Source: a bacterium (GTDB lineage Bacteria; Bacillota_I; Bacilli_A; RFN20; CAG-288). From it: 64,000 nt of DNA. Position numbers and translations under genes: made by a program. Numbering within the stretch: the first letter of the stretch is position 1; the number at the start of each line of letters is the position of its first letter. This document shows, in pieces, positions 1-64,000 of this stretch. The notes beneath the pieces are model-generated. The model saw only the letters and a list, made by a program, of their open reading frames with translations, was not told where the DNA came from and did not search any database. The stretch spans positions 6,518 to 70,517 of the forward strand of contig CAVILQ010000005.1 in the NCBI GenBank assembly GCA_963643715.1. Direction: 5' to 3'.

Positions 1-936
1 GACAACCGCTTCATTGTATGGAGTCGGGACACCATTCTTCTTTCCGTAGAGCACAACGCTTCCGTTGATGCTATCTACTTCGGTCAGTTTTCCTTTCTCG
101 AGATCCTGAAGCATACTTGCCTTTAAAGCTGCATGCTTTTTGATGCAGAGAGGAATCAGGATGAAAGATATCTTCTTTTTGAAACAGTTATGATAGTCGA
201 GAAGTTTGACAACGTCTTTTCCCTGAATCGGTTCAATTTTGATTCCAGCCTTGTCACAGACATCGATGCATTCCTTGATGATCTTCTGAACACAGATACG
301 GGAATCTTTTCTTTTGCTGACTTCACCGAATGTGGAACCACAGACAGCAGACATTCCAGAGAATGCAGCGTTGATGAGTAGCTTTGAAAATCTCATTCCG
401 ATAAAGTTCTTCTCTAACTGTACTGGACACATCTTCTCTAGAATCTCTTTTGTTCTAAGAAGTCTCTCATCCTCTTTTCCGTTCAGTCTTCCTAAGGAGA
501 AGGACATGCTATCTGCTTCGCTAGTCAGCTCAGATACACCATCACCTTTTAAGGTGGCTCCCCAAGCAACTGCAGAACCCATTGTATGGTCTTCACCGAT
601 GATTTCACTGATTCCCACCTCAGGAAGGCCGTTCTGCATCGTGCAGATATCGCCATCTTCCGTAAGATGATCTTTTAGGAAAGTGACAACATTCTTGTTA
701 TCGAGTTGTTTTGTCATCAAGAAAATCAAATCGTATTTTCCTTCCATCTCGTTAGGATAGTATGCTTTGACAGGGACAGTGAAGTCTACTTTTCCTGTAA
801 TATGTGCACCATTCTTCCTTAAACCTTCTATATGGTTCTTGTTGTGGGAATATAGATCGACATCGACACCGTTCTTTGCAAGATATGCTCCTAAGACGGT
901 TCCTAATGATCCAGCACCGAAAATAGCGATTCTCAT
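1..936 (-). CDS. panE: 2-dehydropantoate 2-reductase (ketopantoate reductase, PanE/ApbA family). The C-terminus runs off the window start.
   Basis: I translated the minus strand from the ATG at 936 downward. The product reads MRIAIFGAGSLGTVLGAYLAKNGVDV... with an N-terminal Rossmann GxGxxG motif and PanE-like downstream sequence. An RBS-like GAGGT sits upstream. No stop occurs before position 1, so the gene is partial. Confidence 0.7.
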   Translation of the reverse strand, partial: MRIAIFGAGSLGTVLGAYLAKNGVDVDLYSHNKNHIEGLRKNGAHITGKVDFTVPVKAYYPNEMEGKYDLIFLMTKQLDNKNVVTFLKDHLTEDGDICTMQNGLPEVGISEIIGEDHTMGSAVAWGATLKGDGVSELTSEADSMSFSLGRLNGKEDERLLRTKEILEKMCPVQLEKNFIGMRFSKLLINAAFSGMSAVCGSTFGEVSKRKDSRICVQKIIKECIDVCDKAGIKIEPIQGKDVVKLLDYHNCFKKKISFILIPLCIKKHAALKASMLQDLEKGKLTEVDSINGSVVLYGKKNGVPTPYNEAVV

Positions 937-1073
937 ATCAATACCTCGTTTCGAGAATATTTTAGTATAGGTGTGATGAAAAACAAATAGAAGAGTACTC
1001 CAACTATGTATGAATAAGATACAAAATAAAACGTTCTAGATTATAATGAGTAAGATTCAAGGAGGAATAGTAG

Positions 1074-1448
1074 ATGAAAACCATTGCGTTGATTGCACAT
1101 GACAACAAGAAGAAAGACATCATCCGTTGGGCCAGTAAAAACAAGGAACGCTTATCAAAGTTCAATCTGTGTGGAACAGGTACGACAGCAAAGATGATTT
1201 CAGAAGCGACAGGATTGAATGTGAAAGGATATCTCTCTGGTCCGTTAGGCGGAGACTTGCAGATCGGTGCTAAGGTGGCGGAAAGAGATATCGATATTGT
1301 CATATTCATCTGGGATCCTCTTCAGGCACAACCCCATGATCCGGATGTAAAGGCGTTGCTTAGAATTGCCGCCTTATATGATGTTCCGATTGCCACGAAC
1401 ATCTCAACTGCTGATTTCATGCTGCATTCTGACTTATTGGATTGCTAA
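1074..1448 (+). CDS. mgsA: methylglyoxal synthase
   Basis: The 124-aa product MKTIALIAHDNKK...CGTGTTAKMISEATGL...GPLGGDLQIGA is colinear with MgsA. A strong RBS AAGGAGGA lies upstream. Confidence 0.85.
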   Translation: MKTIALIAHDNKKKDIIRWASKNKERLSKFNLCGTGTTAKMISEATGLNVKGYLSGPLGGDLQIGAKVAERDIDIVIFIWDPLQAQPHDPDVKALLRIAALYDVPIATNISTADFMLHSDLLDC

Positions 1449-2002
1449 GAGAAACTATACATTCTCACTAGAAAAAAGAGTTGGTTTTTGCGTTTGATTT
1501 AGATGAGCAGGATATATTTTCAAAAGATTACCTAGAAAAAGAATAGATGCTATTTTTCGATTGTGAAGGACGATAAGGAGGATATATTCAAACAAATCAA
1601 TAAGATTGCAAATTGTTTAGGACAGTCTAATATTCACTTTGACTGGTCTCTTCTAGTCGATGCCTGTCACACCTTTCAAAAGTCGATCAGCATCGCTGAT
1701 TATCTCTCCTTTTCAGAACAAAATCGTATTTAGTTAAAGAGGCTTGTAAGTCTTTGAGAGAGATTTATCCTGACTTAAATCGATATCTACAGAATATATT
1801 TTTGAATCACTTTCTGTTTATCCGATTTCCGTTTGTTTCTGAAAAAAACTACTTATGGTGAGAATTCGATTTGTCTAATGTATCTTGTCTGCCTTTGGAT
1901 ATTTAACCTCATCTTCAAACTAAAAAGAAGACAAAAGAGGAATTTGTCGATATCACGGGTAAATTCTTCCGTGTTGCAGAGCATAGCAATCTTTATGATG
2001 TG

Positions 2003-2029
2003 ATTGCGTTTTATTATCGGAAACGCAAT
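2003..2029. promoter_or_regulatory. 9-bp inverted repeat ATTGCGTTT-N9-AAACGCAAT about 30 bp upstream of the GH32 gene. It is a candidate operator.
   Basis: The two arms form a perfect inverted repeat in the sequence. Its position is consistent with a repressor site for the sucrose genes. No regulator gene is adjacent. Confidence 0.25.
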
Positions 2030-2061
2030 AATTGATAATGTTTGTTTAGAGGTAATGAATC

Positions 2062-3504
2062 ATGAAAGACTTAAAAGAAGCTAATGACTATCTGAAAAGC
2101 CGTAAGCATGAAAAGGAAGAATATAGACCGAGATATCATTTGTCACCAGATTTTGGATGGTGCAATGATCCTCATGGGATCGTTTTCTTTCATGGAAAAT
2201 ATCATATTTTCTTTCAATACAATCCCTATGATACAAAGGCAGAGAACATCTTCTGGGGACATGTGACAAGTGAAGATTTGATTCATTTTTCAAACACGTC
2301 TTGTGCGATTGCTCCGGATATGAAATATGACAATTCAGGATGCTGGTCTGGATCATCGATTGTGATCGATGACACATTGTATCTTGTCTATACTGGCTTC
2401 TCAAAACACGATGATGGAAAGTTTTATCAGACTATCAATGTTGCTTATAGTAAAGATGGCATCCACTTTGCAAAGTATGAAAATAATCCTATCATCGATA
2501 CATGCGATATTCCTTCTTTTGGTTCTATTTATGATTTCAGGGATCCTTGCATTTTCAAACAAAACGGTAAGCTCTATATCATTGTCGGAAACAAATCCAA
2601 GGATGAAAAAGAAGCAATGCTTCTGCTTTATGAAGGAGAAGATATATTCCATTTCCATTTTTTAAAAACATTGGTTTCTTCATCTAAGTTTGGAACGATG
2701 TTTGAGTGCCCGAATTTAGTCTCTTTCCAAAATCAGGACTATATTGTGATGTCGCCTCAGAATGTAAAAGAAAGAGATGGAGACTTTGCGAATGTATCTT
2801 CTTGTGTCTATTTCCCTTTGAAAGGAGATATGATTCGTGATGAACAGACCTTGGATGAAGTGATAGAGATCGATCACGGCCTTGAGTATTATGCACCAAC
2901 TATTTACGACGATGAAAAGATAGCTCTTAATTGGTTCCAGATGTGGGGAAGAAGATATTATCTGAACGAAATCACCAACGATTTCATCAACTCCTTCTCC
3001 TTGTTTAAGAGAGTTGGTGAAAGAAATGGAAGACTGTATTTTAAACCTCTTTCCTTCGATGCAATTGTGACTGATAGGAAAGAAGAAAAACTCACTCTAA
3101 ATGGAAAATCAGACGCCTATCATTTTTCACATTATCTTATATGTTTCAAAAAAGAAGATAATCTATTATTTACATTTGTCTTTTCATATTCTAAAAACGA
3201 CTATATCACCTTCTCTGTTGACTCTAGGAACAATACCTATACTTTAGATAGAAGTCATGCTCTTATCGATTTAGGCGGAGAAGAAAAAGGAAGCCCAAAG
3301 AATGGAATCCGATATCTAAAAAAGAACATGCCTTCTCAGTTTGAATTCGATATTTACATCGATAATGCAAATATCGAAATCTACTTTGATGATTATGAGG
3401 AAAGTTTCTCATTCCTTCATTTTTCAAAAGAGAATAAACTGATCATGGAAAGCAATAAAGAAGTTCAAATCAGTATGATAAGAGAAAACATCGAGGTGAA
3501 ATAG
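2062..3504 (+). CDS. scrB: glycoside hydrolase family 32 (sucrose-6-phosphate hydrolase / beta-fructofuranosidase)
   Basis: The GH32 N-terminal catalytic signature HLSPDFGWCNDPHGIVFFHGKYHIFFQYNPY matches the WMNDPNG block. RDP and EC motifs follow (FRDPCIF, MFECPN). Confidence 0.85.
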   Translation: MKDLKEANDYLKSRKHEKEEYRPRYHLSPDFGWCNDPHGIVFFHGKYHIFFQYNPYDTKAENIFWGHVTSEDLIHFSNTSCAIAPDMKYDNSGCWSGSSIVIDDTLYLVYTGFSKHDDGKFYQTINVAYSKDGIHFAKYENNPIIDTCDIPSFGSIYDFRDPCIFKQNGKLYIIVGNKSKDEKEAMLLLYEGEDIFHFHFLKTLVSSSKFGTMFECPNLVSFQNQDYIVMSPQNVKERDGDFANVSSCVYFPLKGDMIRDEQTLDEVIEIDHGLEYYAPTIYDDEKIALNWFQMWGRRYYLNEITNDFINSFSLFKRVGERNGRLYFKPLSFDAIVTDRKEEKLTLNGKSDAYHFSHYLICFKKEDNLLFTFVFSYSKNDYITFSVDSRNNTYTLDRSHALIDLGGEEKGSPKNGIRYLKKNMPSQFEFDIYIDNANIEIYFDDYEESFSFLHFSKENKLIMESNKEVQISMIRENIEVK

Positions 3505-3505
3505 A

Positions 3506-4408
3506 ATGGTATTAGTTATCGGTGAAATATTGATGGATATGATTGGGAATGAGAATATTGATTCTCTTCAGGTTCAAGGCAAATTAGGTGGAGCACCGCT
3601 AAATGTGGCTAGCGACTTAGCTGACTTAGATGTCGACACTATGTTCTATGGTGTTATCGGAAAAGACATTATCGGTCAGTTTCTGAAAGGACAGTTAAGA
3701 GATAGAAAAGCGAACTTTTCGATTCTTTTGAATGAAAGAGAGGATAGAGAAACAACCATCGCATTCTTCTTGAAGGATAAAGGTGAATTTCAGTTCTTGA
3801 GGAAGAATGGTGCAGATTATGATTTTGATAAAGAAACTCTGCTATCTCTTCCATATCAAAATGCAAAGATCATTCATTTTGGTTCTCTTTTCCTTTCCGA
3901 TAGGAAAGCAAGAGAAACTGTCTTTGAATGTATCAAAGAATATAAGAAAGAAGACAAACTGATATCCTTTGATGTTAATTATCGGTCTGATATCTTTAAA
4001 GACACAGATGATATCGTCTCTTACTATAAGGAGATGATTTCCTGTTCCGATATTGTGAAACTGACTAAGGATGAACTGACATTATTGACCGGAATAGATG
4101 ATATGAATAATGCTTTGAAAACATTTGATGATAGAAAAGTCATCCTGATAACAGATGGCGAAAATGGTTCATACTGCTATCTAAACGGAAAACTGTATCA
4201 TAAAGCGAGTGAGAAAGTGAATCCAATCGACACAATCGGATGTGGTGATTCCTTTATGGCTGGATGCTTGTCCTATATTCATAATCATTCACTTTCTACA
4301 AAAGAGAATATTTTAGACATGCTCTCACGTGGAAATGAGTGCGGGAAAAGAACCTGTCTTGTCAGTGGTGCGCTACACGGATATCACAGTTTAGAAGATG
4401 TGAAATAA
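3506..4408 (+). CDS. scrK: fructokinase (PfkB-family carbohydrate kinase)
   Basis: It carries the PfkB N-terminal GG motif (LGGAPLNVA) and the C-terminal DTIGCGDSFMAG signature. It is translationally coupled to the GH32 gene, starting 2 nt after its stop. Confidence 0.8.
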   Translation: MVLVIGEILMDMIGNENIDSLQVQGKLGGAPLNVASDLADLDVDTMFYGVIGKDIIGQFLKGQLRDRKANFSILLNEREDRETTIAFFLKDKGEFQFLRKNGADYDFDKETLLSLPYQNAKIIHFGSLFLSDRKARETVFECIKEYKKEDKLISFDVNYRSDIFKDTDDIVSYYKEMISCSDIVKLTKDELTLLTGIDDMNNALKTFDDRKVILITDGENGSYCYLNGKLYHKASEKVNPIDTIGCGDSFMAGCLSYIHNHSLSTKENILDMLSRGNECGKRTCLVSGALHGYHSLEDVK

Positions 4409-4411
4409 AGG

Positions 4412-5272
4412 ATGTGTGTATTAGGAGTGGAGTGTTTTTATATGAATTATATATCGCTGTTCGTTAGTCTAGCCATCGTGATTATTGGCGTTTCCGTATT
4501 TGTCTTTTTTCTATTGCGAAATAAAAAGTATAAAAGATTTATCCTAGAGAAAAGTGAAGCTTTAAAGATACAATCGAATATTAATGCTGCATTTTGCTTT
4601 TATGATGTGGAGCAGATCAATCTTTCACATAATTATGATAATGAGAATTTCTATAATGACATAAGCTGTTTAGACTTTCTCATCTACTTTTTGAGAGATT
4701 ATGAGAAGTTTACAAAAAAACAAATCGAGACCGCTCACCAAAACGCAAGATTATACACTCAGTATATGGAAAGAATGAAAAGGGAAGCATATCCTAGTTT
4801 ATCTAGCTTTCATCTTGATGGTGAGAGACTGAGTGTAAAGAAACTGAATAAAGTCGAAAAGAAAGAATTCGAATCCAGAATGAAGAATCCGATTACAAGT
4901 ACCTCTGCAACAGTTTTATTACGAAGAGTCGATCTCCATGAGAAGAGAACCTATGAAACGAAGAAAGCAGTCTTCAATCAAGGAACAATCATTTCTTGTT
5001 TAGAGAAACTCGATAACAAGAAAAAAGGTTTCTATCAGGATAGTGAAATCTGGGATGCTCTTTGTAGAGTGGAAAGAGGAAAGGTGACGAATAAGCTTCG
5101 TTTCTACATATACCATCGAGATGGAAACCGATGCGTACGATGTGGATGCAGAAAAAACCTAGAAGTCGATCACATTTATCCAATCAGTAAAGGCGGGAAG
5201 ACTACACCAAACAATCTTCAGACATTGTGTCATCGATGCAATGTTGAAAAAGGAGCAAGGACGGACTATTAA
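4412..5272 (+). CDS. membrane-anchored HNH endonuclease-domain protein. The true start may be the ATG at 4442.
   Basis: An N-terminal TM helix (YISLFVSLAIVIIGVSVFVFFLL) is followed by a C-terminal HNH motif (CVRCGCRKNLEVDHIYPISKGGKTTPNNLQTLCHRCNVEKG). Confidence 0.7.
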   Translation: MCVLGVECFYMNYISLFVSLAIVIIGVSVFVFFLLRNKKYKRFILEKSEALKIQSNINAAFCFYDVEQINLSHNYDNENFYNDISCLDFLIYFLRDYEKFTKKQIETAHQNARLYTQYMERMKREAYPSLSSFHLDGERLSVKKLNKVEKKEFESRMKNPITSTSATVLLRRVDLHEKRTYETKKAVFNQGTIISCLEKLDNKKKGFYQDSEIWDALCRVERGKVTNKLRFYIYHRDGNRCVRCGCRKNLEVDHIYPISKGGKTTPNNLQTLCHRCNVEKGARTDY

Positions 5273-5327
5273 GCTGAACTTTTATATTCGTAGCAAAACG
5301 GGTGTACTTTCGCTTTGTCTTTGTTGT

Positions 5328-5341
5328 TGATGAATCTTATC
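5328..5341 (+). repeat. Inverted-orientation copy (TGATGAATCTTATC) of the island 3'-end motif.
   Basis: It is a 14/14 match to the reverse complement of the motif at 8797-8819. It lies in the intergenic region between the HNH gene and the FtsH-like gene. Confidence 0.4.
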
Positions 5342-5544
5342 GCTCTTTGCTATAAATCCGTACTGTTGAACTAAGATAGTGATGGTACAGCATTATGGTT
5401 TTAGAGTGCGCCTTTGGCGGAAAAAAATATATATAAAAAGGTGATTGTGTGAAACTTCTGATCAATCCTATAAGTTTTCATCTATAAGATGATCAGAAGC
5501 TTCACTATCATACATTCACTTCGTTATAACATTAAATCTGCAAC

Positions 5545-6912
5545 TTATTCTTTTGTCTTCTCAATTATCTGCTTGATTTCACTTCCGGAGAGAACAGTGT
5601 TTTCCATGAGTGCGGTAGCAAGAGCTTCAATCTGCTTTTTACCATTTGAGATCAGGTTAAGAGTCTTCTCTTCATACTCTTGAAGCAACTGTGCTGTTTT
5701 TTCAATACGCTTATCGTTTTGTTTTCCGCGAGGAGTGCTAAAAATCCTAGAGTCTACATTCATACGGATGTCACAGAACTCTAATCCATACAATCCGTTG
5801 TCCATTAATGTGGCGATAAGCGCTATTGCTTTTTCGATATCCCCATTGGCTCCGGTTGTCTGTGTTCCAGTCATAAGCGGGACTGCCACATATCCACCTA
5901 AAGCGATGCAAATCAGGTTGATGACTCTTTCCATAGTGAGAACCTTCTCTTTCATATCGAAGGCGCATTCGAAATGTCCAAGGGATTTGCCGCGTTTGAT
6001 AATCGTGGCTCCGTTAACATTATCTGGATCGAGCAAGTAGTTCACATAAGCGTGTCCTGCTTCGTGGTAGGCGATATATTTCAACTCACTGTCATCAAAG
6101 CTGTTATCATGAGCGACATCCTCGAATCGAATCTTGTCGATGGCTTCACGGAAATCAGAGAAACATACATTATCTCTACGTTCTGATACGGATTTCAGGA
6201 TGACTTCATTGACGACCGTTTCAATGTCAGCACCAGTCATAGAGATTGTGCTGCGAACAAGTTCATCCAATGTGAAATCATCTGCTACGTTTACCTTTTT
6301 CAAGAAGTGCTGGAATATAAGCTTTCTATCTTTTTCGCTTGGCGTAGGGAAACAGATCTGTCGATCGAATCTTCCGCTTCGTGTCAGTGCATCTCCGAGA
6401 TAGATCATCTCATTGCAGGTTCCAATTACCATTATATTCTTGTTGGCTTCATGAATCTTATCCAATTCATGAAGCAGAATCTTTTGAATCACAAGGTTCT
6501 CTTTAACATCATAGAGACGAGGATGATAGCCTGCTATCTTCTCAATTTCATCAATGAAGATAATACCAGTGTCAATCTCTTCGGTTTCCTTGAATCTTTC
6601 CTTTACCTCTTCCTCAATCGTTCTTTTATGCTCGATTGCGTCAGATTCACTGATTTCGATAAAAGGAACATTGAGGTATTCTTTCATGTCACGGACAATG
6701 CGGCTCTTACCGGTTCCGGGTTTTCCGTATAAAAGCCAACCACGAGGGAAATGACCGCCCTTTGTAGAATACAGTTCTGGATTTTTAAAGATGTCGATGA
6801 TCTGATAGGCTTCTTTTCTGATATCGTTGTAACCAGCGATATGAGGGAAGACTTTATCTAAGACTTCGGTTGAAACTGCTTTGCTCTTTGTGTTTTTCTT
6901 TAAATTGTTCAT
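5545..6912 (-). CDS. cytosolic FtsH-like AAA+ ATPase fused to an M41 zinc-peptidase domain, with no transmembrane or periplasmic region
   Basis: It has the FtsH-type AAA module (LLYGKPGTGKS; Walker B IIFIDEIEKI; SRH ...TRSGRFDRQICFP). An M41 HEXXH follows in IAYHEAGHAYVNYLLDPDNVNGATIIKRGKSLGH, matching FtsH TAYHEAGHA...IIPRGRALG. The protein is 455 aa and starts directly with the AAA N-terminal region. Confidence 0.75.
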   Translation of the reverse strand: MNNLKKNTKSKAVSTEVLDKVFPHIAGYNDIRKEAYQIIDIFKNPELYSTKGGHFPRGWLLYGKPGTGKSRIVRDMKEYLNVPFIEISESDAIEHKRTIEEEVKERFKETEEIDTGIIFIDEIEKIAGYHPRLYDVKENLVIQKILLHELDKIHEANKNIMVIGTCNEMIYLGDALTRSGRFDRQICFPTPSEKDRKLIFQHFLKKVNVADDFTLDELVRSTISMTGADIETVVNEVILKSVSERRDNVCFSDFREAIDKIRFEDVAHDNSFDDSELKYIAYHEAGHAYVNYLLDPDNVNGATIIKRGKSLGHFECAFDMKEKVLTMERVINLICIALGGYVAVPLMTGTQTTGANGDIEKAIALIATLMDNGLYGLEFCDIRMNVDSRIFSTPRGKQNDKRIEKTAQLLQEYEEKTLNLISNGKKQIEALATALMENTVLSGSEIKQIIEKTKE

Positions 6913-7009
6913 TAATTATTTTTCCTTTTTGTTTTCATACCTTCTCGACAAGATTTATGTTTACATTTTAAGTTCCTCTATATGAGTTTCCTTTTGCTCT
7001 TCAACGCAT

Positions 7010-7029
7010 GATTAAATGATTAGCCTCAT
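7010..7029 (-). repeat. Degenerate copy of the 3'-end motif (minus strand: ATGAGGCTAATCATTTAATC), downstream of the 130-aa gene.
   Basis: It fits the pattern ATGA..CT.ATCA.TTAAATC that is shared with the copies at 7568-7590 and 8797-8819. Confidence 0.3.
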
Positions 7030-7046
7030 TGGATAGAAGACTATCG

Positions 7047-7439
7047 TCAATATGCTAGTTCTTCCTCTTCTTCCTTTAGAAGCATATCCTCATAGTACCA
7101 ATCAAGATAGTCATCAGATATGATATCTTTTCTTTTATCGCGCTCTTTTCTTTCTAAAATTCGAATTCCATTCTCTTCTTCGATATACTTGATGTAGGAA
7201 GTTAGTTTTTCAATCGTATGACGGATGCAATGGTCTTTTGCTGCTCTCACATTCAATGCTTTTCTGAGTGATACACCGCTAGAGAAGTAGATATTGACGC
7301 CTCTATGATAGTCCTGGGTGAAGAGATAGTACTGCTTTCCGTTATGTTCGACATAGAAGTTATGATTGCCAAGTCTATTGATTCTGCAACTGATGATTGA
7401 ATCCATGGTTAATTCCTCCTTTTTGGATTGCATCTTCAT
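7047..7439 (-). CDS. hypothetical 130-aa protein with an acidic C-terminus
   Basis: It is a clean ORF with a strong RBS (AAAGGAGGAATTAACC before the ATG). I recognise no domain. It has a poly-E tail. Confidence 0.5.
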   Translation of the reverse strand: MKMQSKKEELTMDSIISCRINRLGNHNFYVEHNGKQYYLFTQDYHRGVNIYFSSGVSLRKALNVRAAKDHCIRHTIEKLTSYIKYIEEENGIRILERKERDKRKDIISDDYLDWYYEDMLLKEEEEELAY

Positions 7440-7513
7440 TTTTCTGCTTCCTGATAAGGGTTTGATTACATGGTCAACTCTCTATCAGGTTTCCATTCTT
7501 GATGGATACATCT

Positions 7514-7546
7514 TAAAAATCAGTTTCTGTTTGATGAACAGAAACC
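7514..7546 (-). terminator. Rho-independent terminator downstream of the Vps4-like AAA gene
   Basis: A perfect 9-bp stem GTTTCTGTT-loop-AACAGAAAC is followed by a T-run on the minus strand. Confidence 0.6.
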
Positions 7547-7567
7547 GATTTATGGCGAGTGAAAAGA

Positions 7568-7590
7568 TGATTTAACTGATACGATTCATC
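7568..7590 (-). repeat. 3'-end motif copy (minus strand: GATGAATCGTATCAGTTAAATC) overlapping the AAA gene stop
   Basis: It matches about 20/22 positions of the copy at 8797-8819. It encodes the C-terminal ...EMNRIS*. Confidence 0.45.
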
Positions 7591-8696
7591 TCAAATTCTT
7601 TGATTTTGTCTACGTCAGCAGAGAATACGCTGCTGTAAACGGAATTTCTGATTGTGTGTAAATCTGAATTGCTGATTTTAGAATCAAGGCCAGATTCAAT
7701 TTCTCGGTTGATGGATAACATTTTCAATTGCTCACAGAATTCACTCACATCAGCCCCGTTGAACCCTGAGGTAAGATTCACGGCTTCTTCGTAATCGAAG
7801 TCATCATCAATGGGTAGTCCGTTGAAGGCATGTTGAATCATCTGTAATCTTGCTTCTTCATCGGGGAGCCCGATTTTCACCATCACATCAATCCTGCCGG
7901 GTCTTATGAATGCCGAGTCGATATCCCAAGGACGATTGGTGGCTGCGATGATAATTGGCTTATTCTTGCTTCGATTGATACCATCCATCTGAGCAAGTAG
8001 CTCAGGGACAATACGGTTCATCGGTTGAGAATATCCTCCTCTTTTGCATCCTATTGCTTCGAATTCATCGAAGAAGATGATAGACCTAGAAAACTTTCTC
8101 GCCTCTTCAAATAGGGCTGCTATATTCTTCTCTGTCTTTCCGAACAATTCAGAGACAAGATCAGAACAGCGTATTGGATAGAAGCATGCATTGGTTTCCT
8201 GAGCGATTGCTTTTGCTAATAATGTCTTTCCGGTTCCTGGAACACCATAGAACAGAATGCCACCGCTGTTTGCTTTATGATATTTGCTATAGATAGCGGA
8301 ATAGTTGATTGGATTGATGATGCGAGACTCGATTTGCTTCTTAGCTTCATTCAATCCTGCTACATCGGAGAACTTAACACCTGTGTTGTGAATCGGTTTG
8401 AATAACGCGTTTTTGGTGCTGAGTTCCTCTTGTGCCACCTTCTTATCAAGGCTTAATTTTAGTTTTTGTTCGGACTTTTCTGGCTTGATTTCTTCAGACC
8501 ATTCCTTAAGTTCTTTCGAACGTTCAAGTCTTTCCTTCTTTAAATCGCCTTCACTGTAATCGGCAATCTTTTTCATTATCATACTTGCTTCAGCAAGGTA
8601 TAAATATGCAGTATCAGCCGAATTCTCTCGTAAGGCTTTAAAACCCTTATCGTATAACTTATTGTACTCTTCAAAAAGTTTTGAGATTATGTCCAT
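7572..8696 (-). CDS. Vps4/katanin-like AAA ATPase with an N-terminal MIT-like helical domain
   Basis: The classic-clade AAA module (ILFYGVPGTGKTLLAKAIAQE; IIFFDEFEAIG; second region of homology ATNRPWDIDSAFIRPGRID) is preceded by about 60 aa of helical, MIT-like sequence. It has no protease domain and no TM helix. Confidence 0.7.
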   Translation of the reverse strand: MDIISKLFEEYNKLYDKGFKALRENSADTAYLYLAEASMIMKKIADYSEGDLKKERLERSKELKEWSEEIKPEKSEQKLKLSLDKKVAQEELSTKNALFKPIHNTGVKFSDVAGLNEAKKQIESRIINPINYSAIYSKYHKANSGGILFYGVPGTGKTLLAKAIAQETNACFYPIRCSDLVSELFGKTEKNIAALFEEARKFSRSIIFFDEFEAIGCKRGGYSQPMNRIVPELLAQMDGINRSKNKPIIIAATNRPWDIDSAFIRPGRIDVMVKIGLPDEEARLQMIQHAFNGLPIDDDFDYEEAVNLTSGFNGADVSEFCEQLKMLSINREIESGLDSKISNSDLHTIRNSVYSSVFSADVDKIKEFEMNRIS

Positions 8697-8704
8697 ATAT
8701 GTTT

Positions 8705-8722
8705 CCTTTTAATAACTCGAAA
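8705..8722 (-). promoter_or_regulatory. Conserved leader motif (minus strand: TTTCGAGTTATTAAAAGG) 10-30 nt upstream of the AAA gene start
   Basis: A 16-nt block identical to the one at 9731-9746 sits ahead of the next gene. It is a candidate promoter or leader element. Confidence 0.4.
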
Positions 8723-8796
8723 TCAGCACTTCCATGAGTCTAGTTAAACCCATGAAAGTGCAAGAAGTCAGATCAAACATTAAGAGGCGAATAGAA

Positions 8797-8819
8797 GATT
8801 TAACTGATAAGATTCATCA
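8797..8819 (-). repeat. 3'-end motif copy (minus strand: TGATGAATCTTATCAGTTAAATC), just downstream of the SprT-like gene stop
   Basis: I compared the sequence with 7568-7590, 7010-7029 and 5328-5341. Confidence 0.45.
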
Positions 8820-8849
8820 TAGATTCTGTCGCTTCTCGAACACAAGAGA

Positions 8850-9716
8850 CTAAGCATACATAAATCTCTGCTCATTGTGACTATTGACAATTCTGATGAG
8901 ATTGCTGAGCTCTTTTGTGTCATCATAGGAATTTGGAAGTTCGAGGATAGACACGAATCTAGAAGATTTTGTTGGCGTGTCAAGTGTAGAGTCATAATTT
9001 CCGATAAGATAACGATTGACTAATTTACATATGATGCGATCGTTAAGCATCACATAAGGAAGGAGTTCCTTTAGTGGAAGCAAAGTAAAGTCCTTATCCT
9101 TGATGACTCTATTCTCGATATAGTAGAAGGTGAAGTCATTCTTAAGACTCGTATCTAATAAAGAGAAGTAGATGGAAACAGATTTGTCAAAGAGTTCCGG
9201 ATTGTTTTCAGTTTCCATCTTCGCAAGCAGAATTTTCTGTTCTTCCCTTGTCAGAGAAAAGAAAGAATTCATTTCTTTAACAGGAGGAACTGTGTTAAAT
9301 CGACAAATGTTATACTTTGTGTTTTGACTCACAAAGTCTGCGAGTTTGTTCCACTGAATTCCGTGACCCTCATTCTCACCATTCAGTCTTGACTTGACAT
9401 GAAGGAGTTCATGAATGATGACATTGATGCACAGATCCTTGTCTTCGATAATCTTATTCTTGATAGTGATATAGTATACGTTCTTCGAAAGAGTGATATT
9501 AGGATAGTCATTAGTTGTCCAATCGGACGCTTCCGAAACGAGAACGCTACTGGTTGAACCATATAATTTGATTTTGTGGTTCACGTTCCTTTCCGTATAA
9601 AAAGTAATATCTTCTGTGACAGGAATATTGATGGATTCCAAAACAGAGACAGCTTCTTCGATATACGGAAGGATCTTACTCGAAATCGTCTTTGAATAAT
9701 GAATGTTTTCTCTCAT
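8850..9716 (-). CDS. SprT-like / DUF45-like HExxH zinc metallopeptidase domain protein
   Basis: The block IIHELLHVKSRLNGENEGHGIQWNKLADF fits the HExxH-(x)n-HGxxW pattern of the SprT family. RBS AAGGGG lies upstream. Confidence 0.5.
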   Translation of the reverse strand: MRENIHYSKTISSKILPYIEEAVSVLESINIPVTEDITFYTERNVNHKIKLYGSTSSVLVSEASDWTTNDYPNITLSKNVYYITIKNKIIEDKDLCINVIIHELLHVKSRLNGENEGHGIQWNKLADFVSQNTKYNICRFNTVPPVKEMNSFFSLTREEQKILLAKMETENNPELFDKSVSIYFSLLDTSLKNDFTFYYIENRVIKDKDFTLLPLKELLPYVMLNDRIICKLVNRYLIGNYDSTLDTPTKSSRFVSILELPNSYDDTKELSNLIRIVNSHNEQRFMYA

Positions 9717-9727
9717 TTGTTTTTACC

Positions 9728-9746
9728 CCTTTTTAATAACTCGAAA
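9728..9746 (-). promoter_or_regulatory. Second copy of the conserved leader motif (TTTCGAGTTATTAAAAAGG), upstream of the SprT-like gene
   Basis: It is a 16/16 match to 8707-8722. Confidence 0.4.
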
Positions 9747-10041
9747 ACTTGTAGTTTTACGAGCTTGAAACGAAACGGATTGAAGTGTAGAAGAGCACAT
9801 CAAACGTAGGTGAATCAAGGATAATGACTTAATAGATGACGACTTGAGAATTGAACTGGAAACTTTTTTCATTCCTCCTTTATGATTTCGGATTCGTAGA
9901 TCTGATGACATACCAAACAAAACAAAGTAATAAGAATCAAGCGATACCTCCTTTTGCTCTTTCTTAAACGGAAACCAATAACCATTGGTTTTCACTACGA
10001 TTAAACGACACCACTCTTTTAATAGGGAAAAATTAGTAAAA

Positions 10042-10099
10042 GTCGATGAATCACACCTACAAGTTGATTTTTATAAAGTGAGGTGCTGATTCATCGAAC
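10042..10099. promoter_or_regulatory. Long imperfect hairpin (about 17-bp arms, 22-nt loop) with GATGAATC in both arms, in the intergenic or promoter region
   Basis: The arms GTCGATGAATCACACCT ... AGGTGCTGATTCATCGAAC are near-complementary. Confidence 0.35.
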
Positions 10100-10185
10100 G
10101 CGGCGAATAGAAGCTAAGCATGTTGTATACTTATCGACATATTTGAATCATATAGGAAAGCATTAGTTCCGATTTTGTGAATTTA

Positions 10186-10212
10186 GAAAAAGCCCACGTT
10201 TATGGGCTTTTT
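10186..10212. terminator. Bidirectional Rho-independent terminator (AAAAAGCCCAC-GTTTA-TGGGCTTTTT)
   Basis: An 8-bp GC-rich stem is flanked by an A-run and a T-run. It lies immediately 3' of the 904-aa gene on the minus strand. Confidence 0.7.
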
Positions 10213-10239
10213 CAAGAATTAGTAATTTCAAAAACATCT

Positions 10240-12954
10240 CTATTTTGTCAATTTTAGGTAGAAATCGAAATATTTTAATCCCTGTTCATCATTGGATAAT
10301 TCGTAGTGCAGATGTGGGTTCTTTTCCGTTATGAATATTTCTTTGAGAATTTCTTTTGATTTGCTATCTTCAATCAGTTCCTTCAATAACGGATAATAAA
10401 GGTTCCAGTAGAAACTCTTTTTGGATTTTTTATCACCCTTCTCAGATAAGACGAATACAGCTTTGATTCTTCCTGGCTTTAGGATATCGTATTTAGCCAT
10501 GCAATCTCTTATGGCATCTTTTTCATCAATCTTATTCTTTCGTAGTAGTTCTTCGAAAGTGTATACGGATTCATCTTTGCCTTCATCTGATTTAGAACGT
10601 AGCATCTTCTCTTTCTTCCTGAATTCAGCTGAGAGTTGTTTGTATTCGCTTAAAAAGTCTTTTGCTTTCTTTTTATCGGTTTCCGTAGAGCCTAAATCCT
10701 TGCGAAGGAAATCGACGATTTTCGATCTGCATCTTTCTACATTCTTCTCTCTTTTCAGTTCTACTTGTTTTACATATTCCATCGTTGTCTTATAGGGCAC
10801 TTTGACAAGTTTGTCTTTATGGAAACTATTCTGAATGATAGAGAAGAACTGCGGATATTTATATGTTTTGTATTTCTCTTTGATTTCCTTGATGACTGTT
10901 GCAGTATCGATACCATAATCTCTCTTTGCGCGGTCTATCTCAATACCGGATAGGACAGCAAGAATACAGATATCCCCATAGATATCCTTTTCTTCCTCTG
11001 TAAGAGCAAAGGTGGATATATGATTGTTTATCTTGTCCCAAAGGATGGAATTCAAGAACTGAGAAAGGTCGACAATTTTGCCGATATCTTTACCGGAATT
11101 CGCATTGATATCATCTAATTTTGCCGCTTCTGTGACGGAATTATTCGTTATAGGTAAATCGATATTGCTGACAGGGACTAAGAAAAGACCATCCTGTTTT
11201 TCAGCATGTGAGACTAGAATAGGATTGTTGATGATGAACATGGTATCGGAATCATAATCACATCCGTTGAGTCTTTGCTGGATGTTTTCATTGACTGCAT
11301 TGACATGAACGATATGTTTTCCGATATCAAAATAATCCCAAATCGGATCATTACACAAATCATTCCTCACGAGATATACGTTTCCCATTGTAATATGAGG
11401 GTAACGGACACAAAGAAGTTTCTGATCATCTTCATCAAAACGATTTGTTCTGATATATCCTGGCTTTAAGATAGATGATTTTCCATCCCATTTTCCGATG
11501 ATGTATTCTAAGTATTCAGGTCCGTTACCGAATAAGGTAGCATTTGTACCTGTCAGGTAACATTTTCCACATCTAGCCCTATCCTTTAGAACTCTTAGTG
11601 CACTATCCTGAAAATCATAGTAAAAGTCTACGTTTGAAAATCCGGGATTGATTTTCAACAGTTCCATGATGAGGTTTCCTTTTACCTGGTATTCGTTTTC
11701 TGTTTCATCGGAAATAGAAGATTCATCTATCTTTTTGCCTCTTCTTAGATTGATGAATCCAGAGATAAACTGTGCAAAGAAAGTAGGATCATTTCTTGCG
11801 TTGTATATAGCATCAATGTAAGGATGGAACAGTTGATCGACATCCTCTTTCTGAAGATTGACTGTGTTCAGCAATTGATAGGAACTTGATACCTGTTTAC
11901 CAAAACAGAACTTTGGTGCTTTATCTGTCTTAACGACACCGAAACTGTCATCGACAATATTGGTCCACCCTCTTATGTTCTTCTCAGAGAAACCATCATA
12001 GAACTTTAAAAACTTAAGGCAGCTTTCTGATACGACCATTTCGATGTCCTCGATGCTTTTAGCAAATGTCACTATGCCTGTTTTCTTTTTATGCTTCTTA
12101 TCTACATCATTTCCTTGTGAGAATGAATCTTTCAATTGCTCGATAGTTGTGATGTTGTTATCGAGAAACCATTTTTGTAGTTTAGTTCTGAAACAGCACG
12201 CCTTGAAGAAACGGTTTCTAAGTAAAAGCATATGACTTTTTTCATATCCGTTTTTTATAAAGACCTGATCATCAATAAGGCCTTCCCCATCGAATATATT
12301 GTTTTCGATCTCACAATCGTGAATTGTAGACTTTAAGGAACATTCCTTTTTTCTTGTCACTTCTACTACGGAATCAGTAAAGGTGACTTTCTTGTCTTTT
12401 ACAAAAAGAATATGATCAAGTGGAATGGAGATGCATTTCTCAATGCTACTCATCGTCAATGATTTATACGCTTCAAAGGAAGATAGATTGTGTATAGTAG
12501 GATCGAATTCGATTCCACATTGAGTCCAATGATTCATCTCATCATATAGTTGTTCGATTATGAAAAGGCATCTTCCATCACGACTGCTTCCGCTTGTTCT
12601 TTTATATCGTACATAGTGTTGTCCATTTAAATAGAAGCCCTTTTCATATAGATATTCCCTAGCGTGAAAAACTTCCTCTTTGTCTTTCTTGCTTTTTGCC
12701 ACATCGAATAGAAGGTTGACAAGAAGATAATCAGAGTATTTTATAGTTGGCTTTTTCTTGTTTCTTCTATATTTATCTAGACACTTGAAAAGTTCGATAT
12801 GATCCAACGAATTTGAGTTTTTGAATGAGATAAGACTTTTTAATTTCTTGTCATCAAATAGGGCACCGTTATCGATTCCGTTTGGGGTGCCATGATAGAC
12901 CTCATAATAAGGTAGATATAAGGTATCATCATTCTGTTTCTTTGTGTCTGTCAT
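10240..12954 (-). CDS. single-chain two-barrel (double-psi beta-barrel) RNA polymerase-like protein of the YonO / QDE-1 / multisubunit-RNAP catalytic superfamily
   Basis: One segment, LKDRARCGKCYLTGT, matches the beta-subunit DPBB block (E. coli AGDKMAGRHGNKGVIS). The downstream segment RYPHITMGNVYLV...GKHIVHVNAVNENIQQRLNGCDYDSDTMFII matches the beta' NRAPTLHRLGIQAF...[26 protein letters not shown] block. The catalytic loop here reads DYDSD. The order of the barrels (beta-like, then beta'-like) is conserved. Confidence 0.6.
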   Translation of the reverse strand: MTDTKKQNDDTLYLPYYEVYHGTPNGIDNGALFDDKKLKSLISFKNSNSLDHIELFKCLDKYRRNKKKPTIKYSDYLLVNLLFDVAKSKKDKEEVFHAREYLYEKGFYLNGQHYVRYKRTSGSSRDGRCLFIIEQLYDEMNHWTQCGIEFDPTIHNLSSFEAYKSLTMSSIEKCISIPLDHILFVKDKKVTFTDSVVEVTRKKECSLKSTIHDCEIENNIFDGEGLIDDQVFIKNGYEKSHMLLLRNRFFKACCFRTKLQKWFLDNNITTIEQLKDSFSQGNDVDKKHKKKTGIVTFAKSIEDIEMVVSESCLKFLKFYDGFSEKNIRGWTNIVDDSFGVVKTDKAPKFCFGKQVSSSYQLLNTVNLQKEDVDQLFHPYIDAIYNARNDPTFFAQFISGFINLRRGKKIDESSISDETENEYQVKGNLIMELLKINPGFSNVDFYYDFQDSALRVLKDRARCGKCYLTGTNATLFGNGPEYLEYIIGKWDGKSSILKPGYIRTNRFDEDDQKLLCVRYPHITMGNVYLVRNDLCNDPIWDYFDIGKHIVHVNAVNENIQQRLNGCDYDSDTMFIINNPILVSHAEKQDGLFLVPVSNIDLPITNNSVTEAAKLDDINANSGKDIGKIVDLSQFLNSILWDKINNHISTFALTEEEKDIYGDICILAVLSGIEIDRAKRDYGIDTATVIKEIKEKYKTYKYPQFFSIIQNSFHKDKLVKVPYKTTMEYVKQVELKREKNVERCRSKIVDFLRKDLGSTETDKKKAKDFLSEYKQLSAEFRKKEKMLRSKSDEGKDESVYTFEELLRKNKIDEKDAIRDCMAKYDILKPGRIKAVFVLSEKGDKKSKKSFYWNLYYPLLKELIEDSKSKEILKEIFITEKNPHLHYELSNDEQGLKYFDFYLKLTK

Positions 12955-13122
12955 AAAAAAGAGTCCTTTCTATGCGTATTTCAATCATATCATTTACCGA
13001 TAGGAAAATGGTAAGCATTCTCATTTTTTCTCAAATCTCATTATAGAAAAAGGCTATCAAGCATTCTTCATAGAGTATATGTTAGATGCTTTATAGCCAT
13101 GTATTCTTGGATGGATTATCAA

Positions 13123-15768
13123 CTATTCAGGGAGAACAGCTTTGTTCTTCTTCTTGAATGTTGATTTTCGGATGAATATATCAGCCAAATAGATGATGAC
13201 AGAGACAAGGAAGAAGATCATCATCGTTGAATAATAGCTGTATTGATTCAACTCAGAGTCACTTACCTTGTATTCGTATTCATCTCCGTTAGCGTAAAGA
13301 GTGCCAGAAGAAGCTTTAGTCATCTCACTTAATAGGACATTGTCACCTGTGTTTGGAAGCAAGTCATATTCTTTCGAATAATCGTAGTAGAAAGAGAAAT
13401 CATCTTTCTCAACGACTTGATATACGCCATTAGCATCCTTTTCAGAGTAGGTTGCTTCAACCTTGTACTTACCTTTCTCATTGACAGGAATGTTGATGTT
13501 GTATGTCTTGTTCTTAGAGTCATAGATAAGATCAGCTTCTGATTCTTTTCCGCTAGGATCAGTTGCCTTGATGTGAATGCTTCCTTCAGCATCCTGTTCA
13601 TTGACAAGAACAGAGACACCCATTGAAGTACCATTGGCGTTAAAACTCATATCCATCACAGTTGTAATGCTTCTTTCTGGTAGTGTCTGATAGATGGAAT
13701 TCTGTAAGAAGGTTTTACCAGCTGAGGAGGAACGGAAGTCTTTTGTCCAATCATTGGTGATATTGCTTGTGAAGGAGGCGACTTTTCCTTTTCCGAAGGA
13801 CCAGTATGCGTATAACGGAATTGTAGCGACACCGGTTGTATTGTTGTTCTCATCCTTCTTGATGTACTGAAGAGTGAGGACAGTGGTAGAGCCACCTTTG
13901 ACACGACAGTAGTTATACCCTTGTAAATCCGGCAATGTCTTGACGTTGTTCAGAACAGGATCATCCGAGATGCGATACTGAATCTGAGCCTCTTCTACAA
14001 TCTCCGTGTTGCCGATCTCGCCGGAAACGGAGGAAAGCATAACGTCGATAAGTCCCGAAGCAGTGCGGCAGAAATAGTAGTTTCCATTACCGATTTCACT
14101 CAGTGTTGTTAGTATGCTTTTACCAGCATCGCTAGAAATGTTGATGAAAGAACAGATTATGTTGTCGTTTGCCATGTTGCGAACAATTCTCTTCAGTTCA
14201 TCATCGGATTCGCTAGGAAGACCATCGGTCAGCGTGATGACATTCTTATATTCGCAGCTGGAATTATAGACCTGTTCCTGAGCCTGTCTAAGTCCTGATC
14301 CTAACTTTGTTCCACCGCCAAGAGCGATACTGTTGATTGCCTTGATGATTGTTGTCTTGTTCTTGATGGAAGTCATAGGCTGGTGAATGGTGACGCTGTC
14401 AGAGAAGGAGATGATAGAAACGAAGTCTTTGTCAGAAAGGACATCAAGACACTTGATGGCACCCTTCTTTGCAATTTCAAGTCTATCATCCGACTGCATG
14501 GAACCAGAGCAGTCAATCAATAGGACAAGTGCTTTGGCATCCTCGGATTCATATTGAACAGGAAGCATATCATTGTAGTCGTTGATACCTTCTGCAGTTC
14601 CGCTTGTATAGGTTGCACCATAGGTCAAAAGGCTTTTTCCGTATGTGGATACGGCAGTGTTGAGGTTGACGGAGAAATCTTTGTAATGATTCAAGGAGAG
14701 AATGTTGATGTTATCTAGTACGATTTCATCATACTTAAGCAAATCAGCTAGTTTGTACGGAACATTGGCGGTCTCGACATAAGAGGTGATTTTGGTGTTT
14801 TCATCATAACCGCTGACTTCTTTGAAGGCAGTCAAGTCATCAGAAGTGTTTCCGATAAAGAGGACTTTGAAGTCATCCGTGTAATCCTGAGTGAAGTGGA
14901 CTGTGTTGTTCTCTTCAAACGTATCGCTTTCCGGTTTGACTTCAATCGTATAGTCGATTGATCCTGCTTTCTCACTTGTGACATAGAAGGTGACGATGTT
15001 AAGGCCGGTAGCCAAAGTGGTTTCTTTCTCTTCTTTGACTTCTCCACCACTCATCAAATCTACTTTGGCGTTCTTTTCACCAGTGGATTGAATCATGACT
15101 TTGACGGTCTGCTCCCGATTGGTGAAGCAATGGTCGACATAATCGATGCTTTTGATGCTGACTTCATCCGTAAGAGTATCTTCAAGATAGACAGCATCGA
15201 GCGAGATGTTATCGTTGAGGATAGTGGATATTGTATCCATAGCGGAGTTATCCGTTTCAACACCATCGCTGACTAACACCATTTTCTTGATACTATCAGC
15301 TGAATAGAGATCTTTTGTGTAATTCAGCGCAGAAGAGATATCGCTAGCGCTTCGGATAAAGTCTGGATGCTTCTTCTCATCATATGCTTCTGAGACACTC
15401 TTCGGACTCTGTCCTGGCTTAGTAAGAACAAAACTGTTCTCACCGAAGCAGACGACACCGGTAGAAGCGGATGACTTTTCATAGATGCTTTTTACGGTGG
15501 CATCAATCTTCTCGATGTTCCCTTTTTCTGAATCAGAACAATCCACTAGGATATACATTTCTGTCTTGTGGTTGTTCTGGACGACTTGAATGTCACTGAA
15601 GGCAAGAGAAAGAGTGAATGAGAGGACAACATGAAGACATAAGGAGATGATGTTGTTGGTTCTTTTTCTTTTTTGCTTTGGAATGAGGAAGAAGATGACA
15701 AGGGAAAGCACGACTAATGGGATAGAGATATAGAGGAGATATGGATAGGAGATTTTAATATTGTTCAT
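13123..15768 (-). CDS. membrane protein with two von Willebrand factor A (vWA) domains (BatB-like)
   Basis: It has an N-terminal TM pair and vWA MIDAS motifs (ILVDCSDSE, LLIDCSGSMQSDDRLE). A C-terminal TM anchor is present. It is the last gene of the MoxR operon. Confidence 0.65.
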   Translation of the reverse strand: MNNIKISYPYLLYISIPLVVLSLVIFFLIPKQKRKRTNNIISLCLHVVLSFTLSLAFSDIQVVQNNHKTEMYILVDCSDSEKGNIEKIDATVKSIYEKSSASTGVVCFGENSFVLTKPGQSPKSVSEAYDEKKHPDFIRSASDISSALNYTKDLYSADSIKKMVLVSDGVETDNSAMDTISTILNDNISLDAVYLEDTLTDEVSIKSIDYVDHCFTNREQTVKVMIQSTGEKNAKVDLMSGGEVKEEKETTLATGLNIVTFYVTSEKAGSIDYTIEVKPESDTFEENNTVHFTQDYTDDFKVLFIGNTSDDLTAFKEVSGYDENTKITSYVETANVPYKLADLLKYDEIVLDNINILSLNHYKDFSVNLNTAVSTYGKSLLTYGATYTSGTAEGINDYNDMLPVQYESEDAKALVLLIDCSGSMQSDDRLEIAKKGAIKCLDVLSDKDFVSIISFSDSVTIHQPMTSIKNKTTIIKAINSIALGGGTKLGSGLRQAQEQVYNSSCEYKNVITLTDGLPSESDDELKRIVRNMANDNIICSFINISSDAGKSILTTLSEIGNGNYYFCRTASGLIDVMLSSVSGEIGNTEIVEEAQIQYRISDDPVLNNVKTLPDLQGYNYCRVKGGSTTVLTLQYIKKDENNNTTGVATIPLYAYWSFGKGKVASFTSNITNDWTKDFRSSSAGKTFLQNSIYQTLPERSITTVMDMSFNANGTSMGVSVLVNEQDAEGSIHIKATDPSGKESEADLIYDSKNKTYNINIPVNEKGKYKVEATYSEKDANGVYQVVEKDDFSFYYDYSKEYDLLPNTGDNVLLSEMTKASSGTLYANGDEYEYKVSDSELNQYSYYSTMMIFFLVSVIIYLADIFIRKSTFKKKNKAVLPE

Positions 15769-17626
15769 ATGCGTAGACCCCCCAATCGGCTAAGAAGAAT
15801 ACGGCACCACAGATGATGATGGGAAGAAGGTTATCGAAAACCTTACTGCCTTTCTGTGTAGTGGTATCGATGTTAAGAGATAATTTTTCTGTATCGATAT
15901 TATGCGGAATGCTTTCTGTTTCAGGATAACGAGAGAAAATTGAAATCGTCTTTTCACTTCCATCCTGATAAGTGATGTCAATACGATAGCTTCCGATTTG
16001 TTCGAGATTGTAGGTGAGATAGTCTTTGTTGCTGATGGAATAAGGTTCGACTTTTCCACTCGGTGTCGTGACAGAAACGGATTCCATATTGTTGGAAACG
16101 GAAAGAACGACATCTTCACCGATTTCATATGCGTAATTGGTAAGGACCTTCGGATTTGCAAAAGCGACGGCGTTTCTCATCAAGACTGTATAGTCATATG
16201 TCATCGGAAGATTGGAATCATGTAAGTCAAAAGCGAAGACGACTTCTCTTTGCTGGTTCTCGGTTTTGCCAGCGAACACAAATGGAAGGTTGTTGTAGCT
16301 TAAAATCGTTGTAAAATCACCAGTAAGAGAATAACGGACATACTTCTTAACGGAGATATCGTTATGTGCGATGTCTTCAGTCAGACTCTTGTATAAAAGA
16401 GAAGAAGTGTTATCGCTGTAAGTGAGATGAACACCGTTCTCTTCTTCGATGCTGCGCTGTGCGATGAATCCTGTTCCATCAAGAGTGGTGGATGAATTGA
16501 AGAAGAAGATGGAACCAACACTTGGAAGAGTAGAAGGAGTGAACGAATCGAAGATGTATAGGTCGTAGTTGATAAGAGGATTGTAGTTATTAGTTCCGAC
16601 AATAGTCACAGTGTTCTTGTACTCAGTTGTGCGGTTGATGGATGCTAGAATCTTCTGAATATAGAATGGCTGATCGGATACAAGCAGTACTTTTGTAGTT
16701 GCTGTATCACTATTGTTGTAGACGGTAAGAGTGTTATCTTCCATCAATGCATCTTCATTCATGATTTCTGCTTTAACAGAAGAAATATCACTGTATCTGC
16801 TTGTTACATCCTTGTAGTCGATAGAGAATGTGCTAGCCTCAGATTCCTTGACTGCATACTTCTTCTCTCCGATATATTCATCGTTGATATAAAAATGAAC
16901 GTTCAGAGTTTTGTCACTGTTATGAGATAGGACAGAAACCGATATTGAGATGGTAAGACCATCCGTCGTGTACTTCAAGTCAGATAAAGAGTAGTTGTCT
17001 TTTTCTACACTGCAGTCGATCAGATTGATGTTGTTCAGATTCTCAACCTGTTTGTCAGTCAGAAGATAGCAGAGGTTGATGTTGTTGTTCTCAACAACTT
17101 CCTGCGCCTTCTTCAACGAGTCACCAAGTGTGTTTTGAAGATATTCAGCTTTCAGTGAATCCAGATAGAGAGATAACTGATTCTTGTTTGTGACATTTTG
17201 GAAGACAACACGGCTTTCCTTGCCGCTATAGACCAAAGAAAAAGAGGAACCATTTGTGCTTTCGCTTGCAATCTTATTGATTTCTTTTTTTGCTTTGTCA
17301 AAGCATGTTTCCCCATTTTCTTCCATATTCATGGAAGCTGATCCGTCTAAGATAAACAAGATATTGTCACTCTTGCCTTGTGTTATGAAAACGGGGTGCG
17401 CTAGACAGATGCTGAGCGCTGTAATCGTAACAATCTGAAGAATCAAGGAAATCAAATGTTCGAATGTATGTAAAGGACTTCTCTTCTTTAAGAACTTCTT
17501 GCTCAGTTCCCATAGATAGGTGGAAGGGGCTGTTGCTTCTTTGTACTTGTTTTTGATGAGGTAGATGATGATGAGAACAGGAATGGCAAGCAGTATCAGA
17601 AACGCATAGGGATATTGAAAACTCAT
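15755..17626 (-). CDS. BatA-like membrane vWA-domain protein
   Basis: An N-terminal two-TM BatA-type region is followed by vWA (ILFILDGSASM). A C-terminal TM is present. The stops and starts overlap with the neighbouring genes. Confidence 0.6.
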   Translation of the reverse strand: MSFQYPYAFLILLAIPVLIIIYLIKNKYKEATAPSTYLWELSKKFLKKRSPLHTFEHLISLILQIVTITALSICLAHPVFITQGKSDNILFILDGSASMNMEENGETCFDKAKKEINKIASESTNGSSFSLVYSGKESRVVFQNVTNKNQLSLYLDSLKAEYLQNTLGDSLKKAQEVVENNNINLCYLLTDKQVENLNNINLIDCSVEKDNYSLSDLKYTTDGLTISISVSVLSHNSDKTLNVHFYINDEYIGEKKYAVKESEASTFSIDYKDVTSRYSDISSVKAEIMNEDALMEDNTLTVYNNSDTATTKVLLVSDQPFYIQKILASINRTTEYKNTVTIVGTNNYNPLINYDLYIFDSFTPSTLPSVGSIFFFNSSTTLDGTGFIAQRSIEEENGVHLTYSDNTSSLLYKSLTEDIAHNDISVKKYVRYSLTGDFTTILSYNNLPFVFAGKTENQQREVVFAFDLHDSNLPMTYDYTVLMRNAVAFANPKVLTNYAYEIGEDVVLSVSNNMESVSVTTPSGKVEPYSISNKDYLTYNLEQIGSYRIDITYQDGSEKTISIFSRYPETESIPHNIDTEKLSLNIDTTTQKGSKVFDNLLPIIICGAVFFLADWGVYAYEQY

Positions 17627-18498
17627 TGTATGATCCCCCTTTGTATCATTCTGTTTAAGAATGTCTCCTTCATGTCATCGCCAGTGGATAGAAGCATGTA
17701 TTCAGCTTCTCTGGAATGACAGAAGTTCTCGGCTTTCTGAGTGACGAATTCTAAGGCTTTCTTATAGGCGTTTAAGACATCACGGTTAACATTGTCTTTG
17801 AAGAATTTGGAATCGTTCTCACTGTCATGAAGAATCAGTTTTCCACGATAAGTAGGAGTGATTTCTTCCTCTGCTAACACTTGAAGACAAAGGACATCTC
17901 TTTTCTTTCCTCTTAAGTAATCGATAGCGTCGGTGTAGTTATTGTCAGTGAGAAAATCAGAAATCAGAATCGATTTGCCGTCACCATATCCGACCATGGA
18001 ACGGATGATGGCTTCTGAGATATAAGACTCCCCTTCAAACTTGATGTTGTTGAGCTTGTTGATAGAGGTCAAGAATGCGTCTTTTCCAATGATGTTCTCT
18101 AAGACAGGAATAGCCTGATTTCCTTGTATGAGATAGATGTTTACTTTATCCATCTCTTTTAAGGATAGATAGGAGAATAGAGTCGCTAAACGTATCGCGT
18201 AATCGCCTTTACCGAAATATTTCATCGAAGCGGAGCCATCTATGTAAATCCTAGTCTGCATCTGTCTCTCATCGAGGTAGAGTTTCAGATACATCTTTTC
18301 GAATTTACCATAGATGTTCCAGTCGATTTTTGTGACATCATCGCCTTCGATATAATCACGGTAATCGGCGAATTCGCAGGAGGAACCATACTTCTTCGAT
18401 TTGTGGTTCCCACCGAAAAGACCGGCGACATTATCTTTGACCGATAAAGAGAGAAGTTCGATTTGCTGAAGAAATTGTTCGTCGATCGCTTGTTTCAT
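17623..18498 (-). CDS. DUF58-family protein (MoxR partner)
   Basis: The DUF58 signature FADYRDYIEGDDVTKIDWNIYGKFEKMYLKLYLDERQ is present. The gene overlaps the MoxR gene. Confidence 0.7.
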   Translation of the reverse strand: MKQAIDEQFLQQIELLSLSVKDNVAGLFGGNHKSKKYGSSCEFADYRDYIEGDDVTKIDWNIYGKFEKMYLKLYLDERQMQTRIYIDGSASMKYFGKGDYAIRLATLFSYLSLKEMDKVNIYLIQGNQAIPVLENIIGKDAFLTSINKLNNIKFEGESYISEAIIRSMVGYGDGKSILISDFLTDNNYTDAIDYLRGKKRDVLCLQVLAEEEITPTYRGKLILHDSENDSKFFKDNVNRDVLNAYKKALEFVTQKAENFCHSREAEYMLLSTGDDMKETFLNRMIQRGIIQ

Positions 18499-18501
18499 AG
18501 T

Positions 18502-19488
18502 TTATTTTTTCTTTCTGATTTCCTTTGTCAGCAAAGAGATGACTTTGTCGACGGTGAGGTTATCGTTGATCGCATTGTAATTGATTTTAATTCTGTGTCT
18601 TAAGACAGGATAGGCAAGAGCATCGATATCATCATAGGAGACATTGTAGTTTCCGTGAATTAAAGCACGGATCTTTGCACCGGTGATAAGGGCCTGGCAA
18701 GCACGAGGAGAAGCACCATAACGGATATACTTCTTGGCTGTTTCGGCGCAGTCATCCAATTCGGAATGAGTGCTGTGGACAAGATCCATGGCATATTCGA
18801 GAACCTGGGGAATGCAAGGTACATCCTGAGCAAGTTTTCTCATATGGAGGATGGTCTCACCATCGACAACCTTTGTCGCGTTTTCATTCATATTTCCCTG
18901 TGTCATGTTGACGATGTCGCCGAGTTCTGTGACACTAGGATACTGCATGACGACCTTGAACATGAAACGGTCCATCTGAGCTTCTGGAAGAGGATAAGTA
19001 CCATCCTGTTCAATCGGGTTGTCGGTAGCTAAGACGAAGAATGGCTCTGCCATCGGGTAAGTGACACCAGAAACTGTGACCTTGTGCTCCTGCATAACCT
19101 CAAGCATAGCAGCCTGCGTTTTCGGAGTGGCACGGTTGATTTCGTCGGCTAAGATGATCTGTGCGAAGATAGGACCCTTCTGGAATGTTGTGACCAAATT
19201 TCCGTTTTCATCTTTACGGATGATGTTTGTACCAGTGACGTCATTCGGCATCAAATCCGGTGTGAACTGGATACGGGAGAAAGGAAGATTGAGTGTCTGA
19301 CCTAATGAACGGACAAGACGTGTCTTACCCGTTCCCGGGACACCTTCGAGAAGAACGTTACCGCCAGCGATGACGGCGATGACGACATTGTCGATGACTT
19401 CTTCCTGACCGACAATATCTTTGTGCAGCTCTTCTTTGATCTTTCTGACTGATTCACTGAATTCAGTGATTAATTCTTGATTTTCCAT
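18502..19488 (-). CDS. moxR: MoxR-family AAA+ ATPase
   Basis: It carries LLEGVPGTGKTRLVRSLGQTLNLPFSRIQFTPDLMPNDVTGTNI, which combines the Walker A motif with the MoxR RIQFTPDL signature. The Walker B motif is IILADEINRA. Confidence 0.85.
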   Translation of the reverse strand: MENQELITEFSESVRKIKEELHKDIVGQEEVIDNVVIAVIAGGNVLLEGVPGTGKTRLVRSLGQTLNLPFSRIQFTPDLMPNDVTGTNIIRKDENGNLVTTFQKGPIFAQIILADEINRATPKTQAAMLEVMQEHKVTVSGVTYPMAEPFFVLATDNPIEQDGTYPLPEAQMDRFMFKVVMQYPSVTELGDIVNMTQGNMNENATKVVDGETILHMRKLAQDVPCIPQVLEYAMDLVHSTHSELDDCAETAKKYIRYGASPRACQALITGAKIRALIHGNYNVSYDDIDALAYPVLRHRIKINYNAINDNLTVDKVISLLTKEIRKKK

Positions 19489-19509
19489 TGTTTTTAACCT
19501 TTCTTTTAT

Positions 19510-21231
19510 TTATGGATTGTTATCATCGGAATCATTTCCGTAAAGTGAGTTGAAGTAATCGTCTAAAAGATCACCCGTCTCATCATTACCATGTTCTTCA
19601 TTGTCGTTGACGGCATCGTTATGATATCCATCAATGACATCGCCGTATTCGGAATATCCGTTGTCATCGGTGTAGACCTTATCGTCGCTTCCGAAGTTGG
19701 TCTTACCGCTTCCGCCGGATGCACCATCTGAGCTTGAGGAGCCAGAGCCTTCGCTTTCACCTTTACCGGATCCGCCTCCGCTAGAGTCTCCATCGTTGCC
19801 TTCGCTGTTGCCTTTGCCGTCGCTATCTCCTTGGTCGCCATCGTCACCGTCACCACTGGAGTCGCCGCTATCATTTTTATCCGAACTATCTTTGTCTCCG
19901 CTATCACCATCACCGTCTCCGTCACTCTTATCTCCGTTGTTTCCTTCACCGCTATTGTTAGCGTTGTTTCCGCTTTGGCCTTCGCCATCGCTTCCAGAGG
20001 ATTTCTGATCGCCGCTATCGTCGTTTCCTCCACCGCTACTAGTAGGATTAATCAGTGATTCCATATAAGCTTTGACCTGTGCGGCAAGATCACTGTTTTC
20101 CTGTTGTGCCTGTAGGCAGGAATTGATTTCGGATATGGCGACTTCGATTGCAGTGATAGAGTCAGCTTTCGCCTGGTCTTCAGTGATTCCGTTTTCACTG
20201 TCACCGCTTAAGTATTTGCTGTATTGATTGTAGACAGAATTAAGACTTGTGCTTAGATTGTTCAATGCAATGTATAAGCCATCTTCCTTTTTGACGGGTG
20301 TTTCAGCCTCAAGTGATTGTTGAAGTGCGCTATTGATTGCATTCACAATGGCTTCGATATGGTCACATAAGCTATCTTTTGTATAGACAGAACGTGGACC
20401 GAAGTGTTTTTCTAACTGTTGGAGCACGGAAGTTACGCCGTCTTGGTCACCATTCTTAATCGCAGTACCTAATTTTACGAGAAGATCTATTTCGCTGTTT
20501 TCTAAGGCAGCACCGATTTCCTCTTTGGAATTGGCTCTGTCAAGAGCAGCATCAACCTTACCTTCCGCGACCAGTACTTTTTTCATACGGGAGAGAGGAT
20601 CGGTATCATCTTTCAGTTCGACTAAGAGATCCTCAAGAATCTGATTCAGTTCTGCTTTGAAAGCAGCACTGGCTTCCGAATTGTTGATGATTTCATGGAT
20701 TTCATCGATGATTTTTTCAGTCTCGTCATTGACCTTTCCTTTATCAGGCTTTTCATCTTTTTTAGTTTCTTTGATGACATTTGGAGTAAAGAAACTGGCT
20801 GTGAATAAACTAGCACCAAAGACAAGAGCAGGAATGTTGATCATAGCAAGCTTGACAGGAAGTTTTTTGACATCTTTCCTGGAAAGCTGTTCTTTGGCAT
20901 CTTCTCTTTGTTTCTCATAGAGCAGACCCGTTTTGTCTTGGAAGGCGACCATGCTAGTCACTTTTTCCTGCATCTTGAAGTCTTTGTCGATTCTTTCTGC
21001 AATCTTCTCATCGTTTGGCTTCTTCAAGAATGCCAATAAAATGAATGAGCCGATCATGATTACAGCACCGATGATGATGCTGATGTAGTAAGGGAAGTTA
21101 ACTCCGAACATGTTGGTAAACAGAATGATCAAGCCGGCTACTACAAGACCGACAGCTAAAGAGAACATTGATATTTTCAAATAGAATTCTCGAATCAGTT
21201 TGGCTTTGCATTTTTTAAAATTTTCATCCAT
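19510..21231 (-). CDS. two-TM membrane protein with a coiled-coil ectodomain and a roughly 170-aa polyanionic D/G/S/N-rich C-terminal tail. It is the first gene of the MoxR operon. The ORF-track start at 21354 is probably too far upstream.
   Basis: An RBS GGAGGA sits 10 nt before the ATG at 21231 (MDENFKK...). Two TM helices are present. The tail sequence reads GDGDGDSGDKDSSDKNDSGDSSGDGDDGDQGDSDG.... Confidence 0.6.
   Translation of the reverse strand: MDENFKKCKAKLIREFYLKISMFSLAVGLVVAGLIILFTNMFGVNFPYYISIIIGAVIMIGSFILLAFLKKPNDEKIAERIDKDFKMQEKVTSMVAFQDKTGLLYEKQREDAKEQLSRKDVKKLPVKLAMINIPALVFGASLFTASFFTPNVIKETKKDEKPDKGKVNDETEKIIDEIHEIINNSEASAAFKAELNQILEDLLVELKDDTDPLSRMKKVLVAEGKVDAALDRANSKEEIGAALENSEIDLLVKLGTAIKNGDQDGVTSVLQQLEKHFGPRSVYTKDSLCDHIEAIVNAINSALQQSLEAETPVKKEDGLYIALNNLSTSLNSVYNQYSKYLSGDSENGITEDQAKADSITAIEVAISEINSCLQAQQENSDLAAQVKAYMESLINPTSSGGGNDDSGDQKSSGSDGEGQSGNNANNSGEGNNGDKSDGDGDGDSGDKDSSDKNDSGDSSGDGDDGDQGDSDGKGNSEGNDGDSSGGGSGKGESEGSGSSSSDGASGGSGKTNFGSDDKVYTDDNGYSEYGDVIDGYHNDAVNDNEEHGNDETGDLLDDYFNSLYGNDSDDNNP
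19560..20060 (-). repeat. low-complexity coding repeat (GDG/SGD codon repeats) that encodes the polyanionic tail
   Basis: Repetitive GAT/GGT/AGC-type codons occur here. Spurious ORFs appear on both strands over this stretch. Confidence 0.5.
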
Positions 21232-21811
21232 ACGCAAGGTCCTCCTATGTTTGTCGATAAGAGATGAATGGTGGGAAAGCGAAAACGAACGATAAAAATT
21301 ATAAGGTGCCGAACACTGAATTAAGAAAAACGGCAAAATCGGGAAAATAGACAAAACAACAATGTTTTTCTTAAAAAACGCTTAAAAATTAGTGAAAATA
21401 GGACACAAAACATTAGAGCGAACAAATGTAATCGGTTACATTTTTGAGTGCTATCCGCATATGAATGGTTATCTGATTTTGGATGTTGAAAAACTTTTAA
21501 GGTTGTTTTAAGAAAAAATGATGCATATATTATGATTTTTAACTAAAACAAGCCTAAAACAGCAAAAAAATATAGAAGGATGAAACAAATCAATCTACTT
21601 GGTTAACCGCTTACATTTAAGGCTGAGAAAAGTTTGATGGGGTCGAAAAAAGAAACAAAATGAACATTTGACCATTTATATAACAAGGATATAGGTGTCT
21701 GATTCTCTATCTCTGAGCGTGAATCGATTCTGTTTTGAAAATTTAAGAAAGAAATTGTCTGACATAGCTCTTACTTTATAATCTCTTTTGTTTTTGGAGG
21801 ATTTAATAAAC

Positions 21812-24800
21812 ATGAAAAATGTAAAGAAATCAGTCTTGCTTTCTCTCATTTCCTTGGCGTTGATCTCCTGTGGTGGTACAGAATCTTCAACTGTTGCCCC
21901 AAGTTCAGGAACATCAGCCACGTCAGAGAAAATTCCGGCTTCAGATACGGGAAGACCTTCAGAATCTTCTTCACCTGTTTCAGATGGCGATGTCTCTTCG
22001 GATTCTTCTGCTAAACCGAGTCCTGATAGCGACACTGGAACAGATGATGTTGATGAGGATGCCTGGGGTGAAGACATCAGTGCCTTGATGATCAAACATC
22101 TTGGTGGAAATGTTCTCCCTTATGTTTCCTTAGGCAGAACTGTTGATGGCACATGGAAGAGAAGCATCGGTGACTATGGTATTCTTACCATTGTCGGCGG
22201 TAAATTCGATAAGAAATATCTTGATGATGCTGAAGCTGCCTTTAAGGCAAAAGATTGGACAACCGATAAGACAGCAACAACTTTCACCGGTACATCTAGC
22301 GAGAAACACATCAAGGTAGAGCTTACCAGTGATGAGTATGGCTATAGCAAAATGACAGCGGTTTATGATGAACCATTTGATGCTACAAGTGTGGATAGCT
22401 GGGACAGTGACACTGTTGCTGCCATGCAGACAAACTTAGGAGGTCACGTACTTCCATTCGTATATTTAGGAATGGCTGCACCTGCTACAGAATGGACCAA
22501 TTCGACAAAGACATTCTCTATCGATGGCGGAAAATGGGATGACAGTGTTCTTGATCTTGCTTATGCTTCTTTGACTGCTGGCAACTTTGTCAATGTCAAG
22601 AAGTCATCGGAAGTCTATGGCACGGTTGTCAGTGGTGAACTCACCTTTGACGATGGCTGCAAAGTATCCGTTTCACTTTATAAATCTGGTTCTGATACTG
22701 CTCCTTTCCCACATCTTTCTGTCTTCTATAAGGAAGCCTACAATCCTGTTGATGGAGCAACATGGCCTTCTTCTATTTCCTCTCGTTTCCAGACTAGCTT
22801 CGATAATCATGAACTTCCTTATGTCTATCTAGGAAGTAATACTCTTTCCTCTGATTGGAACCCGACAGTCAATAAGCTCACTATCACTGGCGGGGCCTTT
22901 GATTCCCGTATTTTTGAAGCGGCTAAGACAACTCTTTCTGCTCAGGGATATGCTTGCATCGAGGAAAAGGATTCCAGTGGAAACCAGAAGTCATTGATTG
23001 CCTCACAGACTCTATCTGATGGTTGCACCATGGTCGCTGTCTTGTTCGGCAATTCCACTTTGGCAAGACTCGATGTCTACTATTACACTCCTCTCAATGT
23101 TCCTGCCGATTGCACCTCTTTCAGTGACGATGATGCTGTCAAAGCAAAGATGGATAAATACTTGGATGGACATAGCGGAGATGTTCCGTTTGTCTATTTA
23201 GGAACAGATACCCTGGATGTCTCCTATGATACCTATTCTGAATCTCTCCAGATTGTTGGCGACAAGTTCAATGGCATCATGATCGATCGAGCCAAGAAAG
23301 CATTCGAAGATGCTGGATATGGCATTGCTATCGGTAGTGAAGACTCTTATGGAAGAACTTTCTATGCCAGCAAGAAGTTATCCGACGGCTGTGTCATCAC
23401 AGCTAGAATGGATTCTAGCTATGGAAGCAAGTCCGCTATCCTTACACTCTCCTGTGTCGAAGGATTCAATCCTCCGGAAGAAGGCAGTGCAGAAGCAGAA
23501 TGGAGTGCAACGATTCAGGAAGCGATGGAAGTCGAACTTGGCGGAAATGTCATTCCTTATATCTATCTTGGCACAAAGTCTGTCACGCTGAAGCAGGGCT
23601 CTAGCAGTGTTGAACTCACTGGCGGTTCTTGGGATGATAGTATTCTCACTTCCGCAAAGACTGCTTTAGAGACGATGGAAGACTTCACTTGGACATTCAA
23701 AGATGGTATTAGCCGAATCGATGGGGAAGCATCGGATGAAGATGGAAACAAACTCACTGTTGCTCTCTATAAGAATTCTAAGAATAAGCCGGTTCTCAAG
23801 ATCACTTATCTCAAGGCCTTCGTTGTTCCGGAAGATGGAGCATGGACAGATGAAATCAAAGAGACAATGACGACGAACTTCGGTGAAGTCTTGCCTTACG
23901 TTTATCTTGCCGCTTCTGATGATGAACTCTCCGCAGGTGACTTCTATTCTGGTGAATTGGAAATCTCTGGTGGAACCTGGGATGACCAGATTTACGATTT
24001 GGCAGAGACTGCTTTGACAGAAGCCGGATACACAATCAGCAATGGCATCAGTCAGAACGATGGCATCGATATGGTTACCGCCTATAAGTCTGTTGACGGA
24101 AAACTGATTCGTATTGCAGTCTATAACTACGATGATGTCGCAACCTATAAAGCATGCTTTACCGATGCTGCTACGTATCCTAGTGATGCAACAGCCTGGA
24201 GTAGTGCGATTCAGGACCAGATGACTAGCTATATGGGTGCTGATCACACCATTCCTTACTTCTATACAGGTGATAATACCCCTTCTGTTTCTTTGAAAAA
24301 TTATTCTGCTATCGGTAAAAAGTATTTACAGGTCTCTTCTCTTAGAAACTGGAATGAAAACTATACGCTTAACGCTAATAATGTTCTGAAAGCGGCTGGA
24401 TGGACTACGACATACTATGCAATCACTGATGCAAACTACGCTGGCGGAAAACTCGTTGCCAAATATACCTATTCCGATGGTGCTAGTGTCATATTGACAA
24501 TCAAGTATGGATATTCCTATGACACGATGTATATCGCCTATCAGGATCCATTCACACCGAGCGATGAAACGACTTGGTCTCCAACTGCCACGAACATCAT
24601 GGAAACGAACTTCAACGGACATATGCTTCCTTACTTCTATATGGGTACGGATTCTCCGGATGTTTCATTTGACAGATCCTATCATTGCATGACTATGGTC
24701 GGCGGTGTCTGGGACGAAGACATCTACACTCTTGCCGAGACGGCATTGAAGGCAGATACTGACCTGAAGTGGACGGTTGTCTATGATTATTCCTATAATG

Positions 24801-24946
24801 ATTCCACGGAAGGAAAGACATTGGTTGCAGTTGCTGATGAAAAGGATACAGGTAAGCACTTCACTTTGAAACTATACTGCCAAACTTCTGGTACGAGAAA
24901 CGGATATGGTGTTCAGGCACCTGTCATGGAAGTCTACTACAACTAA
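21812..24946 (+). CDS. large repeat-containing lipoprotein (paralog A). It has eight tandem modules of about 125 aa. Start refined to 21812.
   Basis: RBS GGAGGA plus an ATG at 21812. A lipoprotein signal with lipobox LISCGG is present, followed by an S/T/D-rich linker. Each module carries W-x10-LGGxVLPYVYLG ... ITGGxWDD ... DG. Confidence 0.7.
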   Translation: MKNVKKSVLLSLISLALISCGGTESSTVAPSSGTSATSEKIPASDTGRPSESSSPVSDGDVSSDSSAKPSPDSDTGTDDVDEDAWGEDISALMIKHLGGNVLPYVSLGRTVDGTWKRSIGDYGILTIVGGKFDKKYLDDAEAAFKAKDWTTDKTATTFTGTSSEKHIKVELTSDEYGYSKMTAVYDEPFDATSVDSWDSDTVAAMQTNLGGHVLPFVYLGMAAPATEWTNSTKTFSIDGGKWDDSVLDLAYASLTAGNFVNVKKSSEVYGTVVSGELTFDDGCKVSVSLYKSGSDTAPFPHLSVFYKEAYNPVDGATWPSSISSRFQTSFDNHELPYVYLGSNTLSSDWNPTVNKLTITGGAFDSRIFEAAKTTLSAQGYACIEEKDSSGNQKSLIASQTLSDGCTMVAVLFGNSTLARLDVYYYTPLNVPADCTSFSDDDAVKAKMDKYLDGHSGDVPFVYLGTDTLDVSYDTYSESLQIVGDKFNGIMIDRAKKAFEDAGYGIAIGSEDSYGRTFYASKKLSDGCVITARMDSSYGSKSAILTLSCVEGFNPPEEGSAEAEWSATIQEAMEVELGGNVIPYIYLGTKSVTLKQGSSSVELTGGSWDDSILTSAKTALETMEDFTWTFKDGISRIDGEASDEDGNKLTVALYKNSKNKPVLKITYLKAFVVPEDGAWTDEIKETMTTNFGEVLPYVYLAASDDELSAGDFYSGELEISGGTWDDQIYDLAETALTEAGYTISNGISQNDGIDMVTAYKSVDGKLIRIAVYNYDDVATYKACFTDAATYPSDATAWSSAIQDQMTSYMGADHTIPYFYTGDNTPSVSLKNYSAIGKKYLQVSSLRNWNENYTLNANNVLKAAGWTTTYYAITDANYAGGKLVAKYTYSDGASVILTIKYGYSYDTMYIAYQDPFTPSDETTWSPTATNIMETNFNGHMLPYFYMGTDSPDVSFDRSYHCMTMVGGVWDEDIYTLAETALKADTDLKWTVVYDYSYNDSTEGKTLVAVADEKDTGKHFTLKLYCQTSGTRNGYGVQAPVMEVYYN

Positions 24947-24954
24947 TCTTATAT

Positions 24955-24980
24955 AGGGCTCTCTTCGGAGGGCCCTTTTC
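24955..24980 (+). terminator. Rho-independent terminator
   Basis: The sequence AGGGCTCTC-TTCG-GAGGGCCCT is followed by TTTT. Confidence 0.65.
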
Positions 24981-25258
24981 TATGGCGACGATAAAAGCAC
25001 ATGCTTAAAGTAAACTTAAAACACTGAGAATGTGTATAACGAAAAATTGAAAGTACTGAAAAAAACAGTCAAACCAATCAAGCGCTTACAATCAGATATT
25101 TAATAATCGAAAATCATAGCAAATCACAAATATTCAATAATTTTTCATGAAAACTAATGGATTTTCTAATTATTCTGTTTATGCCTTTTTAATCTTGAAA
25201 TTGTCAATGGCTTTAAGGTTTATGAATAATATTGAAAGTTAGTTTAGGAGGTATAGAT

Positions 25259-28200
25259 ATGAAAAAGAATAAGATTATTCTTACCGCTTTAATGGCACTC
25301 GTACTTGGAGGCTGTGGAGCAAAGACAGACTCGGCAACGGAAAAACCAGTGGATTCTACTTCAAGTTCCACGGCTTCCCCAATCACAGAAACCTCACCTG
25401 TTACGGAAGCACCTGTTTCCAGTGATAAGGAAAGTGATTCTGGAATTGATTCCAGTAGTATTATGGATTCCTCAACGGAATCTTCATCCGATTCTGAATT
25501 GGATGAGGAATGGGGCGATGAGATTGTTGCCATGATGGTTGAACATCTTGGCGGACAGACTCTTCCTTATTTCAACATGGGTAGGGCTTTAGATGGAAAA
25601 TGGGATTCGAATAAGAGCAATGTCATTATTTATGGATCAATCAGTCTTAACAATAAGAAACTGCTTGAAGTCAAAGAATTGTATGAAGAAAAAGGTTGGC
25701 TAGCAACCGAAGTGACTGCGGATAGTACGACTATGACAGTCAGCAATGAGGAAAAGCATCTTTCAGCTGTATTATCGGAAGATAAGTATGGATATGCACT
25801 TTTCACCATTACATATGATGAACCGTTTGATGCATCCACTTCTGCTGGTGAATGGAATGATACGGTAAAAGATACCTTTACCCAATATCTGGATGGCCAT
25901 ATTCTTCCTTATGTCTATTTAGGAACGGATAACAACCTGTATCTTTCCTGGATATCTGGTTCAAAGACATTGACAATCCGCGGAAAGAAGTGGGATGATT
26001 CCGTTATCGATGCTGCTAAAACGGCATTCGATGGCTATGACCTTACTTCGACAACAACGGATACCTATGGACGTACACACTGTGTCTTTGAGAAGGTGTT
26101 TACAGATGGCTGCAAAGTCTCTGTCGCTGTCCACCCAACTAGTAGCAAAGACGACCCGATTTGTAACTATATTGTCACCTATTCTGAAGTCTTTGATGCC
26201 TCCACTGTCACAGACTGGAAACAGGATGTGAAGACTGATCTTGCAACTCTAGACAATCATGAGCTTCCCTATATCTATTTAGGTACAAAGACACCGACAA
26301 GCAAAGTGACAACCGATACGGTCACGATTACGGGTGGTTCTTATAACGTTGACGTTTTCGCTTCTGCTAAGTCTCAGTTTGAAAAGGCAGGTTGGGAAAA
26401 CTATAGCGGAGGCTGCTCCTATGGTGATGCCGTCTATGCCCTTAAAACATTTGATGATGGCTGCACAATCTGCGCCACTGTAAAGCCTTCAGGTACGACT
26501 ACCTATTCCTCTACAACAAACAACCTTGTCTTCACTAGATGGAGTAAATTGGATGTTCCAACCGATGTCACAGCATGGGATGAGAATATCAGCGCATTGA
26601 TGATTGCTGATTTAGGTGGACATACCATACCATTCAGTTACATCGGCTCCACAGTAACCGGAAAATATGCGACCGGTACTAGAACTCTTACATTGACTGG
26701 CGATAAATACAATCCGACGATGCTTTCTGATTTCAAAACTGTATTGGATGCGGATGGATGGACTGCTACATATTCAACGGATAATTATGGAAGAACAATG
26801 ACGGCGACAAAGGAATTCACTGAGGGAACAGCAGGAACTCTTACACTTCAGTTCAGCTCTGCCTCTTCTTTCTCTTCGAAATTCACAATCAATGCTTCCT
26901 TCCGTGAAAAGTATGATGCACCGGCAGATGGAAGCTGGCCTGAGACAGATCTTGCCGATATGACAGCTGCATTAGGCGGTCTTTCTGTACCATATTTCTA
27001 TATGGCCACTTCTTCTCCGACCTTTGTCACCAACGCAGATAATGGCACCGTTACTATCACCGGTGGTGATTGGAACGATCAGATCAAGGATCTCTTTATC
27101 GAAGCCTTGAGTAAGGATACCAATCTGACATGGAAATCCTTTGATACTGGTGATGTCACAGGAACTGTCGTTTATAAGGCAACGGCTGAAAATGGCGATC
27201 TTCTTATCGCTACCCTTTCTAAGACGAGTGCTAGTAAAGCGCAGTTGGCTCTTCGTTATAAGGCAGCTTATGATCCTACGATGATGACAGCCTGGGATGA
27301 TACGACTACTGCTGGTATCACATCTTCTCTTGGTGGTCACCAGGTTCCGTTTGTCTATCTAGGAAGTAAGGATGTCAAGACGACTGCTGCCACTGGAAAA
27401 TTGACTCTAGAGGCTAGAAACTATGCAACATTCAGCGATAAGATTCTTGCTGAGGCAAAGAAAGTGTTTGATGCTGATGGTTTCACAACTGTGACAGATA
27501 TCAACACATATGGTAATTGCTTACAGGGTATAAAGACATATGATGACGGCTATACCGTCCGCTTTGTTCTAGAAAAGGCAGGAACGGCGGATTATGCTGC
27601 CCCTAGAATCATCTTCTATCTCGATACTCCTCTTACTGATACAAAAGCGGATGACTATACATGGAACTTATCCACAGCAAATCAGACGAAGTTAGATGCT
27701 GTGTTAGGTAGTGTAAAAGCACCGGATATCTTCTTTGGAACTGGCGTATCAACAAGTGCTGCCAACTCTGTCTCTAATCCGAATAATTATGCTACTTTGA
27801 CCACAACATATTCTGCCAAAACAAGAGCGTTCAATAACAACTATGTCCTCAATGCAAAGACAGACCTTGAAAATCAGGGATTTTCCTGCAAAATCACCTA
27901 TGTCAAGAATGCTTATGGCTCTTGTGTCTATGCTGAGAAGGATGTCGGAAACAATAATGTGATGAAAATCTCCATTGCCCCTTCTGCTACCACATCTCTT
28001 AAGACCATAATCTCTGTTATGCCGAAATATGTTGCTACAGAAAAGACTTCCTGGAGCAGCACGATTACAGAGAAGATGAAAATGAACTTTGAAGGTTATG
28101 TGTTACCGTTCTTTGATTTAGGTGATGATACTCCGACTATGGCTTTTGGAAATAGCAGCGGATACTATAACATGAGTTTGAAGGGTTCCACTTATGATGC

Positions 28201-28453
28201 TGCTATCTTCGAATCTGCTGAAAAGGCATTGAAGGATGATACATCCTTCGGTGGTGCATGGACATATTCATACGAGTATAGTTTTGCCAGTAGCGAGAGC
28301 TCGATCTATTATGTATTCCCAACTATGTTGAAAACATTGACTGCATCTGCATATAATTCAACTACCGGAAGAACGATGTTGATCAAGGTTCAAGAACAAC
28401 TAACGGCCGACAAATTAAGCAAGTACATTCTCTTCACTGCACTCTACTATTAA
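25259..28453 (+). CDS. large repeat-containing lipoprotein (paralog B) with the same modular architecture
   Basis: RBS AGGAGG plus an ATG at 25259. The lipobox is LGGCGA. The repeated LGGxxLPYxYLG / TITGG-WDD / DG modules are present. Confidence 0.7.
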   Translation: MKKNKIILTALMALVLGGCGAKTDSATEKPVDSTSSSTASPITETSPVTEAPVSSDKESDSGIDSSSIMDSSTESSSDSELDEEWGDEIVAMMVEHLGGQTLPYFNMGRALDGKWDSNKSNVIIYGSISLNNKKLLEVKELYEEKGWLATEVTADSTTMTVSNEEKHLSAVLSEDKYGYALFTITYDEPFDASTSAGEWNDTVKDTFTQYLDGHILPYVYLGTDNNLYLSWISGSKTLTIRGKKWDDSVIDAAKTAFDGYDLTSTTTDTYGRTHCVFEKVFTDGCKVSVAVHPTSSKDDPICNYIVTYSEVFDASTVTDWKQDVKTDLATLDNHELPYIYLGTKTPTSKVTTDTVTITGGSYNVDVFASAKSQFEKAGWENYSGGCSYGDAVYALKTFDDGCTICATVKPSGTTTYSSTTNNLVFTRWSKLDVPTDVTAWDENISALMIADLGGHTIPFSYIGSTVTGKYATGTRTLTLTGDKYNPTMLSDFKTVLDADGWTATYSTDNYGRTMTATKEFTEGTAGTLTLQFSSASSFSSKFTINASFREKYDAPADGSWPETDLADMTAALGGLSVPYFYMATSSPTFVTNADNGTVTITGGDWNDQIKDLFIEALSKDTNLTWKSFDTGDVTGTVVYKATAENGDLLIATLSKTSASKAQLALRYKAAYDPTMMTAWDDTTTAGITSSLGGHQVPFVYLGSKDVKTTAATGKLTLEARNYATFSDKILAEAKKVFDADGFTTVTDINTYGNCLQGIKTYDDGYTVRFVLEKAGTADYAAPRIIFYLDTPLTDTKADDYTWNLSTANQTKLDAVLGSVKAPDIFFGTGVSTSAANSVSNPNNYATLTTTYSAKTRAFNNNYVLNAKTDLENQGFSCKITYVKNAYGSCVYAEKDVGNNNVMKISIAPSATTSLKTIISVMPKYVATEKTSWSSTITEKMKMNFEGYVLPFFDLGDDTPTMAFGNSSGYYNMSLKGSTYDAAIFESAEKALKDDTSFGGAWTYSYEYSFASSESSIYYVFPTMLKTLTASAYNSTTGRTMLIKVQEQLTADKLSKYILFTALYY

Positions 28454-28471
28454 GTCGCCAAATGATGTTTT

Positions 28472-28506
28472 AGACCTATTGGCTGTTTTGCTGATAGGTC
28501 TTTTTC
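28472..28506 (+). terminator. Rho-independent terminator
   Basis: AGACCTAT-loop-ATAGGTCT is followed by TTTT. Confidence 0.55.
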
Positions 28507-28558
28507 ATGCACATAAAAACACATTATAAAAAGCAAAGTCGTTTATCTTTTAGACTTT

Positions 28559-29785
28559 CTAAATTGAGCTGATAGGCAAAAGGAATGTGCCATCGCTGAT
28601 GATTGAAATCTTATCAGCAGTACAGATGATTGCGTTCTTTCCCTTTTCGTATTTGGTGTTCTGAAGTTTTCTGAAACTCTTGGTGTTGCTTGCGTTGAAT
28701 GTCTGTCCTGCTTTTATTTCAATGCAGGATAGAAAGCCATTCTTCAGTAGAATCAGATCGACTTCATTTTGATCTGTGTCACGATAATAGTAGAATGACT
28801 GCATCTGACCAGCGTTCATGTAGCTTTTTCTGATCTCGTTGAATATGAAGGTTTCAAAGAATCTGCCTTTTAGAAAGCTTCTTTGCAATGTTTCTGCACT
28901 ATCGATACCACATAAATAGGCGGCAAGACCAGTATCAAAGAAGTACATCTTTGGCCTTTTGACCACTCGTTTGACGATTGACTCCTCATTATAGGGTTCG
29001 ACAAGATATATGATTCCGGTTTTGATCAACACTGAAATCCATGCCTTGATTGTATTGGTTGATACACCCACGTTTTTTGCGTAGTTATCATAGATCAACT
29101 CTTCACCTGTGTTGGAGGCTAGAATTTTCATGAAATTGATAAATTTCGTTTCATCATTTACGGAAATCAATTCTTTTAAGTCTTTCTCTAAATAGGTTGT
29201 TAAATAAGAGGAATAGAAAAGAGACGCCTTCATTTTTAAATCATCATATAGGACAGGGAAAAAGCCTCTGACTATATATTGGAAGGCCTTATTCTCATCA
29301 ATTGAATAATCGCCAACCCTTTTTGAAATTGTAGTCATATCAACAGTGAAAGGAAAATTGCTTCTACCATAAATTTCGGATAGTGAGAGATTATTCATAT
29401 CAAGAATAGCAACACGTCCGGAAAGAGATTCTTTCGATTTATCCAAAAGTTGTTGTCTTTGTGAACCTGATAAGATATATAACCCGTTGCTCTCTTTATT
29501 TCCTTTTTCGAGTCTGGATTTATTAACTGTTTTTTCTAATTCAGGAAATAATCCAGGAGCTTTCTGGACCTCATCTATGATGATAGGAGCGGGATGAATT
29601 TCTAAAAAAGTCTTTGGGTCTGTGATGGCTATTGACAATTCTAAAGAGTCGTCAAGAGATACATAAGAATACCCTTTTTCAAGAAAAACATTATAAAGCA
29701 AAGTCGATTTTCCGACTTGTCTTGGACCAGTAAGGAGAGCTATCGGATAGTGCTGTGCTGTATCTTCGATTACGGACTGAATGTT
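28559..29785 (-). pseudogene. DUF4143-type AAA ATPase that is probably N-terminally truncated. Its Walker A motif lies upstream of any start codon.
   Basis: The in-frame upstream translation reads NIQSVIEDTAQHYPIALLTGPRQVGKST-LYNVF.... An in-frame stop occurs at 29786-88. There is no ATG, GTG or TTG before the P-loop. The ORF-track product begins at a TTG inside the P-loop region. Confidence 0.45.
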
Positions 29786-29988
29786 TTATTTTATCGTAGG
29801 GGTTTCGTATTTTCTGCAATGCGATTGCAAATTTTACGAAAATATCATGACAAAAATAATTATGGAAAGCAGAAAGCCCTTTGAAACATAGACACATATT
29901 CAAGGTTGATAGTTCTAAAAGTTATTGACAACTAACTTTCTTAATGATAACTTATATGAGTTAGTATAATCTAACTACTGGAGTACCT

Positions 29989-32049
29989 ATGCTGCTGAGA
30001 CTAAAAAACATCGGAAAAATCTACAATTCGAATGATATATTGACCATCGGTGTTAGAAACATCGATCTATCATTTGATTACAACGAGTTCGTTACAATCG
30101 AAGGTGAATCAGGTTCAGGAAAATCGACTCTTTTGAATGTTATTGCCGCTAATGATACCTATGAGGAAGGAGAACTCTACTTCAATGAAGAAGAGACTTC
30201 TCACTATTCCTCATTGGATTGGGAGAAATATCGCGAGAATAATATCGCGATGATTTTCCAAGATTTCAATATCATTGAAAACCTTTCTGTCTTAGAGAAT
30301 GTGGAACTTGCTCTCTTCCGTATTCCTGATATAGCTAAGAGAAAGGAAATCGCAAAAGGCCTGATTGAGAAAGTTGGACTAACTAAGCAGATGCATCATA
30401 AGGGTTCTCATCTATCTGGTGGTGAGAAACAGCGCTGTGTCATCGCCCGTGCCTTAGCAAAAGATTCTCCTATCATCTTAGCGGATGAGCCAACAGGGAA
30501 TTTGGATTCAAAGTCTTCAAGAGAAGTCGCTAGGATTCTAAAGGAAGTATCAAAGGACAAACTAGTCATAGTTGTCACACATAACCCAGAATTCTTCAAA
30601 GAATATGCAACACGAAGAATCCTGATCTCAGATGGAAAACTGAAGGAAGACAAAGTCATCACTCCTGTAGAACATAAGGAGATTGAAAAGGCAGAAACGA
30701 AAACGACAAAGAGATTGAAGCTGAAGAATATCCTTCGCCTTGGTTATCTGAATTATAAATCCAGGCCGAAGTTCTCTACTCTTATGAGTATCGCACTATC
30801 GGTTATTGCAGTCAGCCTATTCGTTGTTCTACAGAGTGTCAACTCCTTCTTAGTCTCCCCTTTGACTAAGACCATTGATGATGTAGCAATCTCAGGAAAA
30901 GTGATTTTATCCAATACCGAAGGATACATCAAAGAGGATGCTCTAGATGAGATATGTGCTTCTACTAGTGCCTCTTACTTCATCTATGATAGAGAACTTT
31001 CGGAATTCACTATCACAGTGCCGAAGAAAGAGAATATGTACAAGGAATATGATGTTACCTGTATCTATGATCCAATCAATCACAAGGTGAAGGACAAGGA
31101 AGGACTTCTTGTCATTCCTGAATCTTATAAAGGGGATGCAAATGACATCATCGATGTCATTCAGGATGCCAATTCCTTCATTGCCAAGATTGATGTACAA
31201 ACTTCCTTAGATGATACGGACATAAAGTTTTATCTCTCATATGACAATATGCAGACAAATGGAAAAAAGATCAAGGCAATCAATTCCACTGTCAAAATCG
31301 GAGAAAATGAGACTAATATCTACACCTTTGAAAAGAATGAAGAGTTGAAGGATGGCCAAGTCAACTTAGTCAACTCAAATTACTATGATGTCAAAGGCAA
31401 GTATCTAACGAGTGAGATAGCAACATCAAAGATTTTCACAGTTGTCGATGATACCAAAAAGGATAAAAGCATCGATGGCATCATCGTAGAACTGAGTCAG
31501 AATGACTACAGTGATATCTTTGAGACAAAGAGTGAGACAAAGCAGTCTGCAATCTACTTTGAAAATGATGAGTTAGCAAAGAAGGCGTTGGATAAACTTC
31601 CGGATGGGTATATCGGAATGTTATCGACATCAACAGTCTTTGTATCGAATGCTGGAACCGTATTTGCACTGAATGTAGTCTATTACATCTGTCTCATTGC
31701 AATCAGTGTCATACTCGCTGCTGTCTTATTTGTCATCTTCATGCGCTCTATCCGTATCTATCGCTCTGATTTCGCTATCTATAAGACTTTAGGAATCTCA
31801 TCCTTTATCTCCAAAGGATCCTTGTATGTTCAGATGGTTCTTACCTTTGTTCCAACCCTAGTGTTGATTCCTATCGTCTCTTACTTCGCTACGATGATCA
31901 AACCCTTCACTCTTACCTATTTGAGCTTTGGAAACTATCTGTTTATTGAACTGTTGATTCTCTTGATCGTCTTACTTGTTGCTTATGGATTTAACAAGAA
32001 TATGAACAAGTCGAAGATTTCACAGGTGTTAAGGAGGGGCTCGAAATGA
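29989..32049 (+). CDS. MacB/FtsX-type ABC transporter with a fused ATP-binding domain and permease
   Basis: The N-terminal ABC domain carries GESGSGKSTLLN, LSGGEKQRCVIARAL and ILADEPTGNLD. TM1 is followed by a roughly 270-aa extracytoplasmic domain and three C-terminal TMs. Confidence 0.75.
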   Translation: MLLRLKNIGKIYNSNDILTIGVRNIDLSFDYNEFVTIEGESGSGKSTLLNVIAANDTYEEGELYFNEEETSHYSSLDWEKYRENNIAMIFQDFNIIENLSVLENVELALFRIPDIAKRKEIAKGLIEKVGLTKQMHHKGSHLSGGEKQRCVIARALAKDSPIILADEPTGNLDSKSSREVARILKEVSKDKLVIVVTHNPEFFKEYATRRILISDGKLKEDKVITPVEHKEIEKAETKTTKRLKLKNILRLGYLNYKSRPKFSTLMSIALSVIAVSLFVVLQSVNSFLVSPLTKTIDDVAISGKVILSNTEGYIKEDALDEICASTSASYFIYDRELSEFTITVPKKENMYKEYDVTCIYDPINHKVKDKEGLLVIPESYKGDANDIIDVIQDANSFIAKIDVQTSLDDTDIKFYLSYDNMQTNGKKIKAINSTVKIGENETNIYTFEKNEELKDGQVNLVNSNYYDVKGKYLTSEIATSKIFTVVDDTKKDKSIDGIIVELSQNDYSDIFETKSETKQSAIYFENDELAKKALDKLPDGYIGMLSTSTVFVSNAGTVFALNVVYYICLIAISVILAAVLFVIFMRSIRIYRSDFAIYKTLGISSFISKGSLYVQMVLTFVPTLVLIPIVSYFATMIKPFTLTYLSFGNYLFIELLILLIVLLVAYGFNKNMNKSKISQVLRRGSK

Positions 32050-34274
32050 TAAAAGCATCAAATCTCTCCAAATCATATGGGACAATGTTCAGGAAGACGA
32101 AGATATTGAACGATGTCTCATTCGAACTTCCTGAAAAAGGACTGTTTGCAATCTTTGGTAAATCCGGTTCCGGTAAAACGACATTGCTGAATATCCTTGG
32201 CGGATTGGATAAGCAGGATGATGGCGAAGTCATCATCGACGGTGAGAAAATCACAGATTCCAATCGTGACAAGGTCAGAAACAAAAAGATTGGATTCATC
32301 TTCCAGAACTATTATCTAGAAGGTGATTGCACAATCGGTGAGATCCTTGAACATCAGATGAGAATCGCTGGATTTACATCGGAAGAGGAAATCAAAAGAA
32401 GAAGCGATATCGTTCTTGATCTAGTTGATTTGAAAAAATACGAGAAGAAAAGTTCAGACGCTCTCTCAGGTGGTCAGAAACAAAGAGTCGCTATCGCAAG
32501 AGCACTGATCAAAGGTTCTGACATCATCCTTGCTGATGAACCGACAGGAAACTTAGATAGTCAGAATACGATTAAGGTCATGGATATCTTAAAAGAGATA
32601 TCGAAGACGAAACTGGTTGTATTAGTCACGCATGAGACGAGTCTTATCAATAAGTATGCTGACAATCATATCGAATTGATTGATGGAAGGCTTGTCGAGA
32701 ACACTATTGTCGAAGATGTCAAAGGCTATAAGATGGAAGAAAGCCACGATGTCAAGGCGCTCGACTTCACGAAAAGTGAAAAGAAGAAGACAGGAAGACT
32801 CTTCCATCTAAAGAATCTATTCAAGAAGTCGGAAGAGAAAGACTCCAATCTCTTGAAAAGAATTTTCATAACAATCATGGCACTATACACCTGTGCGTTA
32901 GGGTTCTTAATCAATCAAGCTTATACGACAACAAACATTCATAAGGCGGTGAATGACAAAGCTTTGTATACGAATCTGAATGTCTACTCGGAGCTTCCGA
33001 TGATCGACAAGGCAAACTATAGTTCCATCGATTTCTTTGAAATCAATATGAAAGAGGCAGCATTCTCTTACGAGAACATCTCCTCTGTCAAAGGCGTGAA
33101 AGAGAAATATGCGCCGAAGCCGATTGAAGAAGATACGGTATTCACTTCACTCTATGGGACGATGCCAAAAAGTGGAGAAGTCCTCCTATCAAGAGGACTA
33201 GCTGATCAGATTAAGCATGATCTTCGAAATGATGACTTGTCGAAAGATGATGCTCTGCTTCTTATGAGGTTTGATAACGATTATCAGATATCGGGAATCG
33301 TTGAATCGAATGATAGAGTCGTCTATTTCCCAAAAGAGGATTACGTCAATTATCTTGGCATCTACAACGATTTGAAGATTGTCGACAATCAGAATATCTT
33401 CTTCACGGACAACTATGCTTCTATGACCTATTCCGCAACAATCAAAGTCTATGACGGAGATAAGGACTTGAAGAAGAATCAGACAATTATCGATATATCA
33501 AGAAACTCGTTATATAAGATGATGGAAGACACATCACAATGTGATTACTATGTTGAAGAAGCAAATAAGAAACTTGTGAATATGTCAACAGCGATTTACA
33601 TCGAAAACAGTGAAATGTATGTAAAAAGCTTCAACATCACAAGAGATAGCATCTCCACGGATATCATCATCTATGTCACACAGGAGACCTTAGCGAATAT
33701 CTTTGTCTACCTGACACCGAATATCGAAGTCTTAGGTAACGACACTTCTACTTCTTACTACTTCGAGATTTCTGCTTCAACAGATGAACAAATCAGCAAT
33801 CTCAAGGAAAGATTCAAGCAAAGAGGCATCAATACAGTCGATATCAAGGCAATCTACGATAAAGAGGACGAGGATACTCTTAAGAGCAATCTCCAGATTG
33901 TCTATATCTTCCTAGCCGGCATGCTTCTCTTCTATATCATCTACTACTTCATGGAGATGTCCGATAGTACAAAGAACAGCAAAGAATACGGAATCTATAG
34001 AGCGATTGGTGTGAATAAGTCCAACCTCTTATTCCGAGAGATGATACGAACAATCTACAAGAATGTCTCAATCATGCTCTTCACTATGGTAGTAGGAACA
34101 GTGCTATGCACAGTCTATTATGCCGTATGCAACTTGACGATACCTCTCTTCTTAGCTATCAGTTTCGGATTGTTCCTATCCGGTTCGATGCTTATGGTAC
34201 TTGTCTCGCTTCTTCCTTATTTGTTTGTCATTGTTAAGACGCCGAGCGAAATCATCGCAAGATACGATATATAA
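32046..34274 (+). CDS. second MacB/FtsX-type ABC ATPase-permease fusion, the likely heterodimer partner
   Basis: It carries GKSGSGKTTLLN, LSGGQKQRVAIARAL and ILADEPTGNLD. The C-terminal FtsX-like TMs are present. It overlaps the preceding gene by 4 nt. Confidence 0.75.
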   Translation: MIKASNLSKSYGTMFRKTKILNDVSFELPEKGLFAIFGKSGSGKTTLLNILGGLDKQDDGEVIIDGEKITDSNRDKVRNKKIGFIFQNYYLEGDCTIGEILEHQMRIAGFTSEEEIKRRSDIVLDLVDLKKYEKKSSDALSGGQKQRVAIARALIKGSDIILADEPTGNLDSQNTIKVMDILKEISKTKLVVLVTHETSLINKYADNHIELIDGRLVENTIVEDVKGYKMEESHDVKALDFTKSEKKKTGRLFHLKNLFKKSEEKDSNLLKRIFITIMALYTCALGFLINQAYTTTNIHKAVNDKALYTNLNVYSELPMIDKANYSSIDFFEINMKEAAFSYENISSVKGVKEKYAPKPIEEDTVFTSLYGTMPKSGEVLLSRGLADQIKHDLRNDDLSKDDALLLMRFDNDYQISGIVESNDRVVYFPKEDYVNYLGIYNDLKIVDNQNIFFTDNYASMTYSATIKVYDGDKDLKKNQTIIDISRNSLYKMMEDTSQCDYYVEEANKKLVNMSTAIYIENSEMYVKSFNITRDSISTDIIIYVTQETLANIFVYLTPNIEVLGNDTSTSYYFEISASTDEQISNLKERFKQRGINTVDIKAIYDKEDEDTLKSNLQIVYIFLAGMLLFYIIYYFMEMSDSTKNSKEYGIYRAIGVNKSNLLFREMIRTIYKNVSIMLFTMVVGTVLCTVYYAVCNLTIPLFLAISFGLFLSGSMLMVLVSLLPYLFVIVKTPSEIIARYDI

Positions 34275-34291
34275 AAAAGAGGATAACAAAA

Positions 34292-37200
34292 ATGAAAAAA
34301 AGAAAATTACTGTCGATTATGTTCTTGTCCGCTTCTATCCTTTCTACAGCCGCTATCGCTTCCTGTTCAAAAGGTGGAGACACAAATAACCCAGTCAGTG
34401 AGAGTCAGAAAGTAGCGGATAAGGTAGTCACCTTCAAGGTTCAGGATGAAAACGGAGAATGGAAGAACTATGGAGAACCACAGACCATCGTCAATGGAAA
34501 AGTCTCCCTTCCGAGCAATCCGACAAAGCAGTACTATACCTTCCGTGGATGGTTCTTGGATACGAACTGGGTCAATGAATTCAAAAACGAGAATCTGACC
34601 GACGGTGCAACAGTATATGCTTACTTTGTTGCAGATGAAGTCAATATTGTCATCAATGGTGAATCTCAGGGAACAAGAGATTTGATCGATGTCATCAATG
34701 GAACCTACAATCCTGGTGAAGGACTTACCTTTGATGGCTGGTATACCGATCCAGACTGCAAAGTCAAATTCAATCCGGGCGATCCTGCAAAGACACTTTA
34801 TGCACAGAGTGTTGCTACAATCACGTTCAACAATGGATATGAGGATGTCTATGTCACAAAAATCAAACCGAATGAAGTCATGACAAATCCAGCCCTTGAT
34901 TCAGTTGAAGTGGATGGCGTGACAACTACCGTCGAAGCTAGCCAGATTGTCAAATCCTATATGTCAGATGAAGATGTCTATTATCTTGACGAAGATGGCA
35001 CTGAAATCGACTTCACCAAAGCGGTCACCAAGAATATGAATGTCCGTGTTGCTTGGAAGACCCCATTCTTGAAATACCAATACTGTGACAACGGTTCTGG
35101 GAACACGATTCTTTTGTGCTTAGGAACTTATGGAAATTTGTCTGGCTCTGATAGCAACAAGGCAAAACTTGCGGATGTTCCGGTCATCTCCTTCCCTTCT
35201 AAAGTCACTTTGATGGATAAAGACGGAAACAAGACGACACATGACATCAAAGGTGTCTATGTCTATGACAACAAAATCTTTGATTCCACTGCTTTAAAGA
35301 AAGTCATCGTCCAAGAGGGAATCAAAATGATCCGTGGATTCTCTTCCACTTCTGGAACGTCAGGCGTCACTTCTTTCCAGCTTCCTTCGACCTTGAAAAT
35401 CATGCAGGACTCTTTCAACAACCTCAATATCGATGAGAACAGTGTTGTCATTCCGAACAGCGTGGAAGCTATCTACGACTGTTTCTTCAAAGGCGCAACA
35501 GTCAATTACAACAATGAGTCTTTGACCTACTACACAGGCACTGCATATGATTTCGATATCAACGTTCCGGATTCAGTAAAGAGTTTGTCCATCGTTCCTT
35601 TGAATCTGAAATTCTCTTCTAACTCTACATTCCAGAATGATGGTAAGATGATCACTCAGACGACGGAGAAGGGAAAAGTCCTCATTTCCTATAATGAAAT
35701 TGATGAGAATGGTGTCATCAAAGTTCCGGAAGGAATTGAAGGTATACAGGTAGGCACCTTTGTCAATCGTACGGATATTAGGAAATTAGTTCTTCCTTCC
35801 ACATTCAAGTTCATCAACTATAACTTAAATCTTACCGATTACCAGGACTGCTATGGATGGTATCAAGGGAAATATACATGCAACGAATGCTATCTTTACA
35901 ATACGACGCTGACAGAAAATGATTATGCCTATTGTGCTCGTCTTGTCGTTTCAAACCTTGATACAATCAGTTATTTGGTCTTTACCTGTGATGTTGATGA
36001 CGAGGTCTATCAGGCATTCGCCGGAAATGCAAGTGCCTATGCTTATTACTATGGTACCTTTACTCCATCCAATGATGAAGTCTATATGGATATCAATACT
36101 GTCAATCTCAAAGAGACTTCCACTCCTAAAGTCAAGGTTACTGTTACCAACACTTTCACAGGCGCTAAGTACACTGTGACAATCGATAGAGAAAATCAGG
36201 ATGCCATCACATATGATGAAATCTTCGCCGCTTTGGATAAGCAGTATTCTACTTCCTATCAGAGCCTTATCACAGATAAGAAGGTTGCTATCACTAAGAC
36301 ATTGAATATGCTAGAAGACTACGATATCACTAGTTCCATTAAGACAAATCTCTATATGGATATTGTTGTTGATTATGTTGTTGATCAGGCTGGTGTCACA
36401 TATACGACAAGTGGTGACGAAGTCACAATCACTGGTTTTGATGAGGATACTGCCATCAATCTCGGTGATGATTCTTATGCTGTTATCATACCGGATGCAA
36501 TCGATGGAAAGAATGTCACCAAGATCGCAGCGGATGCGTTCAAAGAAAAAGCCAATATCAAGATTGTCAAATTAGGAAAGAACATCAAGACCATTGAAAA
36601 GAATGCGTTCTTGGATGCTATCGCATTAGACAAGATTGATTTCAATAATGCCAAATTAGAGGCAATCGGAGAAAGTGCATTTGAGAATACAGCGGTTACT
36701 TCCTTAAGTTTCAGCATAGCATCTTTGAAGACTGTTGGGGATGCAGCATTCAAGATATCTTCTTTGGCTAATTTTGTTCCTGTCAATGGAGAAGAAACAA
36801 GAAATGTAACAAATGTGAGCGATGGTGAATTCTACTTCGTTCCATATCAGGTGCCTAATGACGCATGGACCGCATTGATTACGAAATATCTTGGCTTGAA
36901 TCAGAAGGTCTCTTCGACAACTGATGATGAGACAAATATTACGACTTATGATGCGAAGATGTACGCTTTCAGTAGCAGTGCAAGCGTAAGCGAATGCATC
37001 AACATCGGCGAGAACCACGAAGATGAAAATTATGTCGTCCGTTACGAAGTCATGACGGGCGCATTGACCGACCTCACATTTGACTCTAGCTGCTATCTTG
37101 CATTGAATTATGTTTCTAAAATTCATACTAATGCAATCACTGGCGCTACTGTCAATAGAAAAGGCATCCAATATTCGGCATCTGGTTTAGGAGTTACGAC

Positions 37201-37312
37201 TTCAGTCACAACAGTTCAGACATTGGTAGAAGCTCTTCCGAATGTATTCGAAGATGGCTGGATTGATAATTATGATTCCATCAAGAGCGTTAAGGTTGGT
37301 GCTTTGAACTAA
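34292..37312 (+). CDS. surface lipoprotein with Listeria-Bacteroides (Flg_new) repeats and a C-terminal BspA-type leucine-rich repeat region
   Basis: Lipobox IASCSKG. The Flg_new signatures YYTFRGWFLDTNW and LTFDGWYTDPDCK are present. The LRR region reads KIVKLGKNIKTIEKNAFLDAIALDKIDFNNAKLEAIGESAFENTAVTSL. Confidence 0.6.
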   Translation: MKKRKLLSIMFLSASILSTAAIASCSKGGDTNNPVSESQKVADKVVTFKVQDENGEWKNYGEPQTIVNGKVSLPSNPTKQYYTFRGWFLDTNWVNEFKNENLTDGATVYAYFVADEVNIVINGESQGTRDLIDVINGTYNPGEGLTFDGWYTDPDCKVKFNPGDPAKTLYAQSVATITFNNGYEDVYVTKIKPNEVMTNPALDSVEVDGVTTTVEASQIVKSYMSDEDVYYLDEDGTEIDFTKAVTKNMNVRVAWKTPFLKYQYCDNGSGNTILLCLGTYGNLSGSDSNKAKLADVPVISFPSKVTLMDKDGNKTTHDIKGVYVYDNKIFDSTALKKVIVQEGIKMIRGFSSTSGTSGVTSFQLPSTLKIMQDSFNNLNIDENSVVIPNSVEAIYDCFFKGATVNYNNESLTYYTGTAYDFDINVPDSVKSLSIVPLNLKFSSNSTFQNDGKMITQTTEKGKVLISYNEIDENGVIKVPEGIEGIQVGTFVNRTDIRKLVLPSTFKFINYNLNLTDYQDCYGWYQGKYTCNECYLYNTTLTENDYAYCARLVVSNLDTISYLVFTCDVDDEVYQAFAGNASAYAYYYGTFTPSNDEVYMDINTVNLKETSTPKVKVTVTNTFTGAKYTVTIDRENQDAITYDEIFAALDKQYSTSYQSLITDKKVAITKTLNMLEDYDITSSIKTNLYMDIVVDYVVDQAGVTYTTSGDEVTITGFDEDTAINLGDDSYAVIIPDAIDGKNVTKIAADAFKEKANIKIVKLGKNIKTIEKNAFLDAIALDKIDFNNAKLEAIGESAFENTAVTSLSFSIASLKTVGDAAFKISSLANFVPVNGEETRNVTNVSDGEFYFVPYQVPNDAWTALITKYLGLNQKVSSTTDDETNITTYDAKMYAFSSSASVSECINIGENHEDENYVVRYEVMTGALTDLTFDSSCYLALNYVSKIHTNAITGATVNRKGIQYSASGLGVTTSVTTVQTLVEALPNVFEDGWIDNYDSIKSVKVGALN

Positions 37313-37343
37313 TTCAACTTATTGACGCAGAAAGGAGCTTTTC

Positions 37344-40300
37344 ATGAAAAGACTCACTTTTTCAAAAAGATTTTTGCTATTGTTCACACTCACTATGGGA
37401 GCTTGCTCCCTTAGTGCGTGTTCATCGTCTGTCACAGATCCTATCGACTTGATCATCGAAAAGTATGGAGACAAAGAGTTCAAGATCTCATTCAGCTCCT
37501 ATAATCTCGATGAACCTCTTAGCGATATCATCTACACGGCAAACAACATCCCTAAGCTTCCGACTCCGACAAAGGTTGGATATCGTTTTTCGGGTTGGTA
37601 TTTTGATGAGGCGTATACCGAAGCATATAGCAAAGAATCTCTCTACATGAAGATGAAAAACATCACTCTTTATGCGAAGTGGGAAAAGGAAGGCTTCATC
37701 AATAACGGAATCTATGAGATTGATTTTGAGGCGAATATTCTAGATAATACAATCAACAAAGGAAAACTAGCAGACACCTATGGTTATCTGAAGTTTCCGG
37801 ATCTCATCGTCAAGGATGAGACCTATATTGAGAAGAATACGAATGGTCTATTCCTTCGTATCCAATATGATATGAAGTATCATTGCCCAACAATTGATGA
37901 TGAAGGCAATTTAGGGACGTTGACTGTCAAAGTCAGTGACAACAATTCCCGTATCTCGGAAACAGAGAGCATCATCGATAGAACGGGTACGATTGAGACA
38001 ATCTATTACGATTTTTCTGACTGCAACGTATCCGATAGCATTTACCTCAATGTCGAATTCTACAATTGGAATGCAAAGCTCGATAATGAGAGTGATAGAG
38101 TCTATACAAAGGTCGGCTATACTGTCGAATTCAAGATTAAGAAATTCATCGGATATACTACTTCTTATGTCAATAGCGAAGACCAGCTCTCTGATGGCTA
38201 CTATCTTGTTAAGACACATTATGCATCTTTGAATAAGGCATCAAGCATGTTAGATGCATTCAATCCTGTATATTCCTATATCTATGCGAAGAATGGACAT
38301 TATCAGCTGATTAAGCCGATGAATGTCTATAACTCCGATATCATCGGAGATATGAGCAAGGAAGACTATAACCATGTAAAGACGGGATATGCTAGAGACT
38401 TTGCGTATTTCCGTTTCGATCAGAGCATCGTTGCATCCGATGAGGATGTAGAAGACAATTTCGGATCGATAGACTGGGCGGAATTTTTTGACGCACAGGA
38501 ATTTGGTGATCTGACTTATGAGTTCGATAAGAACACGGGCAAATATTATTATGTCTTTGATTTAGGAAACAAGGCAAATGTCGATCTTATTCTTATCGGC
38601 GCATCCACTGGTGCAATGACTGAGATGTTTAACATGGGACCGACCTACAAACGTCTTGTCATCGATTACTCTTCTATGATCAAAGTATCGGATATCGATT
38701 ATGTGCCGTTAAGCGGTGCCTCCTTCTCCTATTCGTCAACTCAGGCTTTCTATCTCTATACGGATTTTGCTTCCTTGAAAGGCAACACCATTTACGAAGC
38801 TGAACAGACTTATGGAATGTCGAACAATCTCGTTAATGTCTTTTATGGTTCAAATGACGGTAACAGGATCAGCGACTTGTATTCGACCAAGGTGACAATC
38901 AGACCAATCACAACAAAGAACATTCAAGAAAACAAAGGAAATATCTTTACCTTTGAAGTCATCTCTGAATGCTTTGGATATGATCCCTCTACTGCGAAAG
39001 CTCCTCTATATAGCGATGAGATAGAATGGCAGACATTCTCAAACTACTCTCAGCGTGTCACAAAGAGAATCGAATTAGGATATGAGGCAAAGGAGAATGA
39101 AAATATCGACATCTACTCTCTTTATCGAAATAAGGTAGATGATACTCTTTTAGACAAGAAGTTAAGTTACACTGCCTATGAACTGAAGACGAATGGTGAA
39201 GTTGATTATTCTAAGACTGTCGATATCAATCTAAGCGAGAACAACACCTTTCGATTCTCAAAAAATATTGCATTATATCTTCAGGGGGAGTTCAGCGGAA
39301 AGATAAAATCTGCTTTGATTTCCATTGTAGGAAAAGAGGATCCGGATATCACGATTATCGATAACTATGAATATGAGGATGAGGAATATGACATCACATG
39401 GACCTATGATGCTACAACAGATAACTATGTCTCATCTAAACCTTATCTGAAGGGTGATAAAGCCCATATTCCAGAGATCAGATATACATCATACGGAAAT
39501 GAATATACTTCTCTTGATGCGTATGATTCTCAAAGCGATTCTTATCATATGAATCAGGAGAGAATCAGCATCTATGATTATTCTAATAACAACTATAATA
39601 AGGTATCCTACGATTATGTGGTCTGGGGCGATTCCATGTTTGATATGACAGGAGATACGATGTTTGTCGTTTATCAGTTAGTGGATCGATACGGTTATTC
39701 GAAAAACATCACTTTAGCATATAAAGGCGAAGAAAAAGGCACCTATCAGATAACTAGAAATGGAGAAGTTGTCTCATCCGGTGTCCAGTATTATCAGGCA
39801 GATGGAACAAGAAGAGACATTACAGTTTATGATAAGAATCCGATTCCTTTCACTAGCGCTGATGATGCAATAAATGCTGAATATACACTTAAGATCGGTC
39901 AGGATGAATATCCGTTTGCTATAAAACAGTTCTCTGTGTATACAAAAGAAAGTACAACAGTAGGAAACACAAGCACAGAACTTTCTGATGCTATATCTCA
40001 TAGCAACTATGCTTTGATCTATTTTGAATATCAGCATAATGAGGATATCTATACGGTATATTATGTCTATAACATCAAATTGAACGGAAAGAATTTCTCG
40101 GATTATTCTATTCTCAACAATAAGGAATTCTTCACCAATACGCAGTATAAATTTGAAAACATCATCTCAATGGATTCAAATGGAATCAATCTTTCTACAA
40201 GTTATCCTGAATTCAAGAAGTATGCAAACGGATACTATACTGCCATCAGTGCATCCGATATGACGAATGCGAATAATATCTCCTTCACCTTTTTGACAAG

Positions 40301-41288
40301 CGGAAATTACTCTATCACCTATACACTTGCCTTTGTCGAAGATGAGAATGAGGAGTCTGTCTTCCTAGACGGAAAGAAGTCGATCACTTTGACAGAAACG
40401 TTTGAGGTTCACTCTCTCGATGAAGAGATTGTATTGAAGTATAAGACGGATGCTACGCATCCATTCAGAAACGACCTTCCGAATGTGGAGGTCTTATCCA
40501 ACGGAGATCAAGTCTATACGACAACAATCAAGCAGAGCGAAGAGAACAAGTCATTGGATTCTTCCTATTTTGAGAAGAGTACAGATAACCTTTATCGTTG
40601 GGGATATAGCAAGAAGAGTGGCGCTCTTGTTGACTATCTCAATCCTGGTCAGGTAGTCTCCAATATCGGTGCAAAGCTCAATACGACAACGCCGATGCTC
40701 ACTGCTATCTGGGATCAGGGGCTGACTGTCACTGCAAAATACACAGTCAACGGAGTGACAAAGACCATTGCAACAAAGACGTATTACAAATCGAATGGGA
40801 AGTATACCTTCTCCTTAGGAGACTTCGTATTCCCACTCGATGATGGTTATTACTTCATCGGATGGAAATCGGACAAGAAAGTGTTCTATGAGTCAGTAGG
40901 ATCAGACAAGGTTTATTCCTATGAGACAAGCTATACGAATAACATGTCCTTTGAATTTAATGAATCCATTGTGATTGAAGCCATCATCAAAGAGCCAGTC
41001 ACTGTCAAATTCTATACTTATACATCGGATGGCACAGATGAGAATGTAGACTTCGATGCGCTGACAAAAATGCCTTTATCCATCAAGCCGTTAACAGAAG
41101 ATGAAACTCTGAAGGATGGACTTACCTCTGCTCAGCTGAATTACTTGAAGAAACAAGAAAAAGACGGATTCAAATACTGGGCCGTGTATGTCAATGGAAA
41201 CTTGATCAAAATCGATAATCTAGAAGAATTCAAACTATCCAAATCCTATCTGTACAATGGACAGATCAACGTTGTTGCCGTATTCTAA
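37344..41288 (+). CDS. 1314-aa surface lipoprotein with Flg_new repeats at both ends
   Basis: The lipobox is LSACSS. Flg_new signatures YRFSGWYFDEAYTEAY and YYFIGWKSDKKVFY are present. Confidence 0.55.
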   Translation: MKRLTFSKRFLLLFTLTMGACSLSACSSSVTDPIDLIIEKYGDKEFKISFSSYNLDEPLSDIIYTANNIPKLPTPTKVGYRFSGWYFDEAYTEAYSKESLYMKMKNITLYAKWEKEGFINNGIYEIDFEANILDNTINKGKLADTYGYLKFPDLIVKDETYIEKNTNGLFLRIQYDMKYHCPTIDDEGNLGTLTVKVSDNNSRISETESIIDRTGTIETIYYDFSDCNVSDSIYLNVEFYNWNAKLDNESDRVYTKVGYTVEFKIKKFIGYTTSYVNSEDQLSDGYYLVKTHYASLNKASSMLDAFNPVYSYIYAKNGHYQLIKPMNVYNSDIIGDMSKEDYNHVKTGYARDFAYFRFDQSIVASDEDVEDNFGSIDWAEFFDAQEFGDLTYEFDKNTGKYYYVFDLGNKANVDLILIGASTGAMTEMFNMGPTYKRLVIDYSSMIKVSDIDYVPLSGASFSYSSTQAFYLYTDFASLKGNTIYEAEQTYGMSNNLVNVFYGSNDGNRISDLYSTKVTIRPITTKNIQENKGNIFTFEVISECFGYDPSTAKAPLYSDEIEWQTFSNYSQRVTKRIELGYEAKENENIDIYSLYRNKVDDTLLDKKLSYTAYELKTNGEVDYSKTVDINLSENNTFRFSKNIALYLQGEFSGKIKSALISIVGKEDPDITIIDNYEYEDEEYDITWTYDATTDNYVSSKPYLKGDKAHIPEIRYTSYGNEYTSLDAYDSQSDSYHMNQERISIYDYSNNNYNKVSYDYVVWGDSMFDMTGDTMFVVYQLVDRYGYSKNITLAYKGEEKGTYQITRNGEVVSSGVQYYQADGTRRDITVYDKNPIPFTSADDAINAEYTLKIGQDEYPFAIKQFSVYTKESTTVGNTSTELSDAISHSNYALIYFEYQHNEDIYTVYYVYNIKLNGKNFSDYSILNNKEFFTNTQYKFENIISMDSNGINLSTSYPEFKKYANGYYTAISASDMTNANNISFTFLTSGNYSITYTLAFVEDENEESVFLDGKKSITLTETFEVHSLDEEIVLKYKTDATHPFRNDLPNVEVLSNGDQVYTTTIKQSEENKSLDSSYFEKSTDNLYRWGYSKKSGALVDYLNPGQVVSNIGAKLNTTTPMLTAIWDQGLTVTAKYTVNGVTKTIATKTYYKSNGKYTFSLGDFVFPLDDGYYFIGWKSDKKVFYESVGSDKVYSYETSYTNNMSFEFNESIVIEAIIKEPVTVKFYTYTSDGTDENVDFDALTKMPLSIKPLTEDETLKDGLTSAQLNYLKKQEKDGFKYWAVYVNGNLIKIDNLEEFKLSKSYLYNGQINVVAVF

Positions 41289-41303
41289 AAAGGGGAAATT
41301 CAT

Positions 41304-42548
41304 ATGAAAATGTTATTTTTAGCTTTATCTTTGATTTTTCCTCTTACAAATGTAAAAGAGGCCAATATAGATACTGCCTTACAGGATTACAAAGTCTATG
41401 ATACAACCTATGAGATCGGAGGAACGAATCAAATCGGCCAGCAGATGATTTCGAAATACTTTGATAGCAATGTCCAAGTATTCAAGGAGAATGATCTGTA
41501 CTATCTTTCCGTTACTTTACTAAACAACCAGGCACTCTCTGATTTGAAAATCAGTGTATCTGATTTGAAAAGTGGCATCTTAGAAGAGATAAACGGAAAG
41601 AAGACAACCTATACTATCACGTTGTCCTATGATGATCTCAAGAATGACATCTCCTTATCCGGAAATGTCAGTAAGATGTCGATGGATGTATCCTTCACAA
41701 TCAGACCGAATCTAGAGTCGTTGAAAGAGACAGAAGACACTGTATCTTATGAAAAAGAGTTTCCGGCTCGCTTTGTTCCGGAACTAACAATCGATGGCGT
41801 TGGAGATGTAGAAACAAGTCTAAACTCCTACTATAAGATTCCAAAAGCGAAAGCCACATTTGATGGTCGTGATTTAGATGTGAATGTCATCGTCACCTCT
41901 CCGAGCGGAGAAACTGTAGATGTGAAAGAGGATAAAATCAGTGTCACAGAATTAGGAGACTATACGATTGATTTCATCGCTTCTACCGATGAATATAAGA
42001 CCAACCTTGGAAATGACTCCTATGCCAAAAAAACCATCAGACTGACTAGTAATGCGACTTCTAGCAGCATGGTCAAGGTTGATGATATTCATGATATCCT
42101 TCCGGAGGGGTATATTGTTCAGTGCCAACGCATTGAATCAGGAACAACCTATGATAAAGTGAGTTCACTGCTTGCTGCTATCTCTGAGAATTATGAGATT
42201 ACAAATATCACGATGATGGATTCCACTGGTGAGGAAATCATCTTGAGCGATACGATACAGTGCTATATTGAGACCAATCCCAATTATGATAGAAACAAAG
42301 TGAAAGTTTATCATGTGGAAGAGGATAAATTAGAAGAGGTTTCCTCTTCTGGATATGGAAGATATGTCAAATTTGAAAGCAAGAAAATGGGCACCTATGT
42401 TGTATTGATTGAAGGCATTCAATCAAAAACGAACCTTCCTTTGATCATTTCCCTTACTGTCATCGGTATTGTTCTTGTAGTTGCTCTTGTCGTATTCCTT
42501 GTTATATTCTTTCTTAAAAAGAGAAAGAAAAATCAAACTGCAAATTGA
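41304..42548 (+). CDS. secreted protein with a C-terminal TM anchor
   Basis: It has an N-terminal signal peptide and a C-terminal TM helix followed by KKRKK. It is the last gene of the cluster. Confidence 0.5.
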   Translation: MKMLFLALSLIFPLTNVKEANIDTALQDYKVYDTTYEIGGTNQIGQQMISKYFDSNVQVFKENDLYYLSVTLLNNQALSDLKISVSDLKSGILEEINGKKTTYTITLSYDDLKNDISLSGNVSKMSMDVSFTIRPNLESLKETEDTVSYEKEFPARFVPELTIDGVGDVETSLNSYYKIPKAKATFDGRDLDVNVIVTSPSGETVDVKEDKISVTELGDYTIDFIASTDEYKTNLGNDSYAKKTIRLTSNATSSSMVKVDDIHDILPEGYIVQCQRIESGTTYDKVSSLLAAISENYEITNITMMDSTGEEIILSDTIQCYIETNPNYDRNKVKVYHVEEDKLEEVSSSGYGRYVKFESKKMGTYVVLIEGIQSKTNLPLIISLTVIGIVLVVALVVFLVIFFLKKRKKNQTAN

Positions 42549-42641
42549 ATGCGTAATGATTTATAGCTTTCTTTTTCTTTTTCTTCTAGTTTTTTAAATG
42601 ATAAACAACTTTGAATTATTAGAATATGATTTTTTAAAATT

Positions 42642-43451
42642 CTACTCAAAAAGTGATTGCGACTGGAATTTCATTTTTGCGTCATCAATCATAGTGATGA
42701 ATTCATCTCTCCACGGATAGTTGACCATGAACTGAGCGCTATCGAAGGACTCTAGCTTTCCGTTTAGACATTCCCAGTAGTCACATTTTATGTTGATGTT
42801 GGAAATGGAGGACTTTGCCTTTTCAAAGATGACTAAGTCTCCTAATTCGTTGTCTTTTAATGTCTTTCTTAAACGCCAGACTGCATCACGATAGAGTTTC
42901 TTTGCTAATTCGACATCTTTGTCTGGCCAGAGATGAGCTATTGCATCATTCATGGTCAATGTCGAGCCGTGATAGGCGGTTAGTAAGGCAAGGAGTTCTT
43001 TTGCCTTAGTGGAACTGAAACTGATTAGTCTTCCGTTTAAGAATAAATCAAAAGGACCAGCACATTTCAATTCAATCAGTCTATCTTCCTGATAGGCGAT
43101 GCTGCTGATAAAGGCATTTAGCTTTTCTGAATCAAATGGCTTGTAGCAGAAACCTAAAAGGTTACTTCCTAATCTTTTCTTGATTTCCTCTTCATCGTAG
43201 GTGAAGCCAGTGATGAAGACAATCTTGATGTTGGGATTAATCTGTATCAGCTTCTCAGCTAAATCGACACCATTGATGATGGGCATTCGGATATCTAAGA
43301 AGGCAGCGTTGACAACATGTTTTTCGCAGTATGATACGGCATCAAGTGGATTCTCAAGGAAGAACTTATATTCGATTTGACTCTTGTTGATGATCTGAAG
43401 CAAAAAGTTGCTCAAGGATTCCATTTCATCGTCGACAGCTATGATTTTCAT
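42642..43451 (-). CDS. response regulator with a CheY-like receiver and a winged-helix (OmpR/SARP-like) DNA-binding domain
   Basis: The receiver sequence reads MKIIAVDDE...FLDIRMP. The C-terminal region reads GRLISFSSTKAKELLALL...HLWPD. Confidence 0.6.
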   Translation of the reverse strand: MKIIAVDDEMESLSNFLLQIINKSQIEYKFFLENPLDAVSYCEKHVVNAAFLDIRMPIINGVDLAEKLIQINPNIKIVFITGFTYDEEEIKKRLGSNLLGFCYKPFDSEKLNAFISSIAYQEDRLIELKCAGPFDLFLNGRLISFSSTKAKELLALLTAYHGSTLTMNDAIAHLWPDKDVELAKKLYRDAVWRLRKTLKDNELGDLVIFEKAKSSISNINIKCDYWECLNGKLESFDSAQFMVNYPWRDEFITMIDDAKMKFQSQSLFE

Positions 43452-43452
43452 T

Positions 43453-45315
43453 TTACGACCTCCTTTTATTCTTAGGCATTACGATAGTGATAATAGTATT
43501 GTTATTGTCCATGCTGAAAATGACTTTTCCTTTTACTGTTAGGAATATCCTTTGGATGAGATCTTGTATTCCCTTTTCCGTTTGATCAATTTCATAGGAA
43601 CTTCTATGATCAATCAATTGTACAACAATCTCGCTTTTGTTTTCCACTGCCGAGAGCTCTATGGCATTGTTTTCCTCACTGATTCTTGTAAAGGAGTGAG
43701 CTAAAAAACGATTGACAAATGGCACCAAGGTAATCGGGGGAATCATGAATTCATAGGTGTCGATATTCAGAATAAGTGGCAAAGAGATATTCTCTCTTAA
43801 GTTGTGGAAATCCATGTAACACATTAGATTGTCGGCTTCCTCACTGAAGGTTACAATCGTTTTATCAATAGTGAGAATACTGTAGCGGAGAGAATCACTA
43901 AAGAAGGATAAGGAAGCGTCTCCTTTATCGACATCTCTATGATAGGTGTCCTCAATAATGGATAAAGCATTGAAGATAAAATTAGGATTGATCTGATTTC
44001 TTAAAGCAAGTGCTTTGAGGTTGTCCTGGTTCTCTAAGAGTCCTTTCTCTTTCTTCGCTTCTCTTCTGAAACTCAGTACTCGGATAAAGAAGACGATGTA
44101 GAAGAGAATACTTCCGATGAAGATGCTTGTTGAGAGAATGTTGCTTAGAGGGAGATAGAAGAGGTTAGCGTCATCACTAGCGGCTAAGAAGATGACACCG
44201 ATTAAAACGGCGAACATGACAACATACATGTTTTCTACTAGAGTGTGATAACTCTTATAGAAGATATGGAAGAAGTATATCGAATAAGCTAAGACAAACA
44301 GCATGAAGAAAAGGATGAAGACGCTGCTGTAGATGAATAGCGATCGGCAGAAAATGAATATTACGGCAAAAGATAAAAGAATCGGAGTTTCATATCGATG
44401 CCGGATCAGTTTTTTGTTGTAAAGGACATAAAGAGATCCGGCGAGAATGAATAGGCCTAAGGCAATGACTGAGATGGTTTTATACACCATATAGGAGATA
44501 GGAATGTTCAAAGCCGCGAAGAAGAATAGGCCATCTCCTGAAAAGATCCAATAAATGAAAAGGAATGATGCGGACGCGAAGATGTGTAGTGTCTTTTTGA
44601 ATCCGGCCTGAAGAAAACGGGTGATTATCAAAAGGGCAAAACATTCTATCATGATGCCAAGCAGGATGAACTGAGAAAACTGTTTTCCTTTCTTTGAAAC
44701 GGTAGCATATTTACTGGAGATGAGTTTTGGACCTTTTTTGATTCCACCGTGTCCGGTGTTTCCAGCCTCAATCGTCACCGTCATTTCTCCTTTTTTCGCT
44801 AGGTAAGAACCCTTCTGGACATAATGGATGTCTCCCTTGTCTTCTTCTCTTGTCCTTCCGGGCTCTCCAATCTGACCGACAAGCACATTATCAAAATAAA
44901 TACGGCAGGACGAATAGAAGTAGTCATAATCTGCAATCAGACTGGTTCCAATGGGGATATTGATGACTTTGAAACGATACGTGGCGTATCCTTCTTTTGG
45001 TATTGGTCCATTGTCGGTCTCCAATTTGGTCCAGAAATTTGGAAGATTAAGATATCCGTCTGCTTTTGCATCATTTTCTTCATCGGTGATCAGCCATTTG
45101 TTGTAATAGAATTCAGTGCTCCCGGAAATTGTAATTCCTTTATCAAGAACGCTTAGGTCGCTATAGTTGAAATCCATGATGCCATCTTTAAGAATGAACT
45201 GTGAACTGGATTTATAGTACCCATCAAAAAGCGCGGTGATGAAAGTAGGAAGAATAATGAGGAGGAAAGAAAGAAGAATAAAGAGGATATTCACACACTT
45301 TTCTTTTCTTGTCAT
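43453..45315 (-). CDS. LytS/YehU-family sensor histidine kinase with a 7TMR-DISM-type extracellular and 7TM sensor region
   Basis: An N-terminal TM is followed by an extracellular beta-rich domain and then about 7 TM helices. The His-kinase motif NPNFIFNALSII is present. A C-terminal GHKL ATPase domain follows. Confidence 0.65.
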   Translation of the reverse strand: MTRKEKCVNILFILLSFLLIILPTFITALFDGYYKSSSQFILKDGIMDFNYSDLSVLDKGITISGSTEFYYNKWLITDEENDAKADGYLNLPNFWTKLETDNGPIPKEGYATYRFKVINIPIGTSLIADYDYFYSSCRIYFDNVLVGQIGEPGRTREEDKGDIHYVQKGSYLAKKGEMTVTIEAGNTGHGGIKKGPKLISSKYATVSKKGKQFSQFILLGIMIECFALLIITRFLQAGFKKTLHIFASASFLFIYWIFSGDGLFFFAALNIPISYMVYKTISVIALGLFILAGSLYVLYNKKLIRHRYETPILLSFAVIFIFCRSLFIYSSVFILFFMLFVLAYSIYFFHIFYKSYHTLVENMYVVMFAVLIGVIFLAASDDANLFYLPLSNILSTSIFIGSILFYIVFFIRVLSFRREAKKEKGLLENQDNLKALALRNQINPNFIFNALSIIEDTYHRDVDKGDASLSFFSDSLRYSILTIDKTIVTFSEEADNLMCYMDFHNLRENISLPLILNIDTYEFMIPPITLVPFVNRFLAHSFTRISEENNAIELSAVENKSEIVVQLIDHRSSYEIDQTEKGIQDLIQRIFLTVKGKVIFSMDNNNTIITIVMPKNKRRS

Positions 45316-47192
45316 AAGTTATCCTCGCTTCGATGTGCGAAGACGATTGTTGTCTTCGTTCCGTTTCCAAGACTGCTTTCGATCTTGATCTTGGCGTTGA
45401 GATGATAAGTGAGTCTTTCAATCAGATTTTTTTGTCCAATGGATGCCTTGCCCACTTTTGTTGTATCATACCCACAGCCATTGTCATTTACGATGATGAT
45501 GACATTTCCGTCCTCATAAGTTGAGGAAATGGAAATGAATCCGTTCGTTTTCTCATTGACATGAGAGTAATTGACGGAGTTTTCGACAAGAGGCTCTAAG
45601 GTCAATGGTGGAACATTAAAGTCGACATAATCCAAATCAAGAATAAGATTGAATGGTTTCTCATAGCATCTGTTCTCCAATTCGATATATTTCGTGATTG
45701 TCTCAATTTCTCTTTCGAAAGGAATCATGCTTTCTTTCATATTCTTGACGGACTCTCTGAAATTATCTGAGAACATCGCCATCATCTCGTCTCCCTGCTC
45801 TAAATCCTTGTGATAGAAATGCCTTATGACTGATAAGGTATTGAAAAGATAATGCGGTTGAATCTGCCGCTTGAGGGTATTGTCTCGTATTGTCTTTTGC
45901 TCTTTGTAAAGCCTGTTGTAGTTTTGGATGGATTTGATGTGCTTTATCAGAACGGTAATGAAATAGGCAATGAATAAGGTGGATCGTATTGCAGTGAATG
46001 ATGAGAAGACACCCTTGGTGTCATAACCTAATTTTGACCTGGAATAGGGCGTTTCAAAGACCAAATCGCCAATAGTAAATGCGATAGTAGCAAAATTCAG
46101 ATAGGAAAGCCTTGTCTGCTTTCCGGTGAGGAAGTAATAGAAATAAACAAAGAAGGAGATGAGTATCGTCCAGTAATACATATAGAACTGTTCTGTGTCA
46201 AAGAGAGCGAACATCGTAAACACTGTTGTCAGAAACACTATAGAATTGACGAATACAGTCTTTCGATTCAGTCGATTGCTGATCTTTGCCTCGGATAGTG
46301 TGATGCCATAGATGTATAGCGATGTCATGATACGATTCAGATATCGGAAGAGGAAGAAGTTGGGATAAATGGAAAAACGGTTGAAAACCATTAGGCCGTC
46401 CGTAGAGAATACCATTCCTAAGAATAGAATACAGGTAAGAAGAAAAATGAAGATATTGGTCACGTTCTTGATATCGCTGAGCAAGAAGACGAGCGAAGTC
46501 AATAATGAAGCAAACAGAATCCCGAAACAGAAGAAGATGACAGCCTCGAAGAAAGAGGACCAACGGGACGTGCTTAGGGAAGTAGTGACATTCGGAATCA
46601 TCTTCAATCCGCCGTGCCCTGAGTTTCCAACTTCTATTGTCATGACAATAGTGTCTCCTGTGGTTTTAAAGTAGGATTTAGAACAATTGTTTCCGGTTAT
46701 ATCATTGTATTCGTTGCTTTTTGATAAATTTCCATATTCGAATACCAACTGGTCATTGAAGTAGATTCTTAAACTGTTTCCATAGTCTTGTTTTGCTATG
46801 GAGAGCCATTGGTCTTTTTGCATGTTGACTAGGGTGATCTGAAAACTTGCATATCCATAGGAGGTCAGTTTTTCTTCTTCTCCATCCCTAGTGATGGATT
46901 TTCCGGCCCAGGTGTTAGGAAGACTGATTGTTCCGTCAGAGATAGGATCTTCAATTCCGTCTGTCTTTATCCACTGATTGTAATAGAACTCATATTCTCC
47001 GTAGGGATAGATGACCCCATTTGAAGTGGTACGCTCAGAGAAATCCATTTGTGTCCCGACTGATGGAATGCTGTTTTTGATGTTTGCGACTTTGACAACA
47101 ATCCATGTCAAAGCAATCTGGCTGATGATGGAAATCAGTATGATGACAACTGTCTTGATCTTTGGATTTTTCTCTTCGTTTCTTTTCATCAA
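45312..47192 (-). CDS. second, paralogous LytS/YehU-family 7TMR-DISM sensor histidine kinase
   Basis: It has the same architecture. The His-kinase motif is QPHYLFNTLSVI, and a GHKL C-terminus (NDNGCGYD) follows. It overlaps the downstream kinase by 4 nt. Confidence 0.65.
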   Translation of the reverse strand: MMKRNEEKNPKIKTVVIILISIISQIALTWIVVKVANIKNSIPSVGTQMDFSERTTSNGVIYPYGEYEFYYNQWIKTDGIEDPISDGTISLPNTWAGKSITRDGEEEKLTSYGYASFQITLVNMQKDQWLSIAKQDYGNSLRIYFNDQLVFEYGNLSKSNEYNDITGNNCSKSYFKTTGDTIVMTIEVGNSGHGGLKMIPNVTTSLSTSRWSSFFEAVIFFCFGILFASLLTSLVFLLSDIKNVTNIFIFLLTCILFLGMVFSTDGLMVFNRFSIYPNFFLFRYLNRIMTSLYIYGITLSEAKISNRLNRKTVFVNSIVFLTTVFTMFALFDTEQFYMYYWTILISFFVYFYYFLTGKQTRLSYLNFATIAFTIGDLVFETPYSRSKLGYDTKGVFSSFTAIRSTLFIAYFITVLIKHIKSIQNYNRLYKEQKTIRDNTLKRQIQPHYLFNTLSVIRHFYHKDLEQGDEMMAMFSDNFRESVKNMKESMIPFEREIETITKYIELENRCYEKPFNLILDLDYVDFNVPPLTLEPLVENSVNYSHVNEKTNGFISISSTYEDGNVIIIVNDNGCGYDTTKVGKASIGQKNLIERLTYHLNAKIKIESSLGNGTKTTIVFAHRSEDNL

Positions 47193-47272
47193 TTGTTATT
47201 TTATCAAATCGGAATATACATCTGATGAAATTTATTTTTCTTCTATTCCTCGTCTTGTTTTCCCTTTCGAAA

Positions 47273-47290
47273 TCTATTGTTAACAATAGA
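47273..47290. promoter_or_regulatory. perfect 18-bp palindrome TCTATTGTTAACAATAGA about 50 bp upstream of eno. It is a candidate operator.
   Basis: The perfect dyad sits in the divergent intergenic region between kinase 2 and eno. Confidence 0.3.
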
Positions 47291-47315
47291 ATGAATTTTT
47301 GATAAAATAATCTAG

Positions 47316-48638
<1,323 letters not shown>

Positions 48639-48655
48639 TTCATCCTACTCTCGAT

Positions 48656-48684
48656 AGAGGGGTCCTTCGGGGCCCCTCTTTTCT
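48656..48684 (+). terminator. Rho-independent terminator after eno
   Basis: The sequence is AGAGGGGTCC-TTCG-GGGCCCCTCT followed by TTTT. Confidence 0.8.
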
Positions 48685-48732
48685 GTTCGAAATCATTTCA
48701 CTTGCCTTTATTATCTTTTTCGTATAATATCA

Positions 48733-48751
48733 ATACACCCCTAGGGGGTAT
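48733..48751. promoter_or_regulatory. CsoR operator (ATACACCCCTAGGGGGTAT) overlapping the promoter of copA. The -10 element TATAAT lies at 48723-48728.
   Basis: A GC-rich pseudo-palindrome of TACCC-N-GGGTA type matches Firmicute CsoR boxes. It sits 20 bp before the copA start. Confidence 0.65.
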
Positions 48752-48769
48752 AGTTTAGGAGAATCCTTT

Positions 48770-51340
48770 ATGACACGAAACGAAAAATATAATGTGACAG
48801 GAATGACATGCGCATCCTGTCAAATGCATGTAGAAAAAGCAGTTTCTCACTTAAAAGGTGTAGAGGAATGCAGTGTCAATCTGATGATGAATAGTATGAG
48901 TGTCACCTATGATGATAAACTGACAAGCGATGACATCATCCATGCAGTTGAAAAAGCAGGATATGGAGCTTCTTTAGTTAATGGGAAGCCTCATGCATTA
49001 GAAAGCAAAGAAGACAAGAAAGAATCGAAGTCGGCATTGATCCGCCTGATTCTATCTATCGTTTTGCTTATTCCTCTTTTCTATATCTCCATGGCGTATA
49101 TGACAATGGGAGATTGGAATTGGCCATTAGGCACTTTCGGTCAGAATCCTTTCTATATTGGATTGACTGAGATGGCACTTTCCTTATGCATCATGCTATT
49201 GAACTATCGTTTCTTCACCTCTGGATTCAAATCTCTTTTCCATCGCTCCGCTAACATGGATACATTAGTCGCCTTGGCGACAAGCGTCGCTTTTCTTTAT
49301 TCCTTTGCTATGATGTTTGTCATGTCTTTCTATGCAAAGGAAAATGAGTGGAATAAGGTCATGATGTATTCGATGAATCTTTCTTTTGAGACATCAGGAA
49401 TGGTTCCCACTCTGATCAGTATTGGAAAGACATTGGAGACAATTTCCAAAGGAAAGACCACATCTGCCATTCGTTCCTTGTTGGATATGGCTCCGAAGAC
49501 GGCATGTGTTTTGAAAGACAAGGAAGAACAGATTGTTCCTGTCGATATGGTGAGGACAGATGACGTCTTTATCGTTAAGCCTGGTGAAAGCATACCAGTA
49601 GACGGTGTTGTCTTAAGCGGCGTTTCCGCAGTGGATGAATCCATTCTCACAGGTGAATCCATTCCTGTCGATAAGGAAGAAGGAAAGAATGTTTCATCGG
49701 GGACGATGAATAAGAATGGAACATTGATTTGTAAGGCTACCAAAGTTGGGAATGAGACGACCTTGAATCAGATTGTGAAAATGGTTGAAGAAGCAAGCGG
49801 CACAAAGACACATATCTCACATATCGCCGATAAGGTAGCAGGAGTCTTTGTTCCCGTTGTGTTGTCCATTGCATTCCTTGTTTTTCTCTTCTGGCTGATT
49901 TTCGGAAACACTTTTGTAAGCACTCATCTTTCTGACATGACTACGCTGAGTTATGCCTTAGAAAGAGCAGTCGCTGTTCTTGTCATTTCTTGCCCCTGTG
50001 CTTTAGGATTGGCAACGCCTGTTGCCATTATGGTCGGCAATGGAAAAGCGGCCAGAAACGGAATATTATTCAAGAATGCCGCGGCAATGGAAGAAACTGG
50101 AAAAATCGATTATGTCGTTTTGGATAAGACTGGCACAATCACAAAAGGTGAAGTCAGAGTGAACGACATCATCTCTTTTGTTGAGGAGAAGAATCTTCTT
50201 GAAATATCCTATTCCTTGGAAAGTTTATCTGAGCATCCTTTAAGCAAAGCCATCACTGATTATGCAAAAGAAAAGAACATAGTTAAGAAAGACTGTGGTT
50301 CCTTCAAAGCTCTCCCTGGATTTGGCTTAGAAGGCGTTATCGATGGCGAAATCTATTTCGGCGGAAATGAAAAGCTGATGAAGGAAAAAGGAGTCGATAT
50401 CTCAAACGCCTATAAGATGGTCTCTTCTCAGGAAGAACAAGGAAGGACGGCTCTTTATTTTGCAAAGGGAAGCGAGTTGCTAGGTGTCTATTTTGTCTCG
50501 GATACAATCAAGGAAGATAGTAAAGAGGCGATTGAAAAGATGCAAGAGGAAGGGATCTCGGTTATCATGCTGACTGGTGATAATGAAAAGACAGCAAGGA
50601 AGATTGCTGACACTGTTGGCGTTGATGCCTTTGTCAGCAATGTCCTCCCTGATGGTAAATTGTCCGTGATCCGGGAACTGAAGAAACATGGAAAAGTCAT
50701 GATGGTAGGCGATGGAATCAATGATGCACCTGCTCTTACCGAAGCCGATATTGGTGTTGCCATCAAAAACGGAAGTGATATCGCCATCGATTCCGCTGAT
50801 GCTGTTTTGATGAAGTCCTCATTGATGGATGCCTTGAGGGCGATTCGATTATCCAAGCATGTCCTATTGAATATCAAAGAGAATCTATTCTGGGCCTTCA
50901 TCTATAATATTGTTATGATTCCAATTGCAGCAGGTGCGTTCTCTGCTCTTGGACTCTATTCAATGAAACCATGGATGGGAGCGGCAGCGATGTCCTTATC
51001 CTCTTTAACGGTTGTCTTGAATGCGTTAAGAATCAATCTCTTTTCATTGGATAAGAAGAGAAAGGCAAAGAAGAAAAAAGAAATCCCATCTTTCCTAGTC
51101 AGAAAAGAGGAAGAGAGAAAGACAAAAGAAATCGTACTATCTATTCCGGACATGATGTGTGAGAACTGTGTAAAGCATATCAAAGAAGGGCTTCTCTCGG
51201 TAAAAGGAGTCGTTAATGCAGATGTCTCGTTAGAGAAGAAAGAAGCTGCTATCAGGATGTGGGAGTCTTTGGATGTCTCCGTTCTGTTAGATAAGGTAGT
51301 TGGATTAGGTTATCAGGCAAGTCTAAAAGAAAATGAATGA
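48770..51340 (+). CDS. copA: copper-translocating P1B-type ATPase
   Basis: It has an N-terminal MxCxxC metal-binding domain (GMTCASCQ), a CPC motif (SCPCALG), DKTGT, GDGINDAP, and a second C-terminal HMA domain (CENC). Confidence 0.9.
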   Translation: MTRNEKYNVTGMTCASCQMHVEKAVSHLKGVEECSVNLMMNSMSVTYDDKLTSDDIIHAVEKAGYGASLVNGKPHALESKEDKKESKSALIRLILSIVLLIPLFYISMAYMTMGDWNWPLGTFGQNPFYIGLTEMALSLCIMLLNYRFFTSGFKSLFHRSANMDTLVALATSVAFLYSFAMMFVMSFYAKENEWNKVMMYSMNLSFETSGMVPTLISIGKTLETISKGKTTSAIRSLLDMAPKTACVLKDKEEQIVPVDMVRTDDVFIVKPGESIPVDGVVLSGVSAVDESILTGESIPVDKEEGKNVSSGTMNKNGTLICKATKVGNETTLNQIVKMVEEASGTKTHISHIADKVAGVFVPVVLSIAFLVFLFWLIFGNTFVSTHLSDMTTLSYALERAVAVLVISCPCALGLATPVAIMVGNGKAARNGILFKNAAAMEETGKIDYVVLDKTGTITKGEVRVNDIISFVEEKNLLEISYSLESLSEHPLSKAITDYAKEKNIVKKDCGSFKALPGFGLEGVIDGEIYFGGNEKLMKEKGVDISNAYKMVSSQEEQGRTALYFAKGSELLGVYFVSDTIKEDSKEAIEKMQEEGISVIMLTGDNEKTARKIADTVGVDAFVSNVLPDGKLSVIRELKKHGKVMMVGDGINDAPALTEADIGVAIKNGSDIAIDSADAVLMKSSLMDALRAIRLSKHVLLNIKENLFWAFIYNIVMIPIAAGAFSALGLYSMKPWMGAAAMSLSSLTVVLNALRINLFSLDKKRKAKKKKEIPSFLVRKEEERKTKEIVLSIPDMMCENCVKHIKEGLLSVKGVVNADVSLEKKEAAIRMWESLDVSVLLDKVVGLGYQASLKENE

Positions 51341-51356
51341 ACGGAGGTAACAGAGT

Positions 51357-51587
51357 ATGTCATTATTTTCAAAGAAACAGGAAGTTCAGATTGAAGGCAT
51401 GAAGTGCGAAGGCTGTGAAAAGCATATGGAAGAAGCCTTGATGAAAATCGATGGCGTCAAGAGTGTCAAAGCCTCTCATACAGCTAATAATGCTATTGTC
51501 AAAAGTAAAGATGGCATCAGTGAAGAAGATGCAAAGAAAGCAGTGGAAAGCTGCAATAAGAAATTCTTAGGAATCAAGGAACTCTGA
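51357..51587 (+). CDS. copZ: copper chaperone (HMA domain)
   Basis: A 76-aa product with GMKCEGCEKH. Confidence 0.75.
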   Translation: MSLFSKKQEVQIEGMKCEGCEKHMEEALMKIDGVKSVKASHTANNAIVKSKDGISEEDAKKAVESCNKKFLGIKEL

Positions 51588-51853
51588 TGAAGTCGGATAA
51601 AACACAAGTCAAAAAGAGACTCAATATCGTGAAAGGCCAGCTAGATGGCATATCTAAGATGATGGATGACGATGCTTACTGTATTGATATATCCAATCAG
51701 ATATTGGCCTCCATTTCAGCATTGAAAAAAATCAATAACATGATTATCGCTGATCATATTCGTTGTTGCGTCATGGATTCCAAAGGAACGAAGGATGAAG
51801 AAGAAAAGCTGAAAGAGTTAGAGAAGACATTACAAAGAATGACCACGGATTAG
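51587..51853 (+). CDS. csoR: CsoR/RcnR-family copper-sensing repressor
   Basis: An 88-aa product with the CsoR W-X-Y-Z residues (C...H...C context: YCIDISNQ...HIRCCV). It is start-stop coupled (TGATG) to copZ. Confidence 0.7.
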   Translation: MKSDKTQVKKRLNIVKGQLDGISKMMDDDAYCIDISNQILASISALKKINNMIIADHIRCCVMDSKGTKDEEEKLKELEKTLQRMTTD

Positions 51854-51869
51854 GTGGTCATTCTTTGTT
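51837..51869 (+). terminator. Terminator hairpin (GAATGACCAC-N7-GTGGTCATTC followed by TTTGTT) overlapping the csoR stop
   Basis: A perfect 10-bp stem is followed by a U-rich tract. Confidence 0.5.
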
Positions 51870-52189
51870 ACTCTTTCAGAGTTTTGCTATACCCTTATCG
51901 TTTCTTCCTAGGAAGAAATCCATCTTTAATGATGGAAGATGAAAATTTCTTAATTATGCGAGTTCTACTCTCATGTTAGGCACTAATAGCCAATAACTTC
52001 ATACGTTGGAGTTCTTCTTTTTGGAGTACGTAATATAAAGCGACTGTCGTTTTGACCTTTGTTTTTTGAATTCAAAAGCGTGTGCTTTTCCTTTACCGTT
52101 TAGGTGCAACTACGTTTAGACTGCTTTTAACTATGGCATGAATTAGGACATTAACCGGTTGACAGTAATCAATTGATTGTCTTTGAATT

Positions 52190-52245
52190 CCCTTGTTAAG
52201 GGGGTATAAAATGATAAAAAGTAAAAAGTTACCCCCTTAACAAGG
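52190..52245. promoter_or_regulatory. perfect 14-bp-stem hairpin with a 27-nt loop. The loop encodes a 9-codon micro-ORF (MIKSKKLPP). Its SD sequence lies in the 5' arm and its stop in the 3' arm.
   Basis: The arms are CCTTGTTAAGGGGG ... CCCCCTTAACAAGG. The ATG is at 52211 and the TAA at 52238. AAGGGGG sits 6 nt upstream of the ATG. Confidence 0.3.
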
Positions 52246-52346
52246 AAATTTAACTCTGCGATGTATACTATCATCGTGATTGCAAAGATAACAGGATGTT
52301 ATGGGAATGATGTCAGCCGGATGATGAGACCAAAAAAGCAAACGCG

Positions 52347-52778
52347 TCAGTCTATTCCGAATCTGTCCTTTTGTTTCAAGACAGTCATCTCTATTTCATT
52401 CATGACTTTTCTGATGTCATTTCTGATTTCATGTTCCCAAAATCGGAGAACGACATAACCCATTTCCACTAGTTTTGCTTCTTCTTTTCTATCTCTTTCC
52501 TGGTTCTTCTTTATCTTGTTGTACCAGTACTCTTTGTTCTCTTTCAGATTGGATTCTATTTTATTTAGATCATATCCGTGAAAGAAATCTCCGTCACAGA
52601 AAATACAGATTCTGTATTTTGATAATAGTATGTCTGGATGACCGGGTAAGTTTGATACATTCTTTCGATATCGGTAGTGAGCAGAATACAGCTCTTTTCT
52701 CAGCATCTTCTCTATCGATGTATCCTTTCCTTTTATCCTAGACATATTGTAGGAAATCGCTTCCTTACTTTTCTTCAT
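52347..52778 (-). CDS. vsr: very-short-patch-repair (Vsr) endonuclease
   Basis: A 143-aa product whose FCDGDFFHGY block matches the Vsr FVDGCFWHGH catalytic core. The Vsr-like N-terminal region (MSRIKGKDTSIE) is present. Confidence 0.7.
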   Translation of the reverse strand: MKKSKEAISYNMSRIKGKDTSIEKMLRKELYSAHYRYRKNVSNLPGHPDILLSKYRICIFCDGDFFHGYDLNKIESNLKENKEYWYNKIKKNQERDRKEEAKLVEMGYVVLRFWEHEIRNDIRKVMNEIEMTVLKQKDRFGID

Positions 52779-53208
52779 GGCTATGGATATAATTCAATGC
52801 TGCTCTCAGCACTTCTTTGTCGGTATCGTGTGTCAGAATCAATAAGGCTCTTTCCTCTTCGATCCATTCGATGTGATTGACTTCACTTTCTTGTGCTTTG
52901 ATGTGATGCGAAGTAGGAGTCGCTAAGAAGAAGGTGACGTCTTTTCTTACCGATGGAGAAGGCTTATAGGAGATGGTGTGAGAGAATTCCATGTTCAAAG
53001 AGACATCAAGATCGGTTTCTTCTTTGATTTCCCTTAACGCACATTGCTCTGGTGTCTCGCCTTTCTCGATATGTCCCTTAGGTAAGGAGATGTGTCCCTG
53101 CTTCATGTATTCGATCAGGATGTAGACGTTGTTCTTTCTCTTTTCATAGACAACGGCACCATAACTATATTCTTGTTTCATATTGTTATTACCTCCTATC
53201 TGTCGCAT
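52765..53208 (-). CDS. NUDIX hydrolase
   Basis: The Nudix box reads GHIEKGETPEQCALREIKEETDL. It overlaps the vsr start by 14 nt, so the two are likely co-transcribed. Confidence 0.7.
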   Translation of the reverse strand: MRQIGGNNNMKQEYSYGAVVYEKRKNNVYILIEYMKQGHISLPKGHIEKGETPEQCALREIKEETDLDVSLNMEFSHTISYKPSPSVRKDVTFFLATPTSHHIKAQESEVNHIEWIEEERALLILTHDTDKEVLRAALNYIHSHEEK

Positions 53209-53556
53209 AGAGTAAGATGAATCCTTTTATTATATAACAAAAACTCCGCTATACCCGAAGGCATAACGGAGAGAGCAAAAGGAATTTTTATGTTGGAACT
53301 TATTATCAATTTCAAGTTGCCAGGGACTTCGTTTCCCTTGACGATATAACTATACTAGGAAAAGAAAGGAATGTCAATAGATTTTTGCAAAAAAATTATC
53401 TGTGTTTCAAAACTAAAGTAGATTTGCCATTATGATTATAAAAAGGCATAATTTATATTTAAAATTAAGAAATACGAATAAAATTTTAACTAATTTATCA
53501 ACATTTTGTTAGAAAAACCAATGTTAAATAAACTTTTCTGCGCGAAATTATCAACC

Positions 53557-54942
53557 CTATCTTCTATCCATATTGGATAATTGGTTGTGATGTTCAAAGA
53601 ATTCCTGATGGACGATAGCATCTTGTGGTTTGTTCGATGTCTGATAGACTGCACTTGCAATCATGAGAAGAAGGAATATAGAGAAAAGATAAAGGGAATC
53701 ACCAACATATCCGATCAACTCCATTTGCAATAAGAATACAAGGAATAACATTCTCTCACCTGTCTTCTTTTTCATGGAGATGTAATAGAGATTGATTTCA
53801 AATGCAATATAGGCGATAAGGGATATCGCTCCTCCGAATGCCATCGTTGTCAGAACATTGTTGTTACAGAACTGAACGATTCCTTCATCAGTAGTCATAC
53901 CAGCGATGGAAACACCCAATACCGGATTGTTTCTGATGATATCAGCTGCATTTCTATAAAGGTTTAGTTTACCGGATGGAATATCTGAAAGAGGATTAAG
54001 AGACTTCAATGCGTTGATGATGTTGGTGTTGGCTGTCTCATTGAAGCCGATGAGAAGGGAAAGAATAGATCCTGTCACAATCAAGGAGAATAAGACAAAA
54101 TACGGATACTTGTTCTCATAGGTTCGGAAGGAAAGGAATATGATTGGGACAATTGTGAACAAAAGGCAGAGAAGACCAGAAGAGGAAGATAGAAGGAGGA
54201 TACCAACGATATTGATCAATACAATAGCGATGGAACTGTATTTTTTCTTTGCTGTGTTCATGCTAAGGAAAGGAATGGAAAGACAGAGTATGGTGCTAGC
54301 GGTAGAACTGTTAAGTGCCCATCCGAGATCGAATGATGCCCATTCCAGTGGAACGGTCTGGTAGTTCAAGAAGATGGAAAAGATGATCTGAAGTGTGATG
54401 ACGACGTCAAGACAGGCAATTGTATAAGAAAAATAGGGAAGGGTTTCTCCTCTTCCTAAAGCAGTATAGAAAAAGATAGATACTAAGATCAATAAGTATA
54501 AAGCGACGATATATAGGATACCTCTGTAATCATTTGTTCCGTCTTTGATCATATTGTAGACATAGGATATCAAGAATGTTGACACAAGAATCAAAGCGGA
54601 GTAGAAGAGATCTCCTTTGACGACTTTGAGCTTGTTGAAGAGGATAAATAGGATACAAGACAGGATTAATGCGGAGCCGGTCAGAATGACTTCTCCTGGT
54701 ATTCCGTTTAGACCTAACAAGTCATCAGGCAAGACTATCTCAAACAGGAAAAGCGGAAGATAGCTTTTTCCTTCTTTTCCTAACAGAGGAAGAAAACAGA
54801 ATAAGGCGTAGAAGGATGCGGGAAGGTAGACGATGGGACTAGGTGAAATCCATGTTAAGAAGGCAATGATGCCGATTGTAATCGGATAGAATGGAGAAGA
54901 GAGATATTTTCTTACCTTGTCTAGTAATGTGTTGATTTGCAT
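53557..54942 (-). CDS. polytopic membrane protein, possibly O-antigen ligase/Wzy-like polysaccharide polymerase
   Basis: It has about 10-12 predicted TM helices and a Wzy-like size and hydropathy profile. I recognise no catalytic motif. Confidence 0.35.
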   Translation of the reverse strand: MQINTLLDKVRKYLSSPFYPITIGIIAFLTWISPSPIVYLPASFYALFCFLPLLGKEGKSYLPLFLFEIVLPDDLLGLNGIPGEVILTGSALILSCILFILFNKLKVVKGDLFYSALILVSTFLISYVYNMIKDGTNDYRGILYIVALYLLILVSIFFYTALGRGETLPYFSYTIACLDVVITLQIIFSIFLNYQTVPLEWASFDLGWALNSSTASTILCLSIPFLSMNTAKKKYSSIAIVLINIVGILLLSSSSGLLCLLFTIVPIIFLSFRTYENKYPYFVLFSLIVTGSILSLLIGFNETANTNIINALKSLNPLSDIPSGKLNLYRNAADIIRNNPVLGVSIAGMTTDEGIVQFCNNNVLTTMAFGGAISLIAYIAFEINLYYISMKKKTGERMLFLVFLLQMELIGYVGDSLYLFSIFLLLMIASAVYQTSNKPQDAIVHQEFFEHHNQLSNMDRR

Positions 54943-55000
54943 ACCTTTAGTATAGCAATCACCCTAAGTTTCTAAAAGAACATAATTTTCTTTTTTTACA

Positions 55001-58000
55001 TTGATGGAAGAAAGAAGTTTCGTGATAGAAAAAACTATATATTCGTGTTTTAATAATATGGTAAACAGTATGGATATAACTTTAATTAAACAGAAAACAG
55101 AGAATTATCTGAATCAGTTTGTCACATATTCCAAGAAAAAGGCAAATGAAATTTATCAGGCTTTTCGTAACCCTGGGGATAAGATGAAATGCTTCTATCT
55201 CCTTATGATTGTTGCGAATCTTTGCTTTATCTACACATGGTTCAATAATTCATTCACTGTACCATTGAGTGGAGACTATTCCCTTCAGGAGATGACATTC
55301 ATTTTCAATGGTTATGATGACTGGCATTACTTTTTCAGAACCGGTGAATTCCCTCAGTGGGACAGAAGTGTATTTCTAGGAATCGATAACATCGGCGGAA
55401 ATTCATTCTACTATCTTTTTGATCCGTTTGTTTTGATACTTCTCCCGTTTCCAAGAGACTGGCTATTAGTCCTTCAGGGGCTTGAGTTTGTTCCGAAGAT
55501 GGTTCTTGCCGGTATGTTCTTCTACTGGTATCTAGGCTCGTTTGAACTATCTGCTAAAAACAGGACAATCGGAGCTCTTGCCTTTGCGTTCTCCGGCTAT
55601 TCGATGTGTTACCTTTGGTTCCATTTCATCGATTCTGTCGCGTTTTTGCCTTTATGCTTTTTAGGAATTGAAAGGATTATCCGGGAAAAGGATCCTAGAA
55701 TATTCTTAGTTGGATTCTTCCTTGTCGCCATGTCGAGCTATTTCTTCTTTGTCGTCTATATGATCGGTATCTTCATGTATGCTATCTTCCGTTATTTCCA
55801 GACGATAAAAGAAAGAGACTACAACGAGAACATGTCTGTTATGGGAGTTGGTGTCCTTAGCTTTGTCTGCGCAGTGCTATTAGGACTATTTGTGCTTCTT
55901 CCTGGCATGGTAGTGGCAACTGGCATGCCAAGAGTTACATCAGCCTCCTATCTTCAGACAATTCTTTCCTCTTCCTCTTTATCAGAGATGCTGAAAGCAA
56001 TCTTCACATTCTCGGGTTCCACTCAGCATAACCAGGTCACACCTCTTCTCAATTTCCTCTTTATGGCGGATGACTGCTATTATTCGAACCTTCTCAACGT
56101 CAATTGGTACGATAACTTAGCGGGTTCCTTATATGCGACAACACCGATCCTTCTCGTATTCTTCGTCTCCGTATTGGATGCCTTCAAACGTAAGAAGTGG
56201 TCTTATATTATCGGATTATTCATCGCATGTTTGCTTATCATGACTCCGATTGGATTCTATCTCTTCTCAGGTTTCACTGTCGCCTATGCGAGATACTTCA
56301 TCCTTCCTATCGCCTGCATGGTCACATGGTGCTGTCTTACATTGGAGAGAAGAAGAGAGATACCACGGACATATCTTGATATATCAATGGTTCTCATCTC
56401 TGTCCTTTATGCTATCAGTTGTTATCTAATCATCTATGAAGTTGATTTATTCCCATCTCATTTCACAGGAACATATTGGGATCAGAAGATGATTCTCATC
56501 CTTGTCTGCTTTGGCTACCTTCTCCTTTGTTATCTTGTCATGAGACCACTTTTCCATAAGAAGCAATTCTCTTATGCCACTTTAGCGTTGATGTCGATTA
56601 ATATCATCGGCATGTGCAATGCCACAATCATCTGTCATGGTACATCGAGCATCTCACAGCTTTCCTCATATTCAGAAGAGACCAAAATCGTTCAGATGCT
56701 GAAATCGGACGAAGGCGGAAAAGACTTCTATCGTATCTATAACACGACAGCAACAAGAAACAATTCCAATGTTCCTCTTCGTGAAGGATATACAGGACTG
56801 AGTGACTTCCATTCTGTTTATCCCTATAATGCTCAGGACTTTTTGGATAGGAGCAGAATCCCACATGGCTATCACAATTGGTCGATGGGTATCTACAACA
56901 GAAGAGAAAACCTTGAGACATTCTTAGGGACGAAATACTACATGGTCGACCGTGTCGAAGATAACTTCTCTACGATGTCGATTCCGAAAGCCTATCCGGA
57001 AAGAGTGGATTCTAGTGGCTATTTAGTTTATGCTTTGGATTATGATATCCCTTATGGATATAAGAATGTACTCTCATTGACAGACGAAGAAAAAGAAGAA
57101 CTAGGTGTCAACTATTCCAAGGAAACACTCGATTTCCTCGCTTCTGATGAATGCACAAAATCAATCTATGTCAATACGAACTTCATCGACTTTGGTTTCT
57201 CTTTCTCGACCATTATGAACACCTCTTGGCTTGCTACAAACCTTACCTATAAATCATACGATGATGATCTTAGCTTTGGCCTTTATGAAGATTTGAACGA
57301 ATATCCGCTTCTTCGTTATGCGATGCTAGATGAGGATGACTATAACCGCTTCCTGTATAAGAAACAGTATAATGCCGGTAAGATCAATCTCTTTGGAGAT
57401 AATTATCCGACTACAGATATTGAGGAACAGACAACACTAGCAAAGAAAGCAAGTAAGTTCCAAAGCTTACTCACGTCGAGCAATACAGATTACATTCCTT
57501 ATGATTCCACTGTCGACTACACTTCCTCGATTGCTAAACTTCCGACAAATCCGATTATGTTGCTCTCTAGTTCGACAGGAACTTCCGCTCGACTGAATAT
57601 CACAATCTATTCTGCAGCCTGGCCGGCAACGGAGAGCAATCCTTCTGGTGAATATGCAGTCTGTGATCCGAATGATGCGACCAATCAAGTCTGCATCAGC
57701 ACATTCAGACAGAACAATCCTTGGGAATATGAAAATGGAATCCGTCCTGCTGACTATGTCTACAATTACGACACATTGAAGGATGCTGACGGAAATACCT
57801 CTGAGAATTACACAAGAAGCGTTCTCTATAATTCAAAGATCCTGATCACTCCGATGGATGGAAAAGGAAATCCGACTCTCCTTTGTGAAGATGCCGATCC
57901 CTCTGATCCAAGTACTGGTTCATATATTTCCATCAACGATGATGACAATATCGAATGGAGATTCTTCGATAAGGACAATAAGCTAATCACATTTGCCCGC

Positions 58001-58606
58001 CATCCTTATGTCGAATACAAGAAGGCACATGGCTATTATGTCGATAGACCGGTGAGCAAAATCCTTGGCATTGTCAAAACAGGAACCAAGTCTGAACCAG
58101 TTCGCTTGGATAAACCATATCTCTACATAACGAGAAACAGCGAATATCAAAGAGCTATCGATGAGTTGAAAAAGTACAAGGTCAACATCACAAATAGAAG
58201 CGAGAATCAGGTTGAGTTCTCGACAAATTATGATGAGGATCGTTTCTTAGTCCTCAACTATCCTTATCAGAAGGGATTCGTAGTCAAAGAGATTACGACA
58301 AAAGATGACGGGACAACAGCAACTACGACTTTAGATATCTATAAGGCTCAAGGAGGATTCATCTCCTTTGAAGCCAAGAAAGGAAGTCATCAATATATTC
58401 TCACCTATAACACTCCTTACTTTAAATTCGGCTGCATGGCCACAGCACTTGGACTATTTGTCACATTCCTGTGTTTAGGATATTTTGGCTATCGTAAGAG
58501 GATGGAGAAGATGCTTGAGAAAACGACTCTCCATACCAAAGTCGATGAATTTATCGTAAAGGAGAAATATCGATATGATGACTTTGAAACATCCGTTAGA
58601 AGGTAA
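55001..58606 (+). CDS. YfhO-family membrane protein (putative GT-C glycosyltransferase) with an extended C-terminal extracytoplasmic region
   Basis: It has about 14 N-terminal TM helices with a YfhO-like N-terminal region (DYSLQEMTFIFNGYDDWHYFFRTGEFPQWDRSVFLGIDNIGGN). A large soluble C-terminal domain and a final TM follow. The 1201-aa length exceeds that of typical YfhO proteins. Confidence 0.5.
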   Translation: MMEERSFVIEKTIYSCFNNMVNSMDITLIKQKTENYLNQFVTYSKKKANEIYQAFRNPGDKMKCFYLLMIVANLCFIYTWFNNSFTVPLSGDYSLQEMTFIFNGYDDWHYFFRTGEFPQWDRSVFLGIDNIGGNSFYYLFDPFVLILLPFPRDWLLVLQGLEFVPKMVLAGMFFYWYLGSFELSAKNRTIGALAFAFSGYSMCYLWFHFIDSVAFLPLCFLGIERIIREKDPRIFLVGFFLVAMSSYFFFVVYMIGIFMYAIFRYFQTIKERDYNENMSVMGVGVLSFVCAVLLGLFVLLPGMVVATGMPRVTSASYLQTILSSSSLSEMLKAIFTFSGSTQHNQVTPLLNFLFMADDCYYSNLLNVNWYDNLAGSLYATTPILLVFFVSVLDAFKRKKWSYIIGLFIACLLIMTPIGFYLFSGFTVAYARYFILPIACMVTWCCLTLERRREIPRTYLDISMVLISVLYAISCYLIIYEVDLFPSHFTGTYWDQKMILILVCFGYLLLCYLVMRPLFHKKQFSYATLALMSINIIGMCNATIICHGTSSISQLSSYSEETKIVQMLKSDEGGKDFYRIYNTTATRNNSNVPLREGYTGLSDFHSVYPYNAQDFLDRSRIPHGYHNWSMGIYNRRENLETFLGTKYYMVDRVEDNFSTMSIPKAYPERVDSSGYLVYALDYDIPYGYKNVLSLTDEEKEELGVNYSKETLDFLASDECTKSIYVNTNFIDFGFSFSTIMNTSWLATNLTYKSYDDDLSFGLYEDLNEYPLLRYAMLDEDDYNRFLYKKQYNAGKINLFGDNYPTTDIEEQTTLAKKASKFQSLLTSSNTDYIPYDSTVDYTSSIAKLPTNPIMLLSSSTGTSARLNITIYSAAWPATESNPSGEYAVCDPNDATNQVCISTFRQNNPWEYENGIRPADYVYNYDTLKDADGNTSENYTRSVLYNSKILITPMDGKGNPTLLCEDADPSDPSTGSYISINDDDNIEWRFFDKDNKLITFARHPYVEYKKAHGYYVDRPVSKILGIVKTGTKSEPVRLDKPYLYITRNSEYQRAIDELKKYKVNITNRSENQVEFSTNYDEDRFLVLNYPYQKGFVVKEITTKDDGTTATTTLDIYKAQGGFISFEAKKGSHQYILTYNTPYFKFGCMATALGLFVTFLCLGYFGYRKRMEKMLEKTTLHTKVDEFIVKEKYRYDDFETSVRR

Positions 58607-59768
58607 TGCTGTCTACTTTCAATCCGGTGGTCCGACTAGTGTCATCAACACAACTTTCCTTGGCGTCTATGAGACTTTTCTATCTTATTCATCAAATGAG
58701 AAATTCTATGTTTCAAGGTACGGAATATCCTCTCTATTAGAAAACAATCTTGAAGAAGTAAAAGGAGATTATTCTTTCCTTCGCTTCGAGAACGGAGCTC
58801 ATTTTGGCTCACTTAGAAAACTTCTTCCTGAAGAAGAGGATGCTGTCATTGGAAAGACAATCGTCGATAATCTAGAGAAAAATCTTATCCGCTATGTCTT
58901 CATCAACGGTGGAAATGATTCAATGGATACTGCCTATAAGGTAGATAGATACTGCAAATACCATCACTATAAATGCTATGTCATTGGATTGCCGAAGACT
59001 ATCGATAATGACCTTTACGGATGCGATCATACTCCTGGATATGGAAGTGCTGCAAAGTTTGTCTGTAACTCTTTGCTAGCTATCACATATGACGAATACA
59101 GCTATAAGAAGGGAAAGATTCTTTTGGTTGAGACAATGGGAAGAGACTCCGGATATTTGGCAGCTTCTTCCATCTTGACTGCAGTGCGCGGAAAAAGACC
59201 GGACTACATATATGTTCCGGAAGTCACCTTCCATATCGATGCCTTCTTGGATAAAGCGATTAAGACCTATCAAGAAAAAGGCCATTGCATCATTGTCCTT
59301 AGTGAAGGAATCAAAGATGAAAACGGAAACCTGATCTCTTCAAAAGGAAAAAGTGACGCTTTTGGAAACAAAGTCCCCGGCGGAGTCGGAAATTATCTAG
59401 CCTCTCTTATCTCAGAAAAAGGATATCCGTCTCGCTGTGTTGAATTCAATACATTACAGCGTTCTGCTAGTTTCATGATTTCGAAAACCGATAGTGATGA
59501 AGCGTATGAAGTAGGAAAGGTAGCGTTCCTTTCTGCTTATGAACAGAAGACCGGAATGATGGTATCTTTAAAGAGAATATCGTCTTCTCCTTATGTGATG
59601 GAATATCCGTTGATTGACCTTTCTCTGTCGAGAAGAAAAGCCTCTTCCATGCCAAAAGAATATATCAATGAGACAGAAGATAACATCAATGATTCCTTCA
59701 TCGAATATGTCAAGCCGCTTGTTGTAGGCAATGTTGATTCTTTGAAGGATGACGGACTTTTAGCCTAG
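58575..59768 (+). CDS. pfkA: 6-phosphofructokinase (PFK-A family, probably a PPi-dependent subtype)
   Basis: It carries GGPTSVINTT, GGNDSMDTA, PKTIDNDL and MGRDSGYLA. Confidence 0.8.
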   Translation: MMTLKHPLEGNAVYFQSGGPTSVINTTFLGVYETFLSYSSNEKFYVSRYGISSLLENNLEEVKGDYSFLRFENGAHFGSLRKLLPEEEDAVIGKTIVDNLEKNLIRYVFINGGNDSMDTAYKVDRYCKYHHYKCYVIGLPKTIDNDLYGCDHTPGYGSAAKFVCNSLLAITYDEYSYKKGKILLVETMGRDSGYLAASSILTAVRGKRPDYIYVPEVTFHIDAFLDKAIKTYQEKGHCIIVLSEGIKDENGNLISSKGKSDAFGNKVPGGVGNYLASLISEKGYPSRCVEFNTLQRSASFMISKTDSDEAYEVGKVAFLSAYEQKTGMMVSLKRISSSPYVMEYPLIDLSLSRRKASSMPKEYINETEDNINDSFIEYVKPLVVGNVDSLKDDGLLA

Positions 59769-59832
59769 CGTTTTTGATGAAAAGCCTCTTGAAATGTTTT
59801 ATCATATAGAGGCTTTTTTTGAGGTTCTAATT

Positions 59833-62676
59833 ATGAGTGATAACTATAGAGACTATATTGTTGTAAAAGGCGCAAGAGAGAACAATCTGAAGAATGTATC
59901 AGTTACAATCCCTAAGAATTCCTTAGTGGTTTTCTCAGGCGTTTCTGGAAGTGGTAAATCGACACTTGCTTTCGATACGATCTTTGCCGAAGGACAAAGA
60001 AGATATGTAGAGTCCCTGTCCTCTTATGCGAGAATGTTTTTAGGTGACTTTTCAAAACCGGATGTCGATAGCATTGATGGACTTTCACCTGCTATCTCAA
60101 TCGACCAGAAGACAACATCTCATAATCCTAGATCAACAGTAGGAACCGTTACGGAAATCTATGATTATCTTAGATTGCTTTATGCAAGAATCGGTGTTCC
60201 ATATTGTCCTCATCATCACATTCCGATTCAGGCCTCATCCCTGCAGCAGATTTATAATGCTATAAGAAATAATCCGGATGGAAGCAAAATCACAGTCTAT
60301 GCCCCTGTTGTTCAAAACGAAAAAGGAACACATCAGGCAACGCTAAGCAAATTCTTCAACCAAGGATATTCGAGAATCAAGATTGATGATAAGCCTCTAA
60401 CACGTTATGATGAAATTCCGGTATTGGACAAGAACTACAAACATACCATTTCTTTTGCGATTGATAGACTTATCCTTAATGATGAGAATAAGGATCGACT
60501 TTTTGATTCGCTTAGAACCGCACTTGATTTTGCAAAAGGATATGTCACTATCGATGTGGAAGGAACCGAGACTCTTTACAGTGAACATCAGTCTTGTCCG
60601 ATCTGCGGTTTTTCTGTTCCTCCTCTTGAACCGAGACTCTTCTCATTCAATAATCCGTTGGGATGCTGTCCGGATTGCAACGGCTTAGGTGTCAGGATTG
60701 AAGCGGACCCCGAAAAGATGATTGCCGATCCAACTAAGTCGATTGAAGACGGTGCTATTGCCTGTCTTCCTAAGAAAAATCACGATACGATTGAATGGAA
60801 TGATTTCTATGCTGTCTTAGATAAATATAAGATTTCAACCAAAACACCTTTCAATAAGCTTTCTCAGAAACAGAGAGACGTTGTAATCTATGGGCCGAAA
60901 GAACCGGTCAAATACATCTATGAGACTTCATCCGGTTCTAAAATCGTCAAGAATGTTACGGAAGGATTGAAAGCTAGAATCGATCGTCTCTATATGACGA
61001 CAAAGTCTGAATGGATGAAGAGCTATTATGCCGGATTCATGACGGAAGTTCAGTGTCCGACATGTCATGGTGCTAGATTGAACGAGACAGTCTTGTCCAT
61101 TCGAATTGAAGGTAAGAACATCAATGAACTCTGCTCGATGTCCTTATCTAAGATTTATCAGTTCTTTTTGAATTTGGAACTTACACCGATGCAACATAAA
61201 ATCGCTGACCTCATCATCAATGAAGTCAAGAATCGATTGAAATTCCTTATTGATGTCGGTTTGGATTATCTTACTTTATCAAGAGAGGCTTCTACGTTAT
61301 CCGGCGGAGAAGCGCAGAGAATCAGACTTGCCACTCAAATCGGTAGTAGACTGACTGGTGTTCTCTATGTTTTGGATGAACCTAGTATCGGTCTTCATCA
61401 AAGAGACAATGATAAACTGATCAAGACACTGAAAGAAATGCGTGATTTAGGAAACTCATTGATTGTTGTAGAACACGATGAAGATACCATTCTTTCCGCT
61501 GATTATGTTGTGGATATGGGACCCTATGCTGGTGACCATGGAGGAGAAGTTGTCTTCCAAGGCAGTGTAAAAGAATTGCTGGAAGACAAAAATTCACTTA
61601 CATCGGATTATCTTTCCGGACGTAAGATGATCCCGCTTCCTCCAAAGAGAAGAGAAGCAAAGAATTATCTGACAATCAAAAACGCTTATTGTCACAATCT
61701 CAAAAACATCGACGTCAAGATTCCGTTAGGCGAATTCGTGTGTGTGACTGGTGTATCTGGAAGTGGAAAATCTTCACTTATTGATCAAGTCCTTTATAAG
61801 ACCATAAAAAGTAAGCTTTTACTCACTGGTGAAAAGACAGAATGCGACGGAATCACGAATAGCAAATTGGTGACAAAGATCATCAATGTGTCCCAAGAAC
61901 CGATTGGCCGTACACCGCGAAGCAATCCTGCCACATATATCAAACTTTTTGATGATATAAGAGAAGTGTTTTCTAATACAAAAGACGCAAAAATGAAGGG
62001 AATGGATAAATCGATGTTCTCCTTCAACGTCAAAGGCGGAAGATGCGAGGCGTGTCAAGGCGCTGGTGTGAAGCGAATCTCGATGAACTTCCTTCCTGAT
62101 GTCTATGTGGAATGCGATGTCTGCCATGGAAAACGCTATACGGATGATGTTCTCTCTGTGTATTTCAAAGAAAAGAACATATCCGATGTCCTAGACATGC
62201 GTGCGGAAGAGGCTTTGACTTTCTTCTCCGCTTTCCCGAACATCAAGAAGAAACTGCAGACTCTTGTTGATGTCGGACTTGGTTACATTAAATTAGGACA
62301 GCCTTCTACTACTCTTTCCGGTGGAGAAGCACAGCGCGTTAAGTTAGCCTATGAATTAGAGAGACCAAGCGATGGTTCTACTCTCTATATTTTGGATGAA
62401 CCGACTACCGGACTTCATCCATATGATATCGAAAAGCTGATTCATGTCTTGAATCGTCTTGTTGATAATGGAAACTCTGTTGTCGTTATTGAACATAATC
62501 TGGATGTCATCAAATCAGCAGATTACATCATCGATTTAGGACCGGATGGCGGTGATGGCGGAGGCAATCTTGTATTTGAAGGAACACCGGATGAAATCAT
62601 CTCCTGTAAGGAATCCTATACAGGAGTCTATTTGGCAAGAGAATTAGAAAAGAAAAAGTATCATTCTGAAAAGTAA
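59833..62676 (+). CDS. uvrA: excinuclease ABC subunit A. Start refined to the ATG at 59833.
   Basis: The product MSDNYRDYIVVKGARENNLKNVSV... is colinear with UvrA. It has two ABC modules and zinc fingers (CPICGF, CEACQGAG). RBS GAGG lies upstream. Confidence 0.9.
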   Translation: MSDNYRDYIVVKGARENNLKNVSVTIPKNSLVVFSGVSGSGKSTLAFDTIFAEGQRRYVESLSSYARMFLGDFSKPDVDSIDGLSPAISIDQKTTSHNPRSTVGTVTEIYDYLRLLYARIGVPYCPHHHIPIQASSLQQIYNAIRNNPDGSKITVYAPVVQNEKGTHQATLSKFFNQGYSRIKIDDKPLTRYDEIPVLDKNYKHTISFAIDRLILNDENKDRLFDSLRTALDFAKGYVTIDVEGTETLYSEHQSCPICGFSVPPLEPRLFSFNNPLGCCPDCNGLGVRIEADPEKMIADPTKSIEDGAIACLPKKNHDTIEWNDFYAVLDKYKISTKTPFNKLSQKQRDVVIYGPKEPVKYIYETSSGSKIVKNVTEGLKARIDRLYMTTKSEWMKSYYAGFMTEVQCPTCHGARLNETVLSIRIEGKNINELCSMSLSKIYQFFLNLELTPMQHKIADLIINEVKNRLKFLIDVGLDYLTLSREASTLSGGEAQRIRLATQIGSRLTGVLYVLDEPSIGLHQRDNDKLIKTLKEMRDLGNSLIVVEHDEDTILSADYVVDMGPYAGDHGGEVVFQGSVKELLEDKNSLTSDYLSGRKMIPLPPKRREAKNYLTIKNAYCHNLKNIDVKIPLGEFVCVTGVSGSGKSSLIDQVLYKTIKSKLLLTGEKTECDGITNSKLVTKIINVSQEPIGRTPRSNPATYIKLFDDIREVFSNTKDAKMKGMDKSMFSFNVKGGRCEACQGAGVKRISMNFLPDVYVECDVCHGKRYTDDVLSVYFKEKNISDVLDMRAEEALTFFSAFPNIKKKLQTLVDVGLGYIKLGQPSTTLSGGEAQRVKLAYELERPSDGSTLYILDEPTTGLHPYDIEKLIHVLNRLVDNGNSVVVIEHNLDVIKSADYIIDLGPDGGDGGGNLVFEGTPDEIISCKESYTGVYLARELEKKKYHSEK

Positions 62677-62891
62677 GACGATGACATTTTGATGACAAGG
62701 CAAAGCTTTTGTCACGAAAATCGAGCAAAAGCCTAAAATTGACCTTAAAAAACGAATGAATAACAATCAGTCTTGAAGTACTTCTATGAAAGATGTGCTT
62801 CCATAATTTTTTGTATTGCTTTTCGTTTCTGGACGTGTATAATCAAATTACCAACAGATATCGAATATTTATGTGAGAAACGGAGGACTTT

Positions 62892-64000
62892 ATGAAAAGA
62901 ACAATCAAGTTTAATCTTGGTTTGGCAATGGTATCTATTTTGTGTACTCAGACAAATGCGATTAGCCTGTCTACTAATCAAAAGTTGATTACTAATCAGG
63001 TTAAGAGAGCATATAACATTAAAACAGATGATTACGATTATCCTTTGGACAAGGAAAACAAGTTTAAAGGGGTGAATGATAAATATGAGACCCAAAGTCC
63101 CTTAGACGATACTGAAGCTGAAATCTATAATGTATACATCGATGGGAGAAGAGAAAAAGTCAATACAGTTGAACGAATCAAAGAGAACGCTTCTTATTCT
63201 TTGTGCTCATCAAATGATTCCAACGATAACAATGACAGCTTTGAAACAGCAACTAATGTTTTTACTGTCACCGACAATGTGGGATTGAAGAAAAATCATA
63301 CTTCACTTAGTGGAATTATTAGCCAGAAAACTAGCGGGTGGGGTCCTTGGAAAAAGACTTATATCGATAAAGATTTTTTTCGATACGATGTCGTTGTCAC
63401 AGGAACATTGGAAATTGGAGTGGAAAATATACCATCCGGCTGTGATTATGATTTAAGAGTGTATAGAATGGCAAACACTAAGTATGCGTCAAGTAAGGAG
63501 AAGGATTTTGGTTCGTATACTTACATTAGTTCTTCAGGGGACAATAAAGATGAGCATTTGAAAATCAATGTTATGCCTGGAACGTATTATGCTGTAGTCT
63601 ACTCTTTTAATGATCTGACATGGAACAATAATCAATCTTATCGTATTTGGTTTGAGCAGCAATTAAATGAGAAACGTGACGATATTTATTATGATATAAG
63701 GCAAGGCAGAAAGAATGGCGATATTTGTGCAATGTGGATTAGTGACTATAAACCATTAGGCTATAATCCTCTTACGATGTCTACTGATAGTGCGAAAATC
63801 GAAATCGAAAATTATAAAACATCTCCATTTATATACTCATTGTCTGAAAACAATAAAGACAAAGATATTATGTATGCGTGCTTTTATGTTTGGGATTTAG
63901 GACTAAGAGCATCATTATATTATGTCTTGAACTCTTTCTTAGAATGCCTCAATAATAATTTCGAAAAATATAAGACGCTCTCTAATGTTAGTACTATATT
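62892..64000 (+). CDS. secreted protein with a PPC (bacterial pre-peptidase C-terminal)-like domain. It is partial and runs off the window end.
   Basis: RBS GGAGGA plus an ATG at 62892. A signal peptide is present. The PPC-like pattern reads NDNNDSFETATNV...DKDFFRYDVVVTGTLEIGVENIPSGCDYDLRVYRMAN. No stop codon occurs before position 64000. Confidence 0.55.
   Translation, partial: MKRTIKFNLGLAMVSILCTQTNAISLSTNQKLITNQVKRAYNIKTDDYDYPLDKENKFKGVNDKYETQSPLDDTEAEIYNVYIDGRREKVNTVERIKENASYSLCSSNDSNDNNDSFETATNVFTVTDNVGLKKNHTSLSGIISQKTSGWGPWKKTYIDKDFFRYDVVVTGTLEIGVENIPSGCDYDLRVYRMANTKYASSKEKDFGSYTYISSSGDNKDEHLKINVMPGTYYAVVYSFNDLTWNNNQSYRIWFEQQLNEKRDDIYYDIRQGRKNGDICAMWISDYKPLGYNPLTMSTDSAKIEIENYKTSPFIYSLSENNKDKDIMYACFYVWDLGLRASLYYVLNSFLECLNNNFEKYKTLSNVSTI

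Follow-up and report, generated by a model that had tools for sequence, protein, structure and literature searches.

Indel polymorphisms flanked by short direct repeats, whether from recombination or slippage between the repeats or from Campbell-type integration and excision, are characterized by same-orientation repeats that lie one module apart, and by relatives that lack the module and keep one copy of the repeat, with the left flank of the upstream copy and the right flank of the downstream copy. In integron cassettes, one-gene modules carry a recombination-associated 3′-end sequence over the stop codon, and a GTTRRRY-like heptamer accompanies a variable array of accessory genes; cassettes of this kind also have an inverse core, an imperfect palindrome (57-141 bp in attC), an IntI integrase and an attI site. 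T7-type phage polymerases use 23-bp promoters that recur between genes, and the genes downstream of the polymerase gene all lie on its strand. The locus described here resembles each of these systems in part. It lies in a 64,000-nt stretch of a bacterial contig (CAVILQ010000005.1, positions 6,518 to 70,517), which we refer to as the window. We found that two direct repeats of ~39 nt, in the same orientation and 1228 bp apart, are probably the ordinary scar of the gain or loss of an AAA ATPase gene module, provided by passive homology and not by a dedicated signal.

Organization of the island

The genes of the island that adjoin the repeats, together with the polymerase gene that comes first, are:

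10240..12954, minus strand: gene for a YonO-like single-chain two-barrel RNA polymerase, 904 aa; first gene of the island
8850..9716, minus strand: gene for a SprT-like metalloprotease, 288 aa (Pfam SprT-like, 5.7e-6); upstream neighbour of repeat copy 2
7572..8696, minus strand: gene for an AAA ATPase, 374 aa, with a classical AAA fold, IetA/IteA-like; cargo between the two repeats

The YonO-like gene matches phrog_8308 at 5e-75 and contains the motif NGCDYDSD; by tblastn it matched an SPbeta-like Bacillus phage and genes annotated as 'RNA-dependent RNA polymerase' in Enterocloster and Thomasclavelia phages. The AAA gene matches Pfam AAA (2e-37) and PADLOC IetA (3e-38), and its match to NCBIfam IteA_antiphage (6.9e-33) is under the family cut-off. 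Phage and plasmid collections held no DNA match to 5273-9000, viral contigs scanned with the FtsH-like and AAA proteins yielded no close relatives, and a literature search for YonO-linked AAA/SprT systems returned nothing specific. Distant AAA homologues (~45-48% identical) are found in a different conserved operon, which is uninformative on the motif.

Two copies of a direct repeat

The original prediction described a family of four motif copies at gene 3′ ends. The copies at the AAA stop codon and after the SprT-like gene are confirmed, and they belong to a longer repeat:

8789..8827, minus strand: repeat copy 2, non-coding; begins 22 nt after the SprT-like stop codon
7561..7599, minus strand: repeat copy 1; the last 9 AAA codons and the stop (…KEFEMNRIS*) plus 11 nt downstream

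The core of copy 1 is the 22-mer GATGAATCGTATCAGTTAAATC at 7569-7590(-), which spans the AAA stop codon (TAA = 7574..7572), and the core of copy 2 is GATGAATCTTATCAGTTAAATC at 8797-8818(-), 31 nt past the SprT-like stop; 21 of the 22 bases are identical. When the 64 kb were scanned with the 22-mer at ≤3 mismatches, these were the sole matches (shuffle expectation 0.01, with 2 matches in 0 of 100 shuffles), and allowing ≤6 mismatches yielded no further copies in the window. Similarity between the copies reaches 39 nt (33/39 = 85%), and the homology possibly covers ~60 nt. Their Smith-Waterman score of 48 was attained by none of 300 shuffles, which had a mean of 18, and blastn assigns the pair E = 3e-6 in a self-comparison of the island.

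The two remaining members of the predicted family are not upheld. A degenerate third copy had been placed after the 130-aa gene at 7010-7029(-). Aligned locally to copy 1, it scores 16 at best, whereas shuffles average 18.3 and 272 of 300 attain 16; the stretch is not conserved among four related loci. The fourth member is a shorter match:

5328..5341, plus strand: inverted 14-mer TGATGAATCTTATC, exact match to part of copy 2; within the HNH module (4413-5386), absent from L027

This 14-mer is present as described, but the significance attached to it does not hold: its E-value is 0.87 in the 9.2-kb island self-comparison, which also turned up a further two exact repeats that are no shorter (14-15 nt) within unrelated coding DNA. 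Its match score was attained by 1 of 300 shuffles and by 1-2 of 220 real segments, and a one-mismatch version lies inside the FtsH-like gene at 6449-6462. Recurrence of a 14-mer in 64 kb had been considered very unlikely; for an unspecified pair this is wrong, as by our own arithmetic ~15 recurring pairs are expected. We also considered the 14-mer as part of a longer member of the family, by aligning the HNH 3′ flank, with gaps, to copy 1 and its downstream flank. The score was 24.5, a value attained by 13 of 429 real segments and 4 of 500 shuffles. As judged from these comparisons, the 14-mer looks like a chance-level match and is not convincing.

Searching more widely for the motif gave chance matches only. 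With two copies in 64 kb, it does not behave as a dispersed repeat family (REP, MITE or regulon motif). Exact matches in genome and metagenome collections were three in coding sequence for ADESYQLN, presumably pyruvate carboxylase, and one in an unrelated AT-rich contig, all of them chance matches; 596 Gb of genomes contain the motif nowhere other than in chance coding matches.

Origin of the two copies

At copy 1 the AAA ATPase ends in …KIKEFEMNRIS*, and copy 2 translated in the same register gives ESMMNLIS*. The C-terminal coding sequence is homologous in two AAA homologues that have no repeat (…KIKDFEMSREC* in P0002 and …KIKEFEDKMKEKLF* in P0003), and copy 1 is therefore native gene sequence. 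The 3′ end of a 69%-identical AAA homologue in L002, TTTGAAATGAGTAGAGAATGTTAG, is also recognisably homologous, with 16 of 24 bases matching. On these alignments, copy 1 is the AAA gene's own coding 3′ end and copy 2 is, to all appearances, a non-coding duplicate of such an end. Homology that extends across the flanks of the motif is what the original prediction had named as favouring a duplication remnant. A longer pseudogene behind copy 2 was considered and rejected, as a tblastn search of the window with the AAA protein found nothing near 8800-9000 beyond the short repeat.

The copy 2 core is 86% identical in L014, a locus that is 94% identical overall, compared with 81-82% for the neighbouring spacer, 94% for the leader hairpin and 97% for the box before the ATG; we found no extra conservation of copy 2 in L014 over the neighbouring spacer. 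The two cores within the window are more alike than would be expected had the copy diverged neutrally since the lineage split, and this leaves room for selection or gene conversion.

Relatives without the AAA module

Comparison of strains, which had been proposed as a check for rearrangement at these sites, places the joint of an AAA-module indel at the repeat. Two related loci, L013 and L027, are ~81-82% identical to the window and collinear with it on both sides, and both are without the whole AAA module. Because they are 95.5% identical to each other, we count them as one independent AAA-less lineage among the close relatives. The net length difference is 1229-1230 bp, vs a repeat period of 1228 bp, and the sequence jumps from the SprT 3′ flank (window ~8845-8852) directly to window 7587-7592. 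Each locus has a single diverged copy of the repeat, with 15/21 and 17/22 matches, i.e. 5-6 changes. The left flank of this single copy is the left flank of copy 2, and its right flank is that of copy 1, including the terminator-like element that follows it:

7517..7551, minus strand: intrinsic-terminator-like hairpin and T-run; begins 17 nt after copy 1

This hairpin is retained after the single copy in L013 and L027, and in L004 the stem is kept via G-U pairs. The locus thus has the marks of a direct-repeat-flanked indel: similar copies in the same orientation, one-copy relatives that are about one period shorter and flanked as the model predicts, and a copy 1 that is traced to a gene 3′ end. 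Unlike the typical case, the repeat here is just ~22-39 nt long and the L027 joint is 12 nt out of register. RecA-dependent exchange has its lower length limit near this size. In L027 the remaining copy is without ~12 nt that are found in both window copies and, as aligned, is not a clean product of the two window copies recombining in register; to account for it, one must assume either a crossover that was out of register, at the internal GAATC repeat, or a small indel that arose later.

In the proposed mechanism, the repeats bracket one module, made up of the AAA ATPase gene with the hairpin of its leader and its 3′ end, and copy 2 would be the leftover stub of an AAA-type 3′ end just after the SprT-like gene. 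The L013/L027 lineage may have lost the module by deletion between the repeats, or, in the reverse direction, a single crossover may have integrated it into a pre-existing stub. The origin of copy 2 itself would require an earlier tandem duplication or a circular intermediate. For either direction of the event, we infer homologous or slipped recombination as the mechanism. As a routine footprint of gene gain and loss, the motif itself matters little; the pair marks the AAA ATPase gene as a discrete strain-variable module in a small island of the chromosome whose first gene encodes a YonO-like single-chain RNA polymerase.

Other island genes, including those for the SprT-like protease and the HNH nuclease, likewise come and go between strains, and gene content and order vary among the related islands L002, L013, L027 and L028. 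In L027 the HNH module is gone, with ~20 nt of the HNH 5′ end retained, and the FtsH-like gene stands directly before PfkB. The inverted 14-mer had been viewed as a mark of the island edge; it lies inside this separate HNH insertion. A 464-bp deletion inside the SprT-like gene of L013 has 2-nt microhomology at its junction, and the AAA gene of L014 carries a 1-nt frameshift. The rearrangements other than the indel at the repeat (AAA in L002, loss of HNH, and the deletion inside SprT) use different junctions, without the motif.

Alternative explanations for the repeat

A role in transcription is the least improbable of the alternatives, and we consider it improbable. The motif would drive or control the gene that follows it (the 130-aa gene for copy 1, AAA for copy 2) as a YonO-like promoter, as a sigma-A promoter with operator, or as a regulator site. 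For YonO, the literature has yet to define a promoter (PMC5467207). Each copy lies ~100-165 nt upstream of the next start codon, and the 22-mer has weak dyad symmetry (7/11 pairs by our own count). Sigma-70-like elements can be read from the sequence at copy 2 (TTGTGT, an 18-nt spacer, and TATGAT ending at the 5′ edge of the motif), and a consensus scan gives TTGAGA, a 16-nt spacer and AATCAT over copy 1. However, these candidate promoters do not correspond in position within the repeat, and promoter-like sites in the scan are rarer than in shuffles (40 vs 47.6). As with T7-type promoters, a sequence of ~22 bp recurs intergenically and the genes downstream of the phage-type polymerase gene are all on its strand; unlike those promoters, the motif has two copies only, one of them coding, and it is absent before other island genes, with none upstream of the SprT-like or FtsH-like genes. 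Strong hairpins or terminators also stand between each copy and the next gene. Neither recurrence before transcribed genes nor conservation in relatives, as expected of a YonO-like promoter, was found: copy 2 in L014 is conserved less well than either the hairpin or the pre-ATG box, the one copy that L013 and L027 each retain is diverged, and the other YonO-like genes that we fetched (L015 and L016) have no comparable copy nearby.

Of the four functions that the original prediction had offered, the recombination or cassette reading alone gains support; for a terminator or processing signal for the island polymerase, a regulator binding site and a target of the HNH nuclease, we found nothing in support. 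An intrinsic terminator (G+C-rich hairpin and T-run) was not found within the motif, which is unstructured in folds, and no conserved RNA structure including the motif was detected. Rfam gave no family match over 4000-14000, where the sole listed entry is a sub-threshold snoRNA (E=0.54).

Site-specific recombination is less probable again, and we regard it as quite unlikely. In this reading the motif is a dedicated att- or attC-like core at which a recombinase inserts or excises cassettes (AAA, SprT, HNH) in the YonO-like island. Part of the cassette idea stands, as the repeats bracket exactly the one-gene AAA module, which is absent from L013 and L027 with a single copy at the joint. The downstream repeat spans the stop codon, as in integron cassettes; the motif core holds GTTAAAT, fitting the integron core pattern GTTRRRY; the related islands differ in gene content and order; and the SprT and AAA leaders share collinear blocks. 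However, GTTRRRY occurs by chance about once per 2 kb, there is no RYYYAAC inverse core within 180 nt upstream, and no imperfect palindrome or attC-like hairpin contains the motif. Unlike an attC site, the repeat here is simply the gene's own coding end, and only one module is bounded in this way. No adjacent IntI-type tyrosine recombinase or attI was found among the window ORFs scanned and the related island contigs: the larger window ORFs had no integrase or recombinase in the scan against Pfam, nor was one found in the NCBIfam scan, and no recombinase domain is recorded on the genes called in L001, L002, L013, L014, L027 and L028. The motif-free junctions of the other rearrangements and the absence of the motif from the genome collections also argue against a dedicated core.

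That the neighbouring HNH endonuclease cleaves the motif or homes to it, with the inverted 14-mer as the enzyme's own site, is highly improbable: the exact 14-mer does lie 56 nt downstream of the HNH stop codon, and the HNH gene is a strain-variable insertion, as is often the case for free-standing homing endonuclease genes, but the 14-mer match is at chance level with equally long repeats nearby, L027 has lost both the HNH gene and the AAA module with its motif copy still in place, and no nuclease is needed to explain the AAA indel fully.

Leader sequences shared within the island

Besides the repeats that we favour as the scar of module gain or loss, the AAA leader contains three further elements:

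8786..8797, minus strand: 12-mer CTTCTATTCGCC, directly 3′ of copy 2
8727..8762, minus strand: strong hairpin in the AAA leader, between copy 2 and the start codon (141-nt fold of -37.8 kcal/mol, z = -3.3)
8707..8722, minus strand: 16-mer TTTCGAGTTATTAAAA, just upstream of the AAA ribosome-binding site (E = 0.07 by itself)

A second, identical TTTCGAGTTATTAAAA stands shortly before the SprT-like start codon, at 9731-9746(-), and the SprT and AAA leaders have collinear blocks in common. CTTCTATTCGCC recurs unchanged at 10102-10113(-), within the leader that follows the YonO-like gene, where ATGCTTAG stands immediately before it. It is conceivable, though we give it little chance, that the stop-proximal repeat and the shared leader blocks (CTTCTATTCGCC … hairpin … TTTCGAGTTATTAAAA) would be junctions of a cassette-exchange system that swaps protease and ATPase modules into the YonO-headed island with no known integrase, or that the blocks would include the promoter or leader that YonO-type polymerases recognise. 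The island and its shared module leaders are a better target than the motif for asking what YonO-type polymerases transcribe outside prophages. The leader block with CTTCTATTCGCC is conserved in L002 and L027, and the stem of the AAA leader hairpin is kept in L004 and L014.

Direct repeats around the AAA ATPase gene

In this region the real feature is two direct repeats flanking an AAA ATPase gene that varies between strains; the first is the 3′ end of the gene itself, the second a non-coding stub. The pair is an ordinary kind of feature, and its best reading, which we consider likely, is a duplication or recombination scar. The 22-mer GATGAATC-N-TATCAGTTAAATC occurs twice on the minus strand, at 7569-7590 (copy 1) and 8797-8818 (copy 2), and the similarity spans 39 nt (7561-7599 vs 8789-8827, 85%). 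The two copies align with a Smith-Waterman score of 48, whereas shuffles average 18 and 0 of 300 got that high; a blastn self-comparison of the 9.2-kb island gave them an E-value of 3e-6. No further match exists in the window at ≤3 mismatches, where shuffles expect 0.01, or at 6 mismatches except for one unrelated site.

Genes of the island and its edge
10240-12954, minus strand, YonO-like 904-aa protein (phrog_8308 match)
8850-9716, minus strand, SprT-like metalloprotease
7572-8696, minus strand, classical AAA ATPase of 374 aa, IetA/IteA-like (below family cut-offs)
7047-7439, minus strand, 130-aa protein without a family match
5545-6912, minus strand, soluble FtsH-like protein with AAA and M41 protease domains
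4412-5272, plus strand, HNH protein, after the sucrose genes GH32 and PfkB

The original prediction was of a family of four motif copies at gene 3′ ends, one of them inverted. Two of the four stand, since the degenerate copy at 7010-7029 fails and the inverted one at 5328-5341 is unconvincing. The former aligns with a score of 16, under the shuffle mean, and is unconserved across four related loci, in which the conserved part of the same intergenic region is the one closer to the FtsH-like start codon. The inverted 14-mer is indeed an exact match, but its membership of the family is not borne out: its E-value is 0.87 in the island self-comparison, which also returns two other exact 14-15-nt repeats between unrelated coding regions, and 3% of real background segments score as high as a gapped alignment that includes the flank downstream of it.

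Copy 1 is coding. Its minus-strand reading, …AAA GAA TTT GAG ATG AAT CGT ATC AGT TAA, encodes KEFEMNRIS, the last residues of the AAA protein, and the stop codon. This C-terminus is a family trait, with homologues ending in …KIKDFEMSREC (69% identical), …KIKEFEDKMKEKLF (61%) and …KI.K[YF][EQ]… (~45%). In the 69%-identical homologue the DNA 3′ end is recognisably homologous to copy 1 and has no repeat partner. Copy 2, which begins 22 nt past the SprT-like stop codon, looks like a short duplicate of an AAA gene 3′ end, because it is non-coding, reads ESMMNLIS and then a stop in the copy 1 register, and has no longer AAA pseudogene behind it.

The AAA module in related islands

Related islands were recovered by exact and near-exact protein look-ups. 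The arrangement in one of them (L001) is identical to that of the window, and a second (L014, 94% nucleotide identity) is collinear with it, with three changes in the copy 2 core; in a third (L004, 92%), of which only the AAA gene is covered, copy 1 is intact. The AAA module, comprising a leader hairpin, the ATPase gene and its 3′ end, is absent from two loci, L013 and L027, which are ~81-82% identical to the window and count as one lineage because they are 95.5% identical to each other. Both follow the window from the polymerase gene as far as the SprT 3′ flank (about 8845-8852) and pick up again directly at 7587-7592, running on into the terminator (7517-7551), the 130-aa gene and the FtsH-like gene. 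They are shorter by a net 1229-1230 bp, for a repeat period of 1228 bp. The joint holds one diverged repeat copy, GCGAAACATGTCAGTCAAACC in L013 and GACGAAACGTGTCGGTTAAACC in L027, whose left flank aligns with that of copy 2 (…GT[GA]TTCGAGAAG…) and whose right flank aligns with that of copy 1 (…CATAAATCGG, then the hairpin). Repeats marking the two ends of an inserted or deleted AAA module would produce just this arrangement.

Sequence comparison leaves the direction of this event with points both ways, from a single AAA-less lineage. Three points favour a loss in that lineage: the HNH module (4413-5386) is missing from L027 as well, apart from a ~20-nt 5′ remnant; L013 additionally carries a 464-bp deletion within the SprT-like gene, with 2-nt microhomology; and in the single repeat copy a stop codon is still found in the register of the AAA gene. 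Two observations sit badly with a simple deletion. The single copy is ~12 nt short of what both window copies contain, which a plain exchange in register would not produce; one has to assume either a crossover out of register, at the internal GAATC repeat, or a small indel at a later time. At three positions copies 1 and 2 of the window share a base that differs from L013 and L027, for which a more recent duplication, gene conversion or substitutions specific to that lineage could each account.

Rearrangement in these islands extends beyond the repeats. Among the more distant islands, one locus (L002) has the order leader, 130-aa paralogue, AAA, degenerate 130-aa gene and FtsH-like gene, and another (L028) has a polymerase remnant, leader, 130-aa gene and FtsH-like gene; the motif is absent from the junctions of both, and the island is therefore modular, with rearrangement independent of the repeat sequence. 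The HNH module, made up of the HNH gene and 114 nt of its 3′ flank (plus strand), is likewise strain-variable, so that in L027 PfkB directly follows the FtsH-like gene. The relatives also carry apparent signs of island decay: a 1-nt frameshift interrupts the AAA gene of L014 (5521-6503) at nt 255, although this could equally be an assembly error, and the deletion in L013 (4859-5257) took out the metalloprotease core.

Functional readings of the motif

Were the motif a transcription signal, the promoter-like hexamers readable at both copies could be its basis; however, these do not correspond to each other, and a consensus scan found fewer promoter-like sites than in shuffles. The motif is missing before the SprT-like and FtsH-like genes, and strong hairpins stand between each copy and the following start codon. 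Identity to L014 is 86% in the copy 2 core and 81-82% in its flanks, compared with 94% in the hairpin and 97% in the pre-ATG box. The other YonO-like genes fetched have nothing comparable nearby. Because the YonO promoter itself is undefined in the literature (PMC5467207), this reading is unlikely rather than refuted. A structured RNA was considered and rejected, as Rfam returned no family match and one sub-threshold match (E=0.54); no conserved fold includes the motif.

An integron-like, site-specific recombination site would agree with the GTTAAAT in the motif core, which matches the integron pattern GTTRRRY, but about one match to GTTRRRY per 2 kb is found here in any case. The motif has neither an inverse core within 180 nt nor a palindrome, none of the larger ORFs put through a Pfam scan fits a recombinase family, and the called genes on related island contigs have no recombinase domain on record. 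A target of the HNH protein has a chance-level 14-mer as its sole basis.

A dispersed motif family was rejected. Exact scans covering 596 Gb of genomes, plus the metagenome collection, gave four matches to the 22-mer, three of them (L005-L007) coding for ADESYQLN in other Firmicute genomes, in genes that we take to encode pyruvate carboxylase, and one in an unrelated AT-rich contig. The Firmicute occurrences arose by chance; when 600 Gb are searched, agreement over 21 bases does not by itself speak for relatedness.

Leaders and hairpins

The SprT-like and AAA leaders have short collinear blocks in common. ATGCTTAG and CTTCTATTCGCC are contiguous at 10121-10102, and at 8857-8786 they are split by 52 nt that include copy 2.

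Shared blocks and hairpins of the leaders
8707-8722 and 9731-9746, minus strand, identical 16-mer TTTCGAGTTATTAAAA just before the AAA and SprT-like ribosome-binding sites
8786-8797 and 10102-10113, minus strand, identical 12-mer CTTCTATTCGCC at equivalent positions of the AAA and SprT-like leaders
10186-10213, minus strand, classical terminator in the polymerase/SprT-like leader
10043-10097, minus strand, long hairpin TCGATGAATCA…TGATTCATCGA (z = -5.3), conserved in L002 and L028

With the 16-mer and 12-mer at equivalent positions, the 5′ regions of the two modules appear related. The chained block alignment scores 44.6, reached by 0 of 300 shuffles and 0 of 268 real segments, evidence that is moderate because the real-sequence maximum is 42. 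The leader between the polymerase and SprT-like genes is a 520-nt non-coding stretch (9717-10239, minus strand), in which a 90-aa ORF (9723-9995), uncalled as a gene in L001, looks spurious. Upstream of the ribosome-binding site of the 130-aa gene, an inverted repeat CCTGATAGAG … CCTTATCAGG (7448-7489, minus strand) is kept in L013 and L027 with both arms changed in matching fashion, and may be a regulatory hairpin or operator.

The polymerase island and its neighbours

The part that deserves further work is the modular YonO-like polymerase island around the repeats. On its matches, the 904-aa protein belongs to the YonO-like RNA polymerases of the single-chain two-barrel kind: it contains the NGCDYDSD motif, matches phrog_8308 at 5e-75, and by tblastn matches an SPbeta-like Bacillus phage as well as genes that carry the annotation "RNA-dependent RNA polymerase" in gut-Firmicute phages (Enterocloster and Thomasclavelia). 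Here the gene shares a chromosomal island with genes for proteases and ATPases and has no phage structural genes near it; upstream of the island is an ordinary BatA/VWA/DUF58/MoxR operon. Homologues of 849 aa (~45% identical) are abundant; two of their loci (L015/L016), which resemble integrative mobilisable elements of gut bacteria, have NikA-like, relaxase and large serine recombinase genes next to the homologue.

AAA homologues ~45-48% identical to the window gene (L009-L012) lie in a different conserved operon, with a ~200-220-aa protein upstream and three proteins of 220-300 aa downstream, adjoined in one case by DarT/NADAR genes; this operon may be an uncharacterised defence-type system. 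Elsewhere in the window, at 22400-28200, two large plus-strand ORFs of 1052 aa (no Pfam match) and 1073 aa contain ~360-nt repeated coding blocks (families D1, D2 and D4) and probably encode repeat-domain surface proteins.

What the first reader, a model, noticed from the sequence alone, without database searches (positions are those of the whole stretch)
5545..6912. Cytosolic FtsH paralog that lacks membrane anchoring
Canonical FtsH is membrane-tethered through two N-terminal TM helices and a periplasmic domain. This 455-aa protein starts directly at the AAA module and keeps an intact M41 HEAGH site. A soluble FtsH-like processive protease encoded in an accessory island suggests a dedicated substrate, such as an island toxin or antitoxin or a phage protein, rather than membrane-protein quality control.
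Basis: partly seen in the sequence, partly recalled or inferred. Interest (0 to 1): 0.55.

Follow-up and report, generated by a model that had tools for sequence, protein, structure and literature searches.

The report
Soluble FtsH-like protease without pore loop
This gene encodes a membrane-anchor-free relative of the bacterial quality-control protease FtsH; its ATPase and zinc sites are intact, but it and its whole family have lost the loop that normally pulls substrates in, so it is probably a specialised protease of a mobile gene cluster, not a free-floating copy of FtsH.

Summary
ORF 5545-6912 (-) is an intact 455-aa AAA + M41 protein. It has no membrane segment, and an in-frame stop lies two codons upstream. 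Walker A/B, the arginine fingers, HEAGH and the Asp zinc ligand are all present. Its AlphaFold model matches FtsH, YME1 and AFG3L2 over the full length, and dN/dS is 0.065.

- **Accessory location: confirmed.** The gene lies in an ~11-kb segment that is missing from a close relative.
- **Processive protease: doubtful.** The protein belongs to a single clade of anchor-less FtsH relatives. All 39 members examined have lost the pore-1 loop (canonical EMFVGVGA; here EHKRTI-E). The DGF motif and the AEE motif are also gone.

The gene appears to be co-transcribed with a conserved 119-aa protein. It is syntenic with a YonO-like single-subunit RNA polymerase, a SprT-like peptidase and a Cdc48-like AAA ATPase. 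More distant family members sit in kinase/vWA/PP2C (TerY-P-like) operons, next to WYL regulators and small membrane peptides.

My best reading is a soluble, ATP-controlled zinc protease of a mobile or conflict module. It would act on handed-over or unstructured clients and would not thread them autonomously. I found no published description. I rate it a new variant of a known kind, of moderate interest.

The parts
5545..6912 (-). CDS of the anchor-less FtsH-like AAA + M41 protein (455 aa)
6916..6918 (-). In-frame TAA two codons upstream of the ATG; excludes an N-terminal extension
6923..6926 (-). AGGA Shine-Dalgarno-like motif, 10 nt before the ATG
   Evidence: read from the sequence
6703..6726 (-). 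Walker A, GKPGTGKS (aa 63-70)
   Evidence: G63, G66, G68, K69 invariant
6619..6630 (-). Position of the pore-1 loop. H95-K96-R97-T98 replaces canonical M-F-V-G, with a one-residue deletion after it
6547..6564 (-). Walker B, IIFIDE (aa 117-122)
   Evidence: D121, E122 invariant
6361..6420 (-). Sensor-1 N167 and second region of homology with R178, R181, R184 (aa 165-184)
   Evidence: N167, R178, G180-R184 invariant
5566..6096 (-). Peptidase M41 domain (aa 273-449)
6052..6066 (-). Zinc site HEAGH (aa 283-287)
5839..5841 (-). Asp358, equivalent to the third zinc ligand in GANGDIEKA
   Evidence: G354, D358 invariant; its role as third ligand is from solved FtsH structures (own knowledge)
7047..7406 (-). 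ORF119, the conserved upstream partner gene. No terminator lies between it and the FtsH-like gene. The longer 130-aa reading starts at 7439
5420..5505 (-). Terminator-like hairpin plus U-run downstream of the FtsH-like gene
   Evidence: I11; z -5.6
7517..7551 (-). Terminator-like hairpin after AAA374; it separates the SprT/AAA unit from the ORF119/FtsH-like unit
   Evidence: I16; z -6.6
7572..8696 (-). AAA374, a Cdc48/p97-D2-like classic AAA ATPase with a hydrophobic pore loop ELFGK (8136-8150). It is a variable cassette flanked by 39-nt direct repeats at 7561-7599 and 8789-8827
   Evidence: (D1)
8850..9716 (-). SprT-like zinc peptidase (HELLH at 9399-9413)
   Evidence: (26.6 bits, cut-off 25.6)
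10240..12954 (-). ORF904, a YonO-like single-subunit two-barrel RNA polymerase homologue (Asp triad DYDSD at 11245-11259). It is followed by its own terminator hairpin
   Evidence: (phrog_8308, E 5e-75)
2032..13114 (.). Variable (accessory) segment absent from the close relative L265. It holds GH32, PfkB, HNH, the FtsH-like gene, ORF119, AAA374, SprT and ORF904

Best explanation
**Shown**
- The gene is intact and under strong purifying selection.
- It encodes the complete cytosolic part of an FtsH-type AAA + M41 zinc metalloprotease with no membrane anchor.
- It belongs to a single clade of anchor-less FtsH relatives. These keep the ATP-binding and hydrolysis motifs and the zinc site, but all lack the pore-1 loop.
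- It sits in an ~11-kb segment that a close relative lacks.
- It forms its own likely transcription unit with a conserved 119-aa protein.
- It is syntenic, across about 28% protein identity, with a YonO-like RNA polymerase and a Cdc48-like AAA ATPase.

**Inferred**
- It assembles into a soluble FtsH-like ring in which ATP binding and hydrolysis control assembly or gating of the M41 chamber. It does not drive hand-over-hand threading.
- It therefore cleaves unstructured, pre-unfolded or specifically presented clients. Candidates are ORF119 itself, proteins of the element, or proteins of an invader. ORF119 could equally be the adaptor or regulator. A neighbouring classic AAA ATPase, where present, could act as an optional unfoldase.
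- Functionally it is the proteolytic component of a mobile-element or conflict module, not a membrane-protein quality-control enzyme.
For: - **Domains, motifs and fold:**
- **No anchor:**
- **Purifying selection:** dN/dS 0.065.
- **Pore-1 loop and clade:** the loop is lost in 39 of 39 anchor-less members, which form one clade. 12 canonical FtsH keep EMFVGVGA and the one-TM L195 keeps EKYVGVGA. HEXXH is kept in 38 of 39.
- **Family size:** about 30 representatives of 420-480 aa at 50% identity among the best 150 hits of an exhaustive search.
- **Accessory status:** empty site in L265, plus HNH and AAA374 indels.
- **Transcription unit:** hairpins with z -4.7 to -6.6 after ORF904, AAA374 and the FtsH-like gene; none between ORF119 and the FtsH-like gene (z -0.4).
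- **ORF119 association:** ORF119 homologues have an anchor-less FtsH-like gene within about 1 kb downstream, for at least one copy, in nine of the ten loci examined (window, L001, L002, L167, L006, L171-L175). In L176 the fetched DNA ends before a second copy could appear.
- **Synteny with RNAP and AAA:**
- **Relatives in conflict-type operons:** TerY-P-like kinase/vWA/PP2C operons with rearranged gene order, WYL regulators and small TM peptides. The defence or signalling role of TerY-P triads is as described in PMC11090510.
Against: - No biochemical data exist. Hexamer formation, ATPase activity and proteolysis are all unverified.
- Loss of the pore-1 loop does not prove loss of translocation. 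Pore-2 or other loops could substitute.
- Basic residues at the loop position (HKR, RK, KK) in the window's subclade might grip acidic or nucleic-acid ligands.
- The AEE to AVP change, at the motif holding E. coli Glu479, may weaken proteolysis.
- ORF119 has no recognisable fold, so its role as adaptor or substrate is a guess.
- The partner AAA374 is absent from L167 and lies in a separate transcription unit.
- No integrase, toxin or known defence gene lies in the window's cluster. PADLOC gives only generic AAA similarity to IetA and TRIP13.
Confidence: 0.5

Rival explanations
1. One reading: an autonomous, soluble, processive FtsH that unfolds and degrades one dedicated folded substrate, such as an island toxin or antitoxin or a phage protein, by itself.
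For: - Walker A/B, sensor-1, the arginine fingers, HEXXH and the Asp ligand are intact.
- The whole chain has the FtsH fold.
- Purifying selection acts on the gene.
- It lies in accessory DNA.
Against: - The pore-1 aromatic-hydrophobic-Gly motif is absent family-wide, with a 1-5-residue deletion.
- DGF is DKI.
- The loop position is not conserved within the family, which argues against a new gripping motif.
- No toxin-antitoxin pair is recognisable in the cluster.
Confidence: 0.17
2. A stacked two-ring machine. The Cdc48-like AAA374, or the double-AAA proteins of relatives, docks on the FtsH-like ring, unfolds and threads the substrate, and the FtsH-like protein serves only as the proteolytic chamber, as in Cdc48-20S.
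For: - AAA374 keeps a hydrophobic pore loop, ELFG, aligned to p97 D2 MWFG.
- A 44%-identical AAA370 and a 681-aa double AAA lie in the L171-type loci. A 719-aa double AAA lies in L006.
Against: - AAA374 is a cassette flanked by direct repeats, and it is absent from L167.
- It is separated from ORF119/FtsH-like by a terminator hairpin.
- The TerY-P-type loci L003, L168 and L267 have no second classic AAA.
- In the window AAA374 follows the SprT-like gene, which suggests a SprT/AAA pair instead.
Confidence: 0.13
3. Not a protease in practice. It is an ATP-dependent chaperone, remodeller or scaffold, or a nucleic-acid-binding ring, that merely retains an M41-like domain. Analogues are FtsHi motors, YjoB, and the reported DNA binding of the Lon-like BrxL.
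For: - The pore loop is lost.
- The Glu479-containing AEE motif is lost.
- One family member has HIAGH.
- Basic H-K-R sits at the pore position in this subclade.
- The gene is linked to an RNA polymerase gene.
Against: - HEXXH is kept in 38 of 39 members. Asp358 and G354 are invariant in the 26-sequence alignment. This is hard to explain without catalysis.
- The basic residues are not conserved in the wider family.
Confidence: 0.12
4. A membrane-associated enzyme after all. It would be recruited in trans by a small membrane protein, or it would act on small membrane peptides as substrates.
For: - A 54-59-aa 2-TM family (motif KTPxNLxGYYG) lies next to the FtsH-like gene in L003/L168, L171-L174 and L006.
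- A 37-39-aa TM peptide is shared by L267, L171 and L006.
- LemA-like membrane proteins occur in L003 and L267.
Against: No homologue of either small TM family exists anywhere in the 64-kb window, nor in L001 or L167. For this gene the association is therefore absent in cis.
Confidence: 0.08

Closest known systems
Canonical bacterial FtsH (MEROPS M41; TIGR01241) and mitochondrial YME1 / AFG3L2
   Same: - One classic-clade AAA module, a lid and an M41 peptidase domain.
- Walker A/B, SRH arginines, HEXXH and the Asp ligand.
- The full-length fold matches 3kds, 7tdo, 6az0 and 6nyy (TM-score 0.69-0.79).
- 27-34% sequence identity.
   Different: - No N-terminal TM helices or extracytoplasmic domain.
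- Pore-1 loop MFVG is replaced by HKRT, with a deletion.
- DGF is DKI and AEE is AVP.
- Scores 249 bits against a cut-off of 600.
- Lies in accessory DNA and forms a separate clade.
FtsHi / Ycf2 chloroplast import motor subunits (8xku, 8xqw)
   Same: They are FtsH-derived proteins that have given up one half of the FtsH mechanism, and they are structural neighbours.
   Different: - They show the opposite loss. FtsHi lost the zinc site but keeps the motor function (own knowledge). Here the zinc site is kept and the pore-1 loop is lost.
- FtsHi is membrane-bound and eukaryotic.
'FtsH ternary systems' of Kaur, Burroughs, Iyer and Aravind 2020 (PMC7159879)
   Same: An FtsH-type AAA protein recruited into a predicted conflict system together with vWA proteins. 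A MoxR-DUF58-vWA-vWA operon lies directly upstream in the window.
   Different: - Their component has two FtsH-type AAA domains, the first inactive, and no M41 domain is described.
- The window's MoxR/vWA operon persists without the FtsH-like cluster in L265 and L263, so the adjacency looks incidental.
TerY-P triad modules (vWA + PP2C + Ser/Thr kinase; Anantharaman 2012, cited in PMC11090510)
   Same: Relatives 37-45% identical to this protein are encoded inside kinase-vWA-vWA-PP2C operons (L003, L168, L267). The components are conserved but the gene order is rearranged.
   Different: The window's cluster has no kinase or PP2C. An M41 protease has not been described as part of TerY-P systems in the texts I could read.
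Multi-copy ftsH / hflB of phytoplasmas and membrane AAA+ ATPases in their potential mobile units (PMC6981957)
   Same: Extra FtsH-type paralogues occur in a Bacillota-related lineage, and related membrane AAA+ ATPase copies lie in mobile units.
   Different: Those paralogues keep two TM segments and the pore signature.
p97/Cdc48 D1 ring and NSF D2 ring (non-aromatic pore loops; assembly or regulatory rings)
   Same: A functional analogy only: a classic AAA ring with intact nucleotide site whose pore loop lacks the aromatic residue. The p97 D1 loop KLAG aligns at this position.
   Different: Those rings are one tier of a two-tier ATPase and are not fused to a protease.

Membership tests
FtsH (M41 AAA protease); defining sites as listed in PMC6981957 | Two N-terminal transmembrane segments with an extracytoplasmic domain | tested here: not met
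   - Walker A starts at residue 63 and a stop lies two codons upstream.
- No PF06480 domain.
- Kyte-Doolittle maximum 0.22 before Walker A, against 2.3-2.7 in canonical FtsH.
FtsH (M41 AAA protease) | Walker A and Walker B motifs | tested here: met
   GKPGTGKS at 63-70 and IIFIDE at 117-122, invariant in the family.
FtsH (M41 AAA protease) | Pore signature (aromatic-hydrophobic-Gly; MFVG) | tested here: not met
   H-K-R-T at 95-98 plus a one-residue deletion. The signature is absent in 39 of 39 anchor-less relatives and present in 13 of 13 TM-bearing FtsH.
FtsH (M41 AAA protease) | Second region of homology with arginine fingers and sensor-1 Asn | tested here: met
   N167 and RSGRFDR at 178-184, invariant.
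FtsH (M41 AAA protease) | HEXXH zinc motif and conserved Asp (third ligand) | tested here: met
   HEAGH at 283-287 and D358 in GANGDIEKA, invariant.
FtsH (M41 AAA protease) | Conserved Glu of the GGRxAEE motif (E. coli Glu479) | tested here: not met
   GGYVAVP aligns to GGRVAEE, and the position is variable in the family. Its assignment to Glu479 is from my own knowledge.
FtsH (M41 AAA protease) | Leucine-zipper residues of the C-terminal helix | not tested
   The C-terminal helices are present in the model, but the residues were not mapped.
FtsH (M41 AAA protease) | Score above the curated equivalog cut-off (TIGR01241, 600 bits) | tested here: not met
   249 bits, with profile positions 147-598 only.
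FtsH (M41 AAA protease) | Fold of the cytosolic region | tested here: met
   AF2 model with pLDDT 87 and pTM 0.81. The top Foldseek hits are FtsH, YME1 and AFG3L2, at E 1e-26 to 1e-28.
FtsH (M41 AAA protease) | Hexameric, ATP-dependent proteolysis | not testable with these tools
   Needs purified protein.
FtsH ternary conflict system (Kaur et al. 2020) | Component with two FtsH-type AAA domains, the N-terminal one inactive | tested here: not met
   A single AAA domain is followed by M41.
FtsH ternary conflict system (Kaur et al. 2020) | Obligate linkage to a MoxR and vWA pair | tested here: not met
   - A MoxR-DUF58-vWA-vWA operon is adjacent.
- It is kept without the cluster in L265 and L263.
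- It is absent from the other family loci.
TerY-P-triad-linked operons (seen for relatives) | Ser/Thr kinase, PP2C phosphatase and vWA genes in the same operon | tested here: not met
   None lies in window 5545-12954. The feature is met in L003, L168 and L267.
IetAS anti-phage system | IetA-type ATPase above the model cut-off, plus an S8 protease partner | tested here: not met
   The IteA model scores 60.7 bits against a cut-off of 510. The PADLOC hits cover the generic AAA core only. There is no subtilase gene.
FtsHi-type pseudo-proteases | Loss of the HEXXH zinc site | tested here: not met
   HEAGH is intact.
YonO-like single-subunit RNA polymerase (for neighbour ORF904) | Sequence relationship to phage YonO-type proteins, and a catalytic Asp triad | tested here: met
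   - phrog_8308 at E 5e-75.
- tblastn hits include phage genes annotated 'RNA-dependent RNA polymerase' and an unannotated gene of Bacillus phage BUCT082, which I take to be SPbeta-like from my own knowledge.
- DYDSD at aa 566-570.
- The Asp triad is described as essential in YonO.
- Activity was not tested.

The most novel reading that the evidence does not exclude
The anchor-less, pore-loop-less FtsH clade is the dedicated proteolytic effector or regulator of undescribed conflict systems. These could serve anti-phage defence or element maintenance. They come in at least two forms: TerY-P-type kinase/vWA/PP2C operons, and elements with a YonO-type RNA polymerase. The protease would control a small partner, which might be ORF119, a WYL regulator or a small membrane peptide. 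It would do so by ATP-gated, non-threading cleavage, a mode of action not known for any FtsH-family enzyme.
Probability: 0.3. Interest if true: 0.75.

Novelty: new variant of a known kind. Interest (0 to 1): 0.57.

Why it matters
FtsH is the textbook membrane-anchored AAA protease, and its mechanism is understood as pore-loop-driven threading into the M41 chamber. This clade has shed both the anchor and the pore-1 loop. Yet it keeps every nucleotide-site and zinc-site residue under purifying selection.

That makes it a natural experiment on what the AAA ring of an AAA protease does when it no longer threads. The ring might control assembly, gating or allostery.

The clade's repeated placement in variable regions suggests a proteolytic component of mobile-element or defence biology that current catalogues do not contain. 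Those regions also hold kinase/vWA/PP2C triads, WYL regulators, a phage-type RNA polymerase and small membrane peptides. PADLOC gives only generic AAA hits.

If confirmed, it would add a new effector or regulator type and a simple soluble model for M41 protease enzymology.

Tried and rejected
1. **Genome-contig scan with the family alignment.** It was flooded by canonical FtsH (33% identity or less).
2. **Metagenome-contig scan with an N-terminal alignment.** One pattern ([FL]YGxPGxGK[ST]) was too general. Nearly all loci were canonical FtsH. Only L203, L185 and L193 were extra anchor-less members, and their neighbours were not analysed.
3. **Viral contig scans and tblastn against phage and plasmid collections.** No close relative was found. 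The best phage hits are 24-30% identical FtsH-like genes. The gene is therefore not from a recognisable sequenced phage or plasmid.
4. **Long multi-AAA proteins at the top of the exhaustive search.** I first took these for fused versions of the family. Their sequences show TM segments and canonical MFVG or YVG loops. Their scores are high only because several AAA domains add up, so I rejected them as members.
6. **A split FtsH with the anchor in a neighbouring gene.** Rejected, because ORF119 and the other neighbours have no hydrophobic segment.
7. **A small 2-TM partner gene in the window.** None was found by tblastn or by a small-ORF scan.
8. **Proteasome-beta-like assignment of the 197- and 215-aa proteins in L171.** Only sub-threshold PF00227 hits and no PDB sequence hit. 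I keep this as a hint.
9. **The consensus terminator scan.** It listed no - strand sites, so I folded the spacers instead.
10. **GC content.** It does not mark the segment clearly: 0.34-0.41, against 0.33-0.44 in the flanks. There is no tRNA gene in the window and no integrase gene in the segment.
11. **YjoB, the soluble Bacillus AAA protein.** I considered it from memory as a relative. It is not among the best 60 of 173 PDB sequence matches, and I did not pursue it.
Full report
**1. The observation**

The - strand ORF 5545..6912 is real: ATG start, 455 codons.
- The codon two positions upstream of the ATG is TAA (6916-6918), so the reading frame cannot be extended.
- An AGGA lies 10 nt before the ATG.
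- Pfam finds AAA (60-189, E 2e-24), AAA_lid_3 (212-256) and Peptidase_M41 (273-449, E 3e-23). It finds no FtsH extracellular domain.
- The NCBIfam FtsH equivalog aligns only from profile position 147 of 598. It scores 249 bits against a cut-off of 600.
- The 62 residues before Walker A have a maximal Kyte-Doolittle score of 0.22. In 12 canonical FtsH the N-terminal parts reach 2.3-2.7.
- The only hydrophobic stretch, residues 330-348, is a helix inside the M41 domain of the model.
- The gene upstream, ORF119, has no hydrophobic segment either, so this is not an FtsH split into two genes.
- Walker A (GKPGTGKS), Walker B (IIFIDE), sensor-1 N167, RSGRFDR, HEAGH and Asp358 are all present. They are invariant in an alignment with relatives.
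- An AlphaFold2 model (pLDDT 87, pTM 0.81) matches FtsH (3kds, 7tdo), YME1 (6az0) and AFG3L2 (6nyy) over the whole chain. TM-scores for these are 0.69-0.79.
- Against its orthologue in L167 the gene has dN/dS 0.065.

TMHMM itself could not be run.

**2.

The sequence where FtsH carries its pore-1 loop, SDFVEMFVGVGA, reads SDAIEHKRTI-E here. HMMER aligns H-K-R to the Y-Y-G and W-V-G of an archaeal VCP-like ATPase.

I collected anchor-less relatives from the word-indexed search, the exhaustive HMMER search and fetched loci.
- In a neighbour-joining tree, all 39 anchor-less proteins form one clade, separated by a long branch from 12 canonical FtsH and one single-TM variant.
- Every one of the 39 lacks the aromatic-hydrophobic-Gly motif and carries a 1-5-residue deletion there.
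- The 12 canonical proteins have EMFVGVGA, and the single-TM variant has EKYVGVGA.
- The residues at the loop position are not conserved within the clade. They are often basic in the window's subclade and acidic or Cys-rich in others.
- The DGF motif after Walker B is DKI. The GGRxAEE motif that contains E. coli Glu479 is GGYVAVP.
- HEXXH is retained in 38 of 39; P0224 has HIAGH.

From established knowledge, marked as such: the pore-1 aromatic and glycine residues (E. coli F228, G230) are required for FtsH proteolysis. In YME1 and AFG3L2 structures they form the staircase that grips substrate, and the DGF phenylalanine couples neighbouring subunits.

A clade that has lost all of this yet keeps its nucleotide and zinc sites under purifying selection is unlikely to work as a conventional processive unfoldase-protease.

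**3. Size of the family**

- The word-indexed search found about 25 clusters of 427-458 aa scoring 282-1011 bits. Canonical FtsH then follows at 218 bits or less.
- The exhaustive profile search lists about 30 representatives of 420-480 aa, at 50% identity, among its best 150.
- Long multi-AAA proteins high in that list are TM-bearing tandem FtsH with canonical loops. They score high only by summing domains.
- No close relative occurs in the phage, plasmid or IMG/VR collections searched.

**4. The surroundings in the window**

On the - strand, upstream to downstream, the genes are:
- **ORF904 (10240-12954).** It matches phrog_8308 (E 5e-75). It also matches phage genes annotated as RNA-dependent RNA polymerase, and an unannotated gene of Bacillus phage BUCT082 that I take to be SPbeta-like from my own knowledge. 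It has an Asp triad, DYDSD. It is therefore a YonO-like single-subunit RNA polymerase homologue (YonO is described).
- **A SprT-like peptidase (8850-9716; HELLH).** The Pfam hit is just above threshold.
- **AAA374 (7572-8696).** This is a p97-D2-like AAA ATPase that keeps a hydrophobic pore loop, ELFG.
- **ORF119 (7047-7406).**
- **The FtsH-like gene.**

Strong hairpins followed by U-runs lie after ORF904, after AAA374 and after the FtsH-like gene (z -4.7, -6.6, -5.6). The ORF119/FtsH-like spacer folds no better than shuffles (z -0.4). ORF119 and the FtsH-like gene therefore look like one transcription unit.

ORF119 has few homologues and is under purifying selection (dN/dS 0.08-0.22). Its model has three strands plus helices (pLDDT 74) followed by a disordered basic stretch and an acidic helix. 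It has no significant structural match.

**5. Accessory status**

- In L265, whose flanking VWA protein is 91% identical, nucleotide homology to the window covers 1-1432, a weak stretch at 1453-2031, and 13115-22000. The ~11 kb between is replaced by 1.6 kb carrying an AAA_14/DUF4143 gene. That 11 kb holds GH32, PfkB, HNH, the FtsH-like gene, ORF119, AAA374, SprT and ORF904.
- A more distant relative, L263, also lacks the cluster.
- Within the segment, the HNH gene is absent from L001 and L167. The AAA374 cassette (window 7593-8844) is absent from L167 and is flanked by 39-nt direct repeats.

However, there is no integrase gene in the segment, no tRNA gene in the window, and no clear GC signal.

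**6. Contexts of relatives**

- **(a) L167 (89% identical) and L006 (76%).** Both keep ORF119 directly upstream. L006 also has a WYL/WCX regulator, a small 2-TM gene, a MYG1-like exonuclease and a 719-aa double AAA nearby.
- **(b) L171-L176 (28% identical FtsH-like, 424 aa).** The gene order is:
  - a YonO-like RNAP (38% identical to ORF904);
  - an ORF119 homologue;
  - two small 2-TM genes;
  - optionally, a duplicated block with a WYL regulator and MYG1;
  - the FtsH-like gene;
  - two possible proteasome-beta-like proteins (sub-threshold PF00227);
  - AAA370 (44% identical to AAA374);
  - small proteins;
  - a 681-aa double AAA.
- **(c) L003/L004/L168/L169 (44-45%) and L267 (37%).** The FtsH-like gene lies in one operon with a Ser/Thr kinase, two vWA proteins, PP2C, an FtsK-gamma/WYL protein, a LemA-like protein and small TM peptides. 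The shared proteins are 52-70% identical between L003 and L267, but the gene order differs. That argues for functional linkage, not mere inheritance of a block.
- **(d) L005 and L170.** These show defence-island-like neighbours: MTaX1, a methylase, a KAP NTPase, DUF4143 ATPases and MACPF.

Kinase/vWA/PP2C triads are known as TerY-P modules. TerY-P-like modules have been reported as stand-alone anti-phage systems (PMC11090510).

The small 2-TM family is absent from the window.

**7. How it most likely works**

*Shown:* an intact, selected, anchor-less FtsH-fold protein with complete nucleotide and zinc sites and no pore-1 loop, in accessory DNA, paired with ORF119.

*Inferred:*
- It forms a soluble ring in which ATP governs assembly or gating of the M41 chamber. 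It cleaves clients that are unstructured, pre-unfolded or presented by a partner.
- ORF119 is the best candidate for adaptor, regulator or substrate.
- Classic AAA ATPases nearby may act as optional unfoldases.
- The module serves a mobile element or a conflict system.

I put 0.5 on this. The rivals are:
- an obligate two-ring machine with AAA374 (0.13);
- a non-proteolytic remodeller or nucleic-acid-binding ring (0.12);
- membrane recruitment in trans (0.08).

**8. Comparison with what is known**

- It works like, and descends from, FtsH. But it fails several defining features used to call FtsH (list in PMC6981957): TM segments, the pore signature, the Glu479 motif and the curated score cut-off.
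- It is not the 'FtsH ternary system' component of Kaur et al. 2020, which has two AAA domains and no M41 domain described. The adjacent MoxR/vWA operon is retained in genomes that lack the cluster.
- It is the mirror image of FtsHi, where the zinc site is lost and the motor kept.
- Phytoplasma multi-copy FtsH keep their TM segments and pore signature.
- Ten full-text searches found no description of an anchor-less, pore-loop-less M41 clade. The library is incomplete, so this is absence of evidence only.

**9. Verdict**

This is a new variant of a known kind. Interest is moderate (0.57). It would be higher if the conflict-system role or a non-threading mechanism were demonstrated.

Noticed in passing
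window 4412-5272 (+): A 286-aa HNH endonuclease gene directly follows pfkB. Its best NCBIfam hit is the HNH region of IscB, far below cut-off. The segment (window ~4413-5386) is absent from the otherwise 98%-identical L001 and from L167, so it is a recent mobile insertion, like a homing endonuclease.
   Followed up: partly
window 7561-7599 and 8789-8827: A 39-nt direct repeat (85% identical) brackets the AAA374 gene. L167 lacks exactly this 1.25-kb cassette (window 7593-8844). This suggests gain or loss by recombination between the repeats. A related motif, TGATGAATCTTATC, also occurs inverted at 5328-5341.
   Followed up: partly
window 7572-9716 (-): A SprT-like zinc peptidase is followed by a Cdc48/p97-like AAA ATPase. 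The pairing recalls the eukaryotic SPRTN/Wss1 and p97/Cdc48 partnership in repair of DNA-protein crosslinks (own knowledge). Whether the two act together here is untested.
   Followed up: no
window 10240-12954 (-): ORF904 is a YonO-like single-subunit two-barrel RNA polymerase homologue (Asp triad DYDSD at 11245-11259). It is encoded without any phage structural genes nearby. Homologues occur in unannotated human-gut phage contigs (L177, L178), which share nothing else with the cluster.
   Followed up: partly
L171-L176 (for example L171 8001-16250): These related loci encode a whole proteolysis suite after a YonO-like RNAP: an anchor-less FtsH-like protein, two possible proteasome-beta/Ntn-like proteins (sub-threshold PF00227), a Cdc48-like AAA and a double AAA. 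In L172-L174 the block 'ORF110 + two small 2-TM genes' is duplicated, with the ORF110 protein identical between copies, around a WYL regulator and a MYG1-like exonuclease.
   Followed up: partly
L003 11338-11793; L171 8399-9143; L006 9166-9324; L267 7825-7938: Two families of very small membrane peptides recur beside anchor-less FtsH-like genes in otherwise different operons. One is 54-59 aa with 2 TM segments and the motif KTPxNLxGYYG. The other is 37-39 aa. Neither is present in the window.
   Followed up: partly
window 1453-2031: A truncated remnant of a ~330-aa gene that is intact in L167 and L265 (68-84% nucleotide identity). Only broken 56-aa ORFs remain here.
   Followed up: partly
window 13123-19488 (-): A MoxR (AAA_3) - DUF58 - BatA/vWA - 881-aa vWA operon of the Bat/aerotolerance type lies directly upstream of the cluster. 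It is conserved in relatives that lack the cluster (L263, L265). Its homologues carry names from Erysipelotrichales and Bacilli MAGs, which gives a rough placement of the organism.
   Followed up: partly
window 21788-24946 (+) and 25232-28453 (+): Two large ORFs of 1052 and 1073 aa with TTG starts have no Pfam or PHROG match. Proteins of similar size (1039-1074 aa) lie beside the Bat-like operon in L260, L263 and L265.
   Followed up: no
protein P0210 (from a 787-nt metagenome contig): A 161-aa predicted protein joins the first ~36 residues of ORF119 to the last ~125 residues of the M41 domain. It is either a deletion variant of the ORF119/FtsH-like pair or an assembly artefact.
   Followed up: no
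phage records H23-H33 (for example Pseudomonas phage PA5oct, 175574-176884): Jumbo Pseudomonas phages encode FtsH-like proteins about 24% identical to the query over its full length. Depositors annotate them as ftsH or as a cell division protein. I did not check whether they also lack the anchor and the pore loop.
   Followed up: no
window 34292-42548 (+): Large surface-protein genes carry Listeria-Bacteroides repeats, BspA-type LRRs and a NEAT domain. Together with two LytS-type histidine kinases at 43453-47192, they point to a Gram-positive (Bacillota) gut organism.
   Followed up: no

Follow-up and report, generated by a model that had tools for sequence, protein, structure and literature searches.

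Two Tandem Lipoprotein Genes

The window analyzed here (the whole stretch of 64,000 nt) contains two neighboring genes, A and B, which encode paralogous lipoproteins of ~115 kDa that are 31% identical to each other. Their organization is as follows.

21812–24946, + strand: gene A, 1044-aa lipoprotein
21812–21871, + strand: signal peptide of A with lipobox LISC and Cys20, assigned from sequence; Cys20 is invariant in 101 homologs
21872–22057, + strand: spacer of A (aa 21–82), disordered, S/T/D/E-rich (40% S+T, 21% D+E; pLDDT <50)
22058–24943, + strand: eight contiguous modules of A; the pattern H-E-E-H-E-E-E-E occurs eight times in the AlphaFold model
22058, 22394, 22757, 23126, 23495, 23834, 24194, 24569, + strand: first nucleotides of the modules of A (aa 83, 195, 316, 439, 562, 675, 795, 920)
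25259–28453, + strand: gene B, 1064-aa lipoprotein, paralog of A
25259–25315, + strand: signal peptide of B with lipobox LGGC and Cys19, assigned from sequence
25316–25504, + strand: spacer of B (aa 20–82), disordered, S/T/D/E-rich (44% S+T, 22% D+E)
25505–28450, + strand: eight contiguous modules of B
25505, 25847, 26207, 26570, 26930, 27287, 27662, 28046, + strand: first nucleotides of the modules of B (aa 83, 197, 317, 438, 558, 677, 802, 930)

The initial annotation had described a tandem pair of paralogous lipoproteins of about 1050 aa with eight modules each, as well as a lipobox and an S/T/D-rich linker in both, and this description holds, the modules being ~120 aa long. Lipoproteins were recognized by an N-terminal signal peptide ending in the lipobox [LVI][ASTVI][GAS]C, and both A and B were assigned on this basis. 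The strict pattern is matched by 167 of 192 long family members, and the listed exceptions either have LFGC or LFSC instead or lack part of the N-terminus. Judging from the sequence, the anchor is the lipobox rather than an LPXTG motif, and the architecture appears compatible with surface display. Spacer length is conserved across the family (median 64 aa, interquartile range 59–71, ~62 aa in A and B).

Structure and Novelty of the Module

A single module yields a confident AlphaFold model (pLDDT 97) with an alpha-beta-beta-alpha-beta4 sandwich fold, in which the elements follow the order alpha1, an extended LPYVYLG segment, beta1–beta2, alpha2, and beta3–beta6. The sequence landmarks noted previously are indeed conserved, but not strictly so. 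Residues conserved in 12 or more of the 16 modules are limited to W, P, Y, G, and A; there is no catalytic-type residue among them, which is compatible with a scaffold or binding role. The repeats are old (~24% identical) and differentiated by position. They are so divergent that pairwise self-BLAST detected no internal repeat, and profile methods were needed; the relationships between modules show no 4+4 internal symmetry.

Neighboring modules abut, with gaps of 1–7 residues, and in the full-length model of 1044 aa (pTM 0.60) every 10-residue block beyond residue 80 has a mean pLDDT of at least 71. On these grounds, we judge the junctions to be probably rigid. When the full-length model was compared with PDB by Foldseek, it gave long beta-propeller alignments with TM ~0.07, which were discarded as spurious.

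The full-length proteins match no Pfam family, yielding either nothing or sub-threshold matches to the signal peptide, and when 95 modules were scanned singly, no Pfam family was matched by more than two of them (best E 0.005). In particular, known adhesin repeats of Gram-positive bacteria (MucBP, Big, Rib, Cna-B, Flg_new, LRR_5) had no Pfam match in A, B, or the modules. Searches of the proteins against NCBIfam, PHROGs, and PADLOC were likewise negative, and the absence of matches in the latter two indicates that these are not phage or defense proteins. PDB sequences gave no match in single-protein and profile searches, and Foldseek comparison of the module with PDB and BFVD gave nothing at E ≤ 1e-3. 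Since no strong match with a well-characterized domain family emerged, the earlier view that the module cannot be assigned to a known domain, for which prediction of a single-module structure had been proposed as a check, stands. The modules form an uncatalogued, lineage-restricted family that matches no described domain family.

Distribution and Evolution of the Family

The module is carried by only 273 of 1.84 billion representative proteins, from a small set of related metagenomic lineages of uncultured gut Bacilli. No source names these 273 proteins, and a literature search on the lineage name UBA4694 found nothing. Knowledge of uncultured gut Bacilli comes solely from metagenome-assembled genomes, with hardly any of their surface proteins annotated. 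A single-protein scan for related loci retrieved close relatives only.

The number of modules per protein is nearly always 7–10, with a mode of 8, and exactly eight were found in 106 of 122 members. Genomes hold one to four divergent paralogs. Variants with four and five modules also exist, the four-module paralogs corresponding to modules 1–4; atypical members were checked for fusions of the module to known domains, with nothing informative. Modules 1 and 8 are specialized end modules. Sequence comparison indicates that the number and order of modules are ancestral.

The lipoproteins are 24–29% identical between loci where MoxR, encoded next to them, stays 84–86% identical, and their dN/dS is 0.07–0.19, compared to 0.02–0.04. 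A and B diverge far faster than their neighbors, yet under purifying selection, and the family genes duplicate or homogenize lineage by lineage.

These features could also be read as those of a structural envelope protein, i.e., a fixed-length strut or a self-assembling S-layer-like coat that binds no ligand and whose constant spacer sets the distance from the membrane. The dominance of eight-module proteins, the conserved spacer length, the seemingly rigid junctions in the global model, the strongly acidic protein bodies (net charge –62 and –36), and a rate of divergence typical of outermost-layer proteins all agree with this explanation. It is made rather unlikely by the divergent paralogs and shorter variants within genomes, and by a Pfam scan of A and B that found no anchoring domain of the SLH or CWB2 type. 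Codon bias is ordinary (ENC 44–49 vs. 34 for enolase), with no sign of very high expression, codon usage being uninformative here as an expression proxy.

Transcriptional Control Regions

Candidate regulatory elements around the two genes are listed below.

21365–21399, unstranded: left arm of an imperfect inverted repeat, 35 nt, containing CTTAAAA-N4-CTTAAAA (repeat search)
21427–21440, unstranded: perfect cre-consensus palindrome TGTAATCGGTTACA (14/14), ~200 nt upstream of the ATG at 21225 of the divergent TM-protein/MoxR operon
21483–21517, unstranded: right arm of the inverted repeat, containing TTTTAAG-N4-TTTTAAG at 21495–21512 (repeat search)
21602–21615, unstranded: cre-like operator GTTAACCGCTTACA (12/14), 197–210 nt upstream of the ATG of gene A
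21755–21782, + strand: predicted promoter of A, TTGTCT-N16-TATAAT (consensus scan)
24955–24976, + strand: predicted intrinsic terminator of A, 9-bp stem with six GC pairs, T-run
25077–25090, unstranded: cre-like operator ATCAAGCGCTTACA (11/14), 169–182 nt upstream of the ATG of gene B
25201–25230, + strand: promoter-like site of B, TTGTCA-N18-AATAAT (consensus scan only)
28472–28501, + strand: predicted intrinsic terminator of B, 12-bp stem, T-run

Each gene has a predicted promoter and terminator of its own, in line with the separate promotion and termination proposed earlier, and A and B probably constitute two transcription units. The –35 and –10 boxes and the SD sequence of A are invariant in the window and loci L003, L006, and L005, and the –10 region of B is conserved in the spacer alignment of the window with L006 and L005. 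The terminator of A is kept in L006, whereas L005 has another hairpin in its place. Scanning the window for Rfam families and tRNA genes gave no hits.

The cre consensus is TGWAANCGNTNWCA (PMC5263246), and the TGTAATCGGTTACA site is its sole 14/14 match in the 64 kb, conserved in the window, L003, L006, and L005. The block TAACCGCTTACATT around the operator of A is invariant in four loci with diverging flanks; the operator of B lies within an invariant 16-nt block in the three-locus spacer alignment (window, L006, L005). The motif AANCGCTTACA is present in two copies in the window, where 0.09 would be expected. Cre-like sites were found at –169 to –227 in 13–14 of 16 family genes, with all four L008 paralogs matching the consensus at 13–14 of 14 positions. 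The same operator-like motif lies ~190–200 nt upstream of both the MoxR operon and the lipoprotein genes, and this new observation suggests shared, possibly carbon-responsive, regulation. The conserved operator is the only new functional hint for the family and points to a LacI/CcpA-type factor. In the loci examined, the sugar genes lack the CGCTTACA core in their upstream regions, and a dedicated regulator is as possible as the global CcpA.

The arms of the inverted repeat, 77% complementary and separated by 83 nt, lie in the divergent control region upstream of A; in the four-locus alignment, conservation of the left arm is partial, and TTTTAAG-N4-TTTTAAG is invariant. The presence of such a repeat upstream of a member of a fast-evolving multigene lipoprotein family is reminiscent of phase or antigenic variation, as in mycoplasma Vlp/Vsa or invertible-promoter systems, and phase variation had been among the roles suggested in the initial annotation. 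The data speak against it. The longest homopolymer, upstream or coding, is A7, with no simple-sequence repeats; the module repeats are old and divergent, with no near-identical DNA repeats; six independent assemblies, compared at the assembly level, agree in the orientation of the segment between the arms; and there is no adjacent recombinase gene. Of gene conversion, whose detection had been suggested earlier, no recent tracts were seen between A and B. We regard phase variation as very unlikely.

Genomic Neighborhood

The divergent arrangement with a TM-protein/MoxR/DUF58/BatA operon, noted earlier at this locus, is present there and in L005, L006, L010, and L011, but its conservation is limited to this one group of related genomes. 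In L008, L012, and L013, the family genes adjoin fatty-acid synthesis genes and have no MoxR within 10 kb.

This bears on the possibility that A and B are partners or clients of the adjoining MoxR AAA+/DUF58/VWA (Bat-like) system, being matured, assembled, or complexed with VWA membrane proteins. Retention of the adjacency in all five loci, though the lipoproteins are only ~25% identical, and the operator-like motif common to both transcription units argue for such a link. However, these genomes are close relatives (MoxR 84–93% identical), so that the synteny may be merely inherited, and it is missing from the three loci with fatty-acid synthesis genes. Moreover, MoxR/VWA operons are also widespread among bacteria without this lipoprotein family. 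On balance, a partnership seems unlikely.

In the window and L001, two genes for ABC ATPase-permease fusions come after the pair (29989–34274 in the window), and one might take A and B for substrate-binding or accessory lipoproteins of these transporters. But the ABC genes lie in a ~14-kb segment (28.5–42.6 kb) that two close relatives, L006 and L005, do not have; downstream of the pair, these loci instead encode a response regulator and histidine kinases. The ABC genes are also missing in L010, L011, L008, and L013. With no conserved linkage, this explanation is largely refuted, and as A and B contain no SBP-type domain either, we find it extremely improbable.

Proposed Role

The most likely role of A and B, which we infer with middling confidence, is that of a rigid surface-displayed binding array. 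Both proteins would be lipid-anchored on the outer face of the cytoplasmic membrane, and the spacer would hold a rigid, non-enzymatic array of eight modules away from it. Such an array may serve as a surface platform that captures ligands or nutrients or mediates adhesion; the nearest folds, the BamC helix-grip domain and the adaptin-appendage platform, are protein-interaction platforms, which we count in favor of binding. A LacI/CcpA-type regulator would control expression, probably in response to carbon status, and the fast divergence and lineage-specific tandem duplication may be the outcome of encounters with the host, phage, or changing ligands.

A bolder and quite improbable extension would make the array a new fold-level family with a rigid superstructure that forms, together with the TM-protein/MoxR/DUF58/VWA operon, one carbon-status regulon encoding an undescribed envelope machine of wall-poor, lipoprotein-dependent gut Bacilli. 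If so, this machine might, for example, be a surface scaffold that is assembled by MoxR and captures polymers of host or dietary origin.

The finding has so far revealed no new mechanism. It does define a large, fast-evolving surface component of conserved architecture that merits its own domain-family entry, and the confident single-module model is a convenient starting point for work on structure and binding. In addition, the operator common to the family and the MoxR/VWA operon gives a concrete regulatory link for a poorly understood operon class.

Comparison with Known Systems

The best Foldseek match to the module is BamC (3tgo_D, 2yh6; E 6e-3, probability 1.00, TM 0.47, rmsd 4.4 over 101 columns), with TM below 0.5 and a non-significant E. 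BamC (NlpB) of E. coli is also a lipoprotein with a disordered N-terminal region and tandem non-catalytic alpha+beta domains of the helix-grip type. However, it has two domains rather than eight, is a subunit of the Gram-negative outer-membrane BAM complex, shows no sequence similarity to the modules (95 modules vs. Pfam), and differs in the order of secondary structure elements.

Two-layer alpha+beta sandwiches are also seen in the platform subdomain of the adaptin/COPG appendage (TBP-like, helix-grip group; 2iv9, 1e42; TM 0.40–0.44) and in YwmB of B. subtilis (2fpn; TM 0.48, rmsd 3.3 over 82 columns), both matches being non-significant and partial (74–82 columns). The adaptin platform is a protein-interaction hub (PMC3597702); unlike A and B, appendage domains are eukaryotic and cytosolic. 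Weak matches, well below significance (TM 0.35–0.37), were obtained for LpqN (6e5d), MTC28 (4ol4), and Apa (5zx9), which belong to the Mog1/PsbP-like envelope lipoproteins and secreted antigens of mycobacteria. These are cell-envelope alpha+beta sandwiches of Gram-positive-type bacteria, some of them lipid-anchored, but single-domain and without a repeat array.

The putative operators resemble those of CcpA (cre) and other LacI-family regulators of Firmicutes in having one perfect site, several sites with 11–13 of 14 matches, a central CG, and a TTACA arm. They differ in their degenerate left arm and in their position, being located ~200 nt before the start codon and, in the case of A, ~140 nt before the footprinted promoter.

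Finally, the repetitive surface adhesins of Gram-positive bacteria (Rib, MucBP, G5-E, and Big repeats) and the variable lipoproteins of mycoplasmas share surface anchoring, tandem modules, multigene families, and fast evolution with the proteins described here. The repeats of those proteins are beta-rich or of low complexity; frequently they are almost identical and their number varies. LPXTG anchoring or phase variation is a feature of many of the proteins. In contrast, A and B carry no phase-variation signals, and their repeats are ~24% identical, differentiated by position, fixed at eight, and displayed on a lipid anchor.

Organization of the lipoprotein gene pair

Both open reading frames lie where the initial annotation had placed them, and the lipobox and S/T/D-rich linker that it described are present in both products. 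The two genes and their terminators are as follows:

21812–24946 (+), gene A; ATG at 21812 preceded by GGAGGA, product of 1044 aa
24955–24976, terminator of A; strong hairpin and T-run directly after the stop codon
25259–28453 (+), gene B; ATG at 25259 preceded by AGGAGG, product of 1064 aa
28472–28501, terminator of B; strong hairpin and T-run directly after the stop codon

Full-length identity between the two products is 31%. Each starts with a signal peptide carrying a lipobox (LISC with Cys20 in A, LGGC with Cys19 in B), followed by a 62–63-aa spacer that is rich in Ser and Thr (40–44%) and in Asp and Glu (21–22%) and is predicted to be disordered (pLDDT <50 in the AlphaFold model). The −35 (TTGTCY) and −10 (TATAAT) elements and the SD sequence of gene A are invariant across four loci, while the surrounding intergenic DNA has diverged. 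The terminator of A is kept in the related locus L006, and a different hairpin takes its place in L005. Since both genes have terminators of their own and the promoter of A is conserved, A and B are separate transcription units, as had been proposed.

Sequence and predicted structure of the module

Across the 16 modules of A and B, W is conserved in 15, P in 16, and G in 14; besides these, only a few further structural residues exceed 75% conservation. The landmarks noted previously (W, LP[YF]xYLG, GGxWDD, and DG) do exist, but their conservation is not strict, contrary to the earlier claim: the complete GGxW[DN][DE] motif is found in 5/16 modules. Pairwise self-BLAST picks up no repeat, because the inter-module identity (~24%) is too low.

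The module could not be assigned to a known domain on first reading, and database searches agree. The whole proteins have no match in Pfam-A, NCBIfam, PHROGs, or PADLOC; none of 95 single modules drawn from across the family matches Pfam; and no PDB sequence is matched by the protein or by a 95-sequence module profile. The model of one module (A residues 195–315; pLDDT 97, pTM 0.89) contains, in order, α1, an extended LPYVYLG segment, β1–β2, α2, and β3–β6, i.e., a predicted two-layer α+β sandwich. Foldseek comparison of this model with PDB and BFVD gave nothing at E ≤ 1e-3. The nearest match was the BamC helix-grip domain (E 6e-3, TM 0.47; not significant); YwmB (TM 0.48, 82 aligned columns) and the β2-adaptin appendage platform (TM 0.40–0.44) fall below the significance cut-off, and Mog1/PsbP-like mycobacterial envelope proteins are weaker still.

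The full-length AlphaFold model of A, built on an alignment of 101 sequences, is confident, with a mean pLDDT of 86.7 and a pTM of 0.60. Past residue 80, every 10-residue block reaches at least 71 pLDDT, and adjoining modules are 1–7 residues apart, which together suggest rigid module junctions. Such an array might be a structural strut or coat, which we consider unlikely.

Family distribution and architecture

A word-index search yielded 181 relatives; among the matches listed, all are unnamed proteins of ~930–1200 aa without a Pfam domain. When 1.84 billion representative proteins were searched exhaustively with a profile, only 273 matched at E ≤ 1e-3. The carriers are uncultured gut Bacilli MAGs, e.g., "uncultured Bacilli bacterium" (Hadza gut) and "Bacillales bacterium UBA4694", and contig CAVEXJ010000001.1 (GCA_963619705.1) encodes a product identical to that of gene A. 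Two contigs (L003, L004) with a gene A copy 88–89% identical were deposited as Alistipes onderdonkii and Oscillospiraceae MAGs; they are probably mis-binned and come from the same Bacilli lineage.

The lipobox is near-universal in the family, and the spacer length is tight (median 64 aa, IQR 59–71). Nearly all members have 7–10 modules with a mode of 8, and by our own count 106/122 sequences have exactly eight. Within a minor class with 4–5 modules, four-module lipoproteins correspond to 1-2-3-4 and carry a lipobox and a stop codon of their own, and one five-module variant has the order 1-2-3-3-8; some ORFs without a signal peptide comprise modules 5–8. The standalone 1–4 lipoproteins and signal-less 5–8 ORFs suggest that the array consists of two halves that can be separated, or that some of the genes have been split. 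Half-size members include L010 4823–6445 and proteins P0198, P0202, P0204, P0205, and P0207.

Evolution of modules and genes

The comparison of repeats within and between genes, proposed in the initial annotation, gave same-position A–B identities of 41, 34, 33, 32, 31, 23, 19, and 34% for modules 1–8; modules inside one protein are ~24% identical, below this same-position likeness. Family-wide, the best match in another protein lies at the same position for 90% of modules 1, 51% of modules 8, and 29–41% of the remaining ones (chance level 12.5%). The eight-module layout is therefore ancestral and position-differentiated, with specialized end modules.

Compared with the syntenic loci L010 and L011, the window shows identities of 84–86% for MoxR, 67–72% for DUF58, and 24–29% for the lipoproteins. 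Against closer relatives, dN/dS is 0.07–0.19 for the lipoproteins and 0.02–0.04 for MoxR, with dS near saturation. The lipoproteins therefore evolve fast, though under purifying selection, and divergence is faster in B than in A.

In a neighbor-joining tree, A and B of the window, L006, and L005 fall into separate orthologous clades (bootstrap 100% each). The pair of L010 copies groups as sisters (100%), and a single clade unites the four L008 copies (98%). Such a pattern indicates either repeated tandem duplication within lineages or concerted evolution. The possibility of gene conversion had been raised; the window pair has no recent tract, its DNA repeats being only short, degenerate motif codons.

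Genomic neighborhood

The pair lies, as first described, divergently to an operon encoding a TM protein, MoxR, DUF58, BatA-VWA, and VWA proteins, and the same arrangement recurs in L005, L006, L010, and L011, all from related genomes. Other family members, single or in a tandem of four, adjoin a fatty-acid synthesis cluster and have no MoxR within 10 kb. The first operon gene (19510–21225, −) encodes a 571-aa protein with N-terminal TM segments, a long acidic G/S/D-rich low-complexity tail, and no Pfam match; its position is kept in the same four loci, and it is 38% identical in L010/L011.

A ~14-kb segment (about 28.5–42.6 kb) holds ABC genes downstream of B. It is missing from the close relatives L006 and L005, where the pair is directly followed by a response regulator, histidine kinases, and enolase (window 42.6–48.6 kb). 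Coupling to the ABC genes was rejected on this ground, and a role as an ABC accessory protein is extremely improbable. The segment (~28500–42600) forms a variable surface-protein island right after the pair; it encodes a DUF4143/AAA_14 ATPase, a pair of ABC ATPase-permease fusions, two large lipoproteins bearing Flg_new and LRR_5 (BspA-type) repeats, and a NEAT-domain protein anchored by a C-terminal TM segment. Neighboring large surface proteins at 34292–41288 (1006 and 1314 aa) also bear lipoboxes (IASC and LSAC), and LPXTG is absent from every large protein checked; in this lineage, surface display may depend on lipid anchors instead of sortase.

The DUF4143/AAA_14 gene (28559–29701, −) is missing from L001 (GCA_963619705.1), whose gene A product is identical to that of the window, so this is an indel of recent origin. 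Another DUF4143/AAA_14-family gene (L013 7337–8632, −) lies immediately upstream of the lipoprotein-family member in an unrelated locus. At 53557–58606, 25 kb downstream, a Wzy_C (O-antigen-ligase-like) gene and a 1201-aa YfhO-family gene are found; speculatively, their products might glycosylate the S/T-rich spacers at the surface.

Candidate operators and the inverted repeat

An operator-like element, new relative to the initial annotation, resembles the cre consensus TGWAANCGNTNWCA of CcpA/LacI-type regulators (PMC5263246). The upstream features are:

21365–21399 and 21483–21517, arms of a 35-nt imperfect inverted repeat flanking the perfect cre palindrome
21427–21440, perfect palindrome TGTAATCGGTTACA, further upstream of A
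21602–21615, cre-like site before A, invariant TAACCGCTTACATT
25077–25090, cre-like site before B, A–B spacer block AATCAAGCGCTTACAA, invariant in three loci

The palindrome TGTAATCGGTTACA is the sole perfect match to TGWAANCGNTNWCA in 64 kb, and AANCGCTTACA has exactly two occurrences in the window, one ahead of each gene (0.09 expected). A cre-like site at −169 to −227 from the ATG precedes 13–14/16 family genes from seven loci, including genes whose products share only ~25% identity; all four L008 paralogs score 13–14/14 against the consensus. Besides the window, upstream regions of L005, L006, L008, L010, L011, and L012 carry the element. One reservation is distance, since the sites sit ~140 nt ahead of the footprinted promoter of gene A. 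Window sites other than the perfect palindrome score no higher than random 450-nt windows often do, and the argument for an operator is one of position and conservation, not score. In the loci examined, all CGCTTACA cores are situated before a family gene or ~190–200 nt upstream of the ATG of the TM-protein/MoxR operon. The distribution points to a common LacI/CcpA-type regulator and lends some support to a regulatory link between the family and this operon. That the lipoproteins are partners of the MoxR/VWA system, as the shared core and the divergent arrangement in L005, L006, L010, and L011 would allow, is nevertheless rather improbable, given that this arrangement is limited to related genomes and other members have no MoxR nearby.

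Each arm of the inverted repeat contains TTTTAAG-N4-TTTTAAG with an 11-nt period, and four loci share the right arm unchanged; the repeat might act as a binding site of the response-regulator type for both divergent promoters. The segment between the arms has one orientation in six independent assemblies, no homopolymer >A7, simple-sequence repeat, or near-identical repeat was found in the A/B region, and no recombinase gene adjoins the pair. The earlier suggestion of phase variation is not supported by these observations, which make a phase-variable antigen very improbable.

Functional interpretation

The initial observation is confirmed, and its interpretation holds in part. The pair belongs to a new, narrowly distributed lipoprotein family with a constant-length disordered spacer and eight position-differentiated α+β modules, and its genes are independently transcribed, fast-evolving under purifying selection, and preceded by a conserved operator-like element. 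We give about an even chance to the reading in which the lipid anchor would hold a rigid, non-enzymatic array at the cell surface, where it would serve as a binding platform, its expression being controlled by a LacI/CcpA-type regulator. No new mechanism is demonstrated; the family merits definition and structural follow-up as a new domain family in a known kind of protein, i.e., repetitive surface lipoproteins. Stalk-type adhesins have recently expanded repeats that are variable in number, unlike the ancestral, position-differentiated modules described here.
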